Counted from the stretch's first letter, positions 1-64,000 are shown. The stretch: DNA of 64,000 nt from Deltaproteobacteria bacterium (GCA_029858205.1 JAOUFM010000003.1:210936-274935); one strand, 5' to 3'. Notes: generated by a model from the sequence alone, not told the origin. A program made the numbers and translations.

Positions 1-470
1 CGCCTCATACCTTCAGAAAACTCCAAATCATTGCACCAAACATCACAGCCAAACTCTTCATGCACTATCGCCGGGAACGGCGAGCCGGCATTCGCTATAT
101 CCATAACGCGGCTCGTTTTATATAATTTCATAAAATCCGTGGAAATGTAATGTTCGAGGCTTTTTTCAACAAAACCATCCCCATATATGCCCCTGTACGA
201 GGCATAATTGCTTTCGTGCCGCGTTATAAACCTCGCAAAGGCATCGACATCAACGCTATAGTCCACCGGAGGCAAACCAAACTTGACAAACTGCTCATGC
301 ACAGATTCAATATCGCTGGCAAGATCCCCGTCTATGGCTTGCTTTCCGGATTCCATAAAAATTTTGTAATTTTTCCTGGCGGCGACATAGTTACGGGCCT
401 TTTTCAGAAAAAACACCAGGGCCCTTTTAAACTTTCCCCACAAACCGTTCTTATCAGCACGCGTGGTCAC
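1..470 (-). CDS. Hypothetical protein, 3'-truncated at the window edge (possible methyltransferase-like enzyme). The long minus-strand ORF from a GTG near 470 runs off the window start; it is not in the ORF track.
   Basis: My translation of the reverse strand gives a continuous frame '...VTTRADKNGLWGKFKRALVFFLKKARNYVAARKNYKIFMESGKQAIDGD...MKLYKTSRVMDIANAGSPFPAIVHEEFGCDVWCNDLEFSEGMR' with no stop through coordinate 1. Its codon usage looks like protein. The start codon is uncertain. Confidence 0.35.
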   Translation of the reverse strand, partial: MTTRADKNGLWGKFKRALVFFLKKARNYVAARKNYKIFMESGKQAIDGDLASDIESVHEQFVKFGLPPVDYSVDVDAFARFITRHESNYASYRGIYGDGFVEKSLEHYISTDFMKLYKTSRVMDIANAGSPFPAIVHEEFGCDVWCNDLEFSEGMR

Positions 471-569
471 GATATCATCCGCTCTCCAGAATCAAGAAAC
501 CCTTTTCGAAAACACCCTGTCACCGCAAACCTGACACAAATCATACGCATCACAAGCCCTTTTACAACC

Positions 570-1847
570 TTATTCAAACCCGAGCCTTTCCAGAACCATC
601 ATCGCTTCTTCCCTGGCCCTGCCGATAGCATAATTATCATTCACCAACTTGTAACACTCTGCGCCTATGGCTGCGGCCTTAGCTTTATCAGTCAATAGTT
701 CGATTGTAGCTGCCGCAAACTCCTCGGGCGTATCGGCAATCAGGATATCCTTGCCGTGCGTAACATTTAACCCTTCCGCCCCGAGCGTCGTTGAAACCAC
801 CGGCACCTTACAGGCCCCGGCCTCCAGAATCTTAAACCTTGTTCCGGATTCGAATTTCAGCGGCACAAGCGCGATATCGACGTTACACAAGTACGGCAGC
901 ACCGATTCTACACGTCCGGCAATCGTTATTCTTTCATCTTTAACATCAGCCAACGTCTCGCAAGAACCGTTGCCAAGAATATAAAAACGCACTTGCGGGA
1001 TATCTTTCCAAACCAGCGGCATAACTTTTTCTATAGTCCAACGCGCGGCCTCTTCCATCGGACTGTTTTTCCCAAAACTGCCCGCCAAGTATACAGACGG
1101 CCTTTGTATACCGGGATTTTCATGACGTCCCGTATAATTAGCCATGTCTATGACATTCGAAAAAAGCATTACTTTATCTTTTCGCTCGGTAAGACCCTGA
1201 TAATACTCTTTATCCACATCAGAGACCGCAGTTGTAATATCGGCCAGGTTGGTCCACTCCGCTTCTTCCTTCTCCTTCGCCCTGCCTGCAGTCTCGGTTT
1301 TTTCTCTCACGTCCTTATCCACATGATACGCCAGGCCCCTTAAAAGAAATCTGGACCACACGCTATCCGTATCCACAACGACCCTGTACGCCGAATTTTC
1401 CTTTATATACTTCATCAAAGGATACGATATGTTCCCAAACCCAAGCCAGATAACATCGGCCTGCACGGAATCGGCCGTACGCAGCAAATCGTCAAAATCC
1501 ATCTTGCTTTCGTAATGCTGCAAAATATTTTTTCCCAATGCCTTGCGCCCAACAATATTTATCCCTCCAACAACTGTTCTGTGCAATTTGTGCCTCTTGC
1601 ATGACGGAGCCATAAAAAACTTTTTACATAATTTTTCATAATATTCCACAGCCCTGTCCCCGCCCATGTTTTCAGGCGTGACCCTTGAATAAAGATACAG
1701 CTCCGAAATGGCATTAAGCGCCTTTACGGAGTTCTCTATCCTCAGATACGGCCCTCCGGTTGCTGGATACCTCAACTCCTGGGTCGTAAAAAGTATTGCC
1801 GGGTTTTTTTTATTCATTATACGCCTGCCCTTATCGCGACCATACAC
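570..1847 (-). CDS. Glycosyltransferase family 1 (GT4-like retaining glycosyltransferase)
   Basis: C-terminal GT1 signature 'GTRFKILEAGACKVPVVSTTLGAEGLNV...ADTPEEFA' (E-X7-E region), 425 aa; it sits in a polysaccharide cluster. Confidence 0.75.
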   Translation of the reverse strand: MYGRDKGRRIMNKKNPAILFTTQELRYPATGGPYLRIENSVKALNAISELYLYSRVTPENMGGDRAVEYYEKLCKKFFMAPSCKRHKLHRTVVGGINIVGRKALGKNILQHYESKMDFDDLLRTADSVQADVIWLGFGNISYPLMKYIKENSAYRVVVDTDSVWSRFLLRGLAYHVDKDVREKTETAGRAKEKEEAEWTNLADITTAVSDVDKEYYQGLTERKDKVMLFSNVIDMANYTGRHENPGIQRPSVYLAGSFGKNSPMEEAARWTIEKVMPLVWKDIPQVRFYILGNGSCETLADVKDERITIAGRVESVLPYLCNVDIALVPLKFESGTRFKILEAGACKVPVVSTTLGAEGLNVTHGKDILIADTPEEFAAATIELLTDKAKAAAIGAECYKLVNDNYAIGRAREEAMMVLERLGFE

Positions 1848-1864
1848 CGTATACTTCGGATCAT

Positions 1865-2821
1865 TTAATACGCAAACAGCAAATAGGGGCGCGGCGGCTC
1901 AAAATAAGCGTACATGCCCCTGAACTCAATATGATAATCGCTTCTGAAAGAGCGTATTATGCGCGCGCACTCCCTGGCGTTCATATAATCGTGGTATATC
2001 GCGACGGCAAGTTTCGGCTTTAGCGATTCGATGGTATTTCGCGCTCCACGCAAGGCTTCCATTTCGTATCCTTCGATATCTATCTTTACTATACCCGGGC
2101 CTTCGACACCGTATTCCCTGACAAGATTATCTATCGTTGTAAGTTCCACCTTCTGCCAGGCATCTTTCGGCGAAGCCTCGGCGACATATGAACTGCAGTT
2201 GCTAACGGCATCTTGATTTATATAACAATGGCCCATACGGCTGCCAAGCGCTTTGGCGACCACTTTATACTTGGATTCCCTTGCCGCTTTCCCGAGGGTC
2301 AATCCCAGGGCCTCTTCCATGGCGGGAAACGGTTCAACAGCTATAAGCATCCCCGCAAAGTTCTTTCTTAAGGCAAAAAGAGAGTAGAATCCTTCGAACG
2401 CGCCGGCATCCATGACCCAGCAAGCAGCAGTCAAATCAAACTGCGGATGGTCGTAAGACGAGGGGTTTTCCCTCCAATCATCAAAGACCTCGTGGTATAG
2501 CCAGGGCAGGTCTCCGGTAGGAATGTTTTTCGGCCAATAAAATTCGATATCGCCAACTCCCAGCAAAAAATGGTTGTCGTCAGCGCCTACGACATTGACC
2601 GGCGGCAGCAGTGCCGCACGCTCCGAAACATAGAGGGCGACATCCTCTCCTGTAAAATCATAGCGCTCGGGCCTGAAATCCTTATACCGGCGCAGGGCCA
2701 GTTCGGCTTCCCATCTGCCACGACAACGTCTATACAGCCTCTGGAGGCCGTTTTTAATCTGCATACTTTTCCCAATCAAGGACATAATCAACGCTGCGCT
2801 TGTTTTCGGCCCATCTGGCAA
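1865..2821 (-). CDS. FkbM-family SAM-dependent methyltransferase
   Basis: Hallmark FkbM motif 'VKIDIEGYEMEALRGA'. It is paralogous to 6265..7065 and 15173..15874. Confidence 0.75.
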   Translation of the reverse strand: MPDGPKTSAALIMSLIGKSMQIKNGLQRLYRRCRGRWEAELALRRYKDFRPERYDFTGEDVALYVSERAALLPPVNVVGADDNHFLLGVGDIEFYWPKNIPTGDLPWLYHEVFDDWRENPSSYDHPQFDLTAACWVMDAGAFEGFYSLFALRKNFAGMLIAVEPFPAMEEALGLTLGKAARESKYKVVAKALGSRMGHCYINQDAVSNCSSYVAEASPKDAWQKVELTTIDNLVREYGVEGPGIVKIDIEGYEMEALRGARNTIESLKPKLAVAIYHDYMNARECARIIRSFRSDYHIEFRGMYAYFEPPRPYLLFAY

Positions 2822-4460
2822 AGCTTTCTATTTCTGGAGGGTACTCCTCGGCGCCAAGCCGTATCGGCCCCTCCGGCATGCAACAGAGCGAACCGAAAAG
2901 CCGAACCTCCTTGAAACCGCGCCGTATTACCGGTTTAAGCATGCTCAACCTGATCGGTTTCAAGGCAAAAATGGCGTAATAATAATACAGCGCCAACCTG
3001 ATCTTTTCTTCAGTCATCGGCGGGATGTTATGCAGGTTCCTCAAAAGGTCTCTATACTCCTGTCTGCTTTGCGGATCGATTGTAAACCCCAGGCCCGCGT
3101 ACCGTCCGCTTGCCGCGGTTATGACATTATTGCCAAAACACGGCAGCTCCATGCCAATACTGCCCCTGACGGTAATGCCGAAGTCGGAATGTCTGATCCA
3201 CGAAAGCGGGTTAACGGGCGTGGAGGGATAAATCAGCTTCACGTGATCCGGCAGATCGCCAAACGCCTCCATCACTATCCGTGCCTCCTCATATTCGGCT
3301 TTGTCGCGGTATTCCCCGCGCCAGGCATTCGACGGGTGCAGCTTAAGCAGCCAGTTCACGTGCTTGTTCTCGATAGCCACGCCAACGGTATCTACCAGCC
3401 ACTCCGCATAATTCGTATAAAGCTCCTTCTCGAAGAAATACAGTGTGTCGTAGAGAATGTGGCTAAATATCGTCGCAATGCGTTTTTGCGGCGAAAGACC
3501 GTACTTTTCCACCAGATGTTGCCTGCTTGCAAGTTCCGTATTCCGAAAATTGCGCTTTGACAAGTGCCATTTATCGGAATATCTCTCGGCAAAATTAGTT
3601 TCGACAAACTCCCTGACCGCTTCTATTTTTATGTCTTTATCGTTTACGATTCTCTCGAACGTTTCGCTCGTGACGGTATTGTGATGCATGCCGTCGTTTG
3701 CCTTATTTCTTCTCTGTATAAGAACTCTGTCGTCGATGACCGACAAATTCGTCTTTAGCACGTCCACGCCCTTATTGAGCATATAATAATAAAAAATGCC
3801 ATGCTCGTCATGAAAGGCTTCGGAGGTTATGTACACATCGGGTATTTCCAGAAAATCTTGCGCATGATGGGCAAATTTCAGGTTTTGGCAAAGCAGCCTC
3901 CTTATGCCTTCTTTCTCAGCAGCGGAAGCGTAGTCGATATTTCCGCGCAGTTGATACCGTGAATACCCCGATAACGTTATCTTACCTACCGGAAGCCCTT
4001 TATAAGTGAATTCCAGCAACTCCTTCATGTCGCAAGAACCGAGAAGTTCATCCACCTTCTGCAACAATTCTGGCGGCAAATCCTTCTTGTCAAAAAAATC
4101 GTCGATAAACCAAAAATTCCTGCAGCCAAACAGCCTGTAATATTTATTTTGGATAACCGATGTTTTCCTCGTCAACACTATAGGACGGTAACCGTTCCTC
4201 AAAAGCGGTTGAATCAGAACGGACCACCTTGTTGCCCATATAATCTCGTGATCGTTTCCGTCGATCATTACCGTTTTTTGCGGCTCTTGGCAGGCCCCGG
4301 CATCCGCAGTACTCGTGCCGCGCACCAGTTTCGAAAACTCACGAAACTGTATCTCGTCGAATATCCGCTGCCTGCCTCTCCCAAATAGATGCAAAAGATG
4401 CGCTACGGCCATTGCTCCCTTACCTTTTCCCTTGGTCGTCATAAAAGCCGCACACGGCAT
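2754..4460 (-). CDS. Capsule-polysaccharide-biosynthesis-type transferase (Capsule_synth/KpsS-KpsC-like family); candidate Kdo or nonulosonic-acid transferase
   Basis: 568-aa cytoplasmic protein with a conserved C-terminal block 'KLHPSNAWRGEY...IYPSTPVNPLSWIRHSDFGITVRGSIGMELPCFGNNVI' that recalls capsule biosynthesis (KpsS/LpsZ-type) proteins. It lies immediately downstream of the CMP-sugar synthetase gene. Confidence 0.4.
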   Translation of the reverse strand: MPCAAFMTTKGKGKGAMAVAHLLHLFGRGRQRIFDEIQFREFSKLVRGTSTADAGACQEPQKTVMIDGNDHEIIWATRWSVLIQPLLRNGYRPIVLTRKTSVIQNKYYRLFGCRNFWFIDDFFDKKDLPPELLQKVDELLGSCDMKELLEFTYKGLPVGKITLSGYSRYQLRGNIDYASAAEKEGIRRLLCQNLKFAHHAQDFLEIPDVYITSEAFHDEHGIFYYYMLNKGVDVLKTNLSVIDDRVLIQRRNKANDGMHHNTVTSETFERIVNDKDIKIEAVREFVETNFAERYSDKWHLSKRNFRNTELASRQHLVEKYGLSPQKRIATIFSHILYDTLYFFEKELYTNYAEWLVDTVGVAIENKHVNWLLKLHPSNAWRGEYRDKAEYEEARIVMEAFGDLPDHVKLIYPSTPVNPLSWIRHSDFGITVRGSIGMELPCFGNNVITAASGRYAGLGFTIDPQSRQEYRDLLRNLHNIPPMTEEKIRLALYYYYAIFALKPIRLSMLKPVIRRGFKEVRLFGSLCCMPEGPIRLGAEEYPPEIESFARWAENKRSVDYVLDWEKYAD

Positions 4461-4469
4461 CCGGTGGCG

Positions 4470-5189
4470 TCACGTAGCATATTCCTCTATCCTCACAATT
4501 CCTTTTGTCACAAGCGCTTCGATTAAATACAAATCCATCATGCCATCCAAGTTAACGCTTCTCTCCTTTGGCATGACAAAAGGAAGCGTATGCTCAGGCA
4601 TGAAAGTACGTTCCCTGAGAAGAACGCCTGTATGGGTAATATAAAAGGCCCCGTTCAGGGCGTAAACCTCGGGCAAAGACTGCCTCGCAACCAGGGATTC
4701 CTTTCCGAGATAAGACTTAAGATACCCGCCATCTATCTTCTGTATCTTGTCCGGATGCGGGGAGTCGTGCCTCACGACACTTGCAACGGCATCGGCTTTA
4801 CCGGTATTCTTTTCAAGAAGACCGCAGACCCCCTCCGCGTCGGCAAGGGTTCTAAGCGGGGACGTTGTCTGAAGAAGAAATATATACGCGTCATTTATAC
4901 TCATCTCTTCCATCACATGCAACACAACATCGACGGTTCTTGCCGTATCCGTAGCGAGATGCGCTGGCCTAGGCGCCGGCATATTAACCCCGTATTTCTT
5001 CGCCAACTCATGCATTTCTGCATCATCTGTCGACACAACCACACTGTCCACATACCTGCATGCCTTCGCAAGCTTTATTGTTCTTTCAAGTAACGTATCA
5101 TTTCCAAGGCGGTACAGGTTCTTTCGCGGGATCCCTTTGCTTCCCCCGCGAGCAGGAATAAGAGCATACACTGTTTTACCGTTTAACAT
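4470..5189 (-). CDS. neuA: Acylneuraminate cytidylyltransferase (CMP-nonulosonic acid synthetase, NeuA family)
   Basis: N-terminal 'ALIPARGGSKGIPRKNL' cytidylyltransferase motif, about 239 aa; neuB and neuC are in the same cluster. Confidence 0.75.
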   Translation of the reverse strand: MLNGKTVYALIPARGGSKGIPRKNLYRLGNDTLLERTIKLAKACRYVDSVVVSTDDAEMHELAKKYGVNMPAPRPAHLATDTARTVDVVLHVMEEMSINDAYIFLLQTTSPLRTLADAEGVCGLLEKNTGKADAVASVVRHDSPHPDKIQKIDGGYLKSYLGKESLVARQSLPEVYALNGAFYITHTGVLLRERTFMPEHTLPFVMPKERSVNLDGMMDLYLIEALVTKGIVRIEEYAT

Positions 5190-6249
5190 TTTTAAATATC
5201 CCTATCATCCTGCTGCCGAGATTATGCCTGTATATATACTCCGGCGTTACAAAATCGAACAATCCGTCAGGGTCTCCATGGCCATGGTACGGGTACTCGC
5301 CTGACATATAGCTCTTTATGTTGTCTATTTCGGTAATTACCGTTTCAAACCGTACGCAATCAAATCCGTGGATTGCCATCAGATGTTTCAAGCTCTTCGG
5401 CGAAAAATGAGACAGATGCTTCCACGCAAACACGGGCGACATCTCCCGCATGAGCCTTGTTGCCAGCGATTCGACATTTGGAACAAGTATGAACAACAAC
5501 CCGCCGTCTTTCAAAAGCCCCTTAACCGCCCTGATTATATTGTGAACATCATAAAGATGTTCGAGCACACTCCACATGGCCACGCAATCATACCCCGAAC
5601 CGAGCCTCGAGGCGTCAAGGGCCTCGAATGTGGAATTTATGAACTGGACCCCTTTTGCATCGGCGTAGATATCGGCATACCTCTCGTTTACATCGACCCC
5701 CACGCAGCTCTTCCAGCCCCTTTCAAACGCAACCTCCAGAAACACTCCAGCGCCGCAACCTATGTCCATTATTTTTTCAATTGACGGAGGATCGAGCTGT
5801 TCTATAAGCTCAAGCCCGTAACTATATTTTATCCTGTCTATTTCCTTTTGAAGCGGTTGGGTATAGATGTCGGAGGCCGTTTTATCGTCGGCATATATCT
5901 TCATGGCCTCGTCAAACTTTACGCGCGGGTTCAAATACCTGTGCGTGCAATCGCAGCACCTATAGATATCGAGGGCAAAGCGCGTAAGAAATTTTTCCCT
6001 GTCCTTCGACGAACACGCCGGGCACGTATCCACATCTTCCCACACCCCACTGATACACTGATAGCGTTCGGCCCCGGTATCTACAACCACCTTCGCATGT
6101 TCTCTTATCAAATATCCGCTCGAAGGCCGCCCTTGCCCTGAACGGTTAGTCTCGGCATGGAACTTCTTAGCGCCAAACCGCAGATTACCATCGAACTCAT
6201 TCTTGGCCTTTACACATTCCTCGAAATTCTTAATATCGATTTTCTTCAT
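5176..6249 (-). CDS. Class I SAM-dependent methyltransferase with an N-terminal Cys4 zinc-ribbon
   Basis: Motif I 'DIGCGAGVFLE'; N-terminal 'CPAC...CCDC'; 357 aa. Confidence 0.65.
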   Translation of the reverse strand: MKKIDIKNFEECVKAKNEFDGNLRFGAKKFHAETNRSGQGRPSSGYLIREHAKVVVDTGAERYQCISGVWEDVDTCPACSSKDREKFLTRFALDIYRCCDCTHRYLNPRVKFDEAMKIYADDKTASDIYTQPLQKEIDRIKYSYGLELIEQLDPPSIEKIMDIGCGAGVFLEVAFERGWKSCVGVDVNERYADIYADAKGVQFINSTFEALDASRLGSGYDCVAMWSVLEHLYDVHNIIRAVKGLLKDGGLLFILVPNVESLATRLMREMSPVFAWKHLSHFSPKSLKHLMAIHGFDCVRFETVITEIDNIKSYMSGEYPYHGHGDPDGLFDFVTPEYIYRHNLGSRMIGIFKNVKR

Positions 6250-6264
6250 ACCACCCTTTTGTTT

Positions 6265-7065
6265 TTAAATCGGCACGGCAAAAAGATGCACCCGCCTGTC
6301 TATCTCCGTCTTGCCATCATAGACTACCGGCTCCTCATTATCCGCCCATTGAATCCAAACCTTATATTCGGTTATATCGATAAAATCGAGAAGATCCTTT
6401 ATCTTTGCATTATAATTCTGTAAGGCATCGGTATGCACTTCTATTACAAGTTTTGGTTTCCGCTTTAGGATTTCACCGGCCCCGCGCAGCACCTCAACCT
6501 CATACCCCTCCACGTCCACCTTCAATACGGTAGGCTTACAATCCAGATAATCGTCCAGACGCACAGAATCGACCACCAAACCCGTCCCGAAAGCGCTTTT
6601 CATAACAAAAGAATTGGACGTATTCCCGATCCGAAGCCGTCCCGTGACCACACCAACCGCCTTCTCCTCGACAAGTACATTTTTCAGACGATTAATTTCC
6701 ATATTTTTGCGCAAAATACGCGCGTTATTCGGCAACGCTTCGAAGGTAACCACCTTGCCGCTCTCCCCGACCCAGTTCGACAACAATATAGTTGTGCATC
6801 CATGATGCCCACCACATTCAAGAACAACATCTCCCTTGCCAACGATATTATCCCGCACGAACCTCATTTCAATCCAGTCAGGATCGGTACAACCAACATC
6901 GTACCATTCTCGGCCGGACGTATCTCCTATCAGAAAATCAAAAGTAACGCCCTCGATAGTTTTTCTCTTGATGTATGGCCTGAAAAACAAAGCGCGCAAT
7001 TCGCCGATTTTAGATAACATGCCCCAACACAGGCTTCTGAACCAATACAGAAGACTTTTTTTCAT
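6265..7065 (-). CDS. FkbM-family methyltransferase
   Basis: 'VLKVDVEGYEVEVLRGA' FkbM motif. Confidence 0.75.
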   Translation of the reverse strand: MKKSLLYWFRSLCWGMLSKIGELRALFFRPYIKRKTIEGVTFDFLIGDTSGREWYDVGCTDPDWIEMRFVRDNIVGKGDVVLECGGHHGCTTILLSNWVGESGKVVTFEALPNNARILRKNMEINRLKNVLVEEKAVGVVTGRLRIGNTSNSFVMKSAFGTGLVVDSVRLDDYLDCKPTVLKVDVEGYEVEVLRGAGEILKRKPKLVIEVHTDALQNYNAKIKDLLDFIDITEYKVWIQWADNEEPVVYDGKTEIDRRVHLFAVPI

Positions 7066-7080
7066 CTATACAATTCTCCT

Positions 7081-7802
7081 TTACTTTATAGCAAGGAACC
7101 CCTCGAAACAAACATATTTAAAAACCGTAATTACATCCACAAATCCGGCGCGCTTTAGCAAGTCGGCATTTCCCTGCGACGAAAACGGCTCCAGAACACC
7201 CTTTAAACTGCGCGCCTTGGACACTATTTCTTCGGCCGTATATCCCTGTCTGAGTTTATATTCATTATACAATCCGGTCATGATATCCTGAAACCGAGCA
7301 TCATTGGCTCTGACCTTTTCAAACAGAATAAAGGCCCCTCCCCAATTGAGGTTTTCATATATGCGGTTAAATATGTCCTGCCTTACGCGCGGCTTTACAA
7401 ACTGCAGTGTGTAGTAGGCCGTAAAGACATCGGCCTTCTCATAGTTATACTGGAATATATCGGCGGCCTCGAACTCGACATTTACAGCACTTGATTGTTT
7501 CTTCTTTTCCAGAGCCATCTTTATCATATCCGGCTCGATATCTATGCCTACGAACCTGGCCTCGGGCTTTGTGCTGTTATGCCGAGCGAGCTTCAGCGTC
7601 AACTCACCTGTCGATGTCCCGAGTTCATAGCATAAAGAATTTTTCCCGACAAAAAAATCGCTCAAATTACAGATCAACTCGTGCCCTTCGTTATAAAAGG
7701 GAACCGACCGCGAAACATGCTCATCGAAATTCTTGGCCACATCTCCTTTGAAGTTCCAGTTCGCATTGGCAGCCGTAAGACCGTCTCCGACACCGGACAT
7801 AT
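7081..7802 (-). CDS. CmoA-like class I SAM-dependent methyltransferase / carboxy-SAM-synthase-like enzyme. Start re-assigned to the ATG at 7802 behind a GAGAGGAGAGA Shine-Dalgarno; the 88-codon upstream extension in the ORF track is Arg-rich junk.
   Basis: 'NFDEHVSRSVPFYNEGHELI...CYELGTSTGELTLKL...GIDIEPDMIKMA...TLQFV' is colinear with E. coli CmoA ('[24 protein letters not shown]...'). Confidence 0.6.
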
Positions 7803-7906
7803 TATCTCTCCTCTCTGTCTTCTTTGATATTACACGCTCGCGCAACGGACCACAACAGCGCATTGTCTGCCGCCCTCGCGGTACAAAAACCCTTGCAACA
7901 TGTTTT

Positions 7907-8689
7907 TCACTTAAAGAAATCCGAGCCCAGAATATTATATTTGCCGAGCCTTTCCTCCTGCAATTCAAAGGTTGTAATATCGCCCTTTTTGTCCCAGATA
8001 ATTTCGTACTTTCTGGTAAAATTTCTCTCGAGAAACCGCGCGTTGTTCGTTCTGCCGTCAATTATTATAAAAGTGCCTGGCAGAAAAGTCGGCTCCATCA
8101 ACAGCAAGTCCGCAGACATGACAGTACGCTCATCGCACTGAAAACTCAATCCGTTTACCTGCCCCTGCACGTCCTTGGGCGTCGGTCCGTCTAGATAAAT
8201 AAAATCAGGCACTACATCGGGCAAATTTTTATAATAATGGCAAATTTGCCCGATGTGCGTTCCTATCACAACATCGCTTTGCTGCACATGAACCCTGTCG
8301 CGCAGGTCCTCCGGAATTTTGCCTTTCGTTTGCTCTATCCAATGCATGGACGCGTCGACCGAAAAGATTTTGAACATAAAACGATTTCGTACCTCGGGTT
8401 TGTCCGGCAAGGCATTCCATTCTATTTCGTTCTTCCTTAATGCATCGGCCATAACCATTGTCGAATATCCTATCCCGAACTCCAGCACAGTGAAACACTT
8501 GCGGCTCCTGACAAGTTTATGTAACCGGACCAGGTCCGCAACCTGTAGCGGGAAAGGAAGTATCCTCTTGCCGCTTACGGAATCATAGACATCTCTTTGC
8601 GCGTCGCCGCCCGCCTGGAAATCAATTAATCTATCCAGACCGTTTGCAACGATATATTCATTATCATCCATGTTTTTTCCCAAACTCAT
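7907..8689 (-). CDS. Class I SAM-dependent methyltransferase
   Basis: Motif I 'VLEFGIGYSTMVMA'; 260 aa; good RBS (GAGAGG) before the ATG. Confidence 0.5.
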   Translation of the reverse strand: MSLGKNMDDNEYIVANGLDRLIDFQAGGDAQRDVYDSVSGKRILPFPLQVADLVRLHKLVRSRKCFTVLEFGIGYSTMVMADALRKNEIEWNALPDKPEVRNRFMFKIFSVDASMHWIEQTKGKIPEDLRDRVHVQQSDVVIGTHIGQICHYYKNLPDVVPDFIYLDGPTPKDVQGQVNGLSFQCDERTVMSADLLLMEPTFLPGTFIIIDGRTNNARFLERNFTRKYEIIWDKKGDITTFELQEERLGKYNILGSDFFK

Positions 8690-8744
8690 TATTTGCCTCT
8701 CGATTGCCGTATTTATCTAAGCCAACGGCGCACATCGGCTTGTA

Positions 8745-9893
8745 TCACAAATATGCCAATCTTTTTTGGATATAAAGCACCACCTGTGATAATGCCGCAG
8801 CAATTTTCCCGCTGGCAGTACCGTCACCATACAGACTGCTGGGGGTAAATCCGCCCTTACCAAGCTGCTTTTTCACGGCCTCGAATATCAATGTGCGTTC
8901 AGGAGCAACAGGTAACACATTCTCCGCCACTTCGCGCCCGCCCTGCCTGTCCCCCACCAGCACGACCGGAGTTCCAAGAAAGGACGAATCCCGCACAAAA
9001 CTGCTGCTATTACCGATGGCGCACGAAGCATTTGCAAGCACCTTAAGGTAATTTTCCGGAGTAAAATTTTTTATCAAACGAAGCCACTTTGCCTCGCGTT
9101 GCTCACGAAAAGCGCGAATAACCTTGCTCACATGATCGGAGCCGGCATCAATATTAGGCCACAACCATACCGTCGGCATCTTAATCTCGCCCAATGCCGT
9201 AATAAGTTGCAACGTTTCGTCCTTTTCCATCCCATACTCGGTGGTAACCGGATGGAAAACCACCAGCAGATATTTATCCGTAGCTGCTATTTCCCCGCCA
9301 ACACCGCGCGCAAAGATATCGAACGGCAGCTCTTTATTAAGCTTTAATGCTATATCGCCGCTTGGACATCCGACAAAAAACACGGTTTCTGGCCTTTCAC
9401 CCATACTTTTCAAATGCTCGGCAGCCTTGCGCGTGGACGGGAAATGAAAATGCGCGAGTTTCGTAATGGCATGCCTTGCGCTCTCGTCTATAGATCCGCT
9501 GACCTCTCCCCCCTGTATATGCGCAATGCAAATATTCATATATGACGCGGCCAGAGCGGCGGCTAACGCTTCATACCTGTCGCCGATAATGAGAACAATA
9601 TCCGGACGAAGCCTCTGGAATTCGCTCGCGAATTCTATTACGGCAAAACCGAGCGACTTGGCCATCGTCAACGGCGTAGACCCTTCCAGTTCTATATATA
9701 TTTCACTGCTTACATCAAAACCATCGGTTCTGACAATATTTACGGGAGCTCCAAACCGCTCCAAGACCATCGTTCCGGCACATACAACTTGCAGGGCCAG
9801 ATCATCGTTACGTTTCACGGCCTCCATGACAGGCTTGAGCCTTCCATAATTGGCCCTATCAACCAAGATAACGGCAATTTTACGTTTATTCAT
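8745..9893 (-). CDS. neuC: UDP-N-acetylglucosamine 2-epimerase (hydrolysing), NeuC family
   Basis: 'KIAVILVDRANYGRLKPV...IGDRYEALAAALAASYMNICIAHIQGGEVSGSIDE' is typical of NeuC/SiaA. Confidence 0.8.
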   Translation of the reverse strand: MNKRKIAVILVDRANYGRLKPVMEAVKRNDDLALQVVCAGTMVLERFGAPVNIVRTDGFDVSSEIYIELEGSTPLTMAKSLGFAVIEFASEFQRLRPDIVLIIGDRYEALAAALAASYMNICIAHIQGGEVSGSIDESARHAITKLAHFHFPSTRKAAEHLKSMGERPETVFFVGCPSGDIALKLNKELPFDIFARGVGGEIAATDKYLLVVFHPVTTEYGMEKDETLQLITALGEIKMPTVWLWPNIDAGSDHVSKVIRAFREQREAKWLRLIKNFTPENYLKVLANASCAIGNSSSFVRDSSFLGTPVVLVGDRQGGREVAENVLPVAPERTLIFEAVKKQLGKGGFTPSSLYGDGTASGKIAAALSQVVLYIQKRLAYL

Positions 9894-9920
9894 ATAATAT
9901 CCGGCTCCACCTCGCTACAC

Positions 9921-10970
9921 TCATTTCAAGTCTTTAAGACTTATGAATTCGTCGGCACAAACGCAACGCTTAAGTTTTTTTCCATAAAGCTTTTTCAGCA
10001 TGCTTGCCGGTATGCCTATATTCGGCTTTTTAAGAATAAGATCTCCTTCTTCGAGAATTTTCCCTGCCGGAAGATCTGTTCTCGGCACGACACTTCTGCG
10101 AAATATTTCCCGTATCGTCTCAAGTTCTTTTGCCACAGAGTTTTTTTTAACTGGATTTAGCGCGGCTATTTCCAAAAATCTTACTCCCTTTGCCAATTGC
10201 GCCAACTCTTCCATGGTTACGGACGCTATCACGTCGGGGCCAAACATATGCCGCGACATCGTGACATGCACCTCGACAAACCTGGCGCCAAGCGCACAGG
10301 CGGCAAGCCCTGGGTAAATCGTCCCGGAATGGTCCGACAATCCGACCGGGCAACCAAACTGCCGGCTATACCCGGCAAGAACGTTAAGCCCGATTTTTTC
10401 CGGCGGAGTCGGGTACATCGTCGTCGCCTGGAATAAGGAAAAAACAGTTTTTTCCCTTTTTAAAAACGCGACAACTTTTTTTATTTCCCTGTCGGTGCTC
10501 ATGCCGGTAGAGATCAAAACCGGTTTTCGCGTGGCAACTATCCGTTCCAACATTGCCTCATTACCCAATTCTCCGGACCCTATTTTCCACGCGGCAATAC
10601 CTGCCTTTTGCAACAGATTTACGGCCTCTAACGAAAACGGCGAACTGAGAAAATGCAGTCCCTTGCTGCGCGCATACTTTGCCAAACCGCACCATTGCTC
10701 CGGCGTAAACTCCATCCTCTTCCAATAATCATATCTATTTCTGTCCTGCCTGCTAAACTTAACCCTAAACGGTTCATCCAACGTGCTTTCCGCATCGGCG
10801 ATATGGGTTTGGAACTTAATGGCATCCACGCCGGCCTCTGCCACGACATCTACGAATGCATACGCCTGACCGAGGCTCCCGTCGTGCGTTTGCGCGACCT
10901 CGGCAATCAAAAAACACGCCTTGCAGCCTCTTTCGAAATACTTCCCGATATTTTGCATTTTCCGCACCAC
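9921..10970 (-). CDS. neuB: N-acetylneuraminate (nonulosonic acid) synthase, NeuB family
   Basis: NeuB TIM-barrel motifs ('FLIAEVAQTHDGS', 'AGVDAIKFQTH') plus a C-terminal SAF domain. Confidence 0.85.
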   Translation of the reverse strand: MVRKMQNIGKYFERGCKACFLIAEVAQTHDGSLGQAYAFVDVVAEAGVDAIKFQTHIADAESTLDEPFRVKFSRQDRNRYDYWKRMEFTPEQWCGLAKYARSKGLHFLSSPFSLEAVNLLQKAGIAAWKIGSGELGNEAMLERIVATRKPVLISTGMSTDREIKKVVAFLKREKTVFSLFQATTMYPTPPEKIGLNVLAGYSRQFGCPVGLSDHSGTIYPGLAACALGARFVEVHVTMSRHMFGPDVIASVTMEELAQLAKGVRFLEIAALNPVKKNSVAKELETIREIFRRSVVPRTDLPAGKILEEGDLILKKPNIGIPASMLKKLYGKKLKRCVCADEFISLKDLK

Positions 10971-12257
10971 CTATACCACCTTTTGAGGCTGAGTCCAGAC
11001 ATAGGGCAATTTTACGGCACCAAGGCTATGGTATGACCAATTAACATTGGAATACCCCTTTGACGATGGCTCTATAGCGAAATCTAGCGCCGGCCTTATG
11101 CCGTCCTGCAAAGACGGCGCGTACATACTGAGCCAGGTAAAATATCTGCCGGGGCGCAAATAGTTCGGGGATATATCGAGCCCAAACTTGTACATTCCAG
11201 GCGCCATGACAGCCTCCATCACATCTGACAGAACCGCAAACACCTTTGCGTCCATCGAATCAAGTACCCCGAAATGTATTTCCAAAAGATCCAACTGTTG
11301 CCTCACTTCAACATAGATATCTATATGTATCGATTCTTCCTCTTCATACTGTGACCGCGCTTTGCCAATCTTATCCGAGCAAATGGCTTTTACAAAAACC
11401 GCCTTGGCGGTTTTGGGATTTACTTTATGCAAAGGTCTTTCCAAAAGCCTTAAATCATATACGCCATCCTCCCTCGCAGACAGGCCGCAGCCGGAAGGAT
11501 CTTTAACATAATGTTCTATCACTTCATGCGTTACCCCGGACATAGTCACAACGCCTTTAGTAAGCTCTATGCATCTCGTCGTGAGAGATGCTACCGCGCT
11601 CATGTTATGGCTTACAAAAAGGACGGTCCGCCCCCCCTCTGCCACCTCACCCATCTTACCAAGACATTTCTTCTGAAATCCGGCATCACCGACGGCAAGA
11701 ACTTCATCAACTACCAGTATCTCCGGCTCAAGATGCGCAGCAACTGCAAAGGCCAAACGCACATACATGCCGCTCGAATACCGTTTAACAGGCGTATCGA
11801 GAAACTTCTCTATCTCCGAGAACGCCACTATCTCGTCAAACTTGCTTTTTATCTCAGCCCTCGTCATTCCAAGAAGAGCGCCGTTTAAAAGTATATTTTC
11901 CCTTCCGGTAAGTTCCGGATGAAAACCCGTGCCGACCTCGAGAAGGCTCGCAACGCGCCCCTTCATCGTAATACGGCCGGACGTGGGCTCAGTTATCCTC
12001 GAAAGTATTTTCAAGAGCGTACTTTTACCTGCGCCGTTACGGCCTATAATACCTACAACCTCTCCTTCCTTTACGTTGAAGGAAACGTCCTTCAACGCCC
12101 AAACGATATTATCTTCTTCCTTTTTAGGAGCGCCAAAATTCTTGAACGGCGCAGTCAACGTCTGTACTATTTCATCGCGAAGGCTACCGTAAGCCATCCT
12201 TTCGCCGATCCTGTATTGTTTAGATATATTTCTTACTTCTATTATATTCTTAGACAT
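10971..12257 (-). CDS. wzt: Polysaccharide ABC exporter ATP-binding protein Wzt, with a C-terminal extension
   Basis: Walker A 'GIIGRNGAGKSTLL', ABC signature 'YSSGM', Walker B 'ILVVDE'. An extra C-terminal domain of about 170 aa follows the nucleotide-binding domain. Confidence 0.85.
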   Translation of the reverse strand: MSKNIIEVRNISKQYRIGERMAYGSLRDEIVQTLTAPFKNFGAPKKEEDNIVWALKDVSFNVKEGEVVGIIGRNGAGKSTLLKILSRITEPTSGRITMKGRVASLLEVGTGFHPELTGRENILLNGALLGMTRAEIKSKFDEIVAFSEIEKFLDTPVKRYSSGMYVRLAFAVAAHLEPEILVVDEVLAVGDAGFQKKCLGKMGEVAEGGRTVLFVSHNMSAVASLTTRCIELTKGVVTMSGVTHEVIEHYVKDPSGCGLSAREDGVYDLRLLERPLHKVNPKTAKAVFVKAICSDKIGKARSQYEEEESIHIDIYVEVRQQLDLLEIHFGVLDSMDAKVFAVLSDVMEAVMAPGMYKFGLDISPNYLRPGRYFTWLSMYAPSLQDGIRPALDFAIEPSSKGYSNVNWSYHSLGAVKLPYVWTQPQKVV

Positions 12258-12264
12258 ACTCGTA

Positions 12265-13089
12265 TCAGACCACGTCCGAGAAATAACGCTCTACGCGGCG
12301 GAAATAAAAAACACCGCTTACAAAAACCGCAAAACCGCATACGGCAGACACAGCCAGAGATGCCCAAGGAATATCCACATGACCCAGAACAGCAGCCCGG
12401 ATTGCCTCTATGACACCGGACATCGGGTTTAGCATCAATATCATCTTATACTTTTCCGATAAAAGACCTGCCGGATAAATAACCGGGGTCACGAACATCC
12501 ATATCTGCACGAAAAACGGTATTGCATACTGAATATCCCTGTACCTTACGTTTAGCGCCGAAAACCAAAGCCCGAACCCAACAGCATTCATCATGACGAA
12601 AGACATCAATATCGGCACAAGAAAAATTCCCAAACCAGGCTTTACGCCGTAATAAACCATTATCGCGCCAAACACGAGCGCCGAGATAAAGAAATCCAGA
12701 AACACGGACACGGCGGAACTCGCAGGCATGATGATTCGCGGAAAATATATTTTTGTTATAAGATTTTTTTCAGAAACGACACTGCTGGTAGATTGCGTAA
12801 GCACTGCAGCAAAGTACTGCCACGGTAAAAGACCGGCATACACGAAAACCGGGTACGGTACGCCCTCCGATGGCATCCCCGCGAACCTGCCGAAAATTAC
12901 CGAAAAAACGACCATGGTCAGCACCGGCTGCAGCACGGCCCACACTATGCCGATAACAGCCTGCTTATACTTTACCTTTACATCCCTCCACGCAAGAAAA
13001 TACAAAAGCTCCCTGTACTTCCATATCTCGCGAAGGTCGACCGGTATAAACCCTTTTCTGGGTTCTATGACAGTAACATTATCAGCCAT
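12265..13089 (-). CDS. wzm: ABC-2 type polysaccharide exporter permease Wzm
   Basis: About six predicted transmembrane helices, 274 aa; adjacent to and translationally coupled with wzt. Confidence 0.8.
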   Translation of the reverse strand: MADNVTVIEPRKGFIPVDLREIWKYRELLYFLAWRDVKVKYKQAVIGIVWAVLQPVLTMVVFSVIFGRFAGMPSEGVPYPVFVYAGLLPWQYFAAVLTQSTSSVVSEKNLITKIYFPRIIMPASSAVSVFLDFFISALVFGAIMVYYGVKPGLGIFLVPILMSFVMMNAVGFGLWFSALNVRYRDIQYAIPFFVQIWMFVTPVIYPAGLLSEKYKMILMLNPMSGVIEAIRAAVLGHVDIPWASLAVSAVCGFAVFVSGVFYFRRVERYFSDVV

Positions 13090-13092
13090 AAA

Positions 13093-14034
<942 letters not shown>

Positions 14035-15171
14035 TTAACCTACCGTCAATTTACTATCTGTCCAGGCTATGCCTTTTTTGGCGAGTATCTTTCTGCCTTC
14101 ACCCTTTGAATCGACACCTGCGGCCTCAAGGTCATAATCCACCATTATCTTGACCAGATCCTTGAATGTTATCTCAGGGGTCCACCCGAGTTCCTTTTTG
14201 GCCTTTCTTATGTCAGCCTTAAGCACATCGACCTCTGTAGGCCTTAAATAACGGGGATCGAGCTCTATGATTGCGTATCCCGGCTTTAGACCGTCGGCAA
14301 TGCCTTTTTTAAGAGACTTTATTACTCCCTTTTCCTTAATGCCCTTGCCCTTCCATTCGATCTCTATTCCCGCATATTCGAATGCATGGTTCAAAAAGTC
14401 CCTTACCGACCTTGTATCGCCCGTGCCTATTACAAAATCCCCGGGCTTATCGTGCTGAAGGATGCGCCACTGGCATTCGACGTATTCGGGCGCAAACCCC
14501 CAGTCCCTTTTTGCGTCGAGGTTGCCAAGGTAAAGCTTTTTTTGCTTACCCGCGACTATCGCGGCAAGGGCGCGCGTGATTTTGCGCGTAACAAAAGTCT
14601 CGCCCCTTCTTGGAGATTCGTGGTTAAAAAGTATCCCGTTCGAGGCGAACATGCGGTAGCCTTCGCGGTAGTTTACGGTCATCCAGTACGAGTACACCTT
14701 TGCCGCGGCGTAAGGGCTCTGCGGCCGAAATACCGTTTTCTCGCTTTGCGGAGGAAGCGCGCTCCCAAACATTTCACTCGAAGACGCCTGATAAAAACGC
14801 GCAGGCACTCCGCTTCTCCTGACTGCCTCGAGAAGGCGTGTTGTGCCAAGTCCGGTGATGTCGCCTGTGTATTCGGGTATATCGAAACTCACGCGAACGT
14901 GGCTCTGGGCGCCGAGATGATAAATCTCGTTTGGCGCAATATTGTAAACCAGATTAACGAGCTGTCCCGAGTCCGAAAGGTCTCCGTAGTGAAGTAAAAG
15001 TTTTGTCCCCGGCAGGTGACGGTCCTTATATATATGATCTATCCTGTGGGTATTGAAGGTACTGGCGCGCCGTATTATGCCGTGCACCTCGTAGCCCTTG
15101 CTTAAGAGAAGTTCGGCAAGGTAGCTTCCGTCCTGCCCTGTTATTCCCGTTATAAGCGCGCGCTTTCCCAT
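14035..15171 (-). CDS. gmd: GDP-mannose 4,6-dehydratase
   Basis: '[33 protein letters not shown]' is the canonical Gmd N-terminus. Confidence 0.9.
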
Positions 15172-15172
15172 T

Positions 15173-15874
15173 CTATTCTCCCGGATTGTTTTTTATTATA
15201 GTAGGCCTCTCGGCCCAGCGTTTCTTATCGACAAAAACGGTGTTAACGAACGTATCGCCGCAGACGATATATCCATTACGCTCCATCACCTTGAATATTT
15301 CATCGTTCTTCCTGTTCTCGTTATAATAAACGGTCTCTATGCAAAACACCTCGGGTCTGTACTTCTTGAAATCGAAACTCTCGAGTATCTCGACCTCGAG
15401 GCCTTCGACGTCAATGGTTACAAGGTTCGGGCATTTATCGAAATATTTTTCGATTATCCCGTTTATGGGCACGACATTTATCTTCAACACCTTCGGCTCG
15501 CCGCTGCCAATACTCTTGTAACGCTCCATGGTTTCCCTGCTGCAGGTGCTAAGTGTTGTGCCGCCCGGTATAACGTAAAAATCAATGACCCCTGCCTTTG
15601 CCGCAACGCCGACATTAAGATTAACGTCCCTTCTTCTCTTAAAACCGAACTTGGCGAAAAGCTCCGGGTCTGGCTCCACGTTCACGCCCTTGCATCCGTT
15701 CTTGTAAAAATAGTACGTGTTACTGAACTTAACGGGGTCGTGCGCGCCGACATCAAGATAAGTGGGTTTACGTATCTTTAACGCCCTCAAGATGAAATCC
15801 GCAAGCACGTCCTCGCCTGCCTGGGCGTAAGATCTCTTATAATCTCTTTTGAATATATTCCTTATGAATTTCAT
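15173..15874 (-). CDS. FkbM-family methyltransferase
   Basis: '[16 protein letters not shown]' motif. Confidence 0.7.
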
Positions 15875-15891
15875 CTCATTGAACTCCGGCC

Positions 15892-17217
15892 CTACGCCGG
15901 CACCACCTTTTTGCTTTTAAATTTCCTTGCCGCGCCTCTTGCATCCACCACTATCTTGCTGTTAACAGCTATCATCTTATAGTCGTAACACGTATGGTCC
16001 GTGGATATGACGACGCAATCGTATTTCTTTAACGCCGCGGGGGTAAGTTTCACGGACTTAAGTTCGATTGCATGGTGCCGCATCCTCGGCATCTTCGGCA
16101 CATAGGGGTCGTTATAATCCACCTTTGCGCCAAGCCCCTTTAGCATTTCTATGATATGCACGGAAGGAGACTCCCTCATGTCATCCACATCTTTTTTATA
16201 CGCCGCTCCGAGCACAAGGATACGCGAGCCTTTGACGGACTTGCCTTCCTTGTTTAGCGCTGTACCGACCTTCCCAATGACATAAGAAGGCATGGAGGTG
16301 TTTATCTCCCCGGCAAGCTCTATAAAGCGCGTTGCGAACTCGTACTCCTTCGCCTTCCACGTAAGGTAAAACGGGTCTATGGGAATGCAATGCCCGCCAA
16401 GGCCCGGGCCCGGATAAAAGGCCTGGAACCCGAAGGGCTTGGTCTTCGAGGCATCGATGACCTCCCATATGTCAATGCCCATCTTATCGGTAAGCATCTT
16501 AAGCTCGTTTACAAGCGCTATATTGACGCAGCGATATATATTCTCGAGAAGCTTTGTCATCTCTGCCGCGCGCGTGGTAGAGACCTCTACCACCTTATCT
16601 ATAATCTGCGAGTACAACAGACTGCCCGCTGCCAGACAATCCTTTGTAACACCGCCAACCACCTTGGGAATCGTCTTTGTCGAAAAATCCTTTCTCCCCG
16701 GATCTTCCCTTTCGGGCGAGAATACAAGGAAGTAATCTTTGCCGACACGAAGCCCTGTTTTTTCGAATTCCGTAAGAAGTATTTCGTCGGTTGTTCCGGG
16801 ATAAGTAGTGGACTCAAGAGAAACAAGCTGGCCTATTCTAAGGCGCTCCACTATCTCCTTTGTCGTACCGACAACATAGCTCATATCCGGCTCGCGCATC
16901 TTACCCAGCGGCGTAGGCACGCATATGATGACCGCATCCGGCTCCTTAAGCCTGTTCATGTCAGCGGTCGCGGCAAACTTCTTTCCCTTGACATGTTTTG
17001 CGATATCCCCTGCGGCTATGTGCTTTATGTAAGACCTTCCGGCATTGAGCGCCTTTACTTTGGACGAGTCAACATCGAACCCGAGCACCCTGAAGCCTTC
17101 GTCGCAGAACCTGAGTACCAGCGGCAACCCGACATAACCAAGCCCGATAACGCCTATGAGCGCGCTTCGTTTTTCTATTTTTTCAAGCAGTTTTTCTTTT
17201 ACGATATTTTTCGCCAT
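15892..17217 (-). CDS. Nucleotide-sugar dehydrogenase (UDP-GlcNAc/ManNAc 6-dehydrogenase family, WbpA/TviB-like)
   Basis: '[13 protein letters not shown]' Rossmann motif, catalytic 'GGHCIPID', 441 aa. Confidence 0.75.
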
Positions 17218-17253
17218 AGCACCTCATTTAAAGCCGTTTCTCAGGATTTTTTC

Positions 17254-17919
17254 TCAAACCTGTCCTTTTTTGCTGATGTCTATGATCCGTGCCTGAACAA
17301 CCCCTGCCTCTATCAATGCCTTCGAAAGTTCCGCGCTTCTATAAAACGAAGTTATTACTATGGCCTCGGCTGCGCCGTCCCTGAGCTTTTCAATACCGAC
17401 AACCGGCATATCGAAAAACTTTTCGGTTCTTTCGATATCCGAAATGCAGACAAGCTCCAACCCGGCCTCCTTTAAAGACAGATACGCTATCTCGGCAACC
17501 TCATCTACGCCGCAGAAAGCGACTCTGCTTATGCCAAGCTCCTTCAACCTTGCAAACAGTTCAGCGAAATCCGTCCTCGCAACCCTGTAGAGGTTGGTAA
17601 AATTCCTCAGATGTTCGTAGGTGAGACGGGTCTTTTCAAGAAAACCATTTGGCGTAAGATAATATTTGTAGCGCTTTGCGGGAATACCGGAGACTGTTAT
17701 GTAACCTTTTGAAATGAGATTCTTTATGTAGGAATTTATGAGTCCCAGCGCAATACCGAGGTTTTTGCTTATTTCACGCTGGGTTAGGTCGCCGTTTCGC
17801 GATATCTCGTCAAGCACGAGAAGCGAACGGTACCCATCCATATGGCCGTTTTTATCCTCGCTGTTCATACTATGAACATACCATTTAATCAGGCATTTTG
17901 TCAAGTAAAACGCGTTCAT
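17254..17919 (-). CDS. Winged-helix transcriptional regulator with a C-terminal Rossmann-like domain. It is the last gene before the glycan cluster and divergent from the novel cassette.
   Basis: 'LDEISRNGDLTQREISKNLGIALGLINSYIKNLISKGYITV' wHTH. The real start is possibly the internal Met at 17868. Confidence 0.45.
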   Translation of the reverse strand: MNAFYLTKCLIKWYVHSMNSEDKNGHMDGYRSLLVLDEISRNGDLTQREISKNLGIALGLINSYIKNLISKGYITVSGIPAKRYKYYLTPNGFLEKTRLTYEHLRNFTNLYRVARTDFAELFARLKELGISRVAFCGVDEVAEIAYLSLKEAGLELVCISDIERTEKFFDMPVVGIEKLRDGAAEAIVITSFYRSAELSKALIEAGVVQARIIDISKKGQV

Positions 17920-18050
17920 GCAATGAACTGGCCGCGCGCAAAAAATTAGTAATTTACATTTGCCGGGGTTTTATTGTATGGTATATTACTTAAAATTCCC
18001 CGTGCTGTTTTATTAAAAAATATTCCAACTTCGCTATCTGAAAAGTAAAT

Positions 18051-18080
18051 TTGGCCATGCCAGTCTTTTTATGCTACAAT
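18051..18080 (+). promoter_or_regulatory. Candidate sigma-70 promoter for the 5-gene cassette: -35 TTGGCC (18051-56), 18-nt spacer, extended -10 TGcTACAAT (18072-80).
   Basis: Read directly from the sequence, about 22 nt upstream of the ATG at 18103; the leader is short with a weak SD. Confidence 0.3.
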
Positions 18081-18102
18081 AAAAGATACGGGTATATCCA
18101 AC

Positions 18103-20238
18103 ATGAATGCCAGAGATTTTGAAAAAGAGATAAAAATCCACATCGAAGCGCGCTACCCCATTTTGTGGCTCGTATCGTTCGAAGAGCGCCGGGTCGAGCG
18201 CATCGTCGAAAACCTCTGCAATACCAACGGGTTCAAGTTCTGGACATGGTCCGTGTCAAAAGGGCTCTACGGTAGCGACAAAAAAAAGAAAGAGCCCGTT
18301 GGCAGGGAAAAAATCCTTACCTCCATTGAGGAAAAGATAGTAAAGAACGAGGAAATCAATAACTTCTTCCTTTTAAAGGACATTGCCGGGTATTTCCAAT
18401 CCCACGAGTTCCTAAGAAAGTTTCGCGACATCCCGGGCACCATCGAGGACTATCGCTCGCTTAACACCGTCTGCATCCTCTCGCCAACACTTAGCGAGAT
18501 TCCGCCGGAGCTCGAAGAAGACATCGTGGTAATCGAGCTTAGCCTGCCCGAGTACGACGAAATCGAGGAGATGGTAAACACGAACTTTTCCAAATACATC
18601 CCCGCGTCGTGGCATTCGTCTACGAGGTCGGTTCTCTACAAATCGCTACAGGGCCTTTCTCTAGATAACATCAAAAGGGTCGTAAGAAAGGCAATCAGCC
18701 TGAATAGAGGCGTGCTGAACGAAGAATGCATCAAGTACATACAGGACGAGAAGCAGCAAATCATAAAAAAGCAGCAGATACTCGATTACTACCCCTACAG
18801 GGAAACTATCGACCACATCGGCGGCCTCGATGAAATAAAAAAATGGTTCGTCGAGAGAGAGCATGTCTTCCGTTTAAGCAAGGGCAAAATCGAAACTCTC
18901 GGCCTTGACGTTCCAAAAGGCCTCATGCTAATTGGCGTTCCGGGCTCCGGGAAAAGCCTCTGCTGCAAGGCCCTTGCCGGCATCTGGAACCTTCCGCTTC
19001 TAAGAATGGACGTAGGCCGTCTCTTTGGCTCGACAGTCGGAGAGTCCGAGAAAAATATTCGTAAGGCCATACAGCTTGCAGAGGCGGTAAGCCCCTGCAT
19101 AATGTGGATCGACGAGATAGACAAGGCATTCGGCGGAATATCCGGTTTCCAGGGGGATTCGGGCACGCAGCTAAGGGTGTTTGGCACCTTCATCACATGG
19201 CTGCAGGAAAAGGACAAACCCGTCTTTGTCATAGCAACTGCCAACGACCCGAAAAACCTTCCTCCCGAGCTATGGAGAAAAGGCCGCTACGACGAAGTGT
19301 TCTTCGTCGATCTTCCAAGCGCCGAGGAAAGAGACGAAATATTCAAGATACACCTCGAAAGAAGAGGACAAAAACCGTCGAACTTCCGCTTAAAGGAACT
19401 CTCGCAGAACTCGCAGGGCTACACGGGCGCCGAGATAGAGCAGGCCATAAAGGACGCGGTCGTTGCCACATTCAACACTCTGCACGAGGGAAAAGAAGCA
19501 AAAGAGGCCGACGCAATAATAGACGGCACCTTAACCCTCTCACTCGACACGGCAACGCTTCTCGAAGCGATACGGCACATAACGCCGCTCTCGGTTCTGA
19601 AAAAAGAGGAGATCGAGGCGCTTCGCGAATGGAGCCAGCAAAGGGCGCGGCCCGCATCGAAGTCTCTCTTCATGCAGCGCGCAGAGATGCTCTCTGACGC
19701 GGAAAAGCGCACTATCGCCATACACGAGGCCGGACATATAATAATGATGTGGCATCACTTCAATGGCACGCCGGTCTTCGTGAGCATAGATAACTACAAG
19801 GACACCTCTGCATTCACCGGCAAGAGCGAAAGCCTCGTAAACACACTTACCAAGCGCGACCTGGAAAAGGAAATCGGCGTGATGCTTGGCGGCATGGTGG
19901 CCGAAGACGAGGTCGGCGGAGCGGACTCGAAAACTGTTGGCGCCTCGCACGACCTTAGCGACGCAACGGCCAAGGCAAGAAGAATGGTCGTGGAATACGG
20001 CTTTGGCGACATAATGAAGAACACGAGCCTTGTAGAGCTCCAGGAATACGCCATGATGTCCGGGAAAGACATTCTCGAGGACATACAGAAGATAATCCAC
20101 GGCGCAAAGGAAGAGACCGAGTCCGTCATTTCGAAGAACAAAGCGCTTCTCGAAAAGCTCGCGGACAAGCTCGTGGCGGAGATACTCGTAAACGGCGAGG
20201 GATTAAGGAATTTCCTTACGCAGCACAATCTGGAATAA
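18103..20238 (+). CDS. Soluble FtsH-like AAA+ ATPase-zinc metalloprotease (Ycf46-like N-domain + AAA + peptidase M41), no transmembrane anchor
   Basis: Walker A 'GVPGSGKS', Walker B 'IMWIDEID', sensor-1 'ATANDP', Arg-finger region 'RKGRYDEV', 'HEAGH' zinc motif and downstream 'GASHDLSDATAKARRMVVEYGFG' (FtsH 'GASNDIERATEIARKMV'). The N-terminal ~240 aa ('ARYPILWLVSFEERRVERIV') are non-membrane. Confidence 0.8.
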   Translation: MNARDFEKEIKIHIEARYPILWLVSFEERRVERIVENLCNTNGFKFWTWSVSKGLYGSDKKKKEPVGREKILTSIEEKIVKNEEINNFFLLKDIAGYFQSHEFLRKFRDIPGTIEDYRSLNTVCILSPTLSEIPPELEEDIVVIELSLPEYDEIEEMVNTNFSKYIPASWHSSTRSVLYKSLQGLSLDNIKRVVRKAISLNRGVLNEECIKYIQDEKQQIIKKQQILDYYPYRETIDHIGGLDEIKKWFVEREHVFRLSKGKIETLGLDVPKGLMLIGVPGSGKSLCCKALAGIWNLPLLRMDVGRLFGSTVGESEKNIRKAIQLAEAVSPCIMWIDEIDKAFGGISGFQGDSGTQLRVFGTFITWLQEKDKPVFVIATANDPKNLPPELWRKGRYDEVFFVDLPSAEERDEIFKIHLERRGQKPSNFRLKELSQNSQGYTGAEIEQAIKDAVVATFNTLHEGKEAKEADAIIDGTLTLSLDTATLLEAIRHITPLSVLKKEEIEALREWSQQRARPASKSLFMQRAEMLSDAEKRTIAIHEAGHIIMMWHHFNGTPVFVSIDNYKDTSAFTGKSESLVNTLTKRDLEKEIGVMLGGMVAEDEVGGADSKTVGASHDLSDATAKARRMVVEYGFGDIMKNTSLVELQEYAMMSGKDILEDIQKIIHGAKEETESVISKNKALLEKLADKLVAEILVNGEGLRNFLTQHNLE

Positions 20239-20248
20239 GGGCCCCGCT

Positions 20249-20587
20249 ATGTCGTTTTTCACAAAGCTCAACACCGAACTCAAAAACAAACAGTACGTGC
20301 TCGCTGCCATAGCCGCCCTTAAGCAGACAGGCGAGATAAAGAACTACGCCATAAACGAAAAGAAGGAAAGCGTCGAAATAAACCGCGCCGGCGACATTAT
20401 ACAGGTAGTAAAAACAAAGACCGGCGAGTACGAACTGCAGGGAGACGCAAGAGTGGTAAGCGCCTTCTCGAGCAGGCTAAAGCAGCTCTACGCGTACGAG
20501 GCAATCAAAGACAACATGCCGCTGGACTTCGAGATAGCCGAAGAGATAGAAACCGCCGGAGAGATCCGCATCGTGCTTAAAGGCTAA
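20249..20587 (+). CDS. Small conserved hypothetical protein (112 aa), possibly DUF1257/Ycf35-like
   Basis: Sits 10 nt after the protease gene. It is charged, Lys/Glu-rich and cysteine-free. The family assignment is from memory only. Confidence 0.4.
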   Translation: MSFFTKLNTELKNKQYVLAAIAALKQTGEIKNYAINEKKESVEINRAGDIIQVVKTKTGEYELQGDARVVSAFSSRLKQLYAYEAIKDNMPLDFEIAEEIETAGEIRIVLKG

Positions 20588-20589
20588 AT

Positions 20590-20775
20590 ATGGGTAAAGA
20601 GATAAAAATAAAGATAACACCCGACGGCAAGGTCGAGATAGATTCGACCGTGTTCAAGGACTGTAAAGAGGTGGCCGAACACCTATCGAAGGTCATAGGA
20701 AAGGTCGAGGTCTTCACCATAAAAGAAGAACACGAGCGCGAAGAAAAACTTCGCATAAAAAAAGGCGACAAATAA
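20590..20775 (+). CDS. Small hypothetical protein (61 aa), possibly DUF2997-like
   Basis: Begins 2 nt after the previous stop (translational coupling). 'KIKITPDGKVEIDSTVFKDCKEVAEHL...' with a Lys/Glu-rich tail. Confidence 0.35.
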   Translation: MGKEIKIKITPDGKVEIDSTVFKDCKEVAEHLSKVIGKVEVFTIKEEHEREEKLRIKKGDK

Positions 20776-20779
20776 GCAC

Positions 20780-21364
20780 ATGGCATCGTCGATATTCATA
20801 GACACGCACGCGATAATCGAGAGGTCGCGTGTAAACGGCCCAGGACAGAGGCTGGTGGTCTTTTTCCAGGGCTGTCACAGGAACTGTCCTGGCTGCTTCA
20901 ATCCGGCAACGCACTCAATCGGCACTGGCGTCAAATACGGCATACGGGAGATATTCGCGCGTTTCCTCTCTAAAAACGTAAGCGGCTTAACTGTTAGCGG
21001 AGGTGAGCCGTTTCTGCAAAGCGCGGCGCTCTGTGAACTGCTTAAAACCGCAAAACGCGAACACGGCCTTACGACCGCCGTGTACACGGGATTCACGATA
21101 GAGGAAATACGTTCATCAACGGAGCTTAGCCCTGCGCTCGAGCACATAGACGTGCTCATAGACGGGGCGTTCGACGAAAACAACACAGAAAGGACAACTC
21201 TTGCAAGAGGTTCCACAAACCAGCGCCTTCACTTTCTCTCCGGCGTTTATTCGATAGATGATTTTATTTTGCCAGGCAAAGCGGAGATAATAATCAACAA
21301 GGACGGTTCGGTGGTAGAGACCGGATTTTCGAAGCCGGCGGGAATAAACTCCATCCTCTTGTAA
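20780..21364 (+). CDS. NrdG-family radical-SAM activase (glycyl-radical-enzyme activating protein-like, single 4Fe-4S cluster)
   Basis: 'VNGPGQRLVVFFQGCHRNCPGCFNPATH' (CX3CX2C), 'GLTVSGGEPF', 'AVYTGFTIEEI', 'VLIDGAFDEN...RGSTNQRLHFL' are colinear with E. coli NrdG. Confidence 0.75.
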   Translation: MASSIFIDTHAIIERSRVNGPGQRLVVFFQGCHRNCPGCFNPATHSIGTGVKYGIREIFARFLSKNVSGLTVSGGEPFLQSAALCELLKTAKREHGLTTAVYTGFTIEEIRSSTELSPALEHIDVLIDGAFDENNTERTTLARGSTNQRLHFLSGVYSIDDFILPGKAEIIINKDGSVVETGFSKPAGINSILL

Positions 21365-21377
21365 AACGACCCACACC

Positions 21378-24161
21378 ATGACGATAGAGAACTTCTTCAG
21401 GGACAATTCCGGCATAGCGCGCACAAGCGCAGTTGAGCAGCGCGACGCGGCGCTAAAATACCTGCGCTCGCTGCCAGAGTCTAGCGACAGGGCCGAGGAC
21501 TTCAAATCGGCGTACGCGTACATACGAAACATCAGCGACGCCGAAGAAATGCGAAACGCACTCATCGAGCTTGCCATCACGATGCCAAAGCACGGCCCGT
21601 GCATGGACCTGTTTAAAGAAGTGTTCCCCGGCGCCATCAACTCCACAGACGCCATACCCGAGCCCATACACCGCAAATCAACGCTTACGCGCCTTGTAGA
21701 CTGCGTGCCCGACAAACCGGAGTACGCCGAGGCATACGCGCGCGTCGTGGAAAAATACATCGAGGCCGCAGACAAGATAGACGACCGCTTTGCGCGGCGC
21801 TACGCGCTTGCGGAAATTGCATCGAGACTCAAACACAGGGACGAATACGAAGCCCTCATGCTCCATGCCATGAAGGTGAGCCTCGGGTTTGCCGGCCTTC
21901 CGGGCTTTAGGCAATACTCGCTTCCCGAGATAGCAAGGGAACTTCCGAAAAGCTGCGACGTGGAGGTCTACAGAAACCACACATTCCTCGGGCTTGCGTT
22001 CTCGCTGCCGCACAGGGGCGAGTTCCTCGAACTCTTCAAAAAGGCCCTGACCACGGCCATCGAGTCAACGGAGCACATCGTTGAGCCGTATTACAAGAAA
22101 TACGCCCTTCTCTTCATGGCCAACAGGCTGCCCGAGACAGCAGAGTTTTTACCGCTAAGAAAGAGCGCTTTCAGGGCCGCCCTTGCCTCGGTCGACACGC
22201 TCGCCGACAGCTTCGCCAGGCAGTACGGATATAACGAATTCCTAAAGGACGTGCCAAAGACGCGCGAATTCTCCGACATACTGCTCGATACGGTCGAGAA
22301 GAGCCTTCCGTTCTTTTCTCTAAGAAGCCAGATGTCGGACTACGAGCCCATAGAGATACTCGACCGGATACTGATCGTCGCGGACAAAAAAATATCGGAT
22401 TCGAAGAAAAAACATTACACCCGCTTCCATTACGCCGATTTTTTCCTGAAACAGCTGAACCTGATAGCCGATAACTTAAACGATGTGCGCCTTCTGGAAA
22501 TTCTAAGGCCCTACACGCACGTATGGGTAAGGCCAAAAACTTTCAGGGACTCGATACGCAAGGTGTTCGACAAGGTCTCGTCCTTAAAAGGCAGATACCA
22601 CGGCGCCGAAGTAGAGCGTCCACTTTATGTCAGCGAGGCATGCCTCGGCATAGACAAACGAAGCCGCACGGCATCCGTTATGGCGGATACGCGCGAAGGC
22701 TACGCGCTCTCGATAGACCTTGGCGCCACCAATACCGTTGTAATGCTTAAAAAACCCGGGGCATTCCCGGAATTCGTCAACATAGAAGGATTATCCGAAA
22801 CCATCGGAAGCGTTGCCTTCATAAGCACGGCAGTAGACAAGAACAACGACTTGATAGGCGCTGCGGCGCCGGCCCAGTCGCGCTCGAACAACATAAAAAA
22901 ACTGTTCATGGAAGGCGACGAAGAGGGGCGCGAGCTCATCGAGAAGTTTTTCCGCATCCTGTACTCCAGAATAAAGGAATCTGTCGAGGTGCCCGGGTTT
23001 TTCAAGAAACTTTCCGGCAGGATTTTCGATACCGTTTCCGTGACAGTGCCGGTCGGGTATACGGATTACAGCGGCGAACTTACCAGAATCATCGAAAAAT
23101 ACGCGGGCAGCGCGCGCATAAAGCTCGTGGAAGAGCCGCTTGCTGCGGCGATAGGCTATAACGTGGCGGAGAAAAAGGAAAAATTCGTCCTTGTTCTCGA
23201 CTTTGGCGGCTGCACGCTCGACCCGATGCTTTTAAGGCTCTCTACCGACATGACACACGTCATAGCAAAGCCCGACAGATCCAAGATGCTTGGCGGGCGC
23301 GACATAGACCGCTGGGTGGCCGAGTACGTGAACGAAAAGCATAACCTTAGGACCAACCCTTCGGGGCACGAGGCCCTGACTGCGGCAGAGGCGCTGAAAA
23401 TAGAACTTAGCGCCAAAAACTCGGCGAAGTTCGTGTTTGGCGGCCGCGATATCGCGGAACTTACGCGCATAGAGTTCGAGGAGCTTCTCTCGCGCAGAGG
23501 GTTCTACAGCGACATAGACAGGGAACTTTCGAACGTGCTAAAAAAGGCTTCGAAGCTCGGCGTTTATAAATCCATGATAGAGGCCGTCATCATAACCGGG
23601 GGCTCTTCGCAGATACCGTCGTTCAAGGAAAAGATATCTCACTACTTCCACAACCTGGCCGTGCAAAACGCGATATACGACCACAGCCCGCTGTCGTCGG
23701 TCGCAAGGGGCGCGGCCCTCTACGGCACGGCCTCGGTGCTGGACCGCCACCTGGCCATGGCGTACGCAATAAAGCACATTGCAAGGGAAGAGGAAAAACA
23801 GTTTGCCTACGAAATCGTACTCGAAAAGGGCGAATCGCTTCCGTTCAAAAAGACCTTGCGCTTTACTCCTGCCATGACGCTCGGTGGACAGAAGGAAATA
23901 TTTCTCGAACTCTTCGAGGTGCCCGATTCCCTTATCGTACGGCGCTGGATATCCGAGGGCGGCATGGAGTTCATAAAGCAAATACTTAAGCACACGCCCG
24001 ACGAACTCGATCTGAGGGCTTTCAAGACCGTCACGCTTTCATTCGACGCTCCTATAGAAGGAAGCACAGACATCACATTTATAGTGGAAGAGAACGGACG
24101 ATTGAAGGTGCGCTACGAAAAAGACGGCCGCGAACTTGCAACCGACATACACCTTCAGTAA
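21378..24161 (+). CDS. Large Hsp70/actin-fold ATPase with a ~430-aa N-terminal alpha-helical repeat domain
   Basis: Hsp70 phosphate-1 'IDLGATNTVV', phosphate-2 'VLDFGGCTLDPML', adenosine motif 'VIITGGSSQIPSF', 'LVEEPLAAAIGY'; 927 aa. Confidence 0.75.
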   Translation: MTIENFFRDNSGIARTSAVEQRDAALKYLRSLPESSDRAEDFKSAYAYIRNISDAEEMRNALIELAITMPKHGPCMDLFKEVFPGAINSTDAIPEPIHRKSTLTRLVDCVPDKPEYAEAYARVVEKYIEAADKIDDRFARRYALAEIASRLKHRDEYEALMLHAMKVSLGFAGLPGFRQYSLPEIARELPKSCDVEVYRNHTFLGLAFSLPHRGEFLELFKKALTTAIESTEHIVEPYYKKYALLFMANRLPETAEFLPLRKSAFRAALASVDTLADSFARQYGYNEFLKDVPKTREFSDILLDTVEKSLPFFSLRSQMSDYEPIEILDRILIVADKKISDSKKKHYTRFHYADFFLKQLNLIADNLNDVRLLEILRPYTHVWVRPKTFRDSIRKVFDKVSSLKGRYHGAEVERPLYVSEACLGIDKRSRTASVMADTREGYALSIDLGATNTVVMLKKPGAFPEFVNIEGLSETIGSVAFISTAVDKNNDLIGAAAPAQSRSNNIKKLFMEGDEEGRELIEKFFRILYSRIKESVEVPGFFKKLSGRIFDTVSVTVPVGYTDYSGELTRIIEKYAGSARIKLVEEPLAAAIGYNVAEKKEKFVLVLDFGGCTLDPMLLRLSTDMTHVIAKPDRSKMLGGRDIDRWVAEYVNEKHNLRTNPSGHEALTAAEALKIELSAKNSAKFVFGGRDIAELTRIEFEELLSRRGFYSDIDRELSNVLKKASKLGVYKSMIEAVIITGGSSQIPSFKEKISHYFHNLAVQNAIYDHSPLSSVARGAALYGTASVLDRHLAMAYAIKHIAREEEKQFAYEIVLEKGESLPFKKTLRFTPAMTLGGQKEIFLELFEVPDSLIVRRWISEGGMEFIKQILKHTPDELDLRAFKTVTLSFDAPIEGSTDITFIVEENGRLKVRYEKDGRELATDIHLQ

Positions 24162-24168
24162 AACGCGC

Positions 24169-24654
24169 CTATGCGTGGGATTTAAGGATTTTCTCTACGA
24201 TGTTCGTGGTGGAGAGCCCTTTTACGAGCCGTATCCTGGCAACGCGCCCGCCGTTTGCCATAACAACGTCCTCGCCGACTATCTGCCCTTTTTTCCAATC
24301 AGCGCCCTTTACAAGGATATCCGGCTTTACCGCGGTTATGAGCTTAATGGGTGTTGAATCGCCAAAGAGCACGACATAATCGACAAATCCGAGCGCCGAG
24401 AGCACCTCTGCGCGCTCTTTCTCCGGAACTATGGGGCGTTTGTGGCCTTTGATGCCCCTTACGGAAGAATCGCTGTTTAGACCGATAACGAGCACATCGC
24501 CAAGCGATGCCGCCTTTTTAAGATACCTCACATGCCCGGCATGCAGGATATCGAAACAGCCGTTCGTGAAAACAACCTTTTTCCTCTTCGCCTTTTGCCT
24601 TTTCAGGCATGTAAGCAGTTTTTTAAGCCCTACGATCTCTCCCACGCCTCGCAC
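24169..24654 (-). CDS. rfaE: D-glycero-beta-D-manno-heptose-1-phosphate adenylyltransferase (RfaE/HldE domain II only)
   Basis: 'VVFTNGCFDILHAGHVRYLKKAASLGDVLVIGLNSD' cytidylyltransferase-like HxGH motif, 161 aa. Confidence 0.75.
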   Translation of the reverse strand: MRGVGEIVGLKKLLTCLKRQKAKRKKVVFTNGCFDILHAGHVRYLKKAASLGDVLVIGLNSDSSVRGIKGHKRPIVPEKERAEVLSALGFVDYVVLFGDSTPIKLITAVKPDILVKGADWKKGQIVGEDVVMANGGRVARIRLVKGLSTTNIVEKILKSHA

Positions 24655-24684
24655 CGCGCAATGTTCGACATTCGTATAACGATA

Positions 24685-25431
24685 TCACAGTTTGACTGCC
24701 ATGGCAAACGTGGCAACATAGACCGCTGCCCCGGCCCTGGCAAGCACCTTTGAGCACTCGGCTATGGTCGCTCCGGTGGTACACACGTCGTCGATGAGAA
24801 GAACGCGCCTGTTCTTTACCGCGCCCTTGTCCCTGAGCGCAAAGGCGTCTTTCACGTTCGCACTCCGCTCGTTGTGCTCGAGCTCGACCTGCGGCCTGGT
24901 GTGCCTGATCCTTTCGAGATTGTCGTAAGAAAGGCGTGCGCCAAGCCTTTTCGAAACCTCGCGCGCTATAAGAAGCGACTGGTTAAAACCGCGCTCCCTT
25001 AGCCGTTTTAAATGAAGCGGCACGGGCATGACCGTATCGAAGCCGCCTTCGCCAAGACCTTTCGCAGCCAGAGACACCCACTTGGCCATCGGCCGCGCAA
25101 GCTCGGTCTTTTTATTGTACTTTAAATCGCGCACCGCCTCCGCAACATTGCCATCGTAGAAAAACGCACTGCGCATCGCCTCGAACCAGCGCTTTTCCGT
25201 AAGACATTCGCCGCAGCTACCCGGCGTTTCTATCGCTCCGGCAAAAGGCCTGCCGCATTTTACGCAGTGCGCAGCATCGGATATCTTCCTGATACTATCG
25301 AGACAGGCATTGCAAAGCCAGCTGTCCGAAGCTGTCTTGCCGCAAAAGCGGCAGAGGTTCGGGAAAAACACGTCCAGAAAAGGCAGCGCAAAAGTTTTCG
25401 CCCTTTTTCCAAGCTCCGTTGCCGTTATCAT
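24685..25431 (-). CDS. comF: ComF/GntX-family phosphoribosyltransferase-domain protein
   Basis: N-terminal double zinc-ribbon (CRFC...CNAC, CVKC...CGEC) and PRTase motif 'VLLIDDVCTTGATI'. Confidence 0.7.
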   Translation of the reverse strand: MITATELGKRAKTFALPFLDVFFPNLCRFCGKTASDSWLCNACLDSIRKISDAAHCVKCGRPFAGAIETPGSCGECLTEKRWFEAMRSAFFYDGNVAEAVRDLKYNKKTELARPMAKWVSLAAKGLGEGGFDTVMPVPLHLKRLRERGFNQSLLIAREVSKRLGARLSYDNLERIRHTRPQVELEHNERSANVKDAFALRDKGAVKNRRVLLIDDVCTTGATIAECSKVLARAGAAVYVATFAMAVKL

Positions 25432-27026
25432 GCCAGGCCCCCTTTGGGCGCTGCAGGCAGCTTGACCGTGAACACCGAACCCTTGCCAGGCTTGCTATCT
25501 ACGAAGATATTGCCGCCGTGCTCCCTGACTATGCCCCTGCTAACGCTAAGGCCAAGGCCGGTGCCTACCCCAGGCTCTTTTGTCGTAAAGAACGGCTCGA
25601 AAAGCCTTGCCACCGTTCTCTCATCCATTCCCGTGCCCGTATCGCTGACACTTAATATGACATGACGTGAGTCAGGGCCGTCCTCGCACTCCGTTGCAAG
25701 CACAATCTCTCCGCCGCCAGGCATGGCGTCCCGCGCGTTGGCAACGAGATTTACGATTACCTGCTCGAGCCTGGTAGAATCGCCGATAACAGGCGGCAGC
25801 GTTCCTTTTTCAAACCTGACCTCTACACCGCTTTTCTTTAGTATCTCGCCAACGACTATGAACGCATCGTCGATAACGGCATTTAAGTCCACCTGTTTGT
25901 ACACGGGATTATCCTGACGCATGAACACGCGAAGATGCCCGACTACATTTTCCATCTTTCTTGCCGCAGAGTCTATTACTTTTAATTTTTCGAACACATC
26001 GGCGTCCATGCCTTCCTTTTTAAGAAGGTGCTGGGTAAGCCCGCTTACCACCGTAAGCGGCTGCCTTAGCTCGTGCGCGAGCACGGCAGACATCTCGCCA
26101 AGGGCCCTAAGCTTCGAGACCTGCGTCAGATGGTCCTGTGCCTGCTTGAGTTCGTTGTACGCGGCCTTCAAGTCCTTTTCTCCGTCATCGAGGATCTTTA
26201 CCATGCCAACAAGGCTGTCGACCACTTCCTCGTGCCTGCGCTCTCTTTGCTCAAGCTCCCTTTTTACCGCGCGCACCTCGCTACGTAACTCTTCGACCTT
26301 GCCCGTCTCCGTAAACACAATGACAAAACCGTCCCTTATGGTATCGAGTTTCATGGCAGCGGCCCGGATGCGTTTTTTTACTCCGCCGATTCTGGCTTCA
26401 ACGGTCATCGGGGAAGAACCAAGCACATCCATATCAACATCGCCCAAGACCTGCGCTATGTTTGGCCCCTTGGCCCCGGCATAAACGAGACCAAATGTAT
26501 CCAGAAACGTCTTGCCTGCATACAGAATGTTCCCCTTCGAATCAACGGCACAGACAAAAAAATCGCTCACAGACAAGGCCTTGCTTACTATCTCCACCTC
26601 TGCCTCCACGAGACCAACGGCCCTGCCAAGCATCGATACAAGCCCATCGTCTTTTCCGTGCTTTTTTGCCACTCCCGACATTTCAAGCCTGCTCCACTTC
26701 AATTCCAGCAAACTGCTTCTTTTAACGACCGCCGCTGCCCCGACAAACAACGTATCCAATATAGCCACTATCTTCTTCCAGAAAATAACGGAAAATACGA
26801 TACCGACCGCCAGGCCTACCAGGACAGAAAACCCAAAACTGACATATTGCGCCTGCTCCAGTATCTTTTCAGGCTCGACGGCGCCAAGTATATTCGAACT
26901 ATCCACATCCTCGACATAAAAAAGAAAAACAACCCTGGCGCCAAGGGCAATCAGCACAACGCCAAGCATTGCCGCCAGAATCGAAAGCGAAAGTTTTTTT
27001 CTTACATCCAAGAATTCTTTATGCAT
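25428..27026 (-). CDS. Sensor histidine kinase (membrane-anchored)
   Basis: H-box 'HELRQPLTVV', N/G boxes 'VNLVANARDAM', 'DTGTGMD', 'GTGLGLSVSRGIV'. Confidence 0.8.
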   Translation of the reverse strand: MHKEFLDVRKKLSLSILAAMLGVVLIALGARVVFLFYVEDVDSSNILGAVEPEKILEQAQYVSFGFSVLVGLAVGIVFSVIFWKKIVAILDTLFVGAAAVVKRSSLLELKWSRLEMSGVAKKHGKDDGLVSMLGRAVGLVEAEVEIVSKALSVSDFFVCAVDSKGNILYAGKTFLDTFGLVYAGAKGPNIAQVLGDVDMDVLGSSPMTVEARIGGVKKRIRAAAMKLDTIRDGFVIVFTETGKVEELRSEVRAVKRELEQRERRHEEVVDSLVGMVKILDDGEKDLKAAYNELKQAQDHLTQVSKLRALGEMSAVLAHELRQPLTVVSGLTQHLLKKEGMDADVFEKLKVIDSAARKMENVVGHLRVFMRQDNPVYKQVDLNAVIDDAFIVVGEILKKSGVEVRFEKGTLPPVIGDSTRLEQVIVNLVANARDAMPGGGEIVLATECEDGPDSRHVILSVSDTGTGMDERTVARLFEPFFTTKEPGVGTGLGLSVSRGIVREHGGNIFVDSKPGKGSVFTVKLPAAPKGGLA

Positions 27027-27032
27027 TTATAT

Positions 27033-28298
27033 TTACGTCTCTTCCCGAAAATCGTCCTTAACGCCCCGCTCTCGAAGCGTTTGGCTGCCGAATGTTCCGG
27101 CCTCCTGTTTATGCATTTCCCTTTTTACGGCAAGTATGGCCAGGTCCTCGAGATTCTTTATTGCCGCCTTCAGTTTTTGCTCGCTTTCCTCGGCCCTGAC
27201 CCTTGCCTCTACGGCCTCGTCCATAAGACGCTTTTTTTCGCTCACATCTCTGGCAACAAGCAGCGCAGACTCGATTTTTCCGCCCGATGCAAGCGGCACT
27301 GCGGTTATATCCCATATACCGTCTTTGCTGCCGCCAAACTCCCTTGGTTCCTGCGGCCTTCCGTCGAACACAGCGGCCAGGAACGCTTTATAATCCAAGT
27401 CCGCTGACTTATCCATGAAATCGCCAAAGCGCGCGCCAAGGAGCCCGCTGCCGCTTTTCTTTAAAAGCCTCATCGCCCCGTGGTTCGCGTACTTTATCCT
27501 GCCGGCCCGGTCAAGTTCTACAACGCAGTCGGGCAATGACTCGAGTATCTCAATATAATGCGCTATGGAGTCCTTCAGCATAGCAACTGCCGCGTTATAA
27601 TATGCCGCGATATCGGCCAACTCGACAGTTCCTTTTTCGTCAAGTTGATAATTATAATTACCTTTGGCAAGGCACTCCATGCCAAGAACCGTGTTTTCAA
27701 GCGGCTCGACAACGATTCTACGATTAATAAGATACATTATCAAAAAACACACAACGAAGAATACGGCAAAGGCCGCTGTCATGGTCTTCATTCGCATGAC
27801 ATTTGCCGCATAATGCGCGGACATAAGCCGCACATTATCGTCTATCTGGTTTATCAGGCCCGGAATCAATACATCGAGGATCTCCGTCCGCTTACTTCTG
27901 CTGACTTTCTTATCTTTAAACTCCTTTAATGCGGTCTTTACGTTCCCCCAGCCCGCCTCAGTTGCATTAAGGCTTTTTATTATTTCCTCATTCTCGGCAA
28001 AACCCGATGTTCCATACCTGGCATCTCCGTGCTTGAGGCCATAGAGAACGCTGTCTACCTGCCCGATGTTTTCATCCAGCGCATGGGAAATTCTATCAAA
28101 TTCAGCCTCCGAAGCATTCACAGACCTTAAAACAAGATTCTGTATAGACACTACGAAAAACCTCTGACGCCCCACAAGGTTTATTTCCCCATGGCTGCCG
28201 TGGAGCGTATTAACCGTATTGACCATTAACGCAAAAAATATAATGGCAATAAGCAACAACACTCCTATGAATGATTTTGCCAGATTGGCGGATTTCAT
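27033..28298 (-). CDS. Membrane sensor protein: periplasmic PilJ/NarX-like 4-helix sensing domain, TM, cytoplasmic PAS and coiled coil, with no output domain
   Basis: 'GEINLVGRQRFFVVSIQN' (PilJ/NIT-like), PAS 'LESLPDCVVELDRAGRIKYANHGAMRLL'. It is only 6 nt upstream of the kinase. Confidence 0.6.
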   Translation of the reverse strand: MKSANLAKSFIGVLLLIAIIFFALMVNTVNTLHGSHGEINLVGRQRFFVVSIQNLVLRSVNASEAEFDRISHALDENIGQVDSVLYGLKHGDARYGTSGFAENEEIIKSLNATEAGWGNVKTALKEFKDKKVSRSKRTEILDVLIPGLINQIDDNVRLMSAHYAANVMRMKTMTAAFAVFFVVCFLIMYLINRRIVVEPLENTVLGMECLAKGNYNYQLDEKGTVELADIAAYYNAAVAMLKDSIAHYIEILESLPDCVVELDRAGRIKYANHGAMRLLKKSGSGLLGARFGDFMDKSADLDYKAFLAAVFDGRPQEPREFGGSKDGIWDITAVPLASGGKIESALLVARDVSEKKRLMDEAVEARVRAEESEQKLKAAIKNLEDLAILAVKREMHKQEAGTFGSQTLRERGVKDDFREET

Positions 28299-28538
28299 AG
28301 GCCCTATAAAATCAATTTTTATGTATAAATCGGTTTGGTTTTTAAGGAAACGTTTAGCTGCGCTACTTACTGTATAATTATACCAAATATTATTATTATA
28401 TCAAGCCGTAATTCCGGCTCAGGTATATCAATTAACGTTCCTGCGTAAGCTCATAAAAAACTTTCATTTAAATTGCCGCTATGTTATCCTTTTATTCTTA
28501 AAGTATAGCGTAAAACTTACGCGCCAAATCGGACAACC

Positions 28539-29426
28539 ATGGTTTTCGACAGCATAAAAGCAGGACTCTTAAAAACCCGTAACGCGATAGTCGGCGGAAT
28601 ATCCTCGGCCCTTGGCATGGCGCCGACAGCAGAGACACTTGAGAAGCTCGAGGAATCGCTTCTTACCGCAGACATAGGGGTCGAAACTTCCACGGAAATA
28701 ATCGAAGCAATCAAGACGGGCAGCGGCAAAGAGCCGGACGCCCTTGCCGGAGTAATCCGCTCGAAGATTTTCGACATAATGAGGACGGTTGAGGCGCCGC
28801 TCTCCGTGGCCCCCCAGACTCCTTTTGTAATAATGGTGCTCGGCGTAAACGGGGTTGGCAAGACAACCACCATCGGAAAGCTTGCAACGTATTTTTCCGC
28901 CAAAGGTAAAAACGTGCTCATTGGCGCTGGCGACACCTTTCGCGCAGCGGCCATAGAACAACTAGACGTCTGGTGCAAACGTGCGAACTGCCAGGTCGTA
29001 AAGCACTCGCACGGCGCAGACCCTGCGGCGGTTGCCTACGACACCATACGCTCGGCAATATCCAAAAAGGCCGATGTCGTAATCCTCGACACAGCCGGAA
29101 GGCTGCATACGAAAACCAACCTCATGGAAGAACTAAAAAAAATAAAGCGCGTCATGGAAAAGGAACTCCCCGGCGCGCCACACGAAAGGCTTCTCGTGCT
29201 CGACGCCTCGACCGGCCAGAACGCCCTTAACCAGGCGCGCCTCTTTAACGAGGCCGTCGGGGTGACCGGCATAATAGTGACAAAACTCGACGGCACGGCA
29301 AAGGGCGGCATAATCGTGCCAATGGCCAGGGAGCTGAAAATTCCCATCCGTTTCATCGGGGTTGGAGAGAGCGCCGAAGACTTAAAGGAATTCAACGCAA
29401 AGGATTTCGCTGACGCCATAGTGTAG
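28539..29426 (+). CDS. ftsY: Signal recognition particle receptor FtsY (short NG form)
   Basis: 'MVLGVNGVGKTTTIGKLA', 'DTAGR', 'TKLDGTAKGG'. Confidence 0.9.
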   Translation: MVFDSIKAGLLKTRNAIVGGISSALGMAPTAETLEKLEESLLTADIGVETSTEIIEAIKTGSGKEPDALAGVIRSKIFDIMRTVEAPLSVAPQTPFVIMVLGVNGVGKTTTIGKLATYFSAKGKNVLIGAGDTFRAAAIEQLDVWCKRANCQVVKHSHGADPAAVAYDTIRSAISKKADVVILDTAGRLHTKTNLMEELKKIKRVMEKELPGAPHERLLVLDASTGQNALNQARLFNEAVGVTGIIVTKLDGTAKGGIIVPMARELKIPIRFIGVGESAEDLKEFNAKDFADAIV

Positions 29427-29466
29427 CGGGCACATTACAGCAAACCGCCTAACCAAGAGAGAGCTC

Positions 29467-30003
29467 ATGGATAAGAACACCGAAATATTCTACGCAATCT
29501 CCAAAAAACGCAAAAGCATCCGCGCGTTCAAACCCGACAGCATAAGCGACGAAATAACCTCGCGCCTTCTTGAAGAACTTAGAAACTCGGAAAGCGCGGC
29601 AAACCGGCAGCCCTGGCACTTTATCGTGCTAAAAGGCGAGGACAAGAAACGCTTTGACCACGTGTTTACAAAAGACGGCTTTAAGACAGCGCCGCTTTGC
29701 ATCGTTGGCTGCGCAGAGCCAAAGCAGGCCTGGGTAAGGAAATCCGACAACGCCAACTACGCGGAAATCGACGTGACCATAGCACTTACGAGAATGATAA
29801 GCGCCGCAACTGCAGAAGGCATCGGAAGCTGCTGGATAGCGGCATTCGACCCGATTGAAGTAAGAAAAACCCTTTCTTTACCCGACGCCGTAGTACCCGT
29901 CGGCATCATAGCCCTTGGATACCCCGAGACCGAACTCAAAGTGGAAGAAAAACCGCGCAAACCTCTAAAGGAGATACTCCACCATGGGAAATGGCAAGGA
30001 TAA
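29467..30003 (+). CDS. Nitroreductase-family protein
   Basis: 'SIRAFKPD...RQPWHFIV' nitroreductase fold, 178 aa. Confidence 0.7.
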   Translation: MDKNTEIFYAISKKRKSIRAFKPDSISDEITSRLLEELRNSESAANRQPWHFIVLKGEDKKRFDHVFTKDGFKTAPLCIVGCAEPKQAWVRKSDNANYAEIDVTIALTRMISAATAEGIGSCWIAAFDPIEVRKTLSLPDAVVPVGIIALGYPETELKVEEKPRKPLKEILHHGKWQG

Positions 30004-30367
30004 CAAGAACGGCGACTACGTACTGCTAAGGCCCGACCGAAGGCGCGACACGCGTAAGCCGATACTCGTGCTTCGCGTAACAGAGGCACGCTCTAACGTC
30101 TTCTTTGGTTACGCAAAAAACATCAGCAGAGGCGGGCTCTTTATTTCGACCGTAAACCCAAGAAAGGTCGGTGAAGAATTCAAGATAGCCTTCGATTCCC
30201 CTGTGGACGGCAAGCAAATAATCTGCAACAGTGCGGTCGCATGGATAAGGAACTATTCACCGGAGACAAAGCTCGAGGCAGGCATGGGCATGAGGTTCCT
30301 TGATCTAAACGAAGAGGAAAGAAAAACAATCGATGAATGGGTAAAGCTCAAGCCGAAAAAAAGATAA
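29984..30367 (+). CDS. PilZ-domain protein (c-di-GMP receptor-like)
   Basis: 'RRDTRKPILVLRV...GYAKNISRGGLFI' PilZ RxxxR / DxSxxG-like motifs. Confidence 0.6.
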   Translation: MGNGKDNKNGDYVLLRPDRRRDTRKPILVLRVTEARSNVFFGYAKNISRGGLFISTVNPRKVGEEFKIAFDSPVDGKQIICNSAVAWIRNYSPETKLEAGMGMRFLDLNEEERKTIDEWVKLKPKKR

Positions 30368-30370
30368 GCC

Positions 30371-31774
30371 CTAGTTTTTGACTGTCCATACAGTGCCCGA
30401 GGCTGTATCCTCGAGCATAATGCCCTTTTCCTTCAACTCGGCGCGTATCGCGTCTGCCCGCTTAAAGTCCTTGTTCTTTTTCGCCTCAAGCCTTTCGTTT
30501 ATAAGACGCTCTATCTCTTCCTTTGGAAGAGCTGCCATGGCCTTTAACTCGCCAAAGTAAGCAGCCGGGGTTTTGTCGAAGGTGCCAAGTATCTTCCCTG
30601 CCTCCTTTATTATGCCGAGCGAAGCGGCAATTGCCATTACGTCTTTTTTACCGGAATCAAGCGCTCTATTTATATCAGCGATTTCCTTAAACACCTCGCC
30701 CACAACTGCAGCGGTGTTAAAATCGTCGTCCATGGCCCCGGTTATCGCGCTTATATTCTTTTTGTCCGGGATATTCTTCACTGCCTCCGGGCACTCTGTC
30801 TCGACGCGCTCGAGCGTTTTATAGAACCTCGAGGCCTTTGCCTCGGCCTCAACAAGCGAATCTGCCGAGTACTCTATCGGAGAGCGGTAGTGGCTGGAGA
30901 GAAGAAAGAGCCTGACACTTTCAGCGGTATTTCTCTTTAGCACTTCCTTTATGGTAAGAATATTACCAAGCGACTTGCTCATCTTCTCTGACTCGATATT
31001 CACAAACCCATTATGCATCCAGTATCTGGCAAATGTCTTGCCGATTGCGGCCTCGCTCTGCGCGACCTCGTTTTCGTGGTGCGGGAACACAAGGTCCTTA
31101 CCGCCGCCGTGGATGTCTATTGTTTCGCCAAGGTGCTCAAGGCACATGGCAGAGCACTCTATGTGCCACCCCGGACGGCCTTCGCCCCACGGGCTCTTCC
31201 ACTTCGGTTCATTTGGCTTCGATGCCTTCCAGAGCGCAAAATCGAGCGGGTCGTTCTTGCGCTCGTTAACGTCTACTCTCGCGCCTGCCTCGAGGTCCTC
31301 GATGTTCTTACCCGAAAGTTTTCCGTACTCCTTGAACTTTCTTACCGAATAATAAACATCGCCGTCCATCACGTAGGCAAAGCCCTTTTCAACAAGCCGC
31401 TCTATGACCTCGATGATTTTCTCTATTGTCTCGGTTGCCTTGGGCCTGATGCTTGGAAGCTCCACGCCAAGAGATGCCATGTCCTCGTCGTAGGCCTTTA
31501 TGAACTCGGCGGCGACATCCTCGGATGTCCTGCCCTCTTTATTGGCACGGTTTATTATCTTGTCGTCGATGTCAGTATAATTCTTTGCGAACTTTACTTC
31601 ATAGCCGGCATACTTTAGATACCTGTACACGGCATCGAAGCTCACAGCGCTTCTTGCGTGTCCAATGTGGCTTAGGTCGTATACGGTAGGGCCGCAGACA
31701 TACATGAGCACGCGGTTGCCCGAGACCTTGAACTCTTCTTTTGCGCCTGTCTTTGTGTTGAAAATTTTAAGCAT
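30371..31774 (-). CDS. cysS: Cysteine--tRNA ligase
   Basis: 'HIGHARS' and 'KMSKSLGN' class-I motifs, 467 aa. Confidence 0.9.
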   Translation of the reverse strand: MLKIFNTKTGAKEEFKVSGNRVLMYVCGPTVYDLSHIGHARSAVSFDAVYRYLKYAGYEVKFAKNYTDIDDKIINRANKEGRTSEDVAAEFIKAYDEDMASLGVELPSIRPKATETIEKIIEVIERLVEKGFAYVMDGDVYYSVRKFKEYGKLSGKNIEDLEAGARVDVNERKNDPLDFALWKASKPNEPKWKSPWGEGRPGWHIECSAMCLEHLGETIDIHGGGKDLVFPHHENEVAQSEAAIGKTFARYWMHNGFVNIESEKMSKSLGNILTIKEVLKRNTAESVRLFLLSSHYRSPIEYSADSLVEAEAKASRFYKTLERVETECPEAVKNIPDKKNISAITGAMDDDFNTAAVVGEVFKEIADINRALDSGKKDVMAIAASLGIIKEAGKILGTFDKTPAAYFGELKAMAALPKEEIERLINERLEAKKNKDFKRADAIRAELKEKGIMLEDTASGTVWTVKN

Positions 31775-31794
31775 CTATCTGCCGCTATCCCTTC

Positions 31795-32271
31795 TTAAGC
31801 ATTATCAACGAGCAAAACAACTGCATAGGCCTTTATGCCAAGCTTCGAGCCCGTAAACCCGAGGCCTTCCTCTGTCTTGCCCTTTACGTTCACCATCTCC
31901 GCGCTGCAGCCAACCGCCTTTGCAATTGTCTCGCGTATCCTGTCAATGTAAGGCAAAAGCTTCGGCTCCTCGCATACGACGGTGGAATCGATATTATGTA
32001 CCTTAAGCTTCTTTTTCTTTATCTCGGCTATGGTCTTTTCAAGAAGCACGAGGCTGGATATGTCTTTATACGTGTTGTCGGTTGGAGGAAAATGGCGGCC
32101 TATGTCGCCAAGCCCGGCAGCCCCGAGTATCGCGTCGATTACCGCATGAAGAAGAACATCGGCATCGGAATGCCCGTCAGGGCCATAGGCGCACTCTATC
32201 CTCACGCCTCCGAGCACAAACGGCCTGCCTTCCTTATATCTATGTACGTCGTAACCGAATCCTATGCGCAT
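31795..32271 (-). CDS. ispF: 2-C-methyl-D-erythritol 2,4-cyclodiphosphate synthase
   Basis: 'MRIGFGYDVHRY...GHSDADVLLHA'. Confidence 0.9.
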   Translation of the reverse strand: MRIGFGYDVHRYKEGRPFVLGGVRIECAYGPDGHSDADVLLHAVIDAILGAAGLGDIGRHFPPTDNTYKDISSLVLLEKTIAEIKKKKLKVHNIDSTVVCEEPKLLPYIDRIRETIAKAVGCSAEMVNVKGKTEEGLGFTGSKLGIKAYAVVLLVDNA

Positions 32272-32314
32272 AGATTCTCCAAGGTCTTAAAGATACAGTA
32301 TCAGGGCGCGCTCT

Positions 32315-33145
32315 TCAAGGGTTTTCTCTTAGCTTTTCCCTGCCCTTCAAAAGCTCTTTGGCAACGAATTTTTTGGCCTCCATGAGCTCTTCGACAACGG
32401 TTATGTCAACGGGTGTTGTGCCATTCAAAAGCCCTTCGGCAACGGCTATGTCGACTGGCGTTGTGACCTTGATGTTCTCCGGCAGCCCCTCGACAACCGT
32501 TACGGCAATGCTTAGCCGCTCGACAAGCGAGCTTTCGTCCGTGCCGATGTAATTGTCTTTTAGGGCCGCGTCAAATGCCTTTTTTAAAACATCTACGGCA
32601 AAGCCCTGCGGCGTTTGCACGGAAATGAGCTTATCTCTATCTATGGTAGCCTTCACCCGGCCATCTGATACTTCCTTTATCGTGTCCTTCGGTTTTATGC
32701 CCGGAATGGCTGCCTTGTGTTTTATCACCGCTGCTATCACCTCGTCTATAAGCTTTACAGTAACAAGCGGCCTTGCAGCGTCGTGCACAAGGACAATATC
32801 AAAGGAATCCTTTATAACCTCGAAGCCATTTCTTACCGAATCTTGCCGCTCCTTGCCGCCCTCGACCACCTTCAAAACTTTTTTAAAGCCAAACTTCGTA
32901 ATGACTTCTTCCACGCACATCTCAACGTCTCCGGGAGGAACAACGACCACGACTGCGTCGACAAACGACGAGTCCTCGAATGGTCTAAGCGTGTGCGCGA
33001 GCATTGGACGCCCGTTAAGCTCAAGAAACGCCTTTTTCCTGGAACCGAGCCGTTTACCAAACCCTGCAGACGGAATTACGGCAGCGGCCCTTGGCCTTTG
33101 TGAGTTCATTTTCCCAATCATATCCATATAAGATTTATACGGCAA
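32315..33145 (-). CDS. ispD: 2-C-methyl-D-erythritol 4-phosphate cytidylyltransferase, with a duplicated C-terminal segment
   Basis: 'AAVIPSAGFGKRLG' motif. The C-terminus carries 'TTPVDIAVAEGLLNG' and 'TTPVDITVVEELMEA' in tandem. Confidence 0.85.
   Translation of the reverse strand: MPYKSYMDMIGKMNSQRPRAAAVIPSAGFGKRLGSRKKAFLELNGRPMLAHTLRPFEDSSFVDAVVVVVPPGDVEMCVEEVITKFGFKKVLKVVEGGKERQDSVRNGFEVIKDSFDIVLVHDAARPLVTVKLIDEVIAAVIKHKAAIPGIKPKDTIKEVSDGRVKATIDRDKLISVQTPQGFAVDVLKKAFDAALKDNYIGTDESSLVERLSIAVTVVEGLPENIKVTTPVDIAVAEGLLNGTTPVDITVVEELMEAKKFVAKELLKGREKLRENP
32385..32468 (-). repeat. Imperfect in-frame tandem duplication (two ~39-nt units, 45-nt period) inside the 3' end of ispD
   Basis: Units 32385-32423 and 32430-32468 are ~80% identical at the DNA level. 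They encode the duplicated 15-aa C-terminal motif. Confidence 0.6.
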
Positions 33146-33224
33146 AACCTGACAAAAAACAAGCTGCCCGGCATCTTACGCCGCCGGGCAGCTTTCCATT
33201 CCCAGAAACTTTTATAAAACCCTC

Positions 33225-33740
33225 TCAGGCCCTTTTGACCTTGAATATGATATCGAGCTCCTTCTCAACGTTCTCTTCCTTCTTCTTCTTTGCAACCGAT
33301 ATTTCCTTTACAAGAAGGTTTCTCGCGGTATCGAGCATCTTTCTCTCGCCAAAGGAAAGCTCCTTGCCGTTCTTAAGATTGCTTAAATCCCTTAGAACGC
33401 TCGCCACTTCCATAGCGCATCCGGTCTTTAGCTTCTCGGTATAATCTCTATACCTTCTGTTCCACGTCTGGCCGTCTTGAGAAGCCGACTTCTTCTGCTT
33501 AAGCACAGAGTAGACCTTCGGGACCATACTCTTCTTCATTACTTTTCTAAGTCCCACGTTATCGGCATTGGTGGTCGGCACCATGATGGTCGCATCAGAG
33601 CCGAGAACCTTAAGCACATAGAACGACGAGTCCTTACCGAGTATCTTTCGTTTCTCTATCCCCTCAACAACAGCCACCCCGTGCGCCGGATATACCATTA
33701 ATTCTCCGGCCTTAAACGTATCGATACTCACTTTCGCCAT
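33225..33740 (-). CDS. carD: CarD/CdnL-family RNA-polymerase-binding transcription regulator
   Basis: 'ELMVYPAHGVAVVEGIE' CarD_TRCF N-domain, 171 aa. Confidence 0.8.
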   Translation of the reverse strand: MAKVSIDTFKAGELMVYPAHGVAVVEGIEKRKILGKDSSFYVLKVLGSDATIMVPTTNADNVGLRKVMKKSMVPKVYSVLKQKKSASQDGQTWNRRYRDYTEKLKTGCAMEVASVLRDLSNLKNGKELSFGERKMLDTARNLLVKEISVAKKKKEENVEKELDIIFKVKRA

Positions 33741-33867
33741 AATTTTAGGACCTCTCTTGGTATTTAGGTATTTATAGGCAAACGACGAGCTAATAGACTA
33801 TATCATGAATATTGCTGTTGGTCAAGGATTTTTAATGTACACTTAATCTAAGTGATACTTTTAAAGC

Positions 33868-33900
33868 ACAAAACCCCGGCAGAAATTCTGCCGGGGTTTT
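33868..33900 (-). terminator. Rho-independent terminator downstream of glnA (perfect 9-bp GC-rich stem CCCCGGCAG/CTGCCGGGG, 5-nt loop, U-tract on both strands, so bidirectional)
   Basis: 'aaaaccccggcagaaattctgccggggtttt' read directly from the sequence, 28 nt after the glnA stop. Confidence 0.6.
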
Positions 33901-33927
33901 GCAAAATATACCTTTATTATCGGTATG

Positions 33928-35340
33928 TTAGCAGTCGAAATACAGGAGGAACTCGTGCGGTGTAGGCCTTAATCTGACCTCTTTAAGCTCCTTTTCGGTC
34001 TTGTACTCTATCCAGGTATCTATGACGTCCTGGGTAAAGACATCACCCTTCAAAAGGAACTCATGGTCATCCTTCAGGGCATTTAGCGCCTCGTCAAGGG
34101 AGCCTGCTGCCGACGGTATCTTCTTAAGCTCCTCAGGGGAGAGCCCGTAGATGTTCTTATCGAGCGCCTCACCCGGATCTATCTTGTTCTTAATGCCGTC
34201 AAGACCAGCCATGAGCATGGCGCTCATCGCAAGGTATCCGTTGCAGGCCGGGTCAGGGAACCTTACTTCGATCCTCTTTGCCTTTGGAGAAGGCGAATAC
34301 ATCGGTATCCTTATGGAGGCCGAACGGTTGCGGCTCGAGTACGCGAGGTTTATCGGCGCCTCGTAGCCTGGAACGAGCCTCTTATAGGAATTGGTCGTCG
34401 GGTTGCAGATGGCATTAAGGGCCTTAGCGTGCTTAAGGATACCGCCGATATAATACATGGCGAGCTCGCTCATGCCGCCGTACTTATTGCCGGCGAAAAG
34501 GGGCTTACCGCCCTTCCATATGGACTGGTGAACGTGCATGCCGCTGCCATTGTCACCGTAAAGGGGCTTTGGCATGAAGGTAACGGTCTTGTTCCACCTT
34601 CTTGCGACGTTCTTTATTATGTACTTGAACCACTGAAGCTTATCGCCCATGTTAAGGAGCGAATCGAAACGCATATCAATCTCCGCCTGCCCTGCTGTTG
34701 CGACCTCGTGATGCTGCCTCTCGACCTTTATCCCGACCTGCTCCATGATAAGGCACATCTCGTTACGAAGATCGTTTTGCGTGTCAGTCGGCGCAACCGG
34801 GAAGTACCCTTCCTTATGACGGGTCTTATAGCCGAGGTTCGGGCACTCTTCTCTTCCGGTGTTCCACACAGCCTCTTCCGAATCTATATAGAAGAAACCC
34901 TGGTGCGGGGTGCTGCTATAGCGGATATCGTCGAATATGAAGAACTCGGGCTCAGGGCCGAAGTACGCGACATCGCCTATGCCCGTGCTCTTGAGATATG
35001 CCTCTGCCTTGATCGCGATGTTCCTCGGGTCCCTTGAATACGCCTCCTTGGTTATCGGGTCAACGACATTGCATATGAGACTAAGTGTCGGCACCTCGGA
35101 GAAAGGCTCCATGACCGCTGTCCTTGCGTCCGGGATTACGAGCATGTCGCTTGCATGAATAGGCTGCCAGCCTCTTATGCTGGAGCCGTCAAAACCGAGC
35201 CCCTCTTCAAACACGTCTTCGGTCAACTCGTCTATCGGGCATACGAAGTGCTGCCATATGCCGATAAAGTCGAGGAATTTAAAATCCACCATCCGTGCCT
35301 TGTTGTCCTGCGCAAATTTTAGTGCGTCTTTCGGTTTCAT
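33928..35340 (-). CDS. glnA: Glutamine synthetase type I
   Basis: 470-aa GSI with the adenylylation-region and catalytic motifs. Confidence 0.9.
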
Positions 35341-35394
35341 CTTCTTATTGCTCCTTCTCTTGTTTTTTGAAAATCCCTGCTGTTTTATAAAAAC

Positions 35395-35769
<375 letters not shown>

Positions 35770-35774
35770 TTATA

Positions 35775-35791
35775 TTGCAAGCACCGTGCCT
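35775..35791 (-). promoter_or_regulatory. Sigma-54 (-24/-12) promoter for glnB-glnA: aGGCACGgtgcTTGCA on the minus strand
   Basis: GG and GC elements at the canonical 12-nt spacing, about 40 nt upstream of the glnB ATG. Confidence 0.5.
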
Positions 35792-35843
35792 AAATCTAAC
35801 AGCTTGATTTTATTGGATTTTATCCCGACAAGCCCGCAGCGCC

Positions 35844-35860
35844 TGCCTAAAAAATAGGCA
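35844..35860. promoter_or_regulatory. 17-bp dyad TGCCTAAAAAATAGGCA about 65 bp upstream of the sigma-54 -24 element. Candidate enhancer-binding (NtrC-like) site.
   Basis: Perfect inverted repeat read in the sequence. Its position fits an activator site for the divergent glnB promoter. Confidence 0.3.
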
Positions 35861-35933
35861 TTATTCGGGATATCTGTGTCAAATTTAATCAGGGTTGTTG
35901 ATTAATGGTGCATACTTCTGCTAATCTTTTTAT

Positions 35934-36440
35934 ATGTCCATGCGCATTATGATAGACGGATACAACCTTATAGCGACGATGTTCCCGGACGCTCTCTCCG
36001 GCGACCTCGAGGCAAAGAGAGAACAGCTCTCAGCCTCGCTCTCTGCCTACAAAAAGCTTCGCGGCGTAAAGATAACCATCGTGTTCGACGCCCAGGGAAG
36101 CGGCAGGCTTACGGAAGGAAGCTTTAACATAAAAGGCGTGTCGACCGTATTTACCGCCAAAGAAACGGCAGACGACTATCTTAAAAAAGCCAGCGTGGAA
36201 TTCGGAGGCGGCCTGACGATAATAACATCGGACAACGACGTTGCCGGCTTTGCGGAAAAAAATGGAGCTGTGGCAATATCTTCGGAAGAGTTCGCACGGA
36301 TACTGGAAAACGCCCTTTACTACGAAATAAAGGGCGTAACCGAAGAGGATGAGGAAGATAGTTGCGGAAATAAAAAAGGCCCGTCAAAGAGGCCTTCCAA
36401 AAAAGACCGGGCGCATAGCGCCCGCCTGAAAAAACTCTGA
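35934..36440 (+). CDS. YacP-like NYN-domain (PIN-like) ribonuclease
   Basis: 'IMIDGYNLIATMF...' NYN fold; basic C-terminal tail. Confidence 0.7.
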   Translation: MSMRIMIDGYNLIATMFPDALSGDLEAKREQLSASLSAYKKLRGVKITIVFDAQGSGRLTEGSFNIKGVSTVFTAKETADDYLKKASVEFGGGLTIITSDNDVAGFAEKNGAVAISSEEFARILENALYYEIKGVTEEDEEDSCGNKKGPSKRPSKKDRAHSARLKKL

Positions 36441-36452
36441 CAAAAGACTATC

Positions 36453-38174
36453 TTACTTATCGGGCCCTATAGTCTGAAGTTTCAACGGTGCTGCTGCTTT
36501 TTCTATCTCGGCTGCCGGCAAACGCTCGCCCTTTTGTACTCTATCTCCGAGCGTACTATAATACTTCACCTTTTCCGGCAACTCTTTTATCACATACAAC
36601 AATGCAAGACATCTATACGCCCAGGGGTCTTTCGTATCATTTAACAATACCGCTGTTTTAAAATCGATTTCCGCCTTTTCCATATCCCCTTTTTTATTTC
36701 TTCTTTGAAAAGCATTGCCTCGCATAACATAGTGATTCCATGCTTTAGGGTTCGCCTTTATGCCTTCATTGTAGTCTATGATTGCTTCATCAAGCCTGTT
36801 TATACGGAAAAAATAATACCCCCGCTTAATACGGCTAAGGACTATCGCATCGGCATTTCCTTTGCCGACGTAGGAAAGCTCATGTGTCCAAAATGAGTAA
36901 TCGTCTCTCCAAATATTTATCTGGGACGAAGTCTTCATGGTAAGCAAAATCACGATAGCAGCCGCAATGGCTATCGCCCCGGCCTTTACAACGCGCATTT
37001 CTCTGTAACCGTAAAACGCCGCGAGCGCCGCGCCCACAAGCAGAAATAACGACAAGGATGGCAGATACATATACCTATCGGCCGCCACCTGCCCGCCGAC
37101 CTGAACAATACCGATAACAGGCAACAGCGTTATAACGTAAAAAGCCCACGCGGCGAGAAAATATGGCCGCTTTTTACAATACATAACACCAATCGCAGTT
37201 ATAAACCCAAAAAAGGATATTGCCAACAAGGTTTTTCCTGACCACAGAGATATATCTACGCTGTGCGGATAAAACGGCATAAGAACGTTCGGAAAAACGG
37301 TTTTTTCAAGGTAAAACACATAGGTCTGAAACATATGCGCCGCCCTGACAGACATCGGTTTGACCTCTAACGGCGCTATTGCACTCTTTTGGGCCATTAT
37401 GGTCGTAAGCGACACGGCAAGACTTAGCATTATAAACGGCACTTTGTTTACCGCTTCACTTATAAGATTCTTGAAACTATTTAGCCTCCCTAACGGATAG
37501 AAATCCAGTATAAGCAAAGTCACCGGTATGGAAACCGCCATCGGCTTGCTCATCATAGACAACACACAAAAAAACAGAGAATACGCATAAGCCCCGCCCC
37601 TGCTTGCCGATTCACCCGTTTTATAGCGAATATAAAACAACAGACAAAGAACATAAAACACCGCACAAAGCACATCCTTGCGCTCCGATACCCAGGCAAC
37701 ACTTTCCACATGCAACGGGTGTATGCCAAACAACATCGCGCAAACAAATGCGGCAAAAAATAGCCTGAACCTATCTGTCTCTTTGTTCAACACAACGGAT
37801 AACAGCTTATACCCGAACCAGAACACAAGCCCTGTGGCAATGGCATGCAAAGCTATATTCGTAAGATGATAGCCCATGGGATCCAAACCCCAGATCATAT
37901 AATCGAACTTATATGACAAATTAGTAAGCGGGTGCCAATTACCGGGATGCATAGAGGTAAATGCGGCGAAAATAAAATCCCACCCGTTTTGGGAAAGTAG
38001 TGGATTGTTTAAGACATAATCATTGTCGTCCCAGTCTACAAAACCAAAGGTGATGGCTTTCAAATATACAACAAAGGTAAACAATCCGATTGCCAGCGAT
38101 ATTGCCGGAACAAACCATTTTTTAGCAGCACTGTCGGAATTACCTGATTTTTCAAATATACTATTATTTTTCAT
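36453..38174 (-). CDS. TMTC-like GT-C glycosyltransferase (DUF1736-type membrane domain + C-terminal TPR repeats), paralog 1
   Basis: Multi-TM N-half with 'NWHPLTNLSYKFDY...GYHLTNIALHA' and 'HPLHVESVAWVSERKDVL', followed by a C-terminal TPR region. Confidence 0.6.
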   Translation of the reverse strand: MKNNSIFEKSGNSDSAAKKWFVPAISLAIGLFTFVVYLKAITFGFVDWDDNDYVLNNPLLSQNGWDFIFAAFTSMHPGNWHPLTNLSYKFDYMIWGLDPMGYHLTNIALHAIATGLVFWFGYKLLSVVLNKETDRFRLFFAAFVCAMLFGIHPLHVESVAWVSERKDVLCAVFYVLCLLFYIRYKTGESASRGGAYAYSLFFCVLSMMSKPMAVSIPVTLLILDFYPLGRLNSFKNLISEAVNKVPFIMLSLAVSLTTIMAQKSAIAPLEVKPMSVRAAHMFQTYVFYLEKTVFPNVLMPFYPHSVDISLWSGKTLLAISFFGFITAIGVMYCKKRPYFLAAWAFYVITLLPVIGIVQVGGQVAADRYMYLPSLSLFLLVGAALAAFYGYREMRVVKAGAIAIAAAIVILLTMKTSSQINIWRDDYSFWTHELSYVGKGNADAIVLSRIKRGYYFFRINRLDEAIIDYNEGIKANPKAWNHYVMRGNAFQRRNKKGDMEKAEIDFKTAVLLNDTKDPWAYRCLALLYVIKELPEKVKYYSTLGDRVQKGERLPAAEIEKAAAPLKLQTIGPDK

Positions 38175-38217
38175 TTTTCAAACTGCTCCAACACAACGAT
38201 TTTTTTAACTTGCCGGT

Positions 38218-39909
38218 TTACTTACTACTTCTTGCGACCTTAACCGGATATGCCGCTTTTTCGATATCTTCAAAAGCAAGTTTCTCACCCTTCCTGATTT
38301 TTTCCCCAAGAGATCTATAATAATCCGCTTTTTTCAGCATCCCCGAAGCCGTATATAACTTCCCGAGCTTAAAAAAAGCATCAAAATGCACGCCCCTGTC
38401 AAGCGCCAGCATCGTCTTGTAATCTACAGCAGCCTTTTCGAAATCACCTTTGGCCACATAAGCATCGCCTCTCAACATATAATCTCCCGGAATTAATGCC
38501 GTCGGGCTCAAACCTGCATCGTAGGCCGCAATTGCCGCTTCATATTGCCCTCGCAAATAAAAATAACCTCCGATTTTTATAAGCGCAAGCTGCTTCATGT
38601 CCGCCGCTACAGCGAATTTATACTGGTGCATCCACATTGCACCGTCATCGCGCCATACCTCTATCTGCGCCGACGCCTGCACGCTCAAAAGAACCGTAAT
38701 AAAAACAGCACCGACTACGGCAGATATTTTGACTATCATTTTGCGCCCGCCGCCAAGCAATACTCCAAGCACGCCTCCGGCAAGCAAAAACAAACCAATC
38801 GACGGAATATACATGTACCTGTCCGCTGCTATCTGCCCCCCGACCTGCACCAATCCTATCACCGGCAAAAGCGTCAAAACATAGTACGCCCACGCGGCAC
38901 CGATATACGGTCTTTTTTTCATCCACAAAACACACGCTGCGGTTACGGCCAGGAGCACAAGAAAAGACACTACCGTTTCCGACGAAAAGTACTTGAACTC
39001 CGCAGTTTGCTGATAAAACGGAAGGAGCGGCTCGGGATAAAACAACTTCTTGAGATAAAAAACCCAGCTTTGTATCGCATTGGCAATGCGCGTCTCGCCG
39101 GTCTTGTATTCAAGCGGCACAATGGCGGTACTTTGCGCCAAAACGGTTATAACCGACATAATCGCGCTAAGCGCGAGAAATGGGGCCTTTCTCACGGTTT
39201 CTCTGACCAGGCTCTTAAACGTATCGATTGTTCTGAGCGGATAAAAATCCAAAATCAACAAAACCACCGGCAGCGTCACGGCCATGGCCTTGCTCATAAG
39301 AGCCAGCGTAAATGCGCTCAATGACAAGGCATAAAACCACGCGGCGCGGTTCCCCTGCGCTCCTTTGTGCTCAAGATAGAATATAACGCTTAAAACAAAG
39401 AATATCGCCGAAAGTTGATCCTTTCGTTCGGATATCCAAGCAACGCTCTCTACATGCTGAGGATGAACGCCAAACAGCACTGCGCAAAAAACCGCTCCAA
39501 CAAGCCTTCTACCGTCGTTCTCGGCACCTGAAAATACTATGCCCAAAACCTTATACCCGCAAATCAACACCAGCATGGTTGCCAGTGAGTGCAGCATAAT
39601 ATTCGTTAGGTGATACCCCATGGGGTCCAGGCCCCATATTGCATAATCGAACTTATAAGACAGCATCGTAAGCGGATGCCAGTTATCCATATAAAACCGC
39701 GTAAACACGGTTTGCGTGAATTCCCACCAATCTTTTTTCAGCAAAGAATTACGGACAACATAGAAATTGTCGTCCCAATTCACAAAATCGAAGGTAATTG
39801 CCTTTAGATACAGCATGAACGTAAAAAGCCCTACGGCAAATGCCGCACCCGACACAACGTACTTTCTCGTGTCGTACCCGTTTTTATTGTTTTCATAAAT
39901 TCCAAACAT
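38218..39909 (-). CDS. TMTC-like GT-C glycosyltransferase with TPR repeats, paralog 2
   Basis: Same motifs ('NWHPLTMLSYKFDY', 'HPQHVESVAWISERKD'). Confidence 0.6.
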   Translation of the reverse strand: MFGIYENNKNGYDTRKYVVSGAAFAVGLFTFMLYLKAITFDFVNWDDNFYVVRNSLLKKDWWEFTQTVFTRFYMDNWHPLTMLSYKFDYAIWGLDPMGYHLTNIMLHSLATMLVLICGYKVLGIVFSGAENDGRRLVGAVFCAVLFGVHPQHVESVAWISERKDQLSAIFFVLSVIFYLEHKGAQGNRAAWFYALSLSAFTLALMSKAMAVTLPVVLLILDFYPLRTIDTFKSLVRETVRKAPFLALSAIMSVITVLAQSTAIVPLEYKTGETRIANAIQSWVFYLKKLFYPEPLLPFYQQTAEFKYFSSETVVSFLVLLAVTAACVLWMKKRPYIGAAWAYYVLTLLPVIGLVQVGGQIAADRYMYIPSIGLFLLAGGVLGVLLGGGRKMIVKISAVVGAVFITVLLSVQASAQIEVWRDDGAMWMHQYKFAVAADMKQLALIKIGGYFYLRGQYEAAIAAYDAGLSPTALIPGDYMLRGDAYVAKGDFEKAAVDYKTMLALDRGVHFDAFFKLGKLYTASGMLKKADYYRSLGEKIRKGEKLAFEDIEKAAYPVKVARSSK

Positions 39910-40276
39910 TGGCTTATCTATCTTTTTAATTTTTTAGCCACACACTTCCATAAACATCAGCGCCGCCACTGCAACTGCGCCAGGTTTGTACCTCTTCGTA
40001 CTCCAATCTCCACGCGTGCTACACGCTTAATCAAACCGCCATACGACCGGCCGTTACTTCGTTCGTTTAGCCTATCATGGGAAAATCATACGCTCGGGGG
40101 AACAGCCGCCGGATCACCAGACGCTTTTTTGTAAATAACAGCGGCCTTTTTATCGTTAAGCTTCGAACCAACAACGCTTAAATTGCAATACGGTTCCTTG
40201 TACTTCGTGACGAGCTATGGTGCCTTCTTAAAACCACCGCGCACATCGACATGACATACGATTTATACCCAAAAAC

Positions 40277-42043
40277 TCACAGCCCCTCGCCTTTGGACGC
40301 TGCCTTCACTTCTATCTGCACCGGACTTACCGACACCCAGAACTCCTTATCAGAAAGAACCTCGCCTCGTGAAAGACGCATATTAAGACTCTCGTAATAT
40401 CGCGCCTTTTTGTCATTACCTGCGCCTCGAAATAACAATGCAAGATATTCATACCCGAATGCAGCCCAGGCCTTGTTAAGCGCTACGGCTACCTTATAAT
40501 CCAAAATAGCCTTGTCAATTTCACCCTTTTTTTCGTATACAGGGGCTCTGACAGCATATAATATCCAGTTCTCCGGATTGGCATTTATCGCCATCGTCAG
40601 ATCGGCAATCGCTTCATCGACCCTTCCTATGGAAAACAAATGCATGGCACGTTTCGCAAGCGGCAAAGGGAACACTTTGCCATCGAAATGCTCTATCTGG
40701 TGTGTCCAAAGCGTATAAGAATCCTTCCATATCGATATCTGAAAAGATGTTTTAATCGTCATAAGAACCAATAGAGCCGCTACTGTGACCGCGATACCGG
40801 CTTTCACCGGTTTTGCATGAGGCAATAAGAACAATAGCGCTGCCATACCGGCGCCTGCAATCAAAAACAGACCTATGGATGGTATGTACATATACCTGTC
40901 GGCAGCGGCCTGCCCTCCGACCTGCAATATGCCTATTACAGGAAGAAGCGTCAAAACATAACTTGCCCAGACGGCAGCTACGTACGGTCGGCGGCGCAAC
41001 CAGACGATACTGATGGCCGTTATGCCCAGAGCGACTACAGCCGAAACAATAACAGATACGGAAAAAAACGAAATATTTGGCGTGGGAGCATAATACGGCA
41101 ACAAGACATCCGGAATAAGAGCTTTCCTGAGATAAAAAACATAGGCAGACAACGCATGCGCCAAACGCATGGACAACGGCTTGGATTCCAGGGTCAGCAT
41201 CCCGTGTTTTTGTATCAATATGGTAACAACAGAAACTGCCGCACTAAAAACAAAGAACGGGATCTTATTTATGATTTCGGCGACCAATGTTTTTAACGAC
41301 GAAATTCTCATCAATGGATAAAAATCAAGGATAAGAAGAACAACGGGTAGCGTTACGGCCATTGGCTTACTTAACAACGCAAGAACAAAAGCGAAAAGGG
41401 AAAGCACATAAAAAGTCTTTTTTCTCACCTCATCGACATGACGATACCTAAGATATAAAACCATGCTCGCCACAAAAAATAATGCCGAGAGAATATCCTT
41501 ACGCTCGGATACCCACGCCACACTTTCAACATGTAGCGGATGTACTCCAAAAAGAATGGCCGCTATCGATGCGGCCGCTATCACGGCCCTCCGTCTATTA
41601 TCTCCTTTGAAAACAACAAGAAAAATCCTGTAACCGAAGACAAACACCAAGCCCGTGGCAACCGTATGCAGTATCACATTGGTCAAATGATACCCCATGG
41701 GATCGTCACCCCAAAAAATGTAATCGATCTTATACGACATCATCGTCAACGGATGCCAGTTACTGGCAAAGGTATAAATAAAAACATCGTTTAGGAAATT
41801 CCATCCGGTTTTCTCAAACAGGACATTCCCGAGAATATACTGATTATCGTCCCAGTTGACAAAACCAAAGGTAATGGCCTTGAGGTAAACAATGAAGGTA
41901 ACAAACGCGCAAAGCAGGCAAGCTACATACGCCGCCGACCTCGCATCGAGCATTCTTCCTACGATTCCTGTGCGCGCCGTGTCGACGCTTTTTCCCATTA
42001 AATTATCATTTTGCATTTTCATCCAAGCAGCAAGAAGTTCCAT
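40277..42043 (-). CDS. TMTC-like GT-C glycosyltransferase with TPR repeats, paralog 3
   Basis: Same motifs ('NWHPLTMMSYKIDY', 'HPLHVESVAWVSERKD'). Confidence 0.6.
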   Translation of the reverse strand: MELLAAWMKMQNDNLMGKSVDTARTGIVGRMLDARSAAYVACLLCAFVTFIVYLKAITFGFVNWDDNQYILGNVLFEKTGWNFLNDVFIYTFASNWHPLTMMSYKIDYIFWGDDPMGYHLTNVILHTVATGLVFVFGYRIFLVVFKGDNRRRAVIAAASIAAILFGVHPLHVESVAWVSERKDILSALFFVASMVLYLRYRHVDEVRKKTFYVLSLFAFVLALLSKPMAVTLPVVLLILDFYPLMRISSLKTLVAEIINKIPFFVFSAAVSVVTILIQKHGMLTLESKPLSMRLAHALSAYVFYLRKALIPDVLLPYYAPTPNISFFSVSVIVSAVVALGITAISIVWLRRRPYVAAVWASYVLTLLPVIGILQVGGQAAADRYMYIPSIGLFLIAGAGMAALLFLLPHAKPVKAGIAVTVAALLVLMTIKTSFQISIWKDSYTLWTHQIEHFDGKVFPLPLAKRAMHLFSIGRVDEAIADLTMAINANPENWILYAVRAPVYEKKGEIDKAILDYKVAVALNKAWAAFGYEYLALLFRGAGNDKKARYYESLNMRLSRGEVLSDKEFWVSVSPVQIEVKAASKGEGL

Positions 42044-42104
42044 CGTTTGACTAAACCATGTTATTATGACATAATTCGAAGACTAAATACATGCTAAAAC
42101 TCCA

Positions 42105-42869
42105 ATGCTCCGTGAACAAAAAATAGCCGTTGTGCTTCCGGCATACAAGGCCGAAAAAACCCTCGAGGCAACGTACAGGGAAATCCCTCTCGACATCGTC
42201 GACGAGGTAATCCTCGTCGATGACGGCAGCGCGGACAAAACCGTGGCTGTCGCAAAAACTCTCGGCATAAGGCACGTCATTGTCCATGAAAAAAACATGG
42301 GCTACGGCGCAAACCAGAAAACCTGCTACAAGGCCGCCCTTTCCCTCGGCGCCGACATAGTGGTCATGGTGCACCCGGACTACCAGTACACGCCAAAACT
42401 CATCACCGCAATGGCCGCCATGATAGTGTCCGGACACTACGACGTGGTGCTGGGATCTAGGATTCTCGGCAAAAGCGCCATCAAAGGCGGCATGCCGGTC
42501 TACAAGTACATCGCCAACCGGTTTCTTACGTTTACAGAGAACCTGCTGCTTGGACTGAAACTGTCGGAATACCACACCGGGTACAGGGCTTTTTCAAAGG
42601 ACGTACTCCTTAAACTCCCGCTCACCGAGAATTCGAACGATTTCGTCTTCGACAACGAAATGCTGGCGCAGGCGGCCTTTTTCAACTTTCGCATCGGCGA
42701 GATAAGCTGCCCCACAAAATACTTCGACGAGGCATCGTCCATAAGTTTTTCAAGAAGCGTTATCTACGGCCTCGGCGTACTTTCGACATCCTTCAAGTTC
42801 TTTTTAAACCGCATCGGCGTAAAGCAATTCCCTATCTTTTCCGAAAACGGCCGCAGACTTTTATCTTAG
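42105..42869 (+). CDS. GT2 polyprenyl-phosphate glycosyl (mannosyl/glucosyl) transferase, Dpm1/GtrB-like
   Basis: 'IAVVLPAYKAEKTL...ILVDDGSADKT' DXD-type GT2, 254 aa, soluble. Confidence 0.75.
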   Translation: MLREQKIAVVLPAYKAEKTLEATYREIPLDIVDEVILVDDGSADKTVAVAKTLGIRHVIVHEKNMGYGANQKTCYKAALSLGADIVVMVHPDYQYTPKLITAMAAMIVSGHYDVVLGSRILGKSAIKGGMPVYKYIANRFLTFTENLLLGLKLSEYHTGYRAFSKDVLLKLPLTENSNDFVFDNEMLAQAAFFNFRIGEISCPTKYFDEASSISFSRSVIYGLGVLSTSFKFFLNRIGVKQFPIFSENGRRLLS

Positions 42870-42920
42870 CCGCCGGTGTTTTAGTTTGCCGCCTTGCCCG
42901 GCCTCTGCTACAATCGTTAA

Positions 42921-44354
42921 ATGACGCCGCTCCTTCTCTCTAAAATAATCGAAGAACTATGGCCACAACTCGACGGCTCACTTGTAAGTTCCGTGCACCA
43001 GCCCGACGACAAGACCGTGCTGCTAAGGCTCATGACGCGGCGCGGCCAGAGGACGCTACTTGTATCCACGCATCCTCTTTTTTCGCGCCTTAATCTATTT
43101 ACGGAAAAGCGCGAGAACCCGGCAACCCCGCCGCGCTTTTGCGCGCTTCTTAGGAGCAGGATAGAAGGACTAAGAATCACGGAAATACGCCAAAAACCAG
43201 ACGAACGCATAGCCAAAATCGCTCTCGGCGACAATGCCTTCACGCTCGTAATGGAGCTTACCGGGAAATCCTCGAACATCATTTTACTCGACAATAAAGG
43301 GGTTATTGTCGATGCGCTAAGAATCTTCGCGCCGGAGACGTCGGTGCGAGCTGTAATGCCAGGAATAACTCTTGCCGCTCTTCCCAAACAAGAGATATTA
43401 AAAGAGTCCGCACCGAAAATCGAACCAGCGGACAACGAAACATGGAACGAAGCAGTTGAAAAATATTTTTCCGCAGCCGAGGAAAAGGAGAGATTTTTAA
43501 CGCTCAAAAAAAAGCTTCTTGGCGCGATATCGGGCGCGGCAAAGCACGCAAAGCGAAAGCTCGAAAACAGGCTTAACGACAAAACTGCCGCCAACAAAGA
43601 CCTGCTATCCTCCAAAACAGGCGACATAATATCGGCCAACCTTCATAAACTCAAAAAAGGCATGCACGAGGCTTTGCTTGCCGATATATATTCGGATACT
43701 AATAACGAAGTCTTGGTAAAGCTCGACCCGACGCTCTCTGCCTCGGAAAACGCGGCCAAATACTATAAACGCGCCAAAAAAGCCGCAACCGCGCTAAAAC
43801 TTCTTGAAAGGAGCATCCCGGAGGTCGAGGCTGAGATTCTAAAACTTGAAAATCTTACCAAAGAATGCGCGGCAATAAACACCGAAAAAGACGCTCTGAC
43901 GCTGGAGAAAAAGCTCATCGCCGCCGGATACATGAAAAAGGAAGAAACTCCTGGCGTAAGGAAGAAAGAGGCCTCGCTGCCCATACGCCAGGAAAAGACC
44001 TCGGACGGTTTTACACTTCTTATAGGAAAGAGCTCGAAAGGAAACGACCTGCTTATAAAGGAATACGCATCTGACGAAGACCTATGGTTTCACGCAAAAG
44101 GGATTGCCGGAGCGCACGTTGTTCTGAAATCAAAGGGGCGCGCAAAGCCTCCGAGTGAAAAAGCCATCCACGAAGCAGCCGTAACCGCGGCCTCCTCCTC
44201 TAAGGCATCTGCGTCGACAAAGCTCGAGGTAATATGCGCAAGCGTAAGGCACGTAAAGAAGCCCAAGGGCGCAAAGCCCGGAATGGTTACTGTAACCGAA
44301 TACAAAACCCTTATAGTAAAACCGGACAGGGCTCAGATAAAATCGAAGAAATAA
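42921..44354 (+). CDS. rqcH: NFACT-family protein (RqcH/FbpA-like ribosome-quality-control factor, short form)
   Basis: N-terminal NFACT-N ('...VSSVHQPDDKTVLLRL'), coiled-coil middle, C-terminal NFACT-R/DUF814 'WFHAKGIAGAHVVLK'. Confidence 0.65.
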   Translation: MTPLLLSKIIEELWPQLDGSLVSSVHQPDDKTVLLRLMTRRGQRTLLVSTHPLFSRLNLFTEKRENPATPPRFCALLRSRIEGLRITEIRQKPDERIAKIALGDNAFTLVMELTGKSSNIILLDNKGVIVDALRIFAPETSVRAVMPGITLAALPKQEILKESAPKIEPADNETWNEAVEKYFSAAEEKERFLTLKKKLLGAISGAAKHAKRKLENRLNDKTAANKDLLSSKTGDIISANLHKLKKGMHEALLADIYSDTNNEVLVKLDPTLSASENAAKYYKRAKKAATALKLLERSIPEVEAEILKLENLTKECAAINTEKDALTLEKKLIAAGYMKKEETPGVRKKEASLPIRQEKTSDGFTLLIGKSSKGNDLLIKEYASDEDLWFHAKGIAGAHVVLKSKGRAKPPSEKAIHEAAVTAASSSKASASTKLEVICASVRHVKKPKGAKPGMVTVTEYKTLIVKPDRAQIKSKK

Positions 44355-46264
44355 CGCCAGGTAAGCGCGGCATCGGTTGAGTAGATGCCGAAGGTGCGCT
44401 CCCTTTTTACTTCCAGCATAAGAGAATTGTTTTGCGAAAGCTTGACGCTTTGCAAGAGCGCGGCCTCGTAGGTCTTATGCGTATCGCCAAAGGCAAAGCT
44501 CGTTGCCCGCACATATAGATGCGCCGAGTACCTGCCCGCCGGGCTTAAAAGAAACCCGAGGGTCGCTCCGCCGCCAAGGGCATAACTATCTTCGAGCCTG
44601 CCGCTGATATCGAACATGCCGTCAACTGTAACATACGGCCTAAGGGCGCCGAAACCGGCCACATACCCTGCCCCGGCAGAGGTCCTGTACACCAGGTGGT
44701 CGTCCTTGTCCGGGAATATCCGTTGAACAAACCCGGTCCTAACCTTCCAGGAAAGCGGCTTAAAGAATATGTCGCGCGGGGTTAACGAAAGAATATTTAA
44801 AAAGTCGAAGTACTCGAGCTCCCCGTTATTTCTCTCCGGATAATGCCTGGCGCCGAGGCTGAAAAACTCTATCTGTGAGCCGTCTATGAAGCCTTCCTTT
44901 GGGTCAAGGAGGTTATGGTACGCTGGACGAAGCCTTATCTCCTCGTAAAAACGGCCGGAATCAGTGCCAATGCCAAGCGAGAAACTTTTTGAACGGTGCC
45001 CTGCCTCGGGCCCGGCAGGCGTTGGCACCGAATACACGTTCTCGCTTTTTTCGGCAATCGTTCCGCGCGCCTTGAGGATAGCGAGAAAACGCCTCTGAAA
45101 CTCGCCCTTTTCCATCTTTTCCTTTGTATAACGGTACTGCGAATATTCCGCCGCAAGGTCGAGTATTTCTATCTTCTCGGTTGCCGGGATGCCAGACGAC
45201 AGCACGCTTTCCGGCTCTATCTCTTTTTTCGCCACGGCAATGGCCGTTTTGGAACCGCTGCGGCCAACAAGCGAAGCGACATGACGTATTTTGGAGGATC
45301 TCGACGGACGGTACTCGACCTCCTTTATTATGCCGGAATCGCGTATTTTTCTTAGCGTATCAACCGGAATAACGGAGAATCCGAAACCGTCTGTAAGCCT
45401 AAGCTCCGGCCTCGCGGCCTCCATAGCGAACATAATGGTGTATGAACAGTTCTCGTCGAAGAAATAATAATATGTATACAGGTCCTTCATCTCCCAGAGA
45501 TGATACACCATCATCCTCACCTCGGCCTCCGTGAGATCGAGTTTATATTCCCACATGTCGCGCTGGTCCATGTCGTTATACTCCTGCACCTTCGTATAAT
45601 ACGGCAGGATGGAATAAAAGCCCTGATAATAACCGAAGACGCCTTTAAAGGCGTAGATAAGGCCGTTTGTGTCGGTCGGGAGCGCGGCATAATTGGCCGC
45701 AAAGGACACGAGCTTACTTTCCTTATCCGAATCTATTCTCAAAAATGTATGGCCAAACATCGAAGCCGGCGCGTTTATATGAGCGGCCGAAAACACCAGG
45801 GCCGCGCTCTTGGGATTTATATTGCGCATGGCCTCGTTGAACATGGCGCAGTTTATCGCAGGCAGTTTCGATACATCGATGGAAAGTTCTTTTATAAGCC
45901 ACTCGTGTCTGGCAACGAATCGACACCTCGGGTTTGTTTTCTCATCGGTCGAGGCGTCGAAAAGCGCGTCTATGGTTGCGTTAAGCTCTACCTCCGGGTT
46001 TCTCTTGCCTCCGAGGGCAAGAAAAAAGAACGGGTCGTCAACAAGGCTCTCCACGCCGCCGCGCACGGGCTTATAGTGCAAAAGGACTTCCCATGTCCTG
46101 CTCTGGGCAAGCTTTTTCTCCGAAGCCGCCTTTTTAAGCTCTGCTGCGTATGGATTTTCGTCTGAAAAACAAACGGAAGGAAATATCAAAACAGCCAGAA
46201 TAAGGCAAAAAAAGAGGGATACGCGCCGTGAAAATATCGCGTATCCCCTGAGAAGATGCTTCAA
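44333..46264 (-). CDS. Secreted hypothetical protein (DUF4105-like)
   Basis: Signal peptide, then 'SRTWEVLLHYKP' which recalls the DUF4105/Lnb N-terminal family; 643 aa. Confidence 0.35.
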   Translation of the reverse strand: MKHLLRGYAIFSRRVSLFFCLILAVLIFPSVCFSDENPYAAELKKAASEKKLAQSRTWEVLLHYKPVRGGVESLVDDPFFFLALGGKRNPEVELNATIDALFDASTDEKTNPRCRFVARHEWLIKELSIDVSKLPAINCAMFNEAMRNINPKSAALVFSAAHINAPASMFGHTFLRIDSDKESKLVSFAANYAALPTDTNGLIYAFKGVFGYYQGFYSILPYYTKVQEYNDMDQRDMWEYKLDLTEAEVRMMVYHLWEMKDLYTYYYFFDENCSYTIMFAMEAARPELRLTDGFGFSVIPVDTLRKIRDSGIIKEVEYRPSRSSKIRHVASLVGRSGSKTAIAVAKKEIEPESVLSSGIPATEKIEILDLAAEYSQYRYTKEKMEKGEFQRRFLAILKARGTIAEKSENVYSVPTPAGPEAGHRSKSFSLGIGTDSGRFYEEIRLRPAYHNLLDPKEGFIDGSQIEFFSLGARHYPERNNGELEYFDFLNILSLTPRDIFFKPLSWKVRTGFVQRIFPDKDDHLVYRTSAGAGYVAGFGALRPYVTVDGMFDISGRLEDSYALGGGATLGFLLSPAGRYSAHLYVRATSFAFGDTHKTYEAALLQSVKLSQNNSLMLEVKRERTFGIYSTDAALTWRYFFDFI

Positions 46265-46286
46265 TGGTATCTGTTCCGTGCCTTAA

Positions 46287-46799
46287 TTAGCCCTTGGTAA
46301 CCGCAACGATGTTGTCGATTACGTCGGCAGCTTCAACGTTCTCGGAGGTGTAGATGTTCGAGAAGTTGGACTGAAGTGTTGCGAAGAACTCGCCTCTCTC
46401 TGCGGTCGGTACGTTCATAAGCTCCGCGAGTGTGGAAAGGCTCTCGCCCGAACCCATTGCGATGTCGGAAGCGAGGTTGTCCATGTTCGAGGCAACGAAG
46501 GTGTTGACCTCATTGGAGGCTATCTTGTCAGCCTTTTTGCAGTTCGAGGTGCCGGAGGTGATGCCAAAGGTGCCGTTGCCGCAGGTGCCGTTAAGAAGCG
46601 TCATCGCGAGCTGGGCAAGGAGTGAATCGTTATTCTGGATAAGGACCGCTCCGAGACCGCAACCCGTGTTGGACTGCGCTGCTGCATTTGCTGCCTTTGC
46701 GTCACTTGCCGACATACCGAATACAACTGCTGCTGCCGCTGCTGCTACCAAATACTTTTTCATGTGCCAAACCTCCTTAGATAGATTGTTTTGTGACAT
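46287..46799 (-). CDS. Secreted Ala/Gly-rich hypothetical protein (DUF3015-like?)
   Basis: Signal peptide 'MKKYLVAAAAAAVVFGMSASDAKA', 170 aa; cotranscribed with the DUF4105-like gene. Confidence 0.3.
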   Translation of the reverse strand: MSQNNLSKEVWHMKKYLVAAAAAAVVFGMSASDAKAANAAAQSNTGCGLGAVLIQNNDSLLAQLAMTLLNGTCGNGTFGITSGTSNCKKADKIASNEVNTFVASNMDNLASDIAMGSGESLSTLAELMNVPTAERGEFFATLQSNFSNIYTSENVEAADVIDNIVAVTKG

Positions 46800-46958
46800 G
46801 AAACCAACTGGTTAATTATAACTCTATGGGTTTTATTGTCAAGACGATAAATGAAAATTCTCGATTTCTTTTATATTACGGAACGTTAGGAACGGGTACA
46901 CGGCCTTTGGCCGTGGAAAATACCGCCCCTTGATGCTATACTATAATGACCGACCATA

Positions 46959-47822
46959 ATGACAACCATCAAAAAATACCCGGATTCCTCGGAACTGACC
47001 GTTCAAATGAAGGATACGTTGAAAAGCCGCCTGGCAAGCCTAAGGGACGGCGTGTCCGAGCACTCGTTTGCGAACCTATACCTTTTCAGAAAGATCCATA
47101 ACTATAAAATAAGCGCCCTTGAAGGCGACAACCTCATAATAACAGGCTCTGACCTCGGCAAAAAGTTCTTCATGCTGCCCTTCGAGCTGCCGGATAAAGG
47201 CACACTCGATAAGCTCTTCGAGAAGCACTTATCCATGAAATGCGTTTCAGAGGAAAAGGCAACGCGCCTAAGCCTGCTCGGCTACGCTATAAAAGAAGAC
47301 CGCGACAATTTCGACTACCTTTATAAGAGGGACGAGATGGCCTCGCTTGCCGGCAAGAAATACTATAAGAAGAAAAACCGGGTAAAAAAGTTCCTTTCCG
47401 AGCACTCGCCCGAGTGCCTGCCGCTAACCAATGACCGCATAAAGGACGCCCTCTCGGTGCTTGAGCTCTGGAAGGGCGAAAAGGACACTCTCGGGGACTA
47501 CGAGGCGGCAAAAGAAGGTCTCCTTCTTATGGAGGAACTATCCCTTTGCGGCGCGGTCTATTATATAAACAACAAGGCAGCAGCCTATACGCTTGGCGAA
47601 GAACTTCACGCTGGCGACACATTCGTCGTACACTTTGAAAAAGCAGCGCACAAGTACACGGGGATTTTTCAGTACGTTGCCCGGAGCTTTGCTTCACTTC
47701 TTCCGGAAAAATACGTCTACATAAACAGGGAGCAGGACCTGGGGCTTGAGGGGCTAAGACAGGCAAAGGAGAGCCTGAAGCCGGCTGCGTTCATAAAAAA
47801 ATACCGGGTATTTGCCAAATGA
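46959..47822 (+). CDS. DUF2156 / lysyl-PG-synthase C-domain-like protein (acyltransferase fold)
   Basis: 'EHSFANLYLFRKIHNYKI...KKYYKKKNRVKKF' pattern. Confidence 0.4.
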   Translation: MTTIKKYPDSSELTVQMKDTLKSRLASLRDGVSEHSFANLYLFRKIHNYKISALEGDNLIITGSDLGKKFFMLPFELPDKGTLDKLFEKHLSMKCVSEEKATRLSLLGYAIKEDRDNFDYLYKRDEMASLAGKKYYKKKNRVKKFLSEHSPECLPLTNDRIKDALSVLELWKGEKDTLGDYEAAKEGLLLMEELSLCGAVYYINNKAAAYTLGEELHAGDTFVVHFEKAAHKYTGIFQYVARSFASLLPEKYVYINREQDLGLEGLRQAKESLKPAAFIKKYRVFAK

Positions 47823-48730
47823 AAAGTACCGAGCGGTATTACTCGCTGTCGTCGTATCTGAAAGAGACCTACGGCGCGGCACTAAGAAAGGTCTCCATAG
47901 ACGCGGGTTTTACCTGCCCAACGCGCGACGGAACGATTACTACGGGCGGCTGCGCGTACTGCAATGCCGACACGCTAAGGTTCGAGGATAACTCGCAAAA
48001 ACTCGCCATAACCGAACAAATCAATAACGGAATAGCAAGGCTTGGGGAAAAAACAGCGCCCGGGGTCATTGCCTACTTTCAGGTAAACACCAATACATAC
48101 AAAGACGCCGACACACTTAAAAAACTTTACCTCGAAGCTGCAACACATCCAAAGGTGCGCATCGTGGCTGTATCCACCAGGCCCGATTGTCTTGAAGACA
48201 GCGCTCTCGATATATTGGAAGACATCCGCAAAACAAAGCCCGTATGGCTGGAGATGGGGCTCCAGAGCTCAAACGACGCAACCCTCAAGGCCATAAACCG
48301 CGGCCATACGCAAAAAGATTTCGATGACGCGCTAAAAAAGGCCGTAAAAAGGAACCTCGATGTCTGCGGCCATGTAATATTGGGCCTTCCTGGCGAGGAC
48401 AAAGAGACCATGCTCAAATCAGTAAGGTTTCTTGCTCGTCGCGGCATCTGGGGCATAAAGTTGCATCAATTGGACATTGTAAAAGATACGCTGTTTGCAG
48501 CGAAGTACGAGTGCGGCAGAATCAAAACTCTTTCCCTTGATGAATACGCCGAAATAGTGGTAGAATCCCTTGAACTGCTCCCTGCGTCAACGGTAATACA
48601 CAGGCTTTCCGGGGACACTAAAAAAGAGCTCCTCGTTTCGCCGCTATGGGGGCTTGAAAAACTAAAGGTCAAAAATAAAATCGAAAAGCTGCTTACGGAA
48701 AAAAACACGCGGCAAGGGGCGAAATACTAG
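47819..48730 (+). CDS. TIGR01212-family radical SAM protein (YhcC-like)
   Basis: 'CPTRDGTITTGGCAYC' cluster motif, 303 aa. Confidence 0.75.
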   Translation: MKSTERYYSLSSYLKETYGAALRKVSIDAGFTCPTRDGTITTGGCAYCNADTLRFEDNSQKLAITEQINNGIARLGEKTAPGVIAYFQVNTNTYKDADTLKKLYLEAATHPKVRIVAVSTRPDCLEDSALDILEDIRKTKPVWLEMGLQSSNDATLKAINRGHTQKDFDDALKKAVKRNLDVCGHVILGLPGEDKETMLKSVRFLARRGIWGIKLHQLDIVKDTLFAAKYECGRIKTLSLDEYAEIVVESLELLPASTVIHRLSGDTKKELLVSPLWGLEKLKVKNKIEKLLTEKNTRQGAKY

Positions 48731-48767
48731 CCCTGATATAAAACGAATACAGAGGAGACCACACAAA

Positions 48768-49838
48768 ATGACCGACCCAAAGATAAAAAAGCTCGCATCC
48801 ATACTCGTTAACCACTCGGTTACAGCGAAAAAAGGCGATGTCGTGCAGATAAACGCCGGAACAGAGCTTGCAAAGCCGCTTGCGCTCGAGGTATATAAAG
48901 AAGCGCTCAAAGCCGGCGCGCATCCTTTTATAAATGTCGGGTTCGAAGAAGCAAACAAAATATTCTACGACATGGCCACAAAAGACCAGCTCCAAAACTT
49001 CCCAAAAATAAAGATGTTCGAGGCAGAGAACATAGATTGCGTCATAAGCATCGCTGCGCCGTACAACAAAAAGTCCATGTCAACGGTCAACCCGGCAAAG
49101 GTGGGAGAGAGAAGTAAGATTATCAGAAAAATCCGCGACACCATTATAAATAAAAAGCGCTGGGTCATAACGAACTTCCCCACACACGCCCTTGCGCAGG
49201 AAGCGGACATGACGCTGCCTGATTACGAGGAATTCCTTTATAAGGCCACCAACATCGACTGGAACAAAGCAAAGGTCATGGGCAATAAAATCAAGCGCGT
49301 GCTCGACAAAGGCAACACCGTGCGAATAGTCGGCAAGGATACGGACCTTACGCTAAACATCAAGGGCAGGCGGAGCATCCCCTGCTTTGGCGAGAGGAAC
49401 ATGCCGGACGGCGAGACCTTCATGTCGCCAATCGAGGACTCGGCAGAGGGTAAAATCTACTACGAGATGCCTGCCATATACCAGGGCAGAGAGGTCACCG
49501 GCATACGCCTTACCTTCAGGAAAGGCAAGGTCGTGGAGGCCAGAGCCGATAAGAACGAGGCATTCCTAAACGCCATGCTCGACACAGACAAGGGCGGCAG
49601 ATATCTTGGCGAGCTCGGCATAGGCTTTAACTACGGCATACAGAAGTTCACGAAAGACATCCTTTTCGACGAAAAGATCGGCGGCACCGTGCACCTTGCG
49701 GTCGGCAAATCCTACGAAGAGGTCGGCGGCAAGAACGTCTCTGCCATACACTGGGACATGATAAAGGATTTACGCCAGGGCGGGGCCATATACATAGACG
49801 GCAAGGCCATACAGAAAAACGGCAAGTTCCTCATATAA
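48768..49838 (+). CDS. M29-family aminopeptidase (AmpS/PepS-like)
   Basis: N-terminal 'DPKIKKLASILVNHSVTAKKGDVVQI' is typical of aminopeptidase T/S. Confidence 0.75.
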   Translation: MTDPKIKKLASILVNHSVTAKKGDVVQINAGTELAKPLALEVYKEALKAGAHPFINVGFEEANKIFYDMATKDQLQNFPKIKMFEAENIDCVISIAAPYNKKSMSTVNPAKVGERSKIIRKIRDTIINKKRWVITNFPTHALAQEADMTLPDYEEFLYKATNIDWNKAKVMGNKIKRVLDKGNTVRIVGKDTDLTLNIKGRRSIPCFGERNMPDGETFMSPIEDSAEGKIYYEMPAIYQGREVTGIRLTFRKGKVVEARADKNEAFLNAMLDTDKGGRYLGELGIGFNYGIQKFTKDILFDEKIGGTVHLAVGKSYEEVGGKNVSAIHWDMIKDLRQGGAIYIDGKAIQKNGKFLI

Positions 49839-49850
49839 GCCACACCCTTC

Positions 49851-50930
49851 ATGTCCGTTCGCGCCGCAATATCACGCAAAATAAACATTATATATGACGC
49901 GCTCCCTGCCCCTGTAAAAATGGGTTGGGCGCGCGCGCGTGTACATATAACGCTTAAGCGCGTTATTATAATCACCGCGATACTCGTGGTTGCAGGCGGC
50001 ATTTCATTTGCCCTCTGGACGCGAAAGGCGCCGGACGTTAGTAAACTCAAAAAACAAAGCCCCGGCATAACGCTAAAGCTCAAGACAGCAGATGGCAAGG
50101 AGCGGCTCTTCGACGTCGGGACAAAGAACCCGTCGTGGACACCAATAGACAACGTGCCGCAAAACCTCATAACCGCCATAATTCAGAGCGAGGACATTTC
50201 GTTTTACTCGCACCACGGCTTCGATTTTTCCGAGATATGGGACGCGATAAAGACCGATATAGAGGAAATGAGTTATGTAAGGGGCGCATCGACCATTTCC
50301 ATGCAACTCGTGAAAAACCTCTATCTTACGAGAGAAAAATCAATGGGAAGAAAGATAAAAGAGGCCTACCTCGTCGTAAAGATGGAAAAGGCTATTTCCA
50401 AAAAGCGCATCATGGAGCTTTACTTGAACATCGTCGAATGGGGCCCCGGGGTTTACGGCGTAAAGGAGGCTTCGGCCTACTACTTCGGCAAAACACCCTC
50501 GGAACTGACGCTCGACGAAGCAGCGGTGCTCGCCGTGATACTGCCAAACCCGGTCTACTATAACCCGTACAAGCGGCCCAAGTATGCAGAGAAAAAGAAA
50601 GTACAAATACTGGAGCGCATGCTAAAACGCGGTCACATAACCGAAGAGGCATTCAAAACAGCGCTCGAGGCCCCGCTTGCCTTAAAGAACGTCGCAAAGG
50701 GCGCGGCAGAGGCCGAGGCATGGGAAAAGGGATTTCCGGATGAAGAAGACACCGAAGAAACACCCGGCACGCCGGCAAAGACTGGTGACGCTACCGCGCC
50801 TTCGAAAGAGGAATCTTTAGAAAACCCGGCAGACGCAGGAACAGCCGAAGACCAGAAACCGCAAACAGACAACGACACAGGCAAGGCAACCGAAGGTACA
50901 GCTCCGGCACAGGCTCCGGCCGCAAATTAA
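49851..50930 (+). CDS. mtgA: Monofunctional peptidoglycan glycosyltransferase (GT51) with a ~100-aa acidic low-complexity C-terminal tail
   Basis: TM anchor, then 'EDISFYSHHGFDFSEIWDA...GASTISMQLVKNLYL'. The tail is rich in E/D/T/P/A. Confidence 0.75.
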   Translation: MSVRAAISRKINIIYDALPAPVKMGWARARVHITLKRVIIITAILVVAGGISFALWTRKAPDVSKLKKQSPGITLKLKTADGKERLFDVGTKNPSWTPIDNVPQNLITAIIQSEDISFYSHHGFDFSEIWDAIKTDIEEMSYVRGASTISMQLVKNLYLTREKSMGRKIKEAYLVVKMEKAISKKRIMELYLNIVEWGPGVYGVKEASAYYFGKTPSELTLDEAAVLAVILPNPVYYNPYKRPKYAEKKKVQILERMLKRGHITEEAFKTALEAPLALKNVAKGAAEAEAWEKGFPDEEDTEETPGTPAKTGDATAPSKEESLENPADAGTAEDQKPQTDNDTGKATEGTAPAQAPAAN

Positions 50931-50978
50931 GACACCTTGCCGCCTGGAATTCCCTGTCTTTTTTAAACAGTTATCCCC

Positions 50979-51008
50979 TTGACATAAAACGCGCTAAAAG
51001 GCTATCAT
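50979..51008 (+). promoter_or_regulatory. Candidate sigma-70 promoter: TTGACA, 18 nt, TATCAT, 15 nt upstream of gmhA
   Basis: Read directly from the sequence. Confidence 0.35.
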
Positions 51009-51023
51009 CTCATATACTATATT

Positions 51024-51604
51024 ATGGAAGAACTGACACTTAAAATATTCAGGGAAAGCATTAAGGCAAAAGAAAAATTCCTTATCAAGGCGAACGTTGC
51101 GCGACTGGTAAAGTGCGCCGAGCTCATTGCCGCGGCATTCACCTCCGGAGGTAAGCTCATCGTCGCGGGAAACGGCGGAAGCGCAGCGGATGCACAGCAC
51201 ATAGCAGCCGAGTTCGTGAACCGCTTCCTGATAGAAAGGCCGCCTCTGCCTGCGCTGGCATTAACGACAGACTCGTCGATACTTACGTCAATTGGCAATG
51301 ACTACGACTTCTCGCTTGTATTTGCCAAACAGGTCAAGGCCCTTGGCAAAGAAGGCGACGTCTGCTTGCCATATCAACAAGCGGCAATTCCCAAAACGTC
51401 ATAAAGGCCATGGACGAGGCAAAAAAGATAGGCATAACGACCATCGCGCTGACAGGCAAGGACGGCGGCAAGATGGCCAAGAAAGCGGACATAGTATTAA
51501 ACGTGCCGACTGACTCGACACCAAGGGTGCAGGAAACACACCTTGTTATACTGCACACGCTCTGCGAGCTCGTGGACACTATACTGTTCAACAAGAAAAA
51601 CTGA
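51024..51604 (+). pseudogene. gmhA: Phosphoheptose isomerase / DiaA-type SIS-domain gene, interrupted by a 1-nt deletion (-1 frameshift) near 51360-51362
   Basis: ORFs 51024-51404 and 51410-51604 together are colinear with GmhA. The frame changes exactly inside the conserved '[13 protein letters not shown]' motif (read 'GDVCLPYQQ' in frame 0, '[20 protein letters not shown]' in frame 2). Confidence 0.6.
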
Positions 51605-51607
51605 GCC

Positions 51608-52558
51608 ATGAAATTCAAGCCGCTGGACCTTAAAAAAATACGCACCTATTCGGTGAAAAAGAGACGCAGCAAAGTCTCTTTATCGAAAAAGGCGGCGATA
51701 TATAAAGGAGGCTGTTCTTTTAAAGAGTTTCTCTGCACGCTGCCAGGAATACTCGCTGCAAGCGATTTAAAGGCAGTTGTCGCTGCAATGGCCAGGGCGC
51801 ACAGGGATAAACGCACCATCGCCCTTGGCATGGGCGCGCACGTGATAAAGACCGGGCTTAGCCCGCTTATAATCGAGCTCATGGAGCGCGGCATAGTAAA
51901 TGCCGTTGCAACAAATGGCGCGTGCATAATACACGACTTCGAGCTTGCGTACCTCGGCCAAACTTCGGAAGATGTGGACAAAGAACTACGAAGCGGCATG
52001 TTCGGCATGGCCAGGGAAACAGGCGAGCTTTTAAACAACGCCATAGGCAGGGGCGTAAAAAAAGGCTACGGCCTCGGTAAAGCGGTTGGCGAGTTCATTT
52101 TGAACTCGAAGTTCCCGAATAAGGATGTTAGCATATTCGCCGCTGCCGAACGGCTGAATGTGCCTATAACCGTGCACGTTGCGCTCGGCACAGACATCAT
52201 ACACGCGCACCCGAGCATGAACGGCAGCCTTACCGGAGAAGGCTCGATGCGCGACTTTAAGATATTTTCATCGGTCGTGCAGGCATTGTCAAAAGGAGTA
52301 TTTCTAAATATCGGCTCTGCCGTGCTTATACCGGAGGTTTTTTTAAAGGCACTCACGCTTTCGAGAAACATCGGGGGCGGAGAAAAGGCAGTGAAGGATT
52401 TTACGACCGTTGACATGGACTTTGTCAGGCACTACAGGCCCATGATGAACGTTGTGAAACGCCCTACCGCCGGAAGCGGCAAGGGGTACGCTCTCATCGG
52501 GCATCATGAAATAATGTTGCCGCTTTTATTCGCGGCTCTCATCGAAGAACTGGCATAG
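51608..52558 (+). CDS. Deoxyhypusine-synthase-like protein
   Basis: 'VATNGACIIHDFEL' and C-terminal 'IGHHEIMLPLLFAALIEE' parallel DHS 'VTTAGGVEEDLIK' / 'YADASLVFPLLVAETF'; 316 aa. Confidence 0.45.
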   Translation: MKFKPLDLKKIRTYSVKKRRSKVSLSKKAAIYKGGCSFKEFLCTLPGILAASDLKAVVAAMARAHRDKRTIALGMGAHVIKTGLSPLIIELMERGIVNAVATNGACIIHDFELAYLGQTSEDVDKELRSGMFGMARETGELLNNAIGRGVKKGYGLGKAVGEFILNSKFPNKDVSIFAAAERLNVPITVHVALGTDIIHAHPSMNGSLTGEGSMRDFKIFSSVVQALSKGVFLNIGSAVLIPEVFLKALTLSRNIGGGEKAVKDFTTVDMDFVRHYRPMMNVVKRPTAGSGKGYALIGHHEIMLPLLFAALIEELA

Positions 52559-52577
52559 ACAAAAAGGTTTTCTAAAG

Positions 52578-53969
52578 ATGGCTACGAAAAATAAAAAACT
52601 CTGGGCAGGACGCTTCAAGGCCGCGACCGATAAGATTGCGGAAGAGCTGAACGCGTCCATCGCCTTCGACAAGCGCCTCTTTCGTCAAGACATACGCGGC
52701 TCGATTGCGCACGCCATGACGCTAAAAAAGGCCCGCGTGCTTACGGCAAAGGAGGCCTCGCGCATAATCACGGGGCTAAAGGCCGTTGAGGCTGAAATCG
52801 CATCGGGTAAATTCAAACCTGGCGCGGAATACGAAGACATACACATGGCAGTTGAGGCGCGGCTTACGCAGAAAATAGGCCCGCTTGGCGGAAAGCTCCA
52901 TACCGGGCGTTCGAGAAACGACCAGGTAGCACTCGATATACGCATGTATCTCAAGGACGAGATAGCAGAGATACAGAAACTTCTTACTTCGCTAAAGCAG
53001 GCGACATACGAGGTTGCGCTAAAGAACGCGGACACGGTCATGCCCGGGTACACGCACCTTCAAAGAGCGCAGCCCGTGCTTCTTGCTCACCACATGCTCG
53101 CGTACTATGAAATGTTTACCCGCGACTCGGAGCGTCTCCTGGACGTATTCAAACGCGCCGACTCGATGCCGCTTGGCTCCGGAGCGCTTGCCGGAAGCCC
53201 GTACAAGCTCGACCGCTTCTACACAGCGCGGCTTCTTAAGTTCTCGCGCGTAACGGAAAACAGCATGGACGCTGTCGGGGACCGCGACTTCATAATAGAG
53301 TTCCTTGCAGCCGCTTCTATTATAATGATGCACCTTTCGCGCCTCTCCGAGGAGCTTATCATCTGGGCCTCGAATGAGTTCAGCTTTATCGAGCTATCGG
53401 ATGAGTACTCTACCGGCTCATCCATCATGCCGCAAAAGAAGAACCCGGACATGGCAGAGCTCGCGCGCGGAAAGACAGGGCGCGTATACGGCTCGCTTAT
53501 CTCGGTGCTTACGACGATGAAGGCGCTTCCGCTTGCATATAATAAAGACATGCAGGAGGATAAAGAACCTCTATTCGACGCAATCGACACGCTAAAGGCC
53601 GTGCTCGCGGTCTTTACTCCTATGATAAAGAAGATGCGCGTAAACAAAGCGGCCATGCGTAAGGCTACTGCTGCGGGGTTTTTGACCGCAACTGACGCGG
53701 CAGACTATCTTGTCAAACGGGGGCTGCCCTTTAGAAACGCGCATGAGGTAGCAGGAAAGATAGTCGCGTACTGCATAGAAAAAGACAAAACTCTCGAAGA
53801 CCTTACAATGGATGAGTGGAAAAAGTTTTCTCCCCTCTTCTCTGCGTCTATAAAAGACGCGGTAAAGGCCGAGAGCTCGCTTACTTCGCGCGTTATTTAT
53901 GGCGGGACAGGCTACAATGCGGTTAAAAAACGCCTTACGGAAGTAAAAAAGAAGCTGAAGAAGGGCTGA
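52578..53969 (+). CDS. argH: Argininosuccinate lyase
   Basis: Fumarase/ASL family 'GSSIMPQKKNPD' signature, 463 aa. Confidence 0.9.
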   Translation: MATKNKKLWAGRFKAATDKIAEELNASIAFDKRLFRQDIRGSIAHAMTLKKARVLTAKEASRIITGLKAVEAEIASGKFKPGAEYEDIHMAVEARLTQKIGPLGGKLHTGRSRNDQVALDIRMYLKDEIAEIQKLLTSLKQATYEVALKNADTVMPGYTHLQRAQPVLLAHHMLAYYEMFTRDSERLLDVFKRADSMPLGSGALAGSPYKLDRFYTARLLKFSRVTENSMDAVGDRDFIIEFLAAASIIMMHLSRLSEELIIWASNEFSFIELSDEYSTGSSIMPQKKNPDMAELARGKTGRVYGSLISVLTTMKALPLAYNKDMQEDKEPLFDAIDTLKAVLAVFTPMIKKMRVNKAAMRKATAAGFLTATDAADYLVKRGLPFRNAHEVAGKIVAYCIEKDKTLEDLTMDEWKKFSPLFSASIKDAVKAESSLTSRVIYGGTGYNAVKKRLTEVKKKLKKG

Positions 53970-53980
53970 GACCGCGGTTT

Positions 53981-54151
53981 ATGAAAAAGGCCGTAAAGGG
54001 ATTTTTATTTTCTTTTGTCTGCGCCGTGGCGACAGCGGCTTTTTTCCTAACCGCATCCGGGTGCGGCAAGAAGACCGCGCCAAAACCGCCAATTGAAAAT
54101 AACGCTGCAGAAACACCGGCAACTACCACCAACGATAACGGAGGAAAATAA
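53981..54151 (+). CDS. lptM: Small lipoprotein (56 aa), LptM/YifL-like; not in the ORF track because it is under 60 aa
   Basis: Signal peptide + lipobox 'LTASGC', then 'GKKTAPKPP' (compare E. coli LptM 'LTGCGLKGPLYFPP'). It sits immediately upstream of lysA-dapF, as yifL does upstream of dapF in E. coli. Confidence 0.45.
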   Translation: MKKAVKGFLFSFVCAVATAAFFLTASGCGKKTAPKPPIENNAAETPATTTNDNGGK

Positions 54152-54154
54152 CAG

Positions 54155-55444
54155 ATGCACCACTTCGAATACAAAGGACAAAAACTTCATGCCGAAGGCG
54201 TTGCGCTAGATAAAATTGCAACAAAGACAGGCACGCCCGTGTTCGTCTACAGCCTTAAAACGCTAAGGCGCCACATAAACGCATTTTCCGAGGCCTTCAG
54301 CTCCGCGCCCCACATTATATGCTACTCGGTCAAGGCAAACTCCAATATCGCTATCCTCAAGACCTTTGCAAGAGAAGGAAGCGGCTTTGACATCGTATCC
54401 GCGGGAGAGCTCTACAGGGTCGTAAAGGCCGGAGGAGATTCGAAGAAGGTCGTGTTTTCGGGTGTAGGCAAAAAGGTTGATGAGATAGAATTCGCAATCA
54501 AGAAAAATATTCTCATGTTCAACGCCGAGAGCCCCGAAGAGCTCGCTGCCATAAACGCCGTTGCAAAGCGCCTTAAAAAAAAGGTTGCCGTGGCGATAAG
54601 GATAAATCCGGACGTGAACCCGAAAACGCACCCCTACATTTCAACCGGTCTAAAGAAAAACAAGTTCGGCATAGAGACCGAGGAGGCGATAAAGCAGTAC
54701 GCCTACGCAAAGAGCAATTACAAGAACCTCGACATGGCGGGTGTTGACTGCCATATAGGCTCGCAGATAACGGAGCTTACGCCCTTTGGCGACGCGCTCG
54801 AAAAAGTAAAGGACGTCATCAACCGCCTTAGAAAGACGGGCACGAACATACGCTACCTGGACATGGGCGGCGGGCTCGGCATAACCTATAAGGATGAGGC
54901 AGCCCCTCACCCGTCGAACTACGGCACGGAAATACTTAAACGTACCGCAGGCCTTGGCGTTACTCTTATATTCGAGCCCGGAAGAAATATCGTCGGCAAC
55001 GCCGGAGTGCTTGTAACGCGCGTCGTGTACACAAAACAGGGCTCCCTTAAGAAATTCGTCATCTCCGACGCCGCGATGAACGACCTGCCGCGCCCGAGCC
55101 TCTACGGCTCGTACCACGCGATAAAGCCCGTTGACTTAAGAAAGAGCGCTCCTGACGAGGTCGTAGACGTCGTAGGCCCAATCTGCGAGAGCGGCGACTT
55201 CTTTGCCCACGACAGAGAAATATCAAAGGTAACAAGTGGCGAGCTCCTTGCCCTTATGAGCGCCGGGGCGTACTGTTTCTCGATGTCTAGTAACTATAAC
55301 TCGCGCCCGAGGGCAGCGGAAGTAATCGTGGATGGCAAAGACTTTCACGTGATAAGAAAACGCGAAACCCTCGAAGACATTGTGCGAAACGAAGTAATAC
55401 CTGCAAAGCTATTCAAGGGCGCAAAGGCAAGGAAAGGAAAATAA
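54155..55444 (+). CDS. lysA: Diaminopimelate decarboxylase
   Basis: PLP fold-III decarboxylase motifs, 429 aa; dapF is next. Confidence 0.9.
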   Translation: MHHFEYKGQKLHAEGVALDKIATKTGTPVFVYSLKTLRRHINAFSEAFSSAPHIICYSVKANSNIAILKTFAREGSGFDIVSAGELYRVVKAGGDSKKVVFSGVGKKVDEIEFAIKKNILMFNAESPEELAAINAVAKRLKKKVAVAIRINPDVNPKTHPYISTGLKKNKFGIETEEAIKQYAYAKSNYKNLDMAGVDCHIGSQITELTPFGDALEKVKDVINRLRKTGTNIRYLDMGGGLGITYKDEAAPHPSNYGTEILKRTAGLGVTLIFEPGRNIVGNAGVLVTRVVYTKQGSLKKFVISDAAMNDLPRPSLYGSYHAIKPVDLRKSAPDEVVDVVGPICESGDFFAHDREISKVTSGELLALMSAGAYCFSMSSNYNSRPRAAEVIVDGKDFHVIRKRETLEDIVRNEVIPAKLFKGAKARKGK

Positions 55445-55450
55445 CGCATC

Positions 55451-56272
55451 ATGACGCTAAGATTCACAAAGATGCACGGCCTGGGTAACGACTTCATCGT
55501 GCTGGACTTGAGAAAAAAAGATTTAAAGAGCCTGCCCGCTCTCATGAAAAAGCTCGGGCACAGGAACTTCGGCATTGGCTTTGACCAGGCGCTCGTGCTT
55601 AAAAACTCGAAAAAAGCCGACTTTAGGATGGACATCTATAACAGCGACGGCAGCCGTGTTGAGATGTGCGGAAATGGCATCAGGTGCCTCGCAAACTACA
55701 TATGGGAAACAGGGCTTAGCAAAAAGCCGGTTCTCGAAATAGAAACCCTTGCCGGCATTATCAGGCCAAGGAAGGCAGGAAAGCTCGTTACCGTTGACAT
55801 GGGAGAGCCAATACTCGAAGGCAAACTCATACCGACAACCGCCTCCGGCCATATAAAGAAAAGGCCGCTTAAGGCGCTGGACAGGACATTTTCAATTACA
55901 TGCGTATCAATGGGCAACCCGCACTGCGTAATACCGGTAAAGGACGTCGACTCATATCCGGTTACAAAGTACGGCCCGTTCCTCGAAACAAACAAGTTCT
56001 TCCCAAAACGTACGAATGTAGAATTTATAGAAATAACAAACCCCGCTCGCATAAAGATGCGCGTATGGGAAAGGGGCGCTGGCGAGACCATGGCCTGCGG
56101 CACAGGGGCGTGCGGCGCGGCAGTTGCGGCGAACCTCCTGGGGCTCGCAAAGCGGCGTGTCACAATGGAGCTAAAGGGCGGAAATCTGAACATACACTGG
56201 AACGAAAAAGACAACCGCGTGTACATGACAGGGCCTGCCGTAAAGGTGTTCGACGGCACGCTGGAACTTTAA
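55451..56272 (+). CDS. dapF: Diaminopimelate epimerase
   Basis: 'FTKMHGLGNDFIV', catalytic Cys motifs 'MCGNGIRC' and 'ACGTGACG'. Confidence 0.9.
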   Translation: MTLRFTKMHGLGNDFIVLDLRKKDLKSLPALMKKLGHRNFGIGFDQALVLKNSKKADFRMDIYNSDGSRVEMCGNGIRCLANYIWETGLSKKPVLEIETLAGIIRPRKAGKLVTVDMGEPILEGKLIPTTASGHIKKRPLKALDRTFSITCVSMGNPHCVIPVKDVDSYPVTKYGPFLETNKFFPKRTNVEFIEITNPARIKMRVWERGAGETMACGTGACGAAVAANLLGLAKRRVTMELKGGNLNIHWNEKDNRVYMTGPAVKVFDGTLEL

Positions 56273-56317
56273 CGGATTTAAAGGTATAATTACCGGATAC
56301 AAAAGGAGTGGCCTGAA

Positions 56318-57205
56318 ATGTTCAAAGGATGCTTCACGGCAATAGTAACGCCGTTTAAAAACAACCGCGTTGACACCGACGCGCTCACTAACTTCATTCG
56401 CTTTCAGATAAAAAGCGGCATAGCAGGCATCGTTCCATGCGGCTCAACGGGCGAGGCTGCGACACTAACCTATGAAGAACACTACCGCGTCATCAACATC
56501 TCGCTCGAGGCTGCGAACGCAAAGATCCCGGTAATCGCCGGCACAGGCTCGAACTCGACAGCCGAGACCATAACACTTACAAAATACGCAGAAAGGGCCG
56601 GAGCGGACGCAGCGCTTCTCTCTACCCCCTACTATAACAAGCCAACGCAGCGCGGTCTCTATGAACACTACAAGGCGGTAGCAGAAGCGGTCACCATACC
56701 GCTTATCCTTTATAACGTGCCCGGAAGGACCGGGGTAAACATGCTTCCGGAGACGGTTGCGAGGCTTTCGGAACTTAAAAACATCGTCGGCATAAAAGAG
56801 GCCACCGGAAACCTCGAGCAGATAAGCAACGTAATCGAGTTCTCGAAAAAGGACTTTATCGTGCTCTCCGGCGACGACGCAACGACTCTGCCGCTTCTCT
56901 CAATTGGCGGGCACGGCACGATATCGGTCACATCGAATGTCGCGCCAGGGGACATGGTCGCGCTTTGTAGCCTGTTTTGCAGGGGCAAGATGGCGGAGGC
57001 AAGAAAGCTGCACTATAAGCTTCAGCAGCTAAACCGCGTGATGTTCATCGAAACAAACCCCGTGCCCGTAAAAACAGCGCTTGCGCTTATGGGCTTGATG
57101 GGCCCGGAACTAAGGCTTCCGCTCGTGGGGCTCGAAGACGGGAATCTTAAGAAACTAAAGGCCGCTCTAAAGGCCTACGGGCTTTTGAAAGGCCGCGCGA
57201 GGTAA
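56318..57205 (+). CDS. dapA: 4-hydroxy-tetrahydrodipicolinate synthase
   Basis: 'AIVTPF', 'GIVPCGSTGE', 'YNVPGRTG'. Confidence 0.9.
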   Translation: MFKGCFTAIVTPFKNNRVDTDALTNFIRFQIKSGIAGIVPCGSTGEAATLTYEEHYRVINISLEAANAKIPVIAGTGSNSTAETITLTKYAERAGADAALLSTPYYNKPTQRGLYEHYKAVAEAVTIPLILYNVPGRTGVNMLPETVARLSELKNIVGIKEATGNLEQISNVIEFSKKDFIVLSGDDATTLPLLSIGGHGTISVTSNVAPGDMVALCSLFCRGKMAEARKLHYKLQQLNRVMFIETNPVPVKTALALMGLMGPELRLPLVGLEDGNLKKLKAALKAYGLLKGRAR

Positions 57206-57212
57206 TATAGAA

Positions 57213-58016
57213 ATGGTAAAAATAGCGATAACCGGCGCTGCCGGAAGAATGGGCAAGGCCCTTGTAGCCGCAGTAACGCAAAACAACAGCGCAAAACTCG
57301 CGGGCGCGCTCGAAAAAGAAGGGCACGCTGCCGTTGGTAAAGACAGCGGCGAAGCAGCCGGAATAGAGGCAACGGGCGTAAAGATAACCGATTCGCCGGA
57401 AAAGGCGTTCAAGGACGCTGACATTATAATAGACTTTAGCGCTCCTGAGCCGACGCTACGCCACCTGGAAATTGTATCGAGCCTCAAAAAAGGCATCGTA
57501 ATCGGCACTACCGGGTTTTCACGCCATCACAAGGAGAAAATAGGCGAGGCTGCTGCTGCTACGCGCATCGTGCTCTCCCCGAACATGAGTATCGGCGTAA
57601 ACGTGCTCTTTAAGCTCGTTGCCGATTCCGCGCGCGTGCTCGGGCTTGACTACGACATCGAGATAGTCGAGAGCCACCACCGCCACAAGGTGGACGCGCC
57701 CTCGGGCACGGCGATGCGTCTTGCCGAGGTCGCTGCCGAAGCGCTAAAGAGAAACCTGGAAGAAGTTGCGGTCTACGGAAGAAAAGGCATCATAGGAGAA
57801 AGGAAACCCGAAGAGATAGGGATTCAAACGGTTCGCGGCGGCGACATAGTCGGAGACCATACGGTCATGTTCGCCGGAACCGGAGAGAGAATAGAACTAA
57901 TCCACAGGGCGCACACAAGGTCAACGTTCGCCTCCGGAGCCGTACGCGCTGCCATCTGGCTAAACAACAAGGCAAACGGACTCTACGACATGCAGGATGT
58001 GCTGGGACTCAAGTAA
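57213..58016 (+). CDS. dapB: 4-hydroxy-tetrahydrodipicolinate reductase
   Basis: 'KIAITGAAGRMG', 'ESHHRHKVDAPSGTA'. Confidence 0.9.
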   Translation: MVKIAITGAAGRMGKALVAAVTQNNSAKLAGALEKEGHAAVGKDSGEAAGIEATGVKITDSPEKAFKDADIIIDFSAPEPTLRHLEIVSSLKKGIVIGTTGFSRHHKEKIGEAAAATRIVLSPNMSIGVNVLFKLVADSARVLGLDYDIEIVESHHRHKVDAPSGTAMRLAEVAAEALKRNLEEVAVYGRKGIIGERKPEEIGIQTVRGGDIVGDHTVMFAGTGERIELIHRAHTRSTFASGAVRAAIWLNNKANGLYDMQDVLGLK

Positions 58017-58062
58017 AGAAACCTGTCTTAAAAATCGCTAACACCATAAGGAGGTTATTACC

Positions 58063-58878
58063 GTGCTTAAAAGAATTCTTTTTGCGTTTACCCTGACCCT
58101 GATGCTCACAGCTTATTCTTCCCTGGCCCACGCCCTGACAACCGGCGCTCCGGATGTCGCCGAATGCGGCGCGTGCCACAAACTCAACATCGACGAGGCG
58201 GCAAGCCTCCTGGCCGTAGAAAAATTCAACGCCAAGGTCGTATCGGTAAAACCGGCGCAGATACTCGGGCTCTGGGAAGTAACCCTTGAACAGACCAATC
58301 CCCAGGACGCCTCGGTGCGCACAGTCACCGCGTATATGGACTTCGGCAAGAAGATGTTAGTGGAAGCGAGAATGACGCCGCTTTCCTCGCTCGGCGGCAA
58401 CGTCAAGATAGATATATCGAAGATTCCCTCAAAGGACGCCCTTATACTCGGCAACCCAAAGGCCAAGCACAAGGTCTTTATATTTACGGACCCGGACTGC
58501 CCGTATTGCAGAAAATTCCACGCCGAGGCCGTAAAAATAGCAAAGGATTTCAAGGACATAGCCTTTTACATAGTTCTCTTCCCGCTTGACATACACCCGG
58601 GGGCGTACGACAAGGCCCTGGCCATAAACTGCGAGAAATCGGTAAAGCTCCTCGAAGACGCTTTTGAGGGCAAGACGCTCGAGGCGGCAAAATGCGATTC
58701 GAAAAAGACGATAGACGCGAATTTGGCGGCCGGCAAGAACCTCGGCATCAGCGGCACTCCTGCCATCGTGTTCCCGGACGGCACGCTTAATTCCGGAACG
58801 CTGCCTTACGACGCGTTCATAAAGATGTTCGACCGGTTGATGAAGACGAAGTATTCGGAAAAACTCGAAAAGAAGTAG
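58063..58878 (+). CDS. dsbC: Periplasmic DsbC/DsbG-like thiol:disulfide isomerase with an extra N-terminal CXXCH motif
   Basis: Signal peptide; thioredoxin-fold 'DPDCPYCRKFH'; also 'AECGACHKLN' right after the signal peptide. Confidence 0.65.
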   Translation: MLKRILFAFTLTLMLTAYSSLAHALTTGAPDVAECGACHKLNIDEAASLLAVEKFNAKVVSVKPAQILGLWEVTLEQTNPQDASVRTVTAYMDFGKKMLVEARMTPLSSLGGNVKIDISKIPSKDALILGNPKAKHKVFIFTDPDCPYCRKFHAEAVKIAKDFKDIAFYIVLFPLDIHPGAYDKALAINCEKSVKLLEDAFEGKTLEAAKCDSKKTIDANLAAGKNLGISGTPAIVFPDGTLNSGTLPYDAFIKMFDRLMKTKYSEKLEKK

Positions 58879-58902
58879 GCCCGATAGACGGTTTCCCGTA
58901 AA

Positions 58903-58977
58903 TGGAGCCGGCGGGGAGAATCGAACTCCCGACCTACTGATTACGAATCAGTTGCTCTGCCCCTGAGCTACGCCGGC
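58903..58977 (-). tRNA. tRNA-Thr (anticodon CGT)
   Basis: The reverse complement folds as a cloverleaf: acceptor GCCGGCG, D-arm GCTC/GAGC, anticodon stem ACTGA/TCAGT with loop TTCGTAA, T-arm GGGAG-TTCGATT-CTCCC, 3' CCA encoded. Confidence 0.85.
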
Positions 58978-59046
58978 GATGCACGACAATGTAATATAGT
59001 AAAGTAAGGCCGTCCTTTTGTCAAGACCGGGGACGCCTTTTATACC

Positions 59047-60477
59047 ATGGAAACCTCGAGAGAACGAAAAGTCCTCATTGTCGACGACGACCCTCTGATA
59101 GTGGAAATGTCGGCGGCCCTGCTTGCTTCGGAGGGGCACTCGACGCGTCAGGCAAGGACCGGCCTCGAGGCATGCGAAACTGTGCGCTCCTGGCACCCGG
59201 ACGTCATTCTCCTCGACATCTCTCTTCCGATAATGAACGGCATAGAGGCATGCATGCGCATACGCGAGATGCAGCTCCCGCACAGACCTTCCATCATAAT
59301 GATATCGTCCATTTCCGACAAAGCCATCATCGCGGACACGCTTTTAAAAGGCGCCGACGACTTTATAACCAAGCCGTTCATAAAGATCGAGCTCTCTGCC
59401 AGGGTGGCTGCGCAGATCCGCCTCGTTGACATGTACAAGAGTCTCGATGCCGACAGAAGAAACCTCAAGGCCGTACTCGAGGTAACGAACTCGATTGGCA
59501 GTTCGCTAAACACCGCGTCGGTTTTAAGCACGATAGTCGGCAGGGTTGCGGAAATAACAAGCGCGATACGCTGCTCCATCGTGCTTATCTCGACTAACAA
59601 CGACGGTTACGTGCTTGCCTCTCACGAAAACCCGGAATTGAGGGACTTAAAGATAGACCTTTCGAAGTATCCCGAGATACAGCAGGTCATGAAGACTAAA
59701 AAGCCTCTTGCGCTAAACGACATCGCGCTGGATCCGATAATGTCGGGGGTCCAACCGCTTGTTTCCGACCTAAAGGGAATGAGCGTTCTCGTGCTTCCCA
59801 TAATAACCAACGAGGAAGTGCTCGGCACGCTGTTTTTGAGGGCCAGGCGTCTTACCGAAGGATTCTCGTCCGAAGAGATAAGCATCTGCCAGATAATCGC
59901 AAACGCCTCGTACAACGCCATAAGGAACGCCAGGCTCTTCGAGACCGTCGTAACGGAGCGGGAAATACTCAGGGAAATCTCAATTACAGACCAGCTGACA
60001 GGTCTATACAACCACAATTTTTTCTTCGGCAGGCTCGAAGAAGAATTCGACCGCGCCGTGCGCTACGAGAATAACCTTTCGCTTTTAATGATAGACATCG
60101 ACAACTTTAAGGGCATAAACGACCGCTACGGCCACCTTGTCGGCGATAAAGTGCTCTCCGGAATGTCGGAATTGATAAAAAAATGCGTGAGAAAAAGCGA
60201 CCTCGTTGCCAGGTACGGTGGCGAAGAGTTCTCGGTAATACTGCCGCAAACTCCGCTCGACGGCGCATTGACAGAGGCCGATAAGATACGCGCCTCCATT
60301 GCAGAACACAGCTACGGCGGCGTGATAAACGAAAAAGTAACGGTAAGCATCGGTGTGGCAGCCTTGCCGCACAAGACAATCGTTGAACCCGTTGACCTCG
60401 TTAACATCGCGGACAGGGCCCTATACAGGGCAAAAGGTTCGGGAAAGAACCGCGTACTGACCGAACAGACGAACTAA
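59047..60477 (+). CDS. Response regulator with REC-GAF-GGDEF architecture (diguanylate cyclase)
   Basis: REC 'VLIVDDD...DVILLDISLP', GAF middle, GGDEF 'RYGGEEFSVIL'. Confidence 0.8.
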   Translation: METSRERKVLIVDDDPLIVEMSAALLASEGHSTRQARTGLEACETVRSWHPDVILLDISLPIMNGIEACMRIREMQLPHRPSIIMISSISDKAIIADTLLKGADDFITKPFIKIELSARVAAQIRLVDMYKSLDADRRNLKAVLEVTNSIGSSLNTASVLSTIVGRVAEITSAIRCSIVLISTNNDGYVLASHENPELRDLKIDLSKYPEIQQVMKTKKPLALNDIALDPIMSGVQPLVSDLKGMSVLVLPIITNEEVLGTLFLRARRLTEGFSSEEISICQIIANASYNAIRNARLFETVVTEREILREISITDQLTGLYNHNFFFGRLEEEFDRAVRYENNLSLLMIDIDNFKGINDRYGHLVGDKVLSGMSELIKKCVRKSDLVARYGGEEFSVILPQTPLDGALTEADKIRASIAEHSYGGVINEKVTVSIGVAALPHKTIVEPVDLVNIADRALYRAKGSGKNRVLTEQTN

Positions 60478-61757
60478 CGCTTTACCGGACCGTTTATCTT
60501 TATGGCGCAGAGGCTGCCGCACATAGAACAGACCTCCGTATCCGCAGGTGCGGCATTCGACCGCACGTAACGCGCTCTTTCGGGGTCCACGGAAAGCCTT
60601 ATCTGTGTTTCCCAATCGAGCGCCTTTCTTGCCTTGCTAAGCGCAATATCCTTTTCTATCGCTCCCCTGACGCCCTTTGCAACGTCCCCGGCATGCGCTG
60701 CTATTCTCGAAGCTATCACGCCCTGTCTTACGTCCTCGACACCCGGGAGCCCGAGGTGTTCGCTCGGAGTAACATAGCAGAGGAAATCGACTCCTTTACT
60801 CGCCGCTATGGCGCCGCCTATGGCGCTCGTTATATGGTCGTAACCGGGCGCGATGTCAGTAACAAGCGGCCCAAGCACGTAAAACGGCGCTCCGTTACAA
60901 AGCTTCTTTTGCAAGAGCACGTTGGCCTCTATCTGATCTATGGGCATGTGCCCCGGACCTTCTATCATCACCTGCACGCCGGAATCAAAGGCCTCTTTTG
61001 CGAGTTCGCCAAGGGTCATCAGTTCCTCGATTTGCGCCCTATCGGTTGCGTCAACAAGGGCCCCTGGCCTAAGACCGTCGCCAAGGCTTAAAACCATTTC
61101 GTACTTACGCGCGATTTTTACAAGACGCGGAAAATCTTCGTAAAGCGGGTTCTCTTTCTTATTGTAACGCATCCACTCTGCCGTGAGCGCGCCGCCCCTT
61201 GACACTATGCCCATCACGCGCCCCTGCTTATTAAGTCTCTCCACAGAGCGCATCGTAAGCCCCGAGTGCACGGTTATAAAATCAACACCATCCTCGGCAT
61301 GCTTTTCTATTCCATCGAAGAATTCCTCTTTCTCTATCTCTACAAACGATTTTCCTTTTTTAGCCGAATCCATGGCAGCCTGGTATACAGGAACGGTGCC
61401 AACCGGTATCGTGGAGGCAGCCATCACGGCCTTTCTTATGGCGTCGATATCTCCGCCTGTAGATAAATCCATCACAGCGTCGGCACCGGCGTCTATCGCT
61501 GCCTTTAGCTTTTCAAGCTCCATGGCAACGTCCATCCTGTCCTGCGAAGTGCCGATGTTGGCGTTTATCTTTGTCCTCAATCCTTTTCCAATGGCAAGCG
61601 GCTCGATTGCCTTACGCCTTTTCGAGTTGAGCGTGATTACCGCGGTGCCGTCTGCTATGCGGGCCCGCAATGTTTCCGCATCAACTCCTTCTTTTTTAGC
61701 GGTTATCTTTATTTCTTCGGTAATATTACCGCTTTTTGCAGCCTCGATGAGCGTCAT
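60474..61757 (-). CDS. thiC: Phosphomethylpyrimidine synthase
   Basis: Radical-SAM ThiC with C-terminal 'CSMCGSLCAIK'. Confidence 0.9.
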   Translation of the reverse strand: MTLIEAAKSGNITEEIKITAKKEGVDAETLRARIADGTAVITLNSKRRKAIEPLAIGKGLRTKINANIGTSQDRMDVAMELEKLKAAIDAGADAVMDLSTGGDIDAIRKAVMAASTIPVGTVPVYQAAMDSAKKGKSFVEIEKEEFFDGIEKHAEDGVDFITVHSGLTMRSVERLNKQGRVMGIVSRGGALTAEWMRYNKKENPLYEDFPRLVKIARKYEMVLSLGDGLRPGALVDATDRAQIEELMTLGELAKEAFDSGVQVMIEGPGHMPIDQIEANVLLQKKLCNGAPFYVLGPLVTDIAPGYDHITSAIGGAIAASKGVDFLCYVTPSEHLGLPGVEDVRQGVIASRIAAHAGDVAKGVRGAIEKDIALSKARKALDWETQIRLSVDPERARYVRSNAAPADTEVCSMCGSLCAIKINGPVKR

Positions 61758-61771
61758 CTCTTCTTCTCCTG

Positions 61772-62395
61772 TTAAGCGTTTAAGGCACCAAGCAATTGCT
61801 TAGCGCTTTTTTCCGGGTCTTTGCTCGATGCTATGGCGGATATCACCGCAACTCCGCTTGCCCCGGCGTTTATTACTTCACCTATGTTATTTTCCTTTAT
61901 CCCGCCTATAGCAATAAGCGGTATCCTGATAACAGCCGCAGTTTTTTTCACTGGCTCAAGCCCTATGGGGCTTCCGTACGCGGCCTTACTCTCCGTAAAA
62001 TACACCGGCCCAAGCGTTACGAAATCCGCTCCGTCCGCCTCCGCCTTTAAAGCACCTTCGACACTGTGCGCGGACGCGCCTATCAAAAAACCCTTCGGAC
62101 AAATCCTTCTTGCGTCCGTAACAGGCATGCCTGCCTCGCCAAGGTGCGCTCCCTTCGCGCCAGAAGCAAGTGCAACGTCGATTCTATCGTTTACAAAAAC
62201 CTTTGCCCCATACTTGGCGGCAATCGCTTTTACTTTAACGGCAAGCTCGAATAACCTTGCCCCGTCAAGCCCCTTTTCCCTTATCTGCACGGCCCGGACG
62301 CCGGCTAACACTGCTTTTTCAACAACTCCGAGCGTATCAAAGCCTTTATCAGCCATTCCGTTGGTTATGAAATAAAGCTTTCGCTCAGGCCGCAT
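61772..62395 (-). CDS. thiE: Thiamine-phosphate synthase
   Basis: 'LYFITN...VQIREK...IAIGGI', 207 aa. Confidence 0.85.
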   Translation of the reverse strand: MRPERKLYFITNGMADKGFDTLGVVEKAVLAGVRAVQIREKGLDGARLFELAVKVKAIAAKYGAKVFVNDRIDVALASGAKGAHLGEAGMPVTDARRICPKGFLIGASAHSVEGALKAEADGADFVTLGPVYFTESKAAYGSPIGLEPVKKTAAVIRIPLIAIGGIKENNIGEVINAGASGVAVISAIASSKDPEKSAKQLLGALNA

Positions 62396-63167
62396 CCCGT
62401 TTCCAGAGCCGCTTCCAGAATATTACCGCCACTACCGCCAGTATCAGCGCAATGCTAACTATCTGCGCTGCCTTCAAAGGCCCGAGCATCAGGCTGTCGG
62501 CCCTGAATGTTTCGACAAAAAGACGTCCTGCCGAATAAAGCGCGATGTAGAGCGCGAATACGAAGCCGTCTTTTCTTAAATTGTTCTGCTTTCTTATCTT
62601 CAGCCACAAAAACAGAAATATCGAAAAATTTATAAGAAGCTCATAAAGCATCACCGGATGAAGCGGTATGCCCGGATACTCGTCTCCCGCGATACTGCCG
62701 GCGGGGAACACCACGCCCCATGGAAGCGTTGTCGGCATGCCGTGCGCATCCCCGTTCATGAAGTTCCCGAACCGTCCGAACGCCTGCCCGAGTATTCCTG
62801 CCGGAGCAACGCAGTCGGCCATGGACCAGAACTTAACCTGTTTCCTCTTTAAAAAAAGATACCCGCCAAGAAGCCCGCCAATTATGCCGCCGTGTATCGC
62901 AAGCCCGCCGTGCCACACGGCAGGGATTTCCTTCAGATACTTCGAATAGAACTCCCAGTTGAACGCGACATAATATATGCGCGCAACAATTACACCTCCG
63001 GCCACCATCCAGACAACGAAGTTCATCACGTCATCGGGCGTTAGCTTTATCTCCTTACGCTTGACCTCGGACAATATGAGCCTGCTTCCGACCAGTATGG
63101 CTATGACATACATCAGGCCGTAGAAGCGTATCTCTATGGAGCCAAGACTTACAAGTACCGGATGCAC
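62385..63167 (-). CDS. lgt: Prolipoprotein diacylglyceryl transferase
   Basis: 'YGLMYVIAILVG', 'WHGGLAIHGG', 'GRFGNFMNGD' Lgt signature, 260 aa. Confidence 0.85.
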   Translation of the reverse strand: MHPVLVSLGSIEIRFYGLMYVIAILVGSRLILSEVKRKEIKLTPDDVMNFVVWMVAGGVIVARIYYVAFNWEFYSKYLKEIPAVWHGGLAIHGGIIGGLLGGYLFLKRKQVKFWSMADCVAPAGILGQAFGRFGNFMNGDAHGMPTTLPWGVVFPAGSIAGDEYPGIPLHPVMLYELLINFSIFLFLWLKIRKQNNLRKDGFVFALYIALYSAGRLFVETFRADSLMLGPLKAAQIVSIALILAVVAVIFWKRLWKRDAA

Positions 63168-63177
63168 TGCGTTTCTC

Positions 63178-63951
63178 CTATTCTATAAGCCCGCCAAGCG
63201 GGCTCGATGCCGTTGCGTAAAGCTTTCTCGGTATCCTGCCCGCTTTATATGCCAGCCTTCCTGCCTCAACGGCAAAACGCATGGCTTTAGCCATGGCTAC
63301 CGGGTCCTTTGCTCCGGCTATGCCCGTGTTCATCAAAACGCCGTCACACCCGAGCTCCAACGCTATGGCAGCGTCGGAAGCAGTGCCAACACCTGCATCC
63401 ACGATAACCGGCACCTTAATGGTCTCGAGTATTATTCTTATATTATACGGGTTCCGTATGCCAAGACCGCTGCCAATGGGCGCGGCAAGCGGCATCACTG
63501 CGGCGCAGCCGATATCTTCCAACTTCTTCGCCATGATAGGATCGTCGTTGGTATAGGGCAGCACGGTAAAACCTTCCTTAACGAGCTTTCTTGCGGCAAC
63601 GAGCAGTTCCTCATTATCAGGGAAAAGCGTTTTCTCGCTTCCTATGACCTCTAACTTCACGAGCTCTGTTTCAAGCGCCTCTCTGGCGAGCATGGAGGTG
63701 CGAATGGCGTCGTCTGCGGTGTAGCAGGCGGCGGTATTCGGGAGTATCGTATATTTCTTTCTGTCTATGTGCGTAAGAAAGGATTCCTCCTTACCGGTGA
63801 TATCAACGCGGCGCACGGCAACGGTCACGACCTCTGCGCCGGATTCTTCGAGCGCCTTTTTCATTATCTCGTTTGTCGGGTACTTGCCGCTGCCGACCAT
63901 CAGGCGCGACGTAAATTCGTATTTTCCTACTTTAAAAGTATCTTTCATCAT
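63178..63951 (-). CDS. thiG: Thiazole synthase
   Basis: (beta/alpha)8 ThiG '[14 protein letters not shown]', '[14 protein letters not shown]'; RBS GGAGGAT. Confidence 0.9.
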
Positions 63952-63968
63952 ATCCTCCGCTCTGCTTT

Positions 63969-64000
63969 TTATCCTCCGCCTACCATCTTCACTATCTCGA
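63969..64000 (-). CDS. thiS: Sulfur-carrier protein ThiS, 3' end only (5' part lies beyond the window)
   Basis: The reverse strand reads '...EIVKMVGGG*', the diagnostic Gly-Gly C-terminus, with its stop 17 nt before thiG. Confidence 0.5.

Follow-up and report, generated by a model that had tools for sequence, protein, structure and literature searches.

We analysed a 64,000-nucleotide stretch of a Deltaproteobacteria bacterium genome (the window), and found four adjacent genes best explained, with a probability of roughly 0.6, as a polyprenyl-phosphate sugar synthase (GT2) feeding three periplasmic TMTC-type GT-C transferases (T1, T2 and T3). GT2 would belong to the Dpm1/PpgS type of polyprenyl-phosphate glycosyltransferase, sit peripherally on the cytoplasmic face of the membrane without a transmembrane (TM) anchor of its own, and use a nucleotide sugar to charge undecaprenyl phosphate with one sugar residue. 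A flippase encoded elsewhere would carry the charged lipid across the inner membrane to its outer leaflet. T1–T3, bacterial GT-C glycosyltransferases of the TMTC branch with an 11-helix membrane domain each, would then transfer the sugar from the lipid to periplasmic acceptors, probably recruited by a short periplasmic TPR domain. Their active site would face the periplasm and comprise DD of loop EL1, HPxHVESVAW-ERKD of EL2, K226 of EL3 and DRYxY of EL5. Periplasmic glycosylation by such a set of synthase, flippase and GT-C enzyme is an established scheme in bacteria (PMC11127046). By analogy, the sugar could be mannose and the acceptors proteins, as in protein O-mannosylation.

Gene arrangement

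The first-pass annotation had described three tandem paralogs of about 570 aa at 36453-42869, with a divergent GT2 gene at 42105-42869, and intact ORFs are found exactly there. T1 (36453-38174, 573 aa), T2 (38218-39909, 563 aa) and T3 (40277-42043, 588 aa) lie in tandem on the minus strand, while the GT2 gene (42105-42869, 254 aa; PF00535, E 7e-21) is on the plus strand. Besides the ORFs, the assignment as TMTC-type GT-C proteins uses paralogue alignment and phmmer for T1, phmmer and Pfam TPR matches for T2, and AF2, Foldseek, hhalign and phmmer for T3; GT2 is a putative donor synthase from Pfam, NCBIfam, PDB, Foldseek and synteny. A downstream Met may be the true start of T3, whose N-terminal 30 aa have low pLDDT. 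The 61-bp spacer from which T3 and GT2 diverge (42044-42104) contains a sigma-70-like match (42047-42075, plus strand) pointing toward the GT2 gene, which is only suggestive, promoter-like matches being no more frequent than in shuffles. Reading of the 367-bp spacer between T3 and T2 (39910-40276) gave no recognised element, no Rfam match and weak hairpins only. Just past the T1 stop codon is a strong intrinsic-terminator-like hairpin (36408-36424, minus strand; 7 G-C pairs and a T run), overlapping the 3′ end of the convergent NYN/YacP gene.

The three TMTC-like proteins

By sequence comparison, the membrane halves of T1–T3 are genuinely homologous to the N-domain of animal TMTC proteins along its entire length, in line with the TMTC-like architecture proposed at first pass. 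An hhalign comparison of 19 membrane domains with 8 animal TMTC N-domains gave Prob 99.9-100 and scores of 245-247 over 381-387 columns, against Prob 0.4 and a score of 19.7 for a reversed-alignment control. With phmmer, matches to TMTC N-domains scored 39-86 bits across the paralogues (T1 45-78, T2 39-77), and none of the paralogues matched the partial ArnT, Pmt1 and PglB sequences of the same published alignment. The AF2 model of T3 (pLDDT 89.9) has 11 TM helices, and its membrane domain (aa 36-438, TM1–TM11 with periplasmic loops EL1–EL5; 40730-41938, minus strand) was delimited from this model, hhalign and K+R density. Its best non-TPR Foldseek matches were all GT-C enzymes, namely Pmt4 (9i5k, 5e-4), STT3 (8age), AglB (3wak), ArnT (5f15 and 5ezm) and Pmt1/2 (6p25), with TM-scores of about 0.4 when the full-length protein, TPR part included, is counted. 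The first pass had named better agreement with O-antigen ligase/Wzy as evidence against its proposal; no WaaL, PglL or Wzy structure was among the 50 matches listed, and T1–T3 had no Pfam match to a Wzy_C or O-antigen-ligase domain at E<=10. As modelled, T3 has a GT-C fold and not that of an O-antigen ligase/Wzy protein.

Mutual identity of T1, T2 and T3 is about 47% overall, about 50% in the membrane half versus 28-36% C-terminally. The best-conserved segments are the periplasmic loops EL2 and EL5. The TPR part and loop EL4 diverge faster, and this faster divergence is the sole hint of the distinct acceptor specificities that the three enzymes might have. Two strings called DUF1736-like at first pass, NWHPLT(N/M)(L/M)SYK(F/I)DY and HP(L/Q)HVESVAW(V/I)SERKD, do occur in all three proteins, and their residues are invariant or near-invariant among 40 homologues, so that they are not due to chance. 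The label was wrong, however: they are TMTC motifs M2 (loop EL1) and M3 (loop EL2), outside DUF1736. PF08409 (DUF1736) itself had no match at E<=10 in T1–T3 or 19 homologues. An equivalent TM7-TM8 loop exists in the T3 model (aa 278-328, with a JM3-like helix at 290-309), from which DNPA is absent in the TMTC alignment; on alignment, this DUF1736/EL4 loop is the divergent part of the bacterial proteins relative to TMTC.

Motifs M1 (DD), M3 (RxD), M7 ((E/D)RxxY) and HPxHxExV are conserved with TMTC and invariant in the 40 homologues. The DD of T3 (WDD at 64-66, in EL1; D65-D66 codons at 41846-41851, minus strand) aligns with TMTC1 D52/D53, a pair described as catalytic across GT-C enzymes (Eisenhaber 2021, PMC7801869). 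ERKD of T3 aligns with TMTC GRAD in EL2, and ADRYMY with AERVLY in EL5; T3 residues R181, K182, D382, R383, Y384 and Y386 are invariant in the same homologues, and the TMTC motifs to which these segments belong, M3 and M7, are assigned sugar and phosphate contacts. M4 (KE(T/Q)xxT) has become KPMAVT in T3, keeping K and T and replacing E by P, and DW of M5 has become YY. The modelled TMTC metal ligands, E of M4 and D of M5, are absent from the bacterial proteins in this alignment, a replacement that weighs against the proposed explanation; these ligands derive from homology models with no solved TMTC structure behind them (PMC7801869).

C-terminal to the membrane domain, Pfam finds one or two TPR repeats in T1–T3, and only T2 passes curated cut-offs (TPR_11, TPR_2). 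T3 has sub-threshold Pfam matches at aa 462-521 and PDB matches to TPR proteins including HOP and OGT, and in its model aa 442-572 (40328-40720, minus strand) form eight helices, or about 3-4 repeats. A TPR domain is thus present where the first-pass annotation placed one, though its word "array" was too strong. The domain is predicted to be periplasmic, as had been proposed, and not cytoplasmic, from the 11 TM helices, the TMTC alignment and a 3.5-fold positive-inside bias in the predicted topology (cytoplasmic loops have a K+R density of 0.206, periplasmic loops one of 0.058).

GT2 and its association with TMTC-like genes

GT2 is by sequence closest to polyprenyl-phosphate glycosyltransferases, and can putatively be placed with them, in keeping with its earlier description as Dpm1/GtrB-like; its fold resembles that of soluble GpgS equally well. 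The best NCBIfam matches were PpgS (9e-20), AglJ and Dol-P-hexose transferase, with GpgS at 7e-9, all scoring far under family cut-offs (PpgS 71 bits versus 370). The best PDB sequence match was DPMS (5mlz, 4.6e-7; GpgS 5.5e-4), and Foldseek returned ArnC, GpgS, GtrB and DPMS (TMq 0.74), ranking GpgS level with ArnC. No TM helix was found in GT2, which has only two helices of moderate amphipathicity, 132-149 and 215-236 (muH 0.35-0.39). The site corresponding to DXD-Q reads H90-P91-D92-Y-Q94, with the first D replaced by His and the second D and Q kept; it is invariant in 25 orthologues, while DPMS, GtrB and ArnC have DADLQ.

Orthologues of GT2 are found across phyla at 62-76% identity. In loci whose other neighbours differ, a 254-aa orthologue of GT2 (69-76% identical) adjoins TMTC-like genes. 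Adjacent TMTC-like genes were found at 19 of the approximately 26 closest GT2 orthologue loci, in most cases oriented divergently and no more than about 400 bp away, and 9 of 80 TMTC-centred metagenome loci have a GT2 orthologue; by chance, a single-copy gene would lie 6 kb or less from a random gene about 0.3% of the time. The pairing is conserved across many genomes. No TMTC-like gene neighbours the GT2 orthologues of Bacteroidota, Leptospiraceae, Planctomycetes and other groups, so GT2 is not dedicated to TMTC-like enzymes everywhere. Neither the window nor the conserved neighbours of GT2/TMTC-like loci contained a flippase candidate (GtrA, SMR, MATE-like; small multi-TM). Its absence from the window, and the H-P-D sequence at the DXD position, count against the donor-synthase model, as do the lack of a TM helix, a fold as near to GpgS as to ArnC/GtrB and the sub-cut-off NCBIfam scores.

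The bacterial TMTC-type family is very common, with more than 82,000 cluster representatives, many annotated by JGI as "protein O-mannosyl-transferase". It was already known: prokaryotic TMTC homologues were pointed out in 2021, for example AMJ42_05695 of Deltaproteobacteria bacterium DG_8 (Eisenhaber, PMC7801869). In the literature searched, no bacterial member had been studied or shown to be active.

Alternative explanations and known systems

The chemistry could be as proposed, with transfer from a lipid-linked sugar by a GT-C enzyme, and the acceptor a glycan or lipid instead of a protein, which we consider a less probable alternative. Candidate acceptors are LPS/O-antigen, exopolysaccharide and peptidoglycan-linked polymers (compare ArnT, GtrC-type and GT136 enzymes), and the TPR domain would then dock on envelope-assembly machinery instead of substrate proteins. 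Most characterised bacterial pairs of GT-C enzyme and Pren-P-sugar synthase do act on glycans or lipid A (PMC11127046), T3 has ArnT as one of its structural matches, and one related locus adjoins a Wzz, Poly_export and Bac_transf polysaccharide-export cluster. The window also holds an ABC-transporter-type glycan cluster (570-17919), yet T1–T3 and GT2 lie 18 kb from it, among housekeeping genes (glnA, glnB, carD, ispD, rqcH). The matching of TMTC sequences and not of the partial ArnT, Pmt1 and PglB comparators also speaks against this alternative, as does the TPR, a protein-binding module where glycan-directed GT-C enzymes usually have CBM-type domains.

It is improbable, though conceivable, that GT2 is no donor synthase: it may be a GpgS/MpgS-like enzyme or a glycan-chain GT-A with a cytoplasmic soluble or membrane acceptor, the TMTC-like proteins drawing their lipid-linked donor from another enzyme and the adjacency reflecting no more than co-regulation or shared ancestry. 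The structural parity with GpgS would fit, as would the missing TM helix, the orthologues 62-68% identical in many phyla without a TMTC-like neighbour, and the 71 of 80 sampled TMTC-like loci without such a GT2 nearby. Proven Pren-P-sugar synthases that lack a TM helix (human DPM1, mycobacterial Ppm1 D2 and PpgS) count against it, however, as do the E-values favouring PpgS and DPMS over GpgS and the adjacency kept in 19 loci of varied flanks and arrangement, where chance would give roughly 0.3%. We give very little credence to T1–T3 being inactive, whether as membrane-anchored TPR scaffolds of GT-C ancestry or as O-antigen-ligase/polymerase-like proteins. Pfam, NCBIfam and PDB sequence searches of T1–T3 did return TPR repeats only, and these proteins lack the residues that TMTC models assign as putative metal ligands; but T1–T3 and 40 homologues all keep the catalytic DD, RxD, K and (D/E)RxxY residues without change, conservation peaks in periplasmic EL2 and EL5 (81-90% identity among T1–T3), and neither Pfam nor fold gives a Wzy_C/O-antigen-ligase match.

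The nearest known counterparts of T1–T3 are animal TMTC1-4, protein O-mannosyltransferases of CAZy family GT105 (Larsen 2017; Eisenhaber 2021, PMC7801869). Homology of the 11-TM GT-C N-domains extends over their entire length (hhalign Prob 100, 23% identity), the DD, HPxHxExV, RxD, K...T and (E/D)RxxY motifs are common to both, both families are multi-paralogue, and both have a TPR domain at the C-terminus, outside the cytoplasm (by prediction in T1–T3). The T3 domain, of about 3-4 repeats, is much shorter than that of animal TMTC enzymes, which have about 8-12. Other differences are the divergent bacterial DUF1736/EL4 (no PF08409, no DNPA) with changes in M4 (E to P) and M5 (DW to YY), a carrier that would be undecaprenyl instead of dolichyl phosphate, the adjacent putative donor-synthase gene, and the absence of cadherins to modify. 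The prokaryotic homologues of Eisenhaber 2021 share family and architecture, the DG_8 example also being from Deltaproteobacteria; that report was a BLAST observation only and did not describe tandem arrays, a conserved GT2 partner or the differences in motifs (PMC7801869).

The GtrA/GtrB/GtrC, ArnC/ArnEF/ArnT and GT136 systems likewise have a GT2-type synthase gene beside a gene for a periplasm-acting GT-C enzyme (PMC11127046). Here, unlike in those systems, the linked genes are those of the putative synthase and GT-C enzyme with no flippase gene nearby, the GT-C enzyme is of the TMTC family with TPRs in place of a CBM or nothing, and several GT-C paralogues accompany one synthase; GT2 also lacks the TM helices of GtrB and ArnC. 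Actinobacterial Ppm1/PMT and PpgS/Rv3779 differ in that their GT-C enzymes are GT39 (PMT) or Rv3779, without TPR and not TMTC-type, yet they are alike in having a TM-less GT2 that supplies polyprenyl-P-sugar to a GT-C enzyme, a role that is putative here, and PpgS is the best NCBIfam match of GT2, though at 71 bits against a cut-off of 370.

Gene arrangement and identity of the membrane domain

Three tandem genes, T1 (36453-38174, 573 aa; locus tag OEV59_03940), T2 (38218-39909, 563 aa) and T3 (40277-42043, 588 aa), lie on the minus strand beside a divergent plus-strand glycosyltransferase gene, GT2 (42105-42869, 254 aa). The T3 and GT2 start codons are 61 bp apart, the T2-T1 gap is 43 bp, and the 367-bp T3-T2 spacer is without an Rfam match or other recognisable element. 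An Rfam search of 35500-43500 gave no match, and promoter-like matches showed no excess over shuffles. A strong terminator-like hairpin follows T1 (36424-36408; 7 G-C pairs and a T run); it lies between the convergent ends of the NYN/YacP gene (36440) and T1 (36453), overlaps the 3′ end of the former, and probably serves both genes as a bidirectional terminator. Both flanks are housekeeping, with ispD, carD, glnA, glnB and the NYN/YacP gene to one side and rqcH/NFACT, an Lnb-like gene and a DUF3015 gene to the other. These last two (44333-46799, minus strand) encode a 643-aa Lnb-like protein (DUF7843, Lnb_N, DUF7840) and then a DUF3015 protein whose N-terminus is signal-like; they look like a conserved envelope gene pair, also called in the Logan-assembly copy of the region (L001). 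Elsewhere in the window, a 927-aa plus-strand ORF (21378-24161) within a stretch of strong positive AT skew (18-24 kb) has an Hsp70/MreB-like ATPase domain confined to residues about 550-785, with no Pfam match in its N-terminal 550 aa.

The membrane half of T1-T3 has no direct family match by Pfam at E≤10, NCBIfam, or PDB phmmer and profile searches; the PDB sequence searches, with one protein or a 19-member profile, returned TPR matches or nothing, and PMT_2 was touched, weakly (6e-5), by two of the 19 homologues. Homology was therefore established through the published TMTC alignment. Our alignment of 19 membrane domains was compared by hhalign with eight animal TMTC N-domains from the alignment that Eisenhaber et al. 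(2021; PMC7801869) give as supplementary data, and the match spans the domain end to end, in local mode (Prob 99.9%, E 3.5e-33, score 247, 381 columns) and in global mode (Prob 100%, E 6.8e-45, 387 columns, 23% identity). T1, T2 and T3 as single phmmer queries matched the TMTC N-domains at 39-86 bits, with no match to the partial ArnT, Pmt1 and PglB sequences of the same file. Since these E-values were computed on tiny target sets, weight rests on the scores and on the reversed TMTC alignment, which gave Prob 0.4 and score 19.7 against 247 and so rules out a compositional artefact of TM-rich profiles. On sequence grounds, T1-T3 are members of the TMTC family, beyond being merely GT-C-like, as the first-pass annotation had proposed. 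Identity as an O-antigen ligase or Wzy is rejected: Pfam at E≤10 gave no such domain, and none of the 50 structural matches listed by Foldseek is of that kind.

In 40 homologues sharing 35-46% identity with T3, the invariant or nearly invariant residues include D65, D66, W96, P98, H168, P169, H171, E173, R181, K182, K226, D382, R383, Y384 and Y386. The two motif strings first singled out as DUF1736-like occur in T1, T2 and T3, and with their residues (nearly) invariant in the 40 homologues the observation is real and far past chance. The DUF1736 label was misplaced: both motifs fall outside that domain, in the predicted periplasmic loops EL1 and EL2, and no Pfam match to DUF1736 (PF08409) was found in T1-T3 even at E≤10. 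DUF1736 of TMTC1 is residues 284-358, in the TM7-TM8 loop. Of the outer loops, its equivalent in T3 (aa 278-328) shows the lowest conservation, 39-47% identity among paralogues compared with 81-90% for EL2 and EL5, which explains the missing match.

Comparing TMTC1 with T3 by the motif names of the published TMTC analysis, M1 (FV-HDD; FVNWDD), HPxHxExV (HPIHTEAV; HPLHVESV), M3 (GRAD; ERKD) and M7 (AERVLY; ADRYMY) are kept. M2 (SHKSYRPL; ASNWHPL) is kept only in part, M4 (KETGIT; KPMAVT) retains Lys and Thr with Glu replaced by Pro, M5 (DW; YY) is lost, and the DNPA of DUF1736 is without a counterpart. Both residues modelled as TMTC metal ligands are absent from the bacterial proteins, which may thus be metal-independent or use other ligands, the TMTC assignments being themselves model-based.

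Topology, TPR domain and triplication

The order of AlphaFold helices, together with the TMTC alignment, runs from the N-terminus through TM1 and EL1 to TM11 and the TPR domain. Across 40 sequences, K+R density is 0.206 for the predicted cytoplasmic loops, compared with 0.058 for the predicted periplasmic ones, CL4 (WLRRRPY) and CL1 being the clearest cytoplasmic loops. Eleven helices with the N-terminus inside would put both the TPR domain and the DD loop on the periplasmic face, as had been suggested for the TPRs. This predicted side agrees with the lumenal TPR orientation of TMTCs.

Pfam finds TPR repeats only, near aa 450-530, and T2 alone passes curated cut-offs (TPR_11 and TPR_2). In the AlphaFold model of T3, aa 442-572 form eight helices, or about 3-4 TPR-like pairs, so that the C-terminal TPR array of the first-pass annotation holds as to repeats and is short as to length; many homologues of 650-830 aa have far more repeats.

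T1-T3 are about 47% identical to one another. A rough NJ tree built on the membrane domains places them in one group with long branches, which argues for an old, lineage-specific triplication. Other genomes instead have in common a conserved proximal/distal (U1/U2) pair; that T1-T3 represent ancient conserved paralogue positions is rejected on the grouping of the copies in this tree. Identity among the three is about 50% in the membrane domain and 28-36% in the C-terminal domain, a pattern of sequence divergence consistent with divergence in acceptor recognition.

GT2 and its linkage to TMTC-like genes

GT2 belongs to PF00535 (7e-21). In NCBIfam it comes closest to synthases of polyprenyl-phosphate or dolichyl-phosphate sugars, every one far under family cut-offs: PpgS (9e-20, nearly full length), AglJ (5e-17), a halobacterial Dol-P-hexose transferase (2e-14) and PgfS; the GpgS match is weaker (7e-9). 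The top PDB sequence match is the Pyrococcus Dol-P-Man synthase (4.6e-7). The AlphaFold model (pLDDT 87.5) matches ArnC, GtrB and DPMS (DPMS TMq 0.74), and the soluble GpgS/MpgS enzymes fit it equally well by Foldseek. The earlier Dpm1/GtrB-like assignment is thus favoured by the best sequence matches (PpgS, AglJ, DPMS) and weakened by sub-cut-off scores and a fold shared with GpgS/MpgS; judged alone, GT2 is probably a Pren-P-sugar synthase. GT2 has no TM segment; helices 132-149 and 215-236 are moderately amphipathic, as expected of interface helices, a weak sign. At its DXD site, H90-P91-D92 corresponds to D89-A-D91 in DPMS: the first Asp is changed to His, and the Gln after the motif is kept; these residues are invariant in 25 orthologues. 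Over residues 90-95 the family has an invariant H-P-D-Y-Q-Y, compared with D-A-D-L-Q-H in DPMS. Conservation of the family is unusually high, with 62-76% identity across Thermodesulfobacteriota, Bacteroidota, Leptospiraceae, Planctomycetes and Gammaproteobacteria, and no curated family name fits it.

A divergent 254-aa GT2 orthologue (69-71% identical) lies beside two of four unrelated TMTC-like homologues whose remaining neighbours differ, and tandem TMTC-like copies, up to seven per contig, were common among individual homologue look-ups. With each GTDB species represented by one genome, a GT2-centred scan yielded 80 loci in many phyla (62-76% identity). At the closest, Thermodesulfobacteriota-type loci, TMTC-like genes were adjacent in 19 of about 26; most of these are divergent, at a distance of about 40-400 bp, and tandem pairs are frequent. 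Loci from Bacteroidota, Leptospiraceae, Planctomycetes, Acidobacteriota and Gammaproteobacteria have the GT2 orthologue with neither a TMTC-like neighbour nor any other consistently conserved one; these orthologues presumably serve other enzymes. The TMTC-centred scan of 80 metagenome loci found at least two tandem copies in 27 and an ortholog-grade GT2 (316-549 bits) in nine, divergent, co-directional or downstream. Chance expectation for a single-copy gene within 6 kb is roughly 0.3%; adjacency in both scans is above this, which argues that the pair is a conserved functional unit in this clade. Apparently one synthase serves many scattered GT-C paralogues.

Several related loci have further features. 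A protein of about 166 aa with a cysteine-rich double zinc ribbon is encoded directly downstream of the GT2 orthologue in 12 of them (L005, L010, L012, L015-L018, L023 at 5063-5560, L025 and L027-L029), and also at L002:2648-3157; it has no homologue within the window, where rqcH comes after GT2. As an extreme case of tandem expansion, a 91-kb contig of JGI sample 3300075153 has at least seven TMTC-like/TPR genes (538-693 aa) in one co-directional row adjoining a multihaem cytochrome gene. In GCA_040960315.1 a TMTC-like gene (L003:6215-7888, minus strand) is divergent with a 557-aa PMT_2 (GT39/ArnT-like) GT-C gene (8001-9653, plus strand) that takes the place of GT2. Flavobacterium-type loci (L038, L061, L076 and L081, at 10169-11299) encode, about 1.4 kb downstream of the GT2 orthologue, a conserved multi-TM protein of 378 aa; this might be another kind of partner that uses the lipid-sugar in that phylum.

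Proposed pathway, prevalence and relation to animal TMTCs

The proposed scheme follows an established three-component logic (PMC11127046), with residue roles based on TMTC models (PMC7801869). On the cytoplasmic face, GT2 would transfer one sugar to undecaprenyl phosphate with a nucleotide sugar as donor, and a flippase would carry the lipid-sugar across the membrane; a search for such a small multi-TM ORF found none across the 64-kb window or among conserved neighbours. On the periplasmic face, T1-T3 would hold the lipid phosphate through K226 and R383/Y384/Y386, D65/D66 would activate or position the acceptor hydroxyl, and the TPR domain would hold the acceptor.

The main rival is that this acceptor is a glycan or lipid instead of a protein. 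It is favoured by a polysaccharide-export cluster adjoining one related locus, and by a glycan cluster of the ABC-transporter type that the window holds at a distance of about 18 kb, and that might provide the TMTC-like enzymes with a glycan acceptor or with sugar. That long co-directional cluster (570-17919, minus strand) is typical of O-antigen or capsule-like synthesis, with a GT4 gene, three FkbM-type and two further SAM methyltransferases, a MarR-type regulator, nonulosonic-acid pathway genes (CMP-sugar synthetase, NeuB, UDP-GlcNAc 2-epimerase), Wzm/Wzt-like ABC-2 transporter genes, GDP-mannose 4,6-dehydratase with an epimerase/reductase, and UDP-Glc/GDP-Man dehydrogenase. Proteins as acceptors would follow by analogy with the animal TMTCs.

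The membrane domain alone, searched against 1.84 billion cluster-50 representatives, matched 82,116 at E≤1e-3, 48,918 at E≤1e-10 and 17,381 at E≤1e-30. Tandem arrays are frequent in Thermodesulfobacteriota, Nitrospirota, Nitrospinota and related groups, and JGI annotation already names many homologues 'protein O-mannosyl-transferase'. No characterised bacterial TMTC-type enzyme was found in the literature searched, nor any TMTC structure in our PDB searches. To our knowledge, direct proof of animal TMTC enzyme activity is limited. Full-length prokaryotic TMTC homologues, with a deltaproteobacterial example, were noted and termed uncharacterised by Eisenhaber et al. (2021; PMC7801869). New here are GT2 as a conserved partner, the high frequency of tandem arrays and the motif differences; the finding extends known families and brings no new principle.

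The GT2/TMTC-like pairing is of moderate interest as a way into an unstudied yet very common bacterial glycosylation system. It gives a two-gene handle for reconstitution that could lead to the sugar, lipid carrier and acceptors; the outcome would tell if protein O-glycosylation is widespread among these environmental lineages, and the pair would offer a tractable bacterial model for animal TMTC enzymes. A more far-reaching reading is tentative, with a probability of about 0.3: a single highly conserved Und-P-sugar synthase may feed lineage-specifically expanded TMTC-type arrays (up to seven in a row), and the divergent TPR domains of these enzymes would each recognise another class of protein in the periplasm or outer membrane, with catalysis metal-independent or using a metal site other than the TMTC-modelled one. 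Such a Gram-negative protein O-glycosylation system would be the prokaryotic equivalent of the pathway in which animal TMTCs O-mannosylate cadherins, and may be the source from which that pathway evolved.
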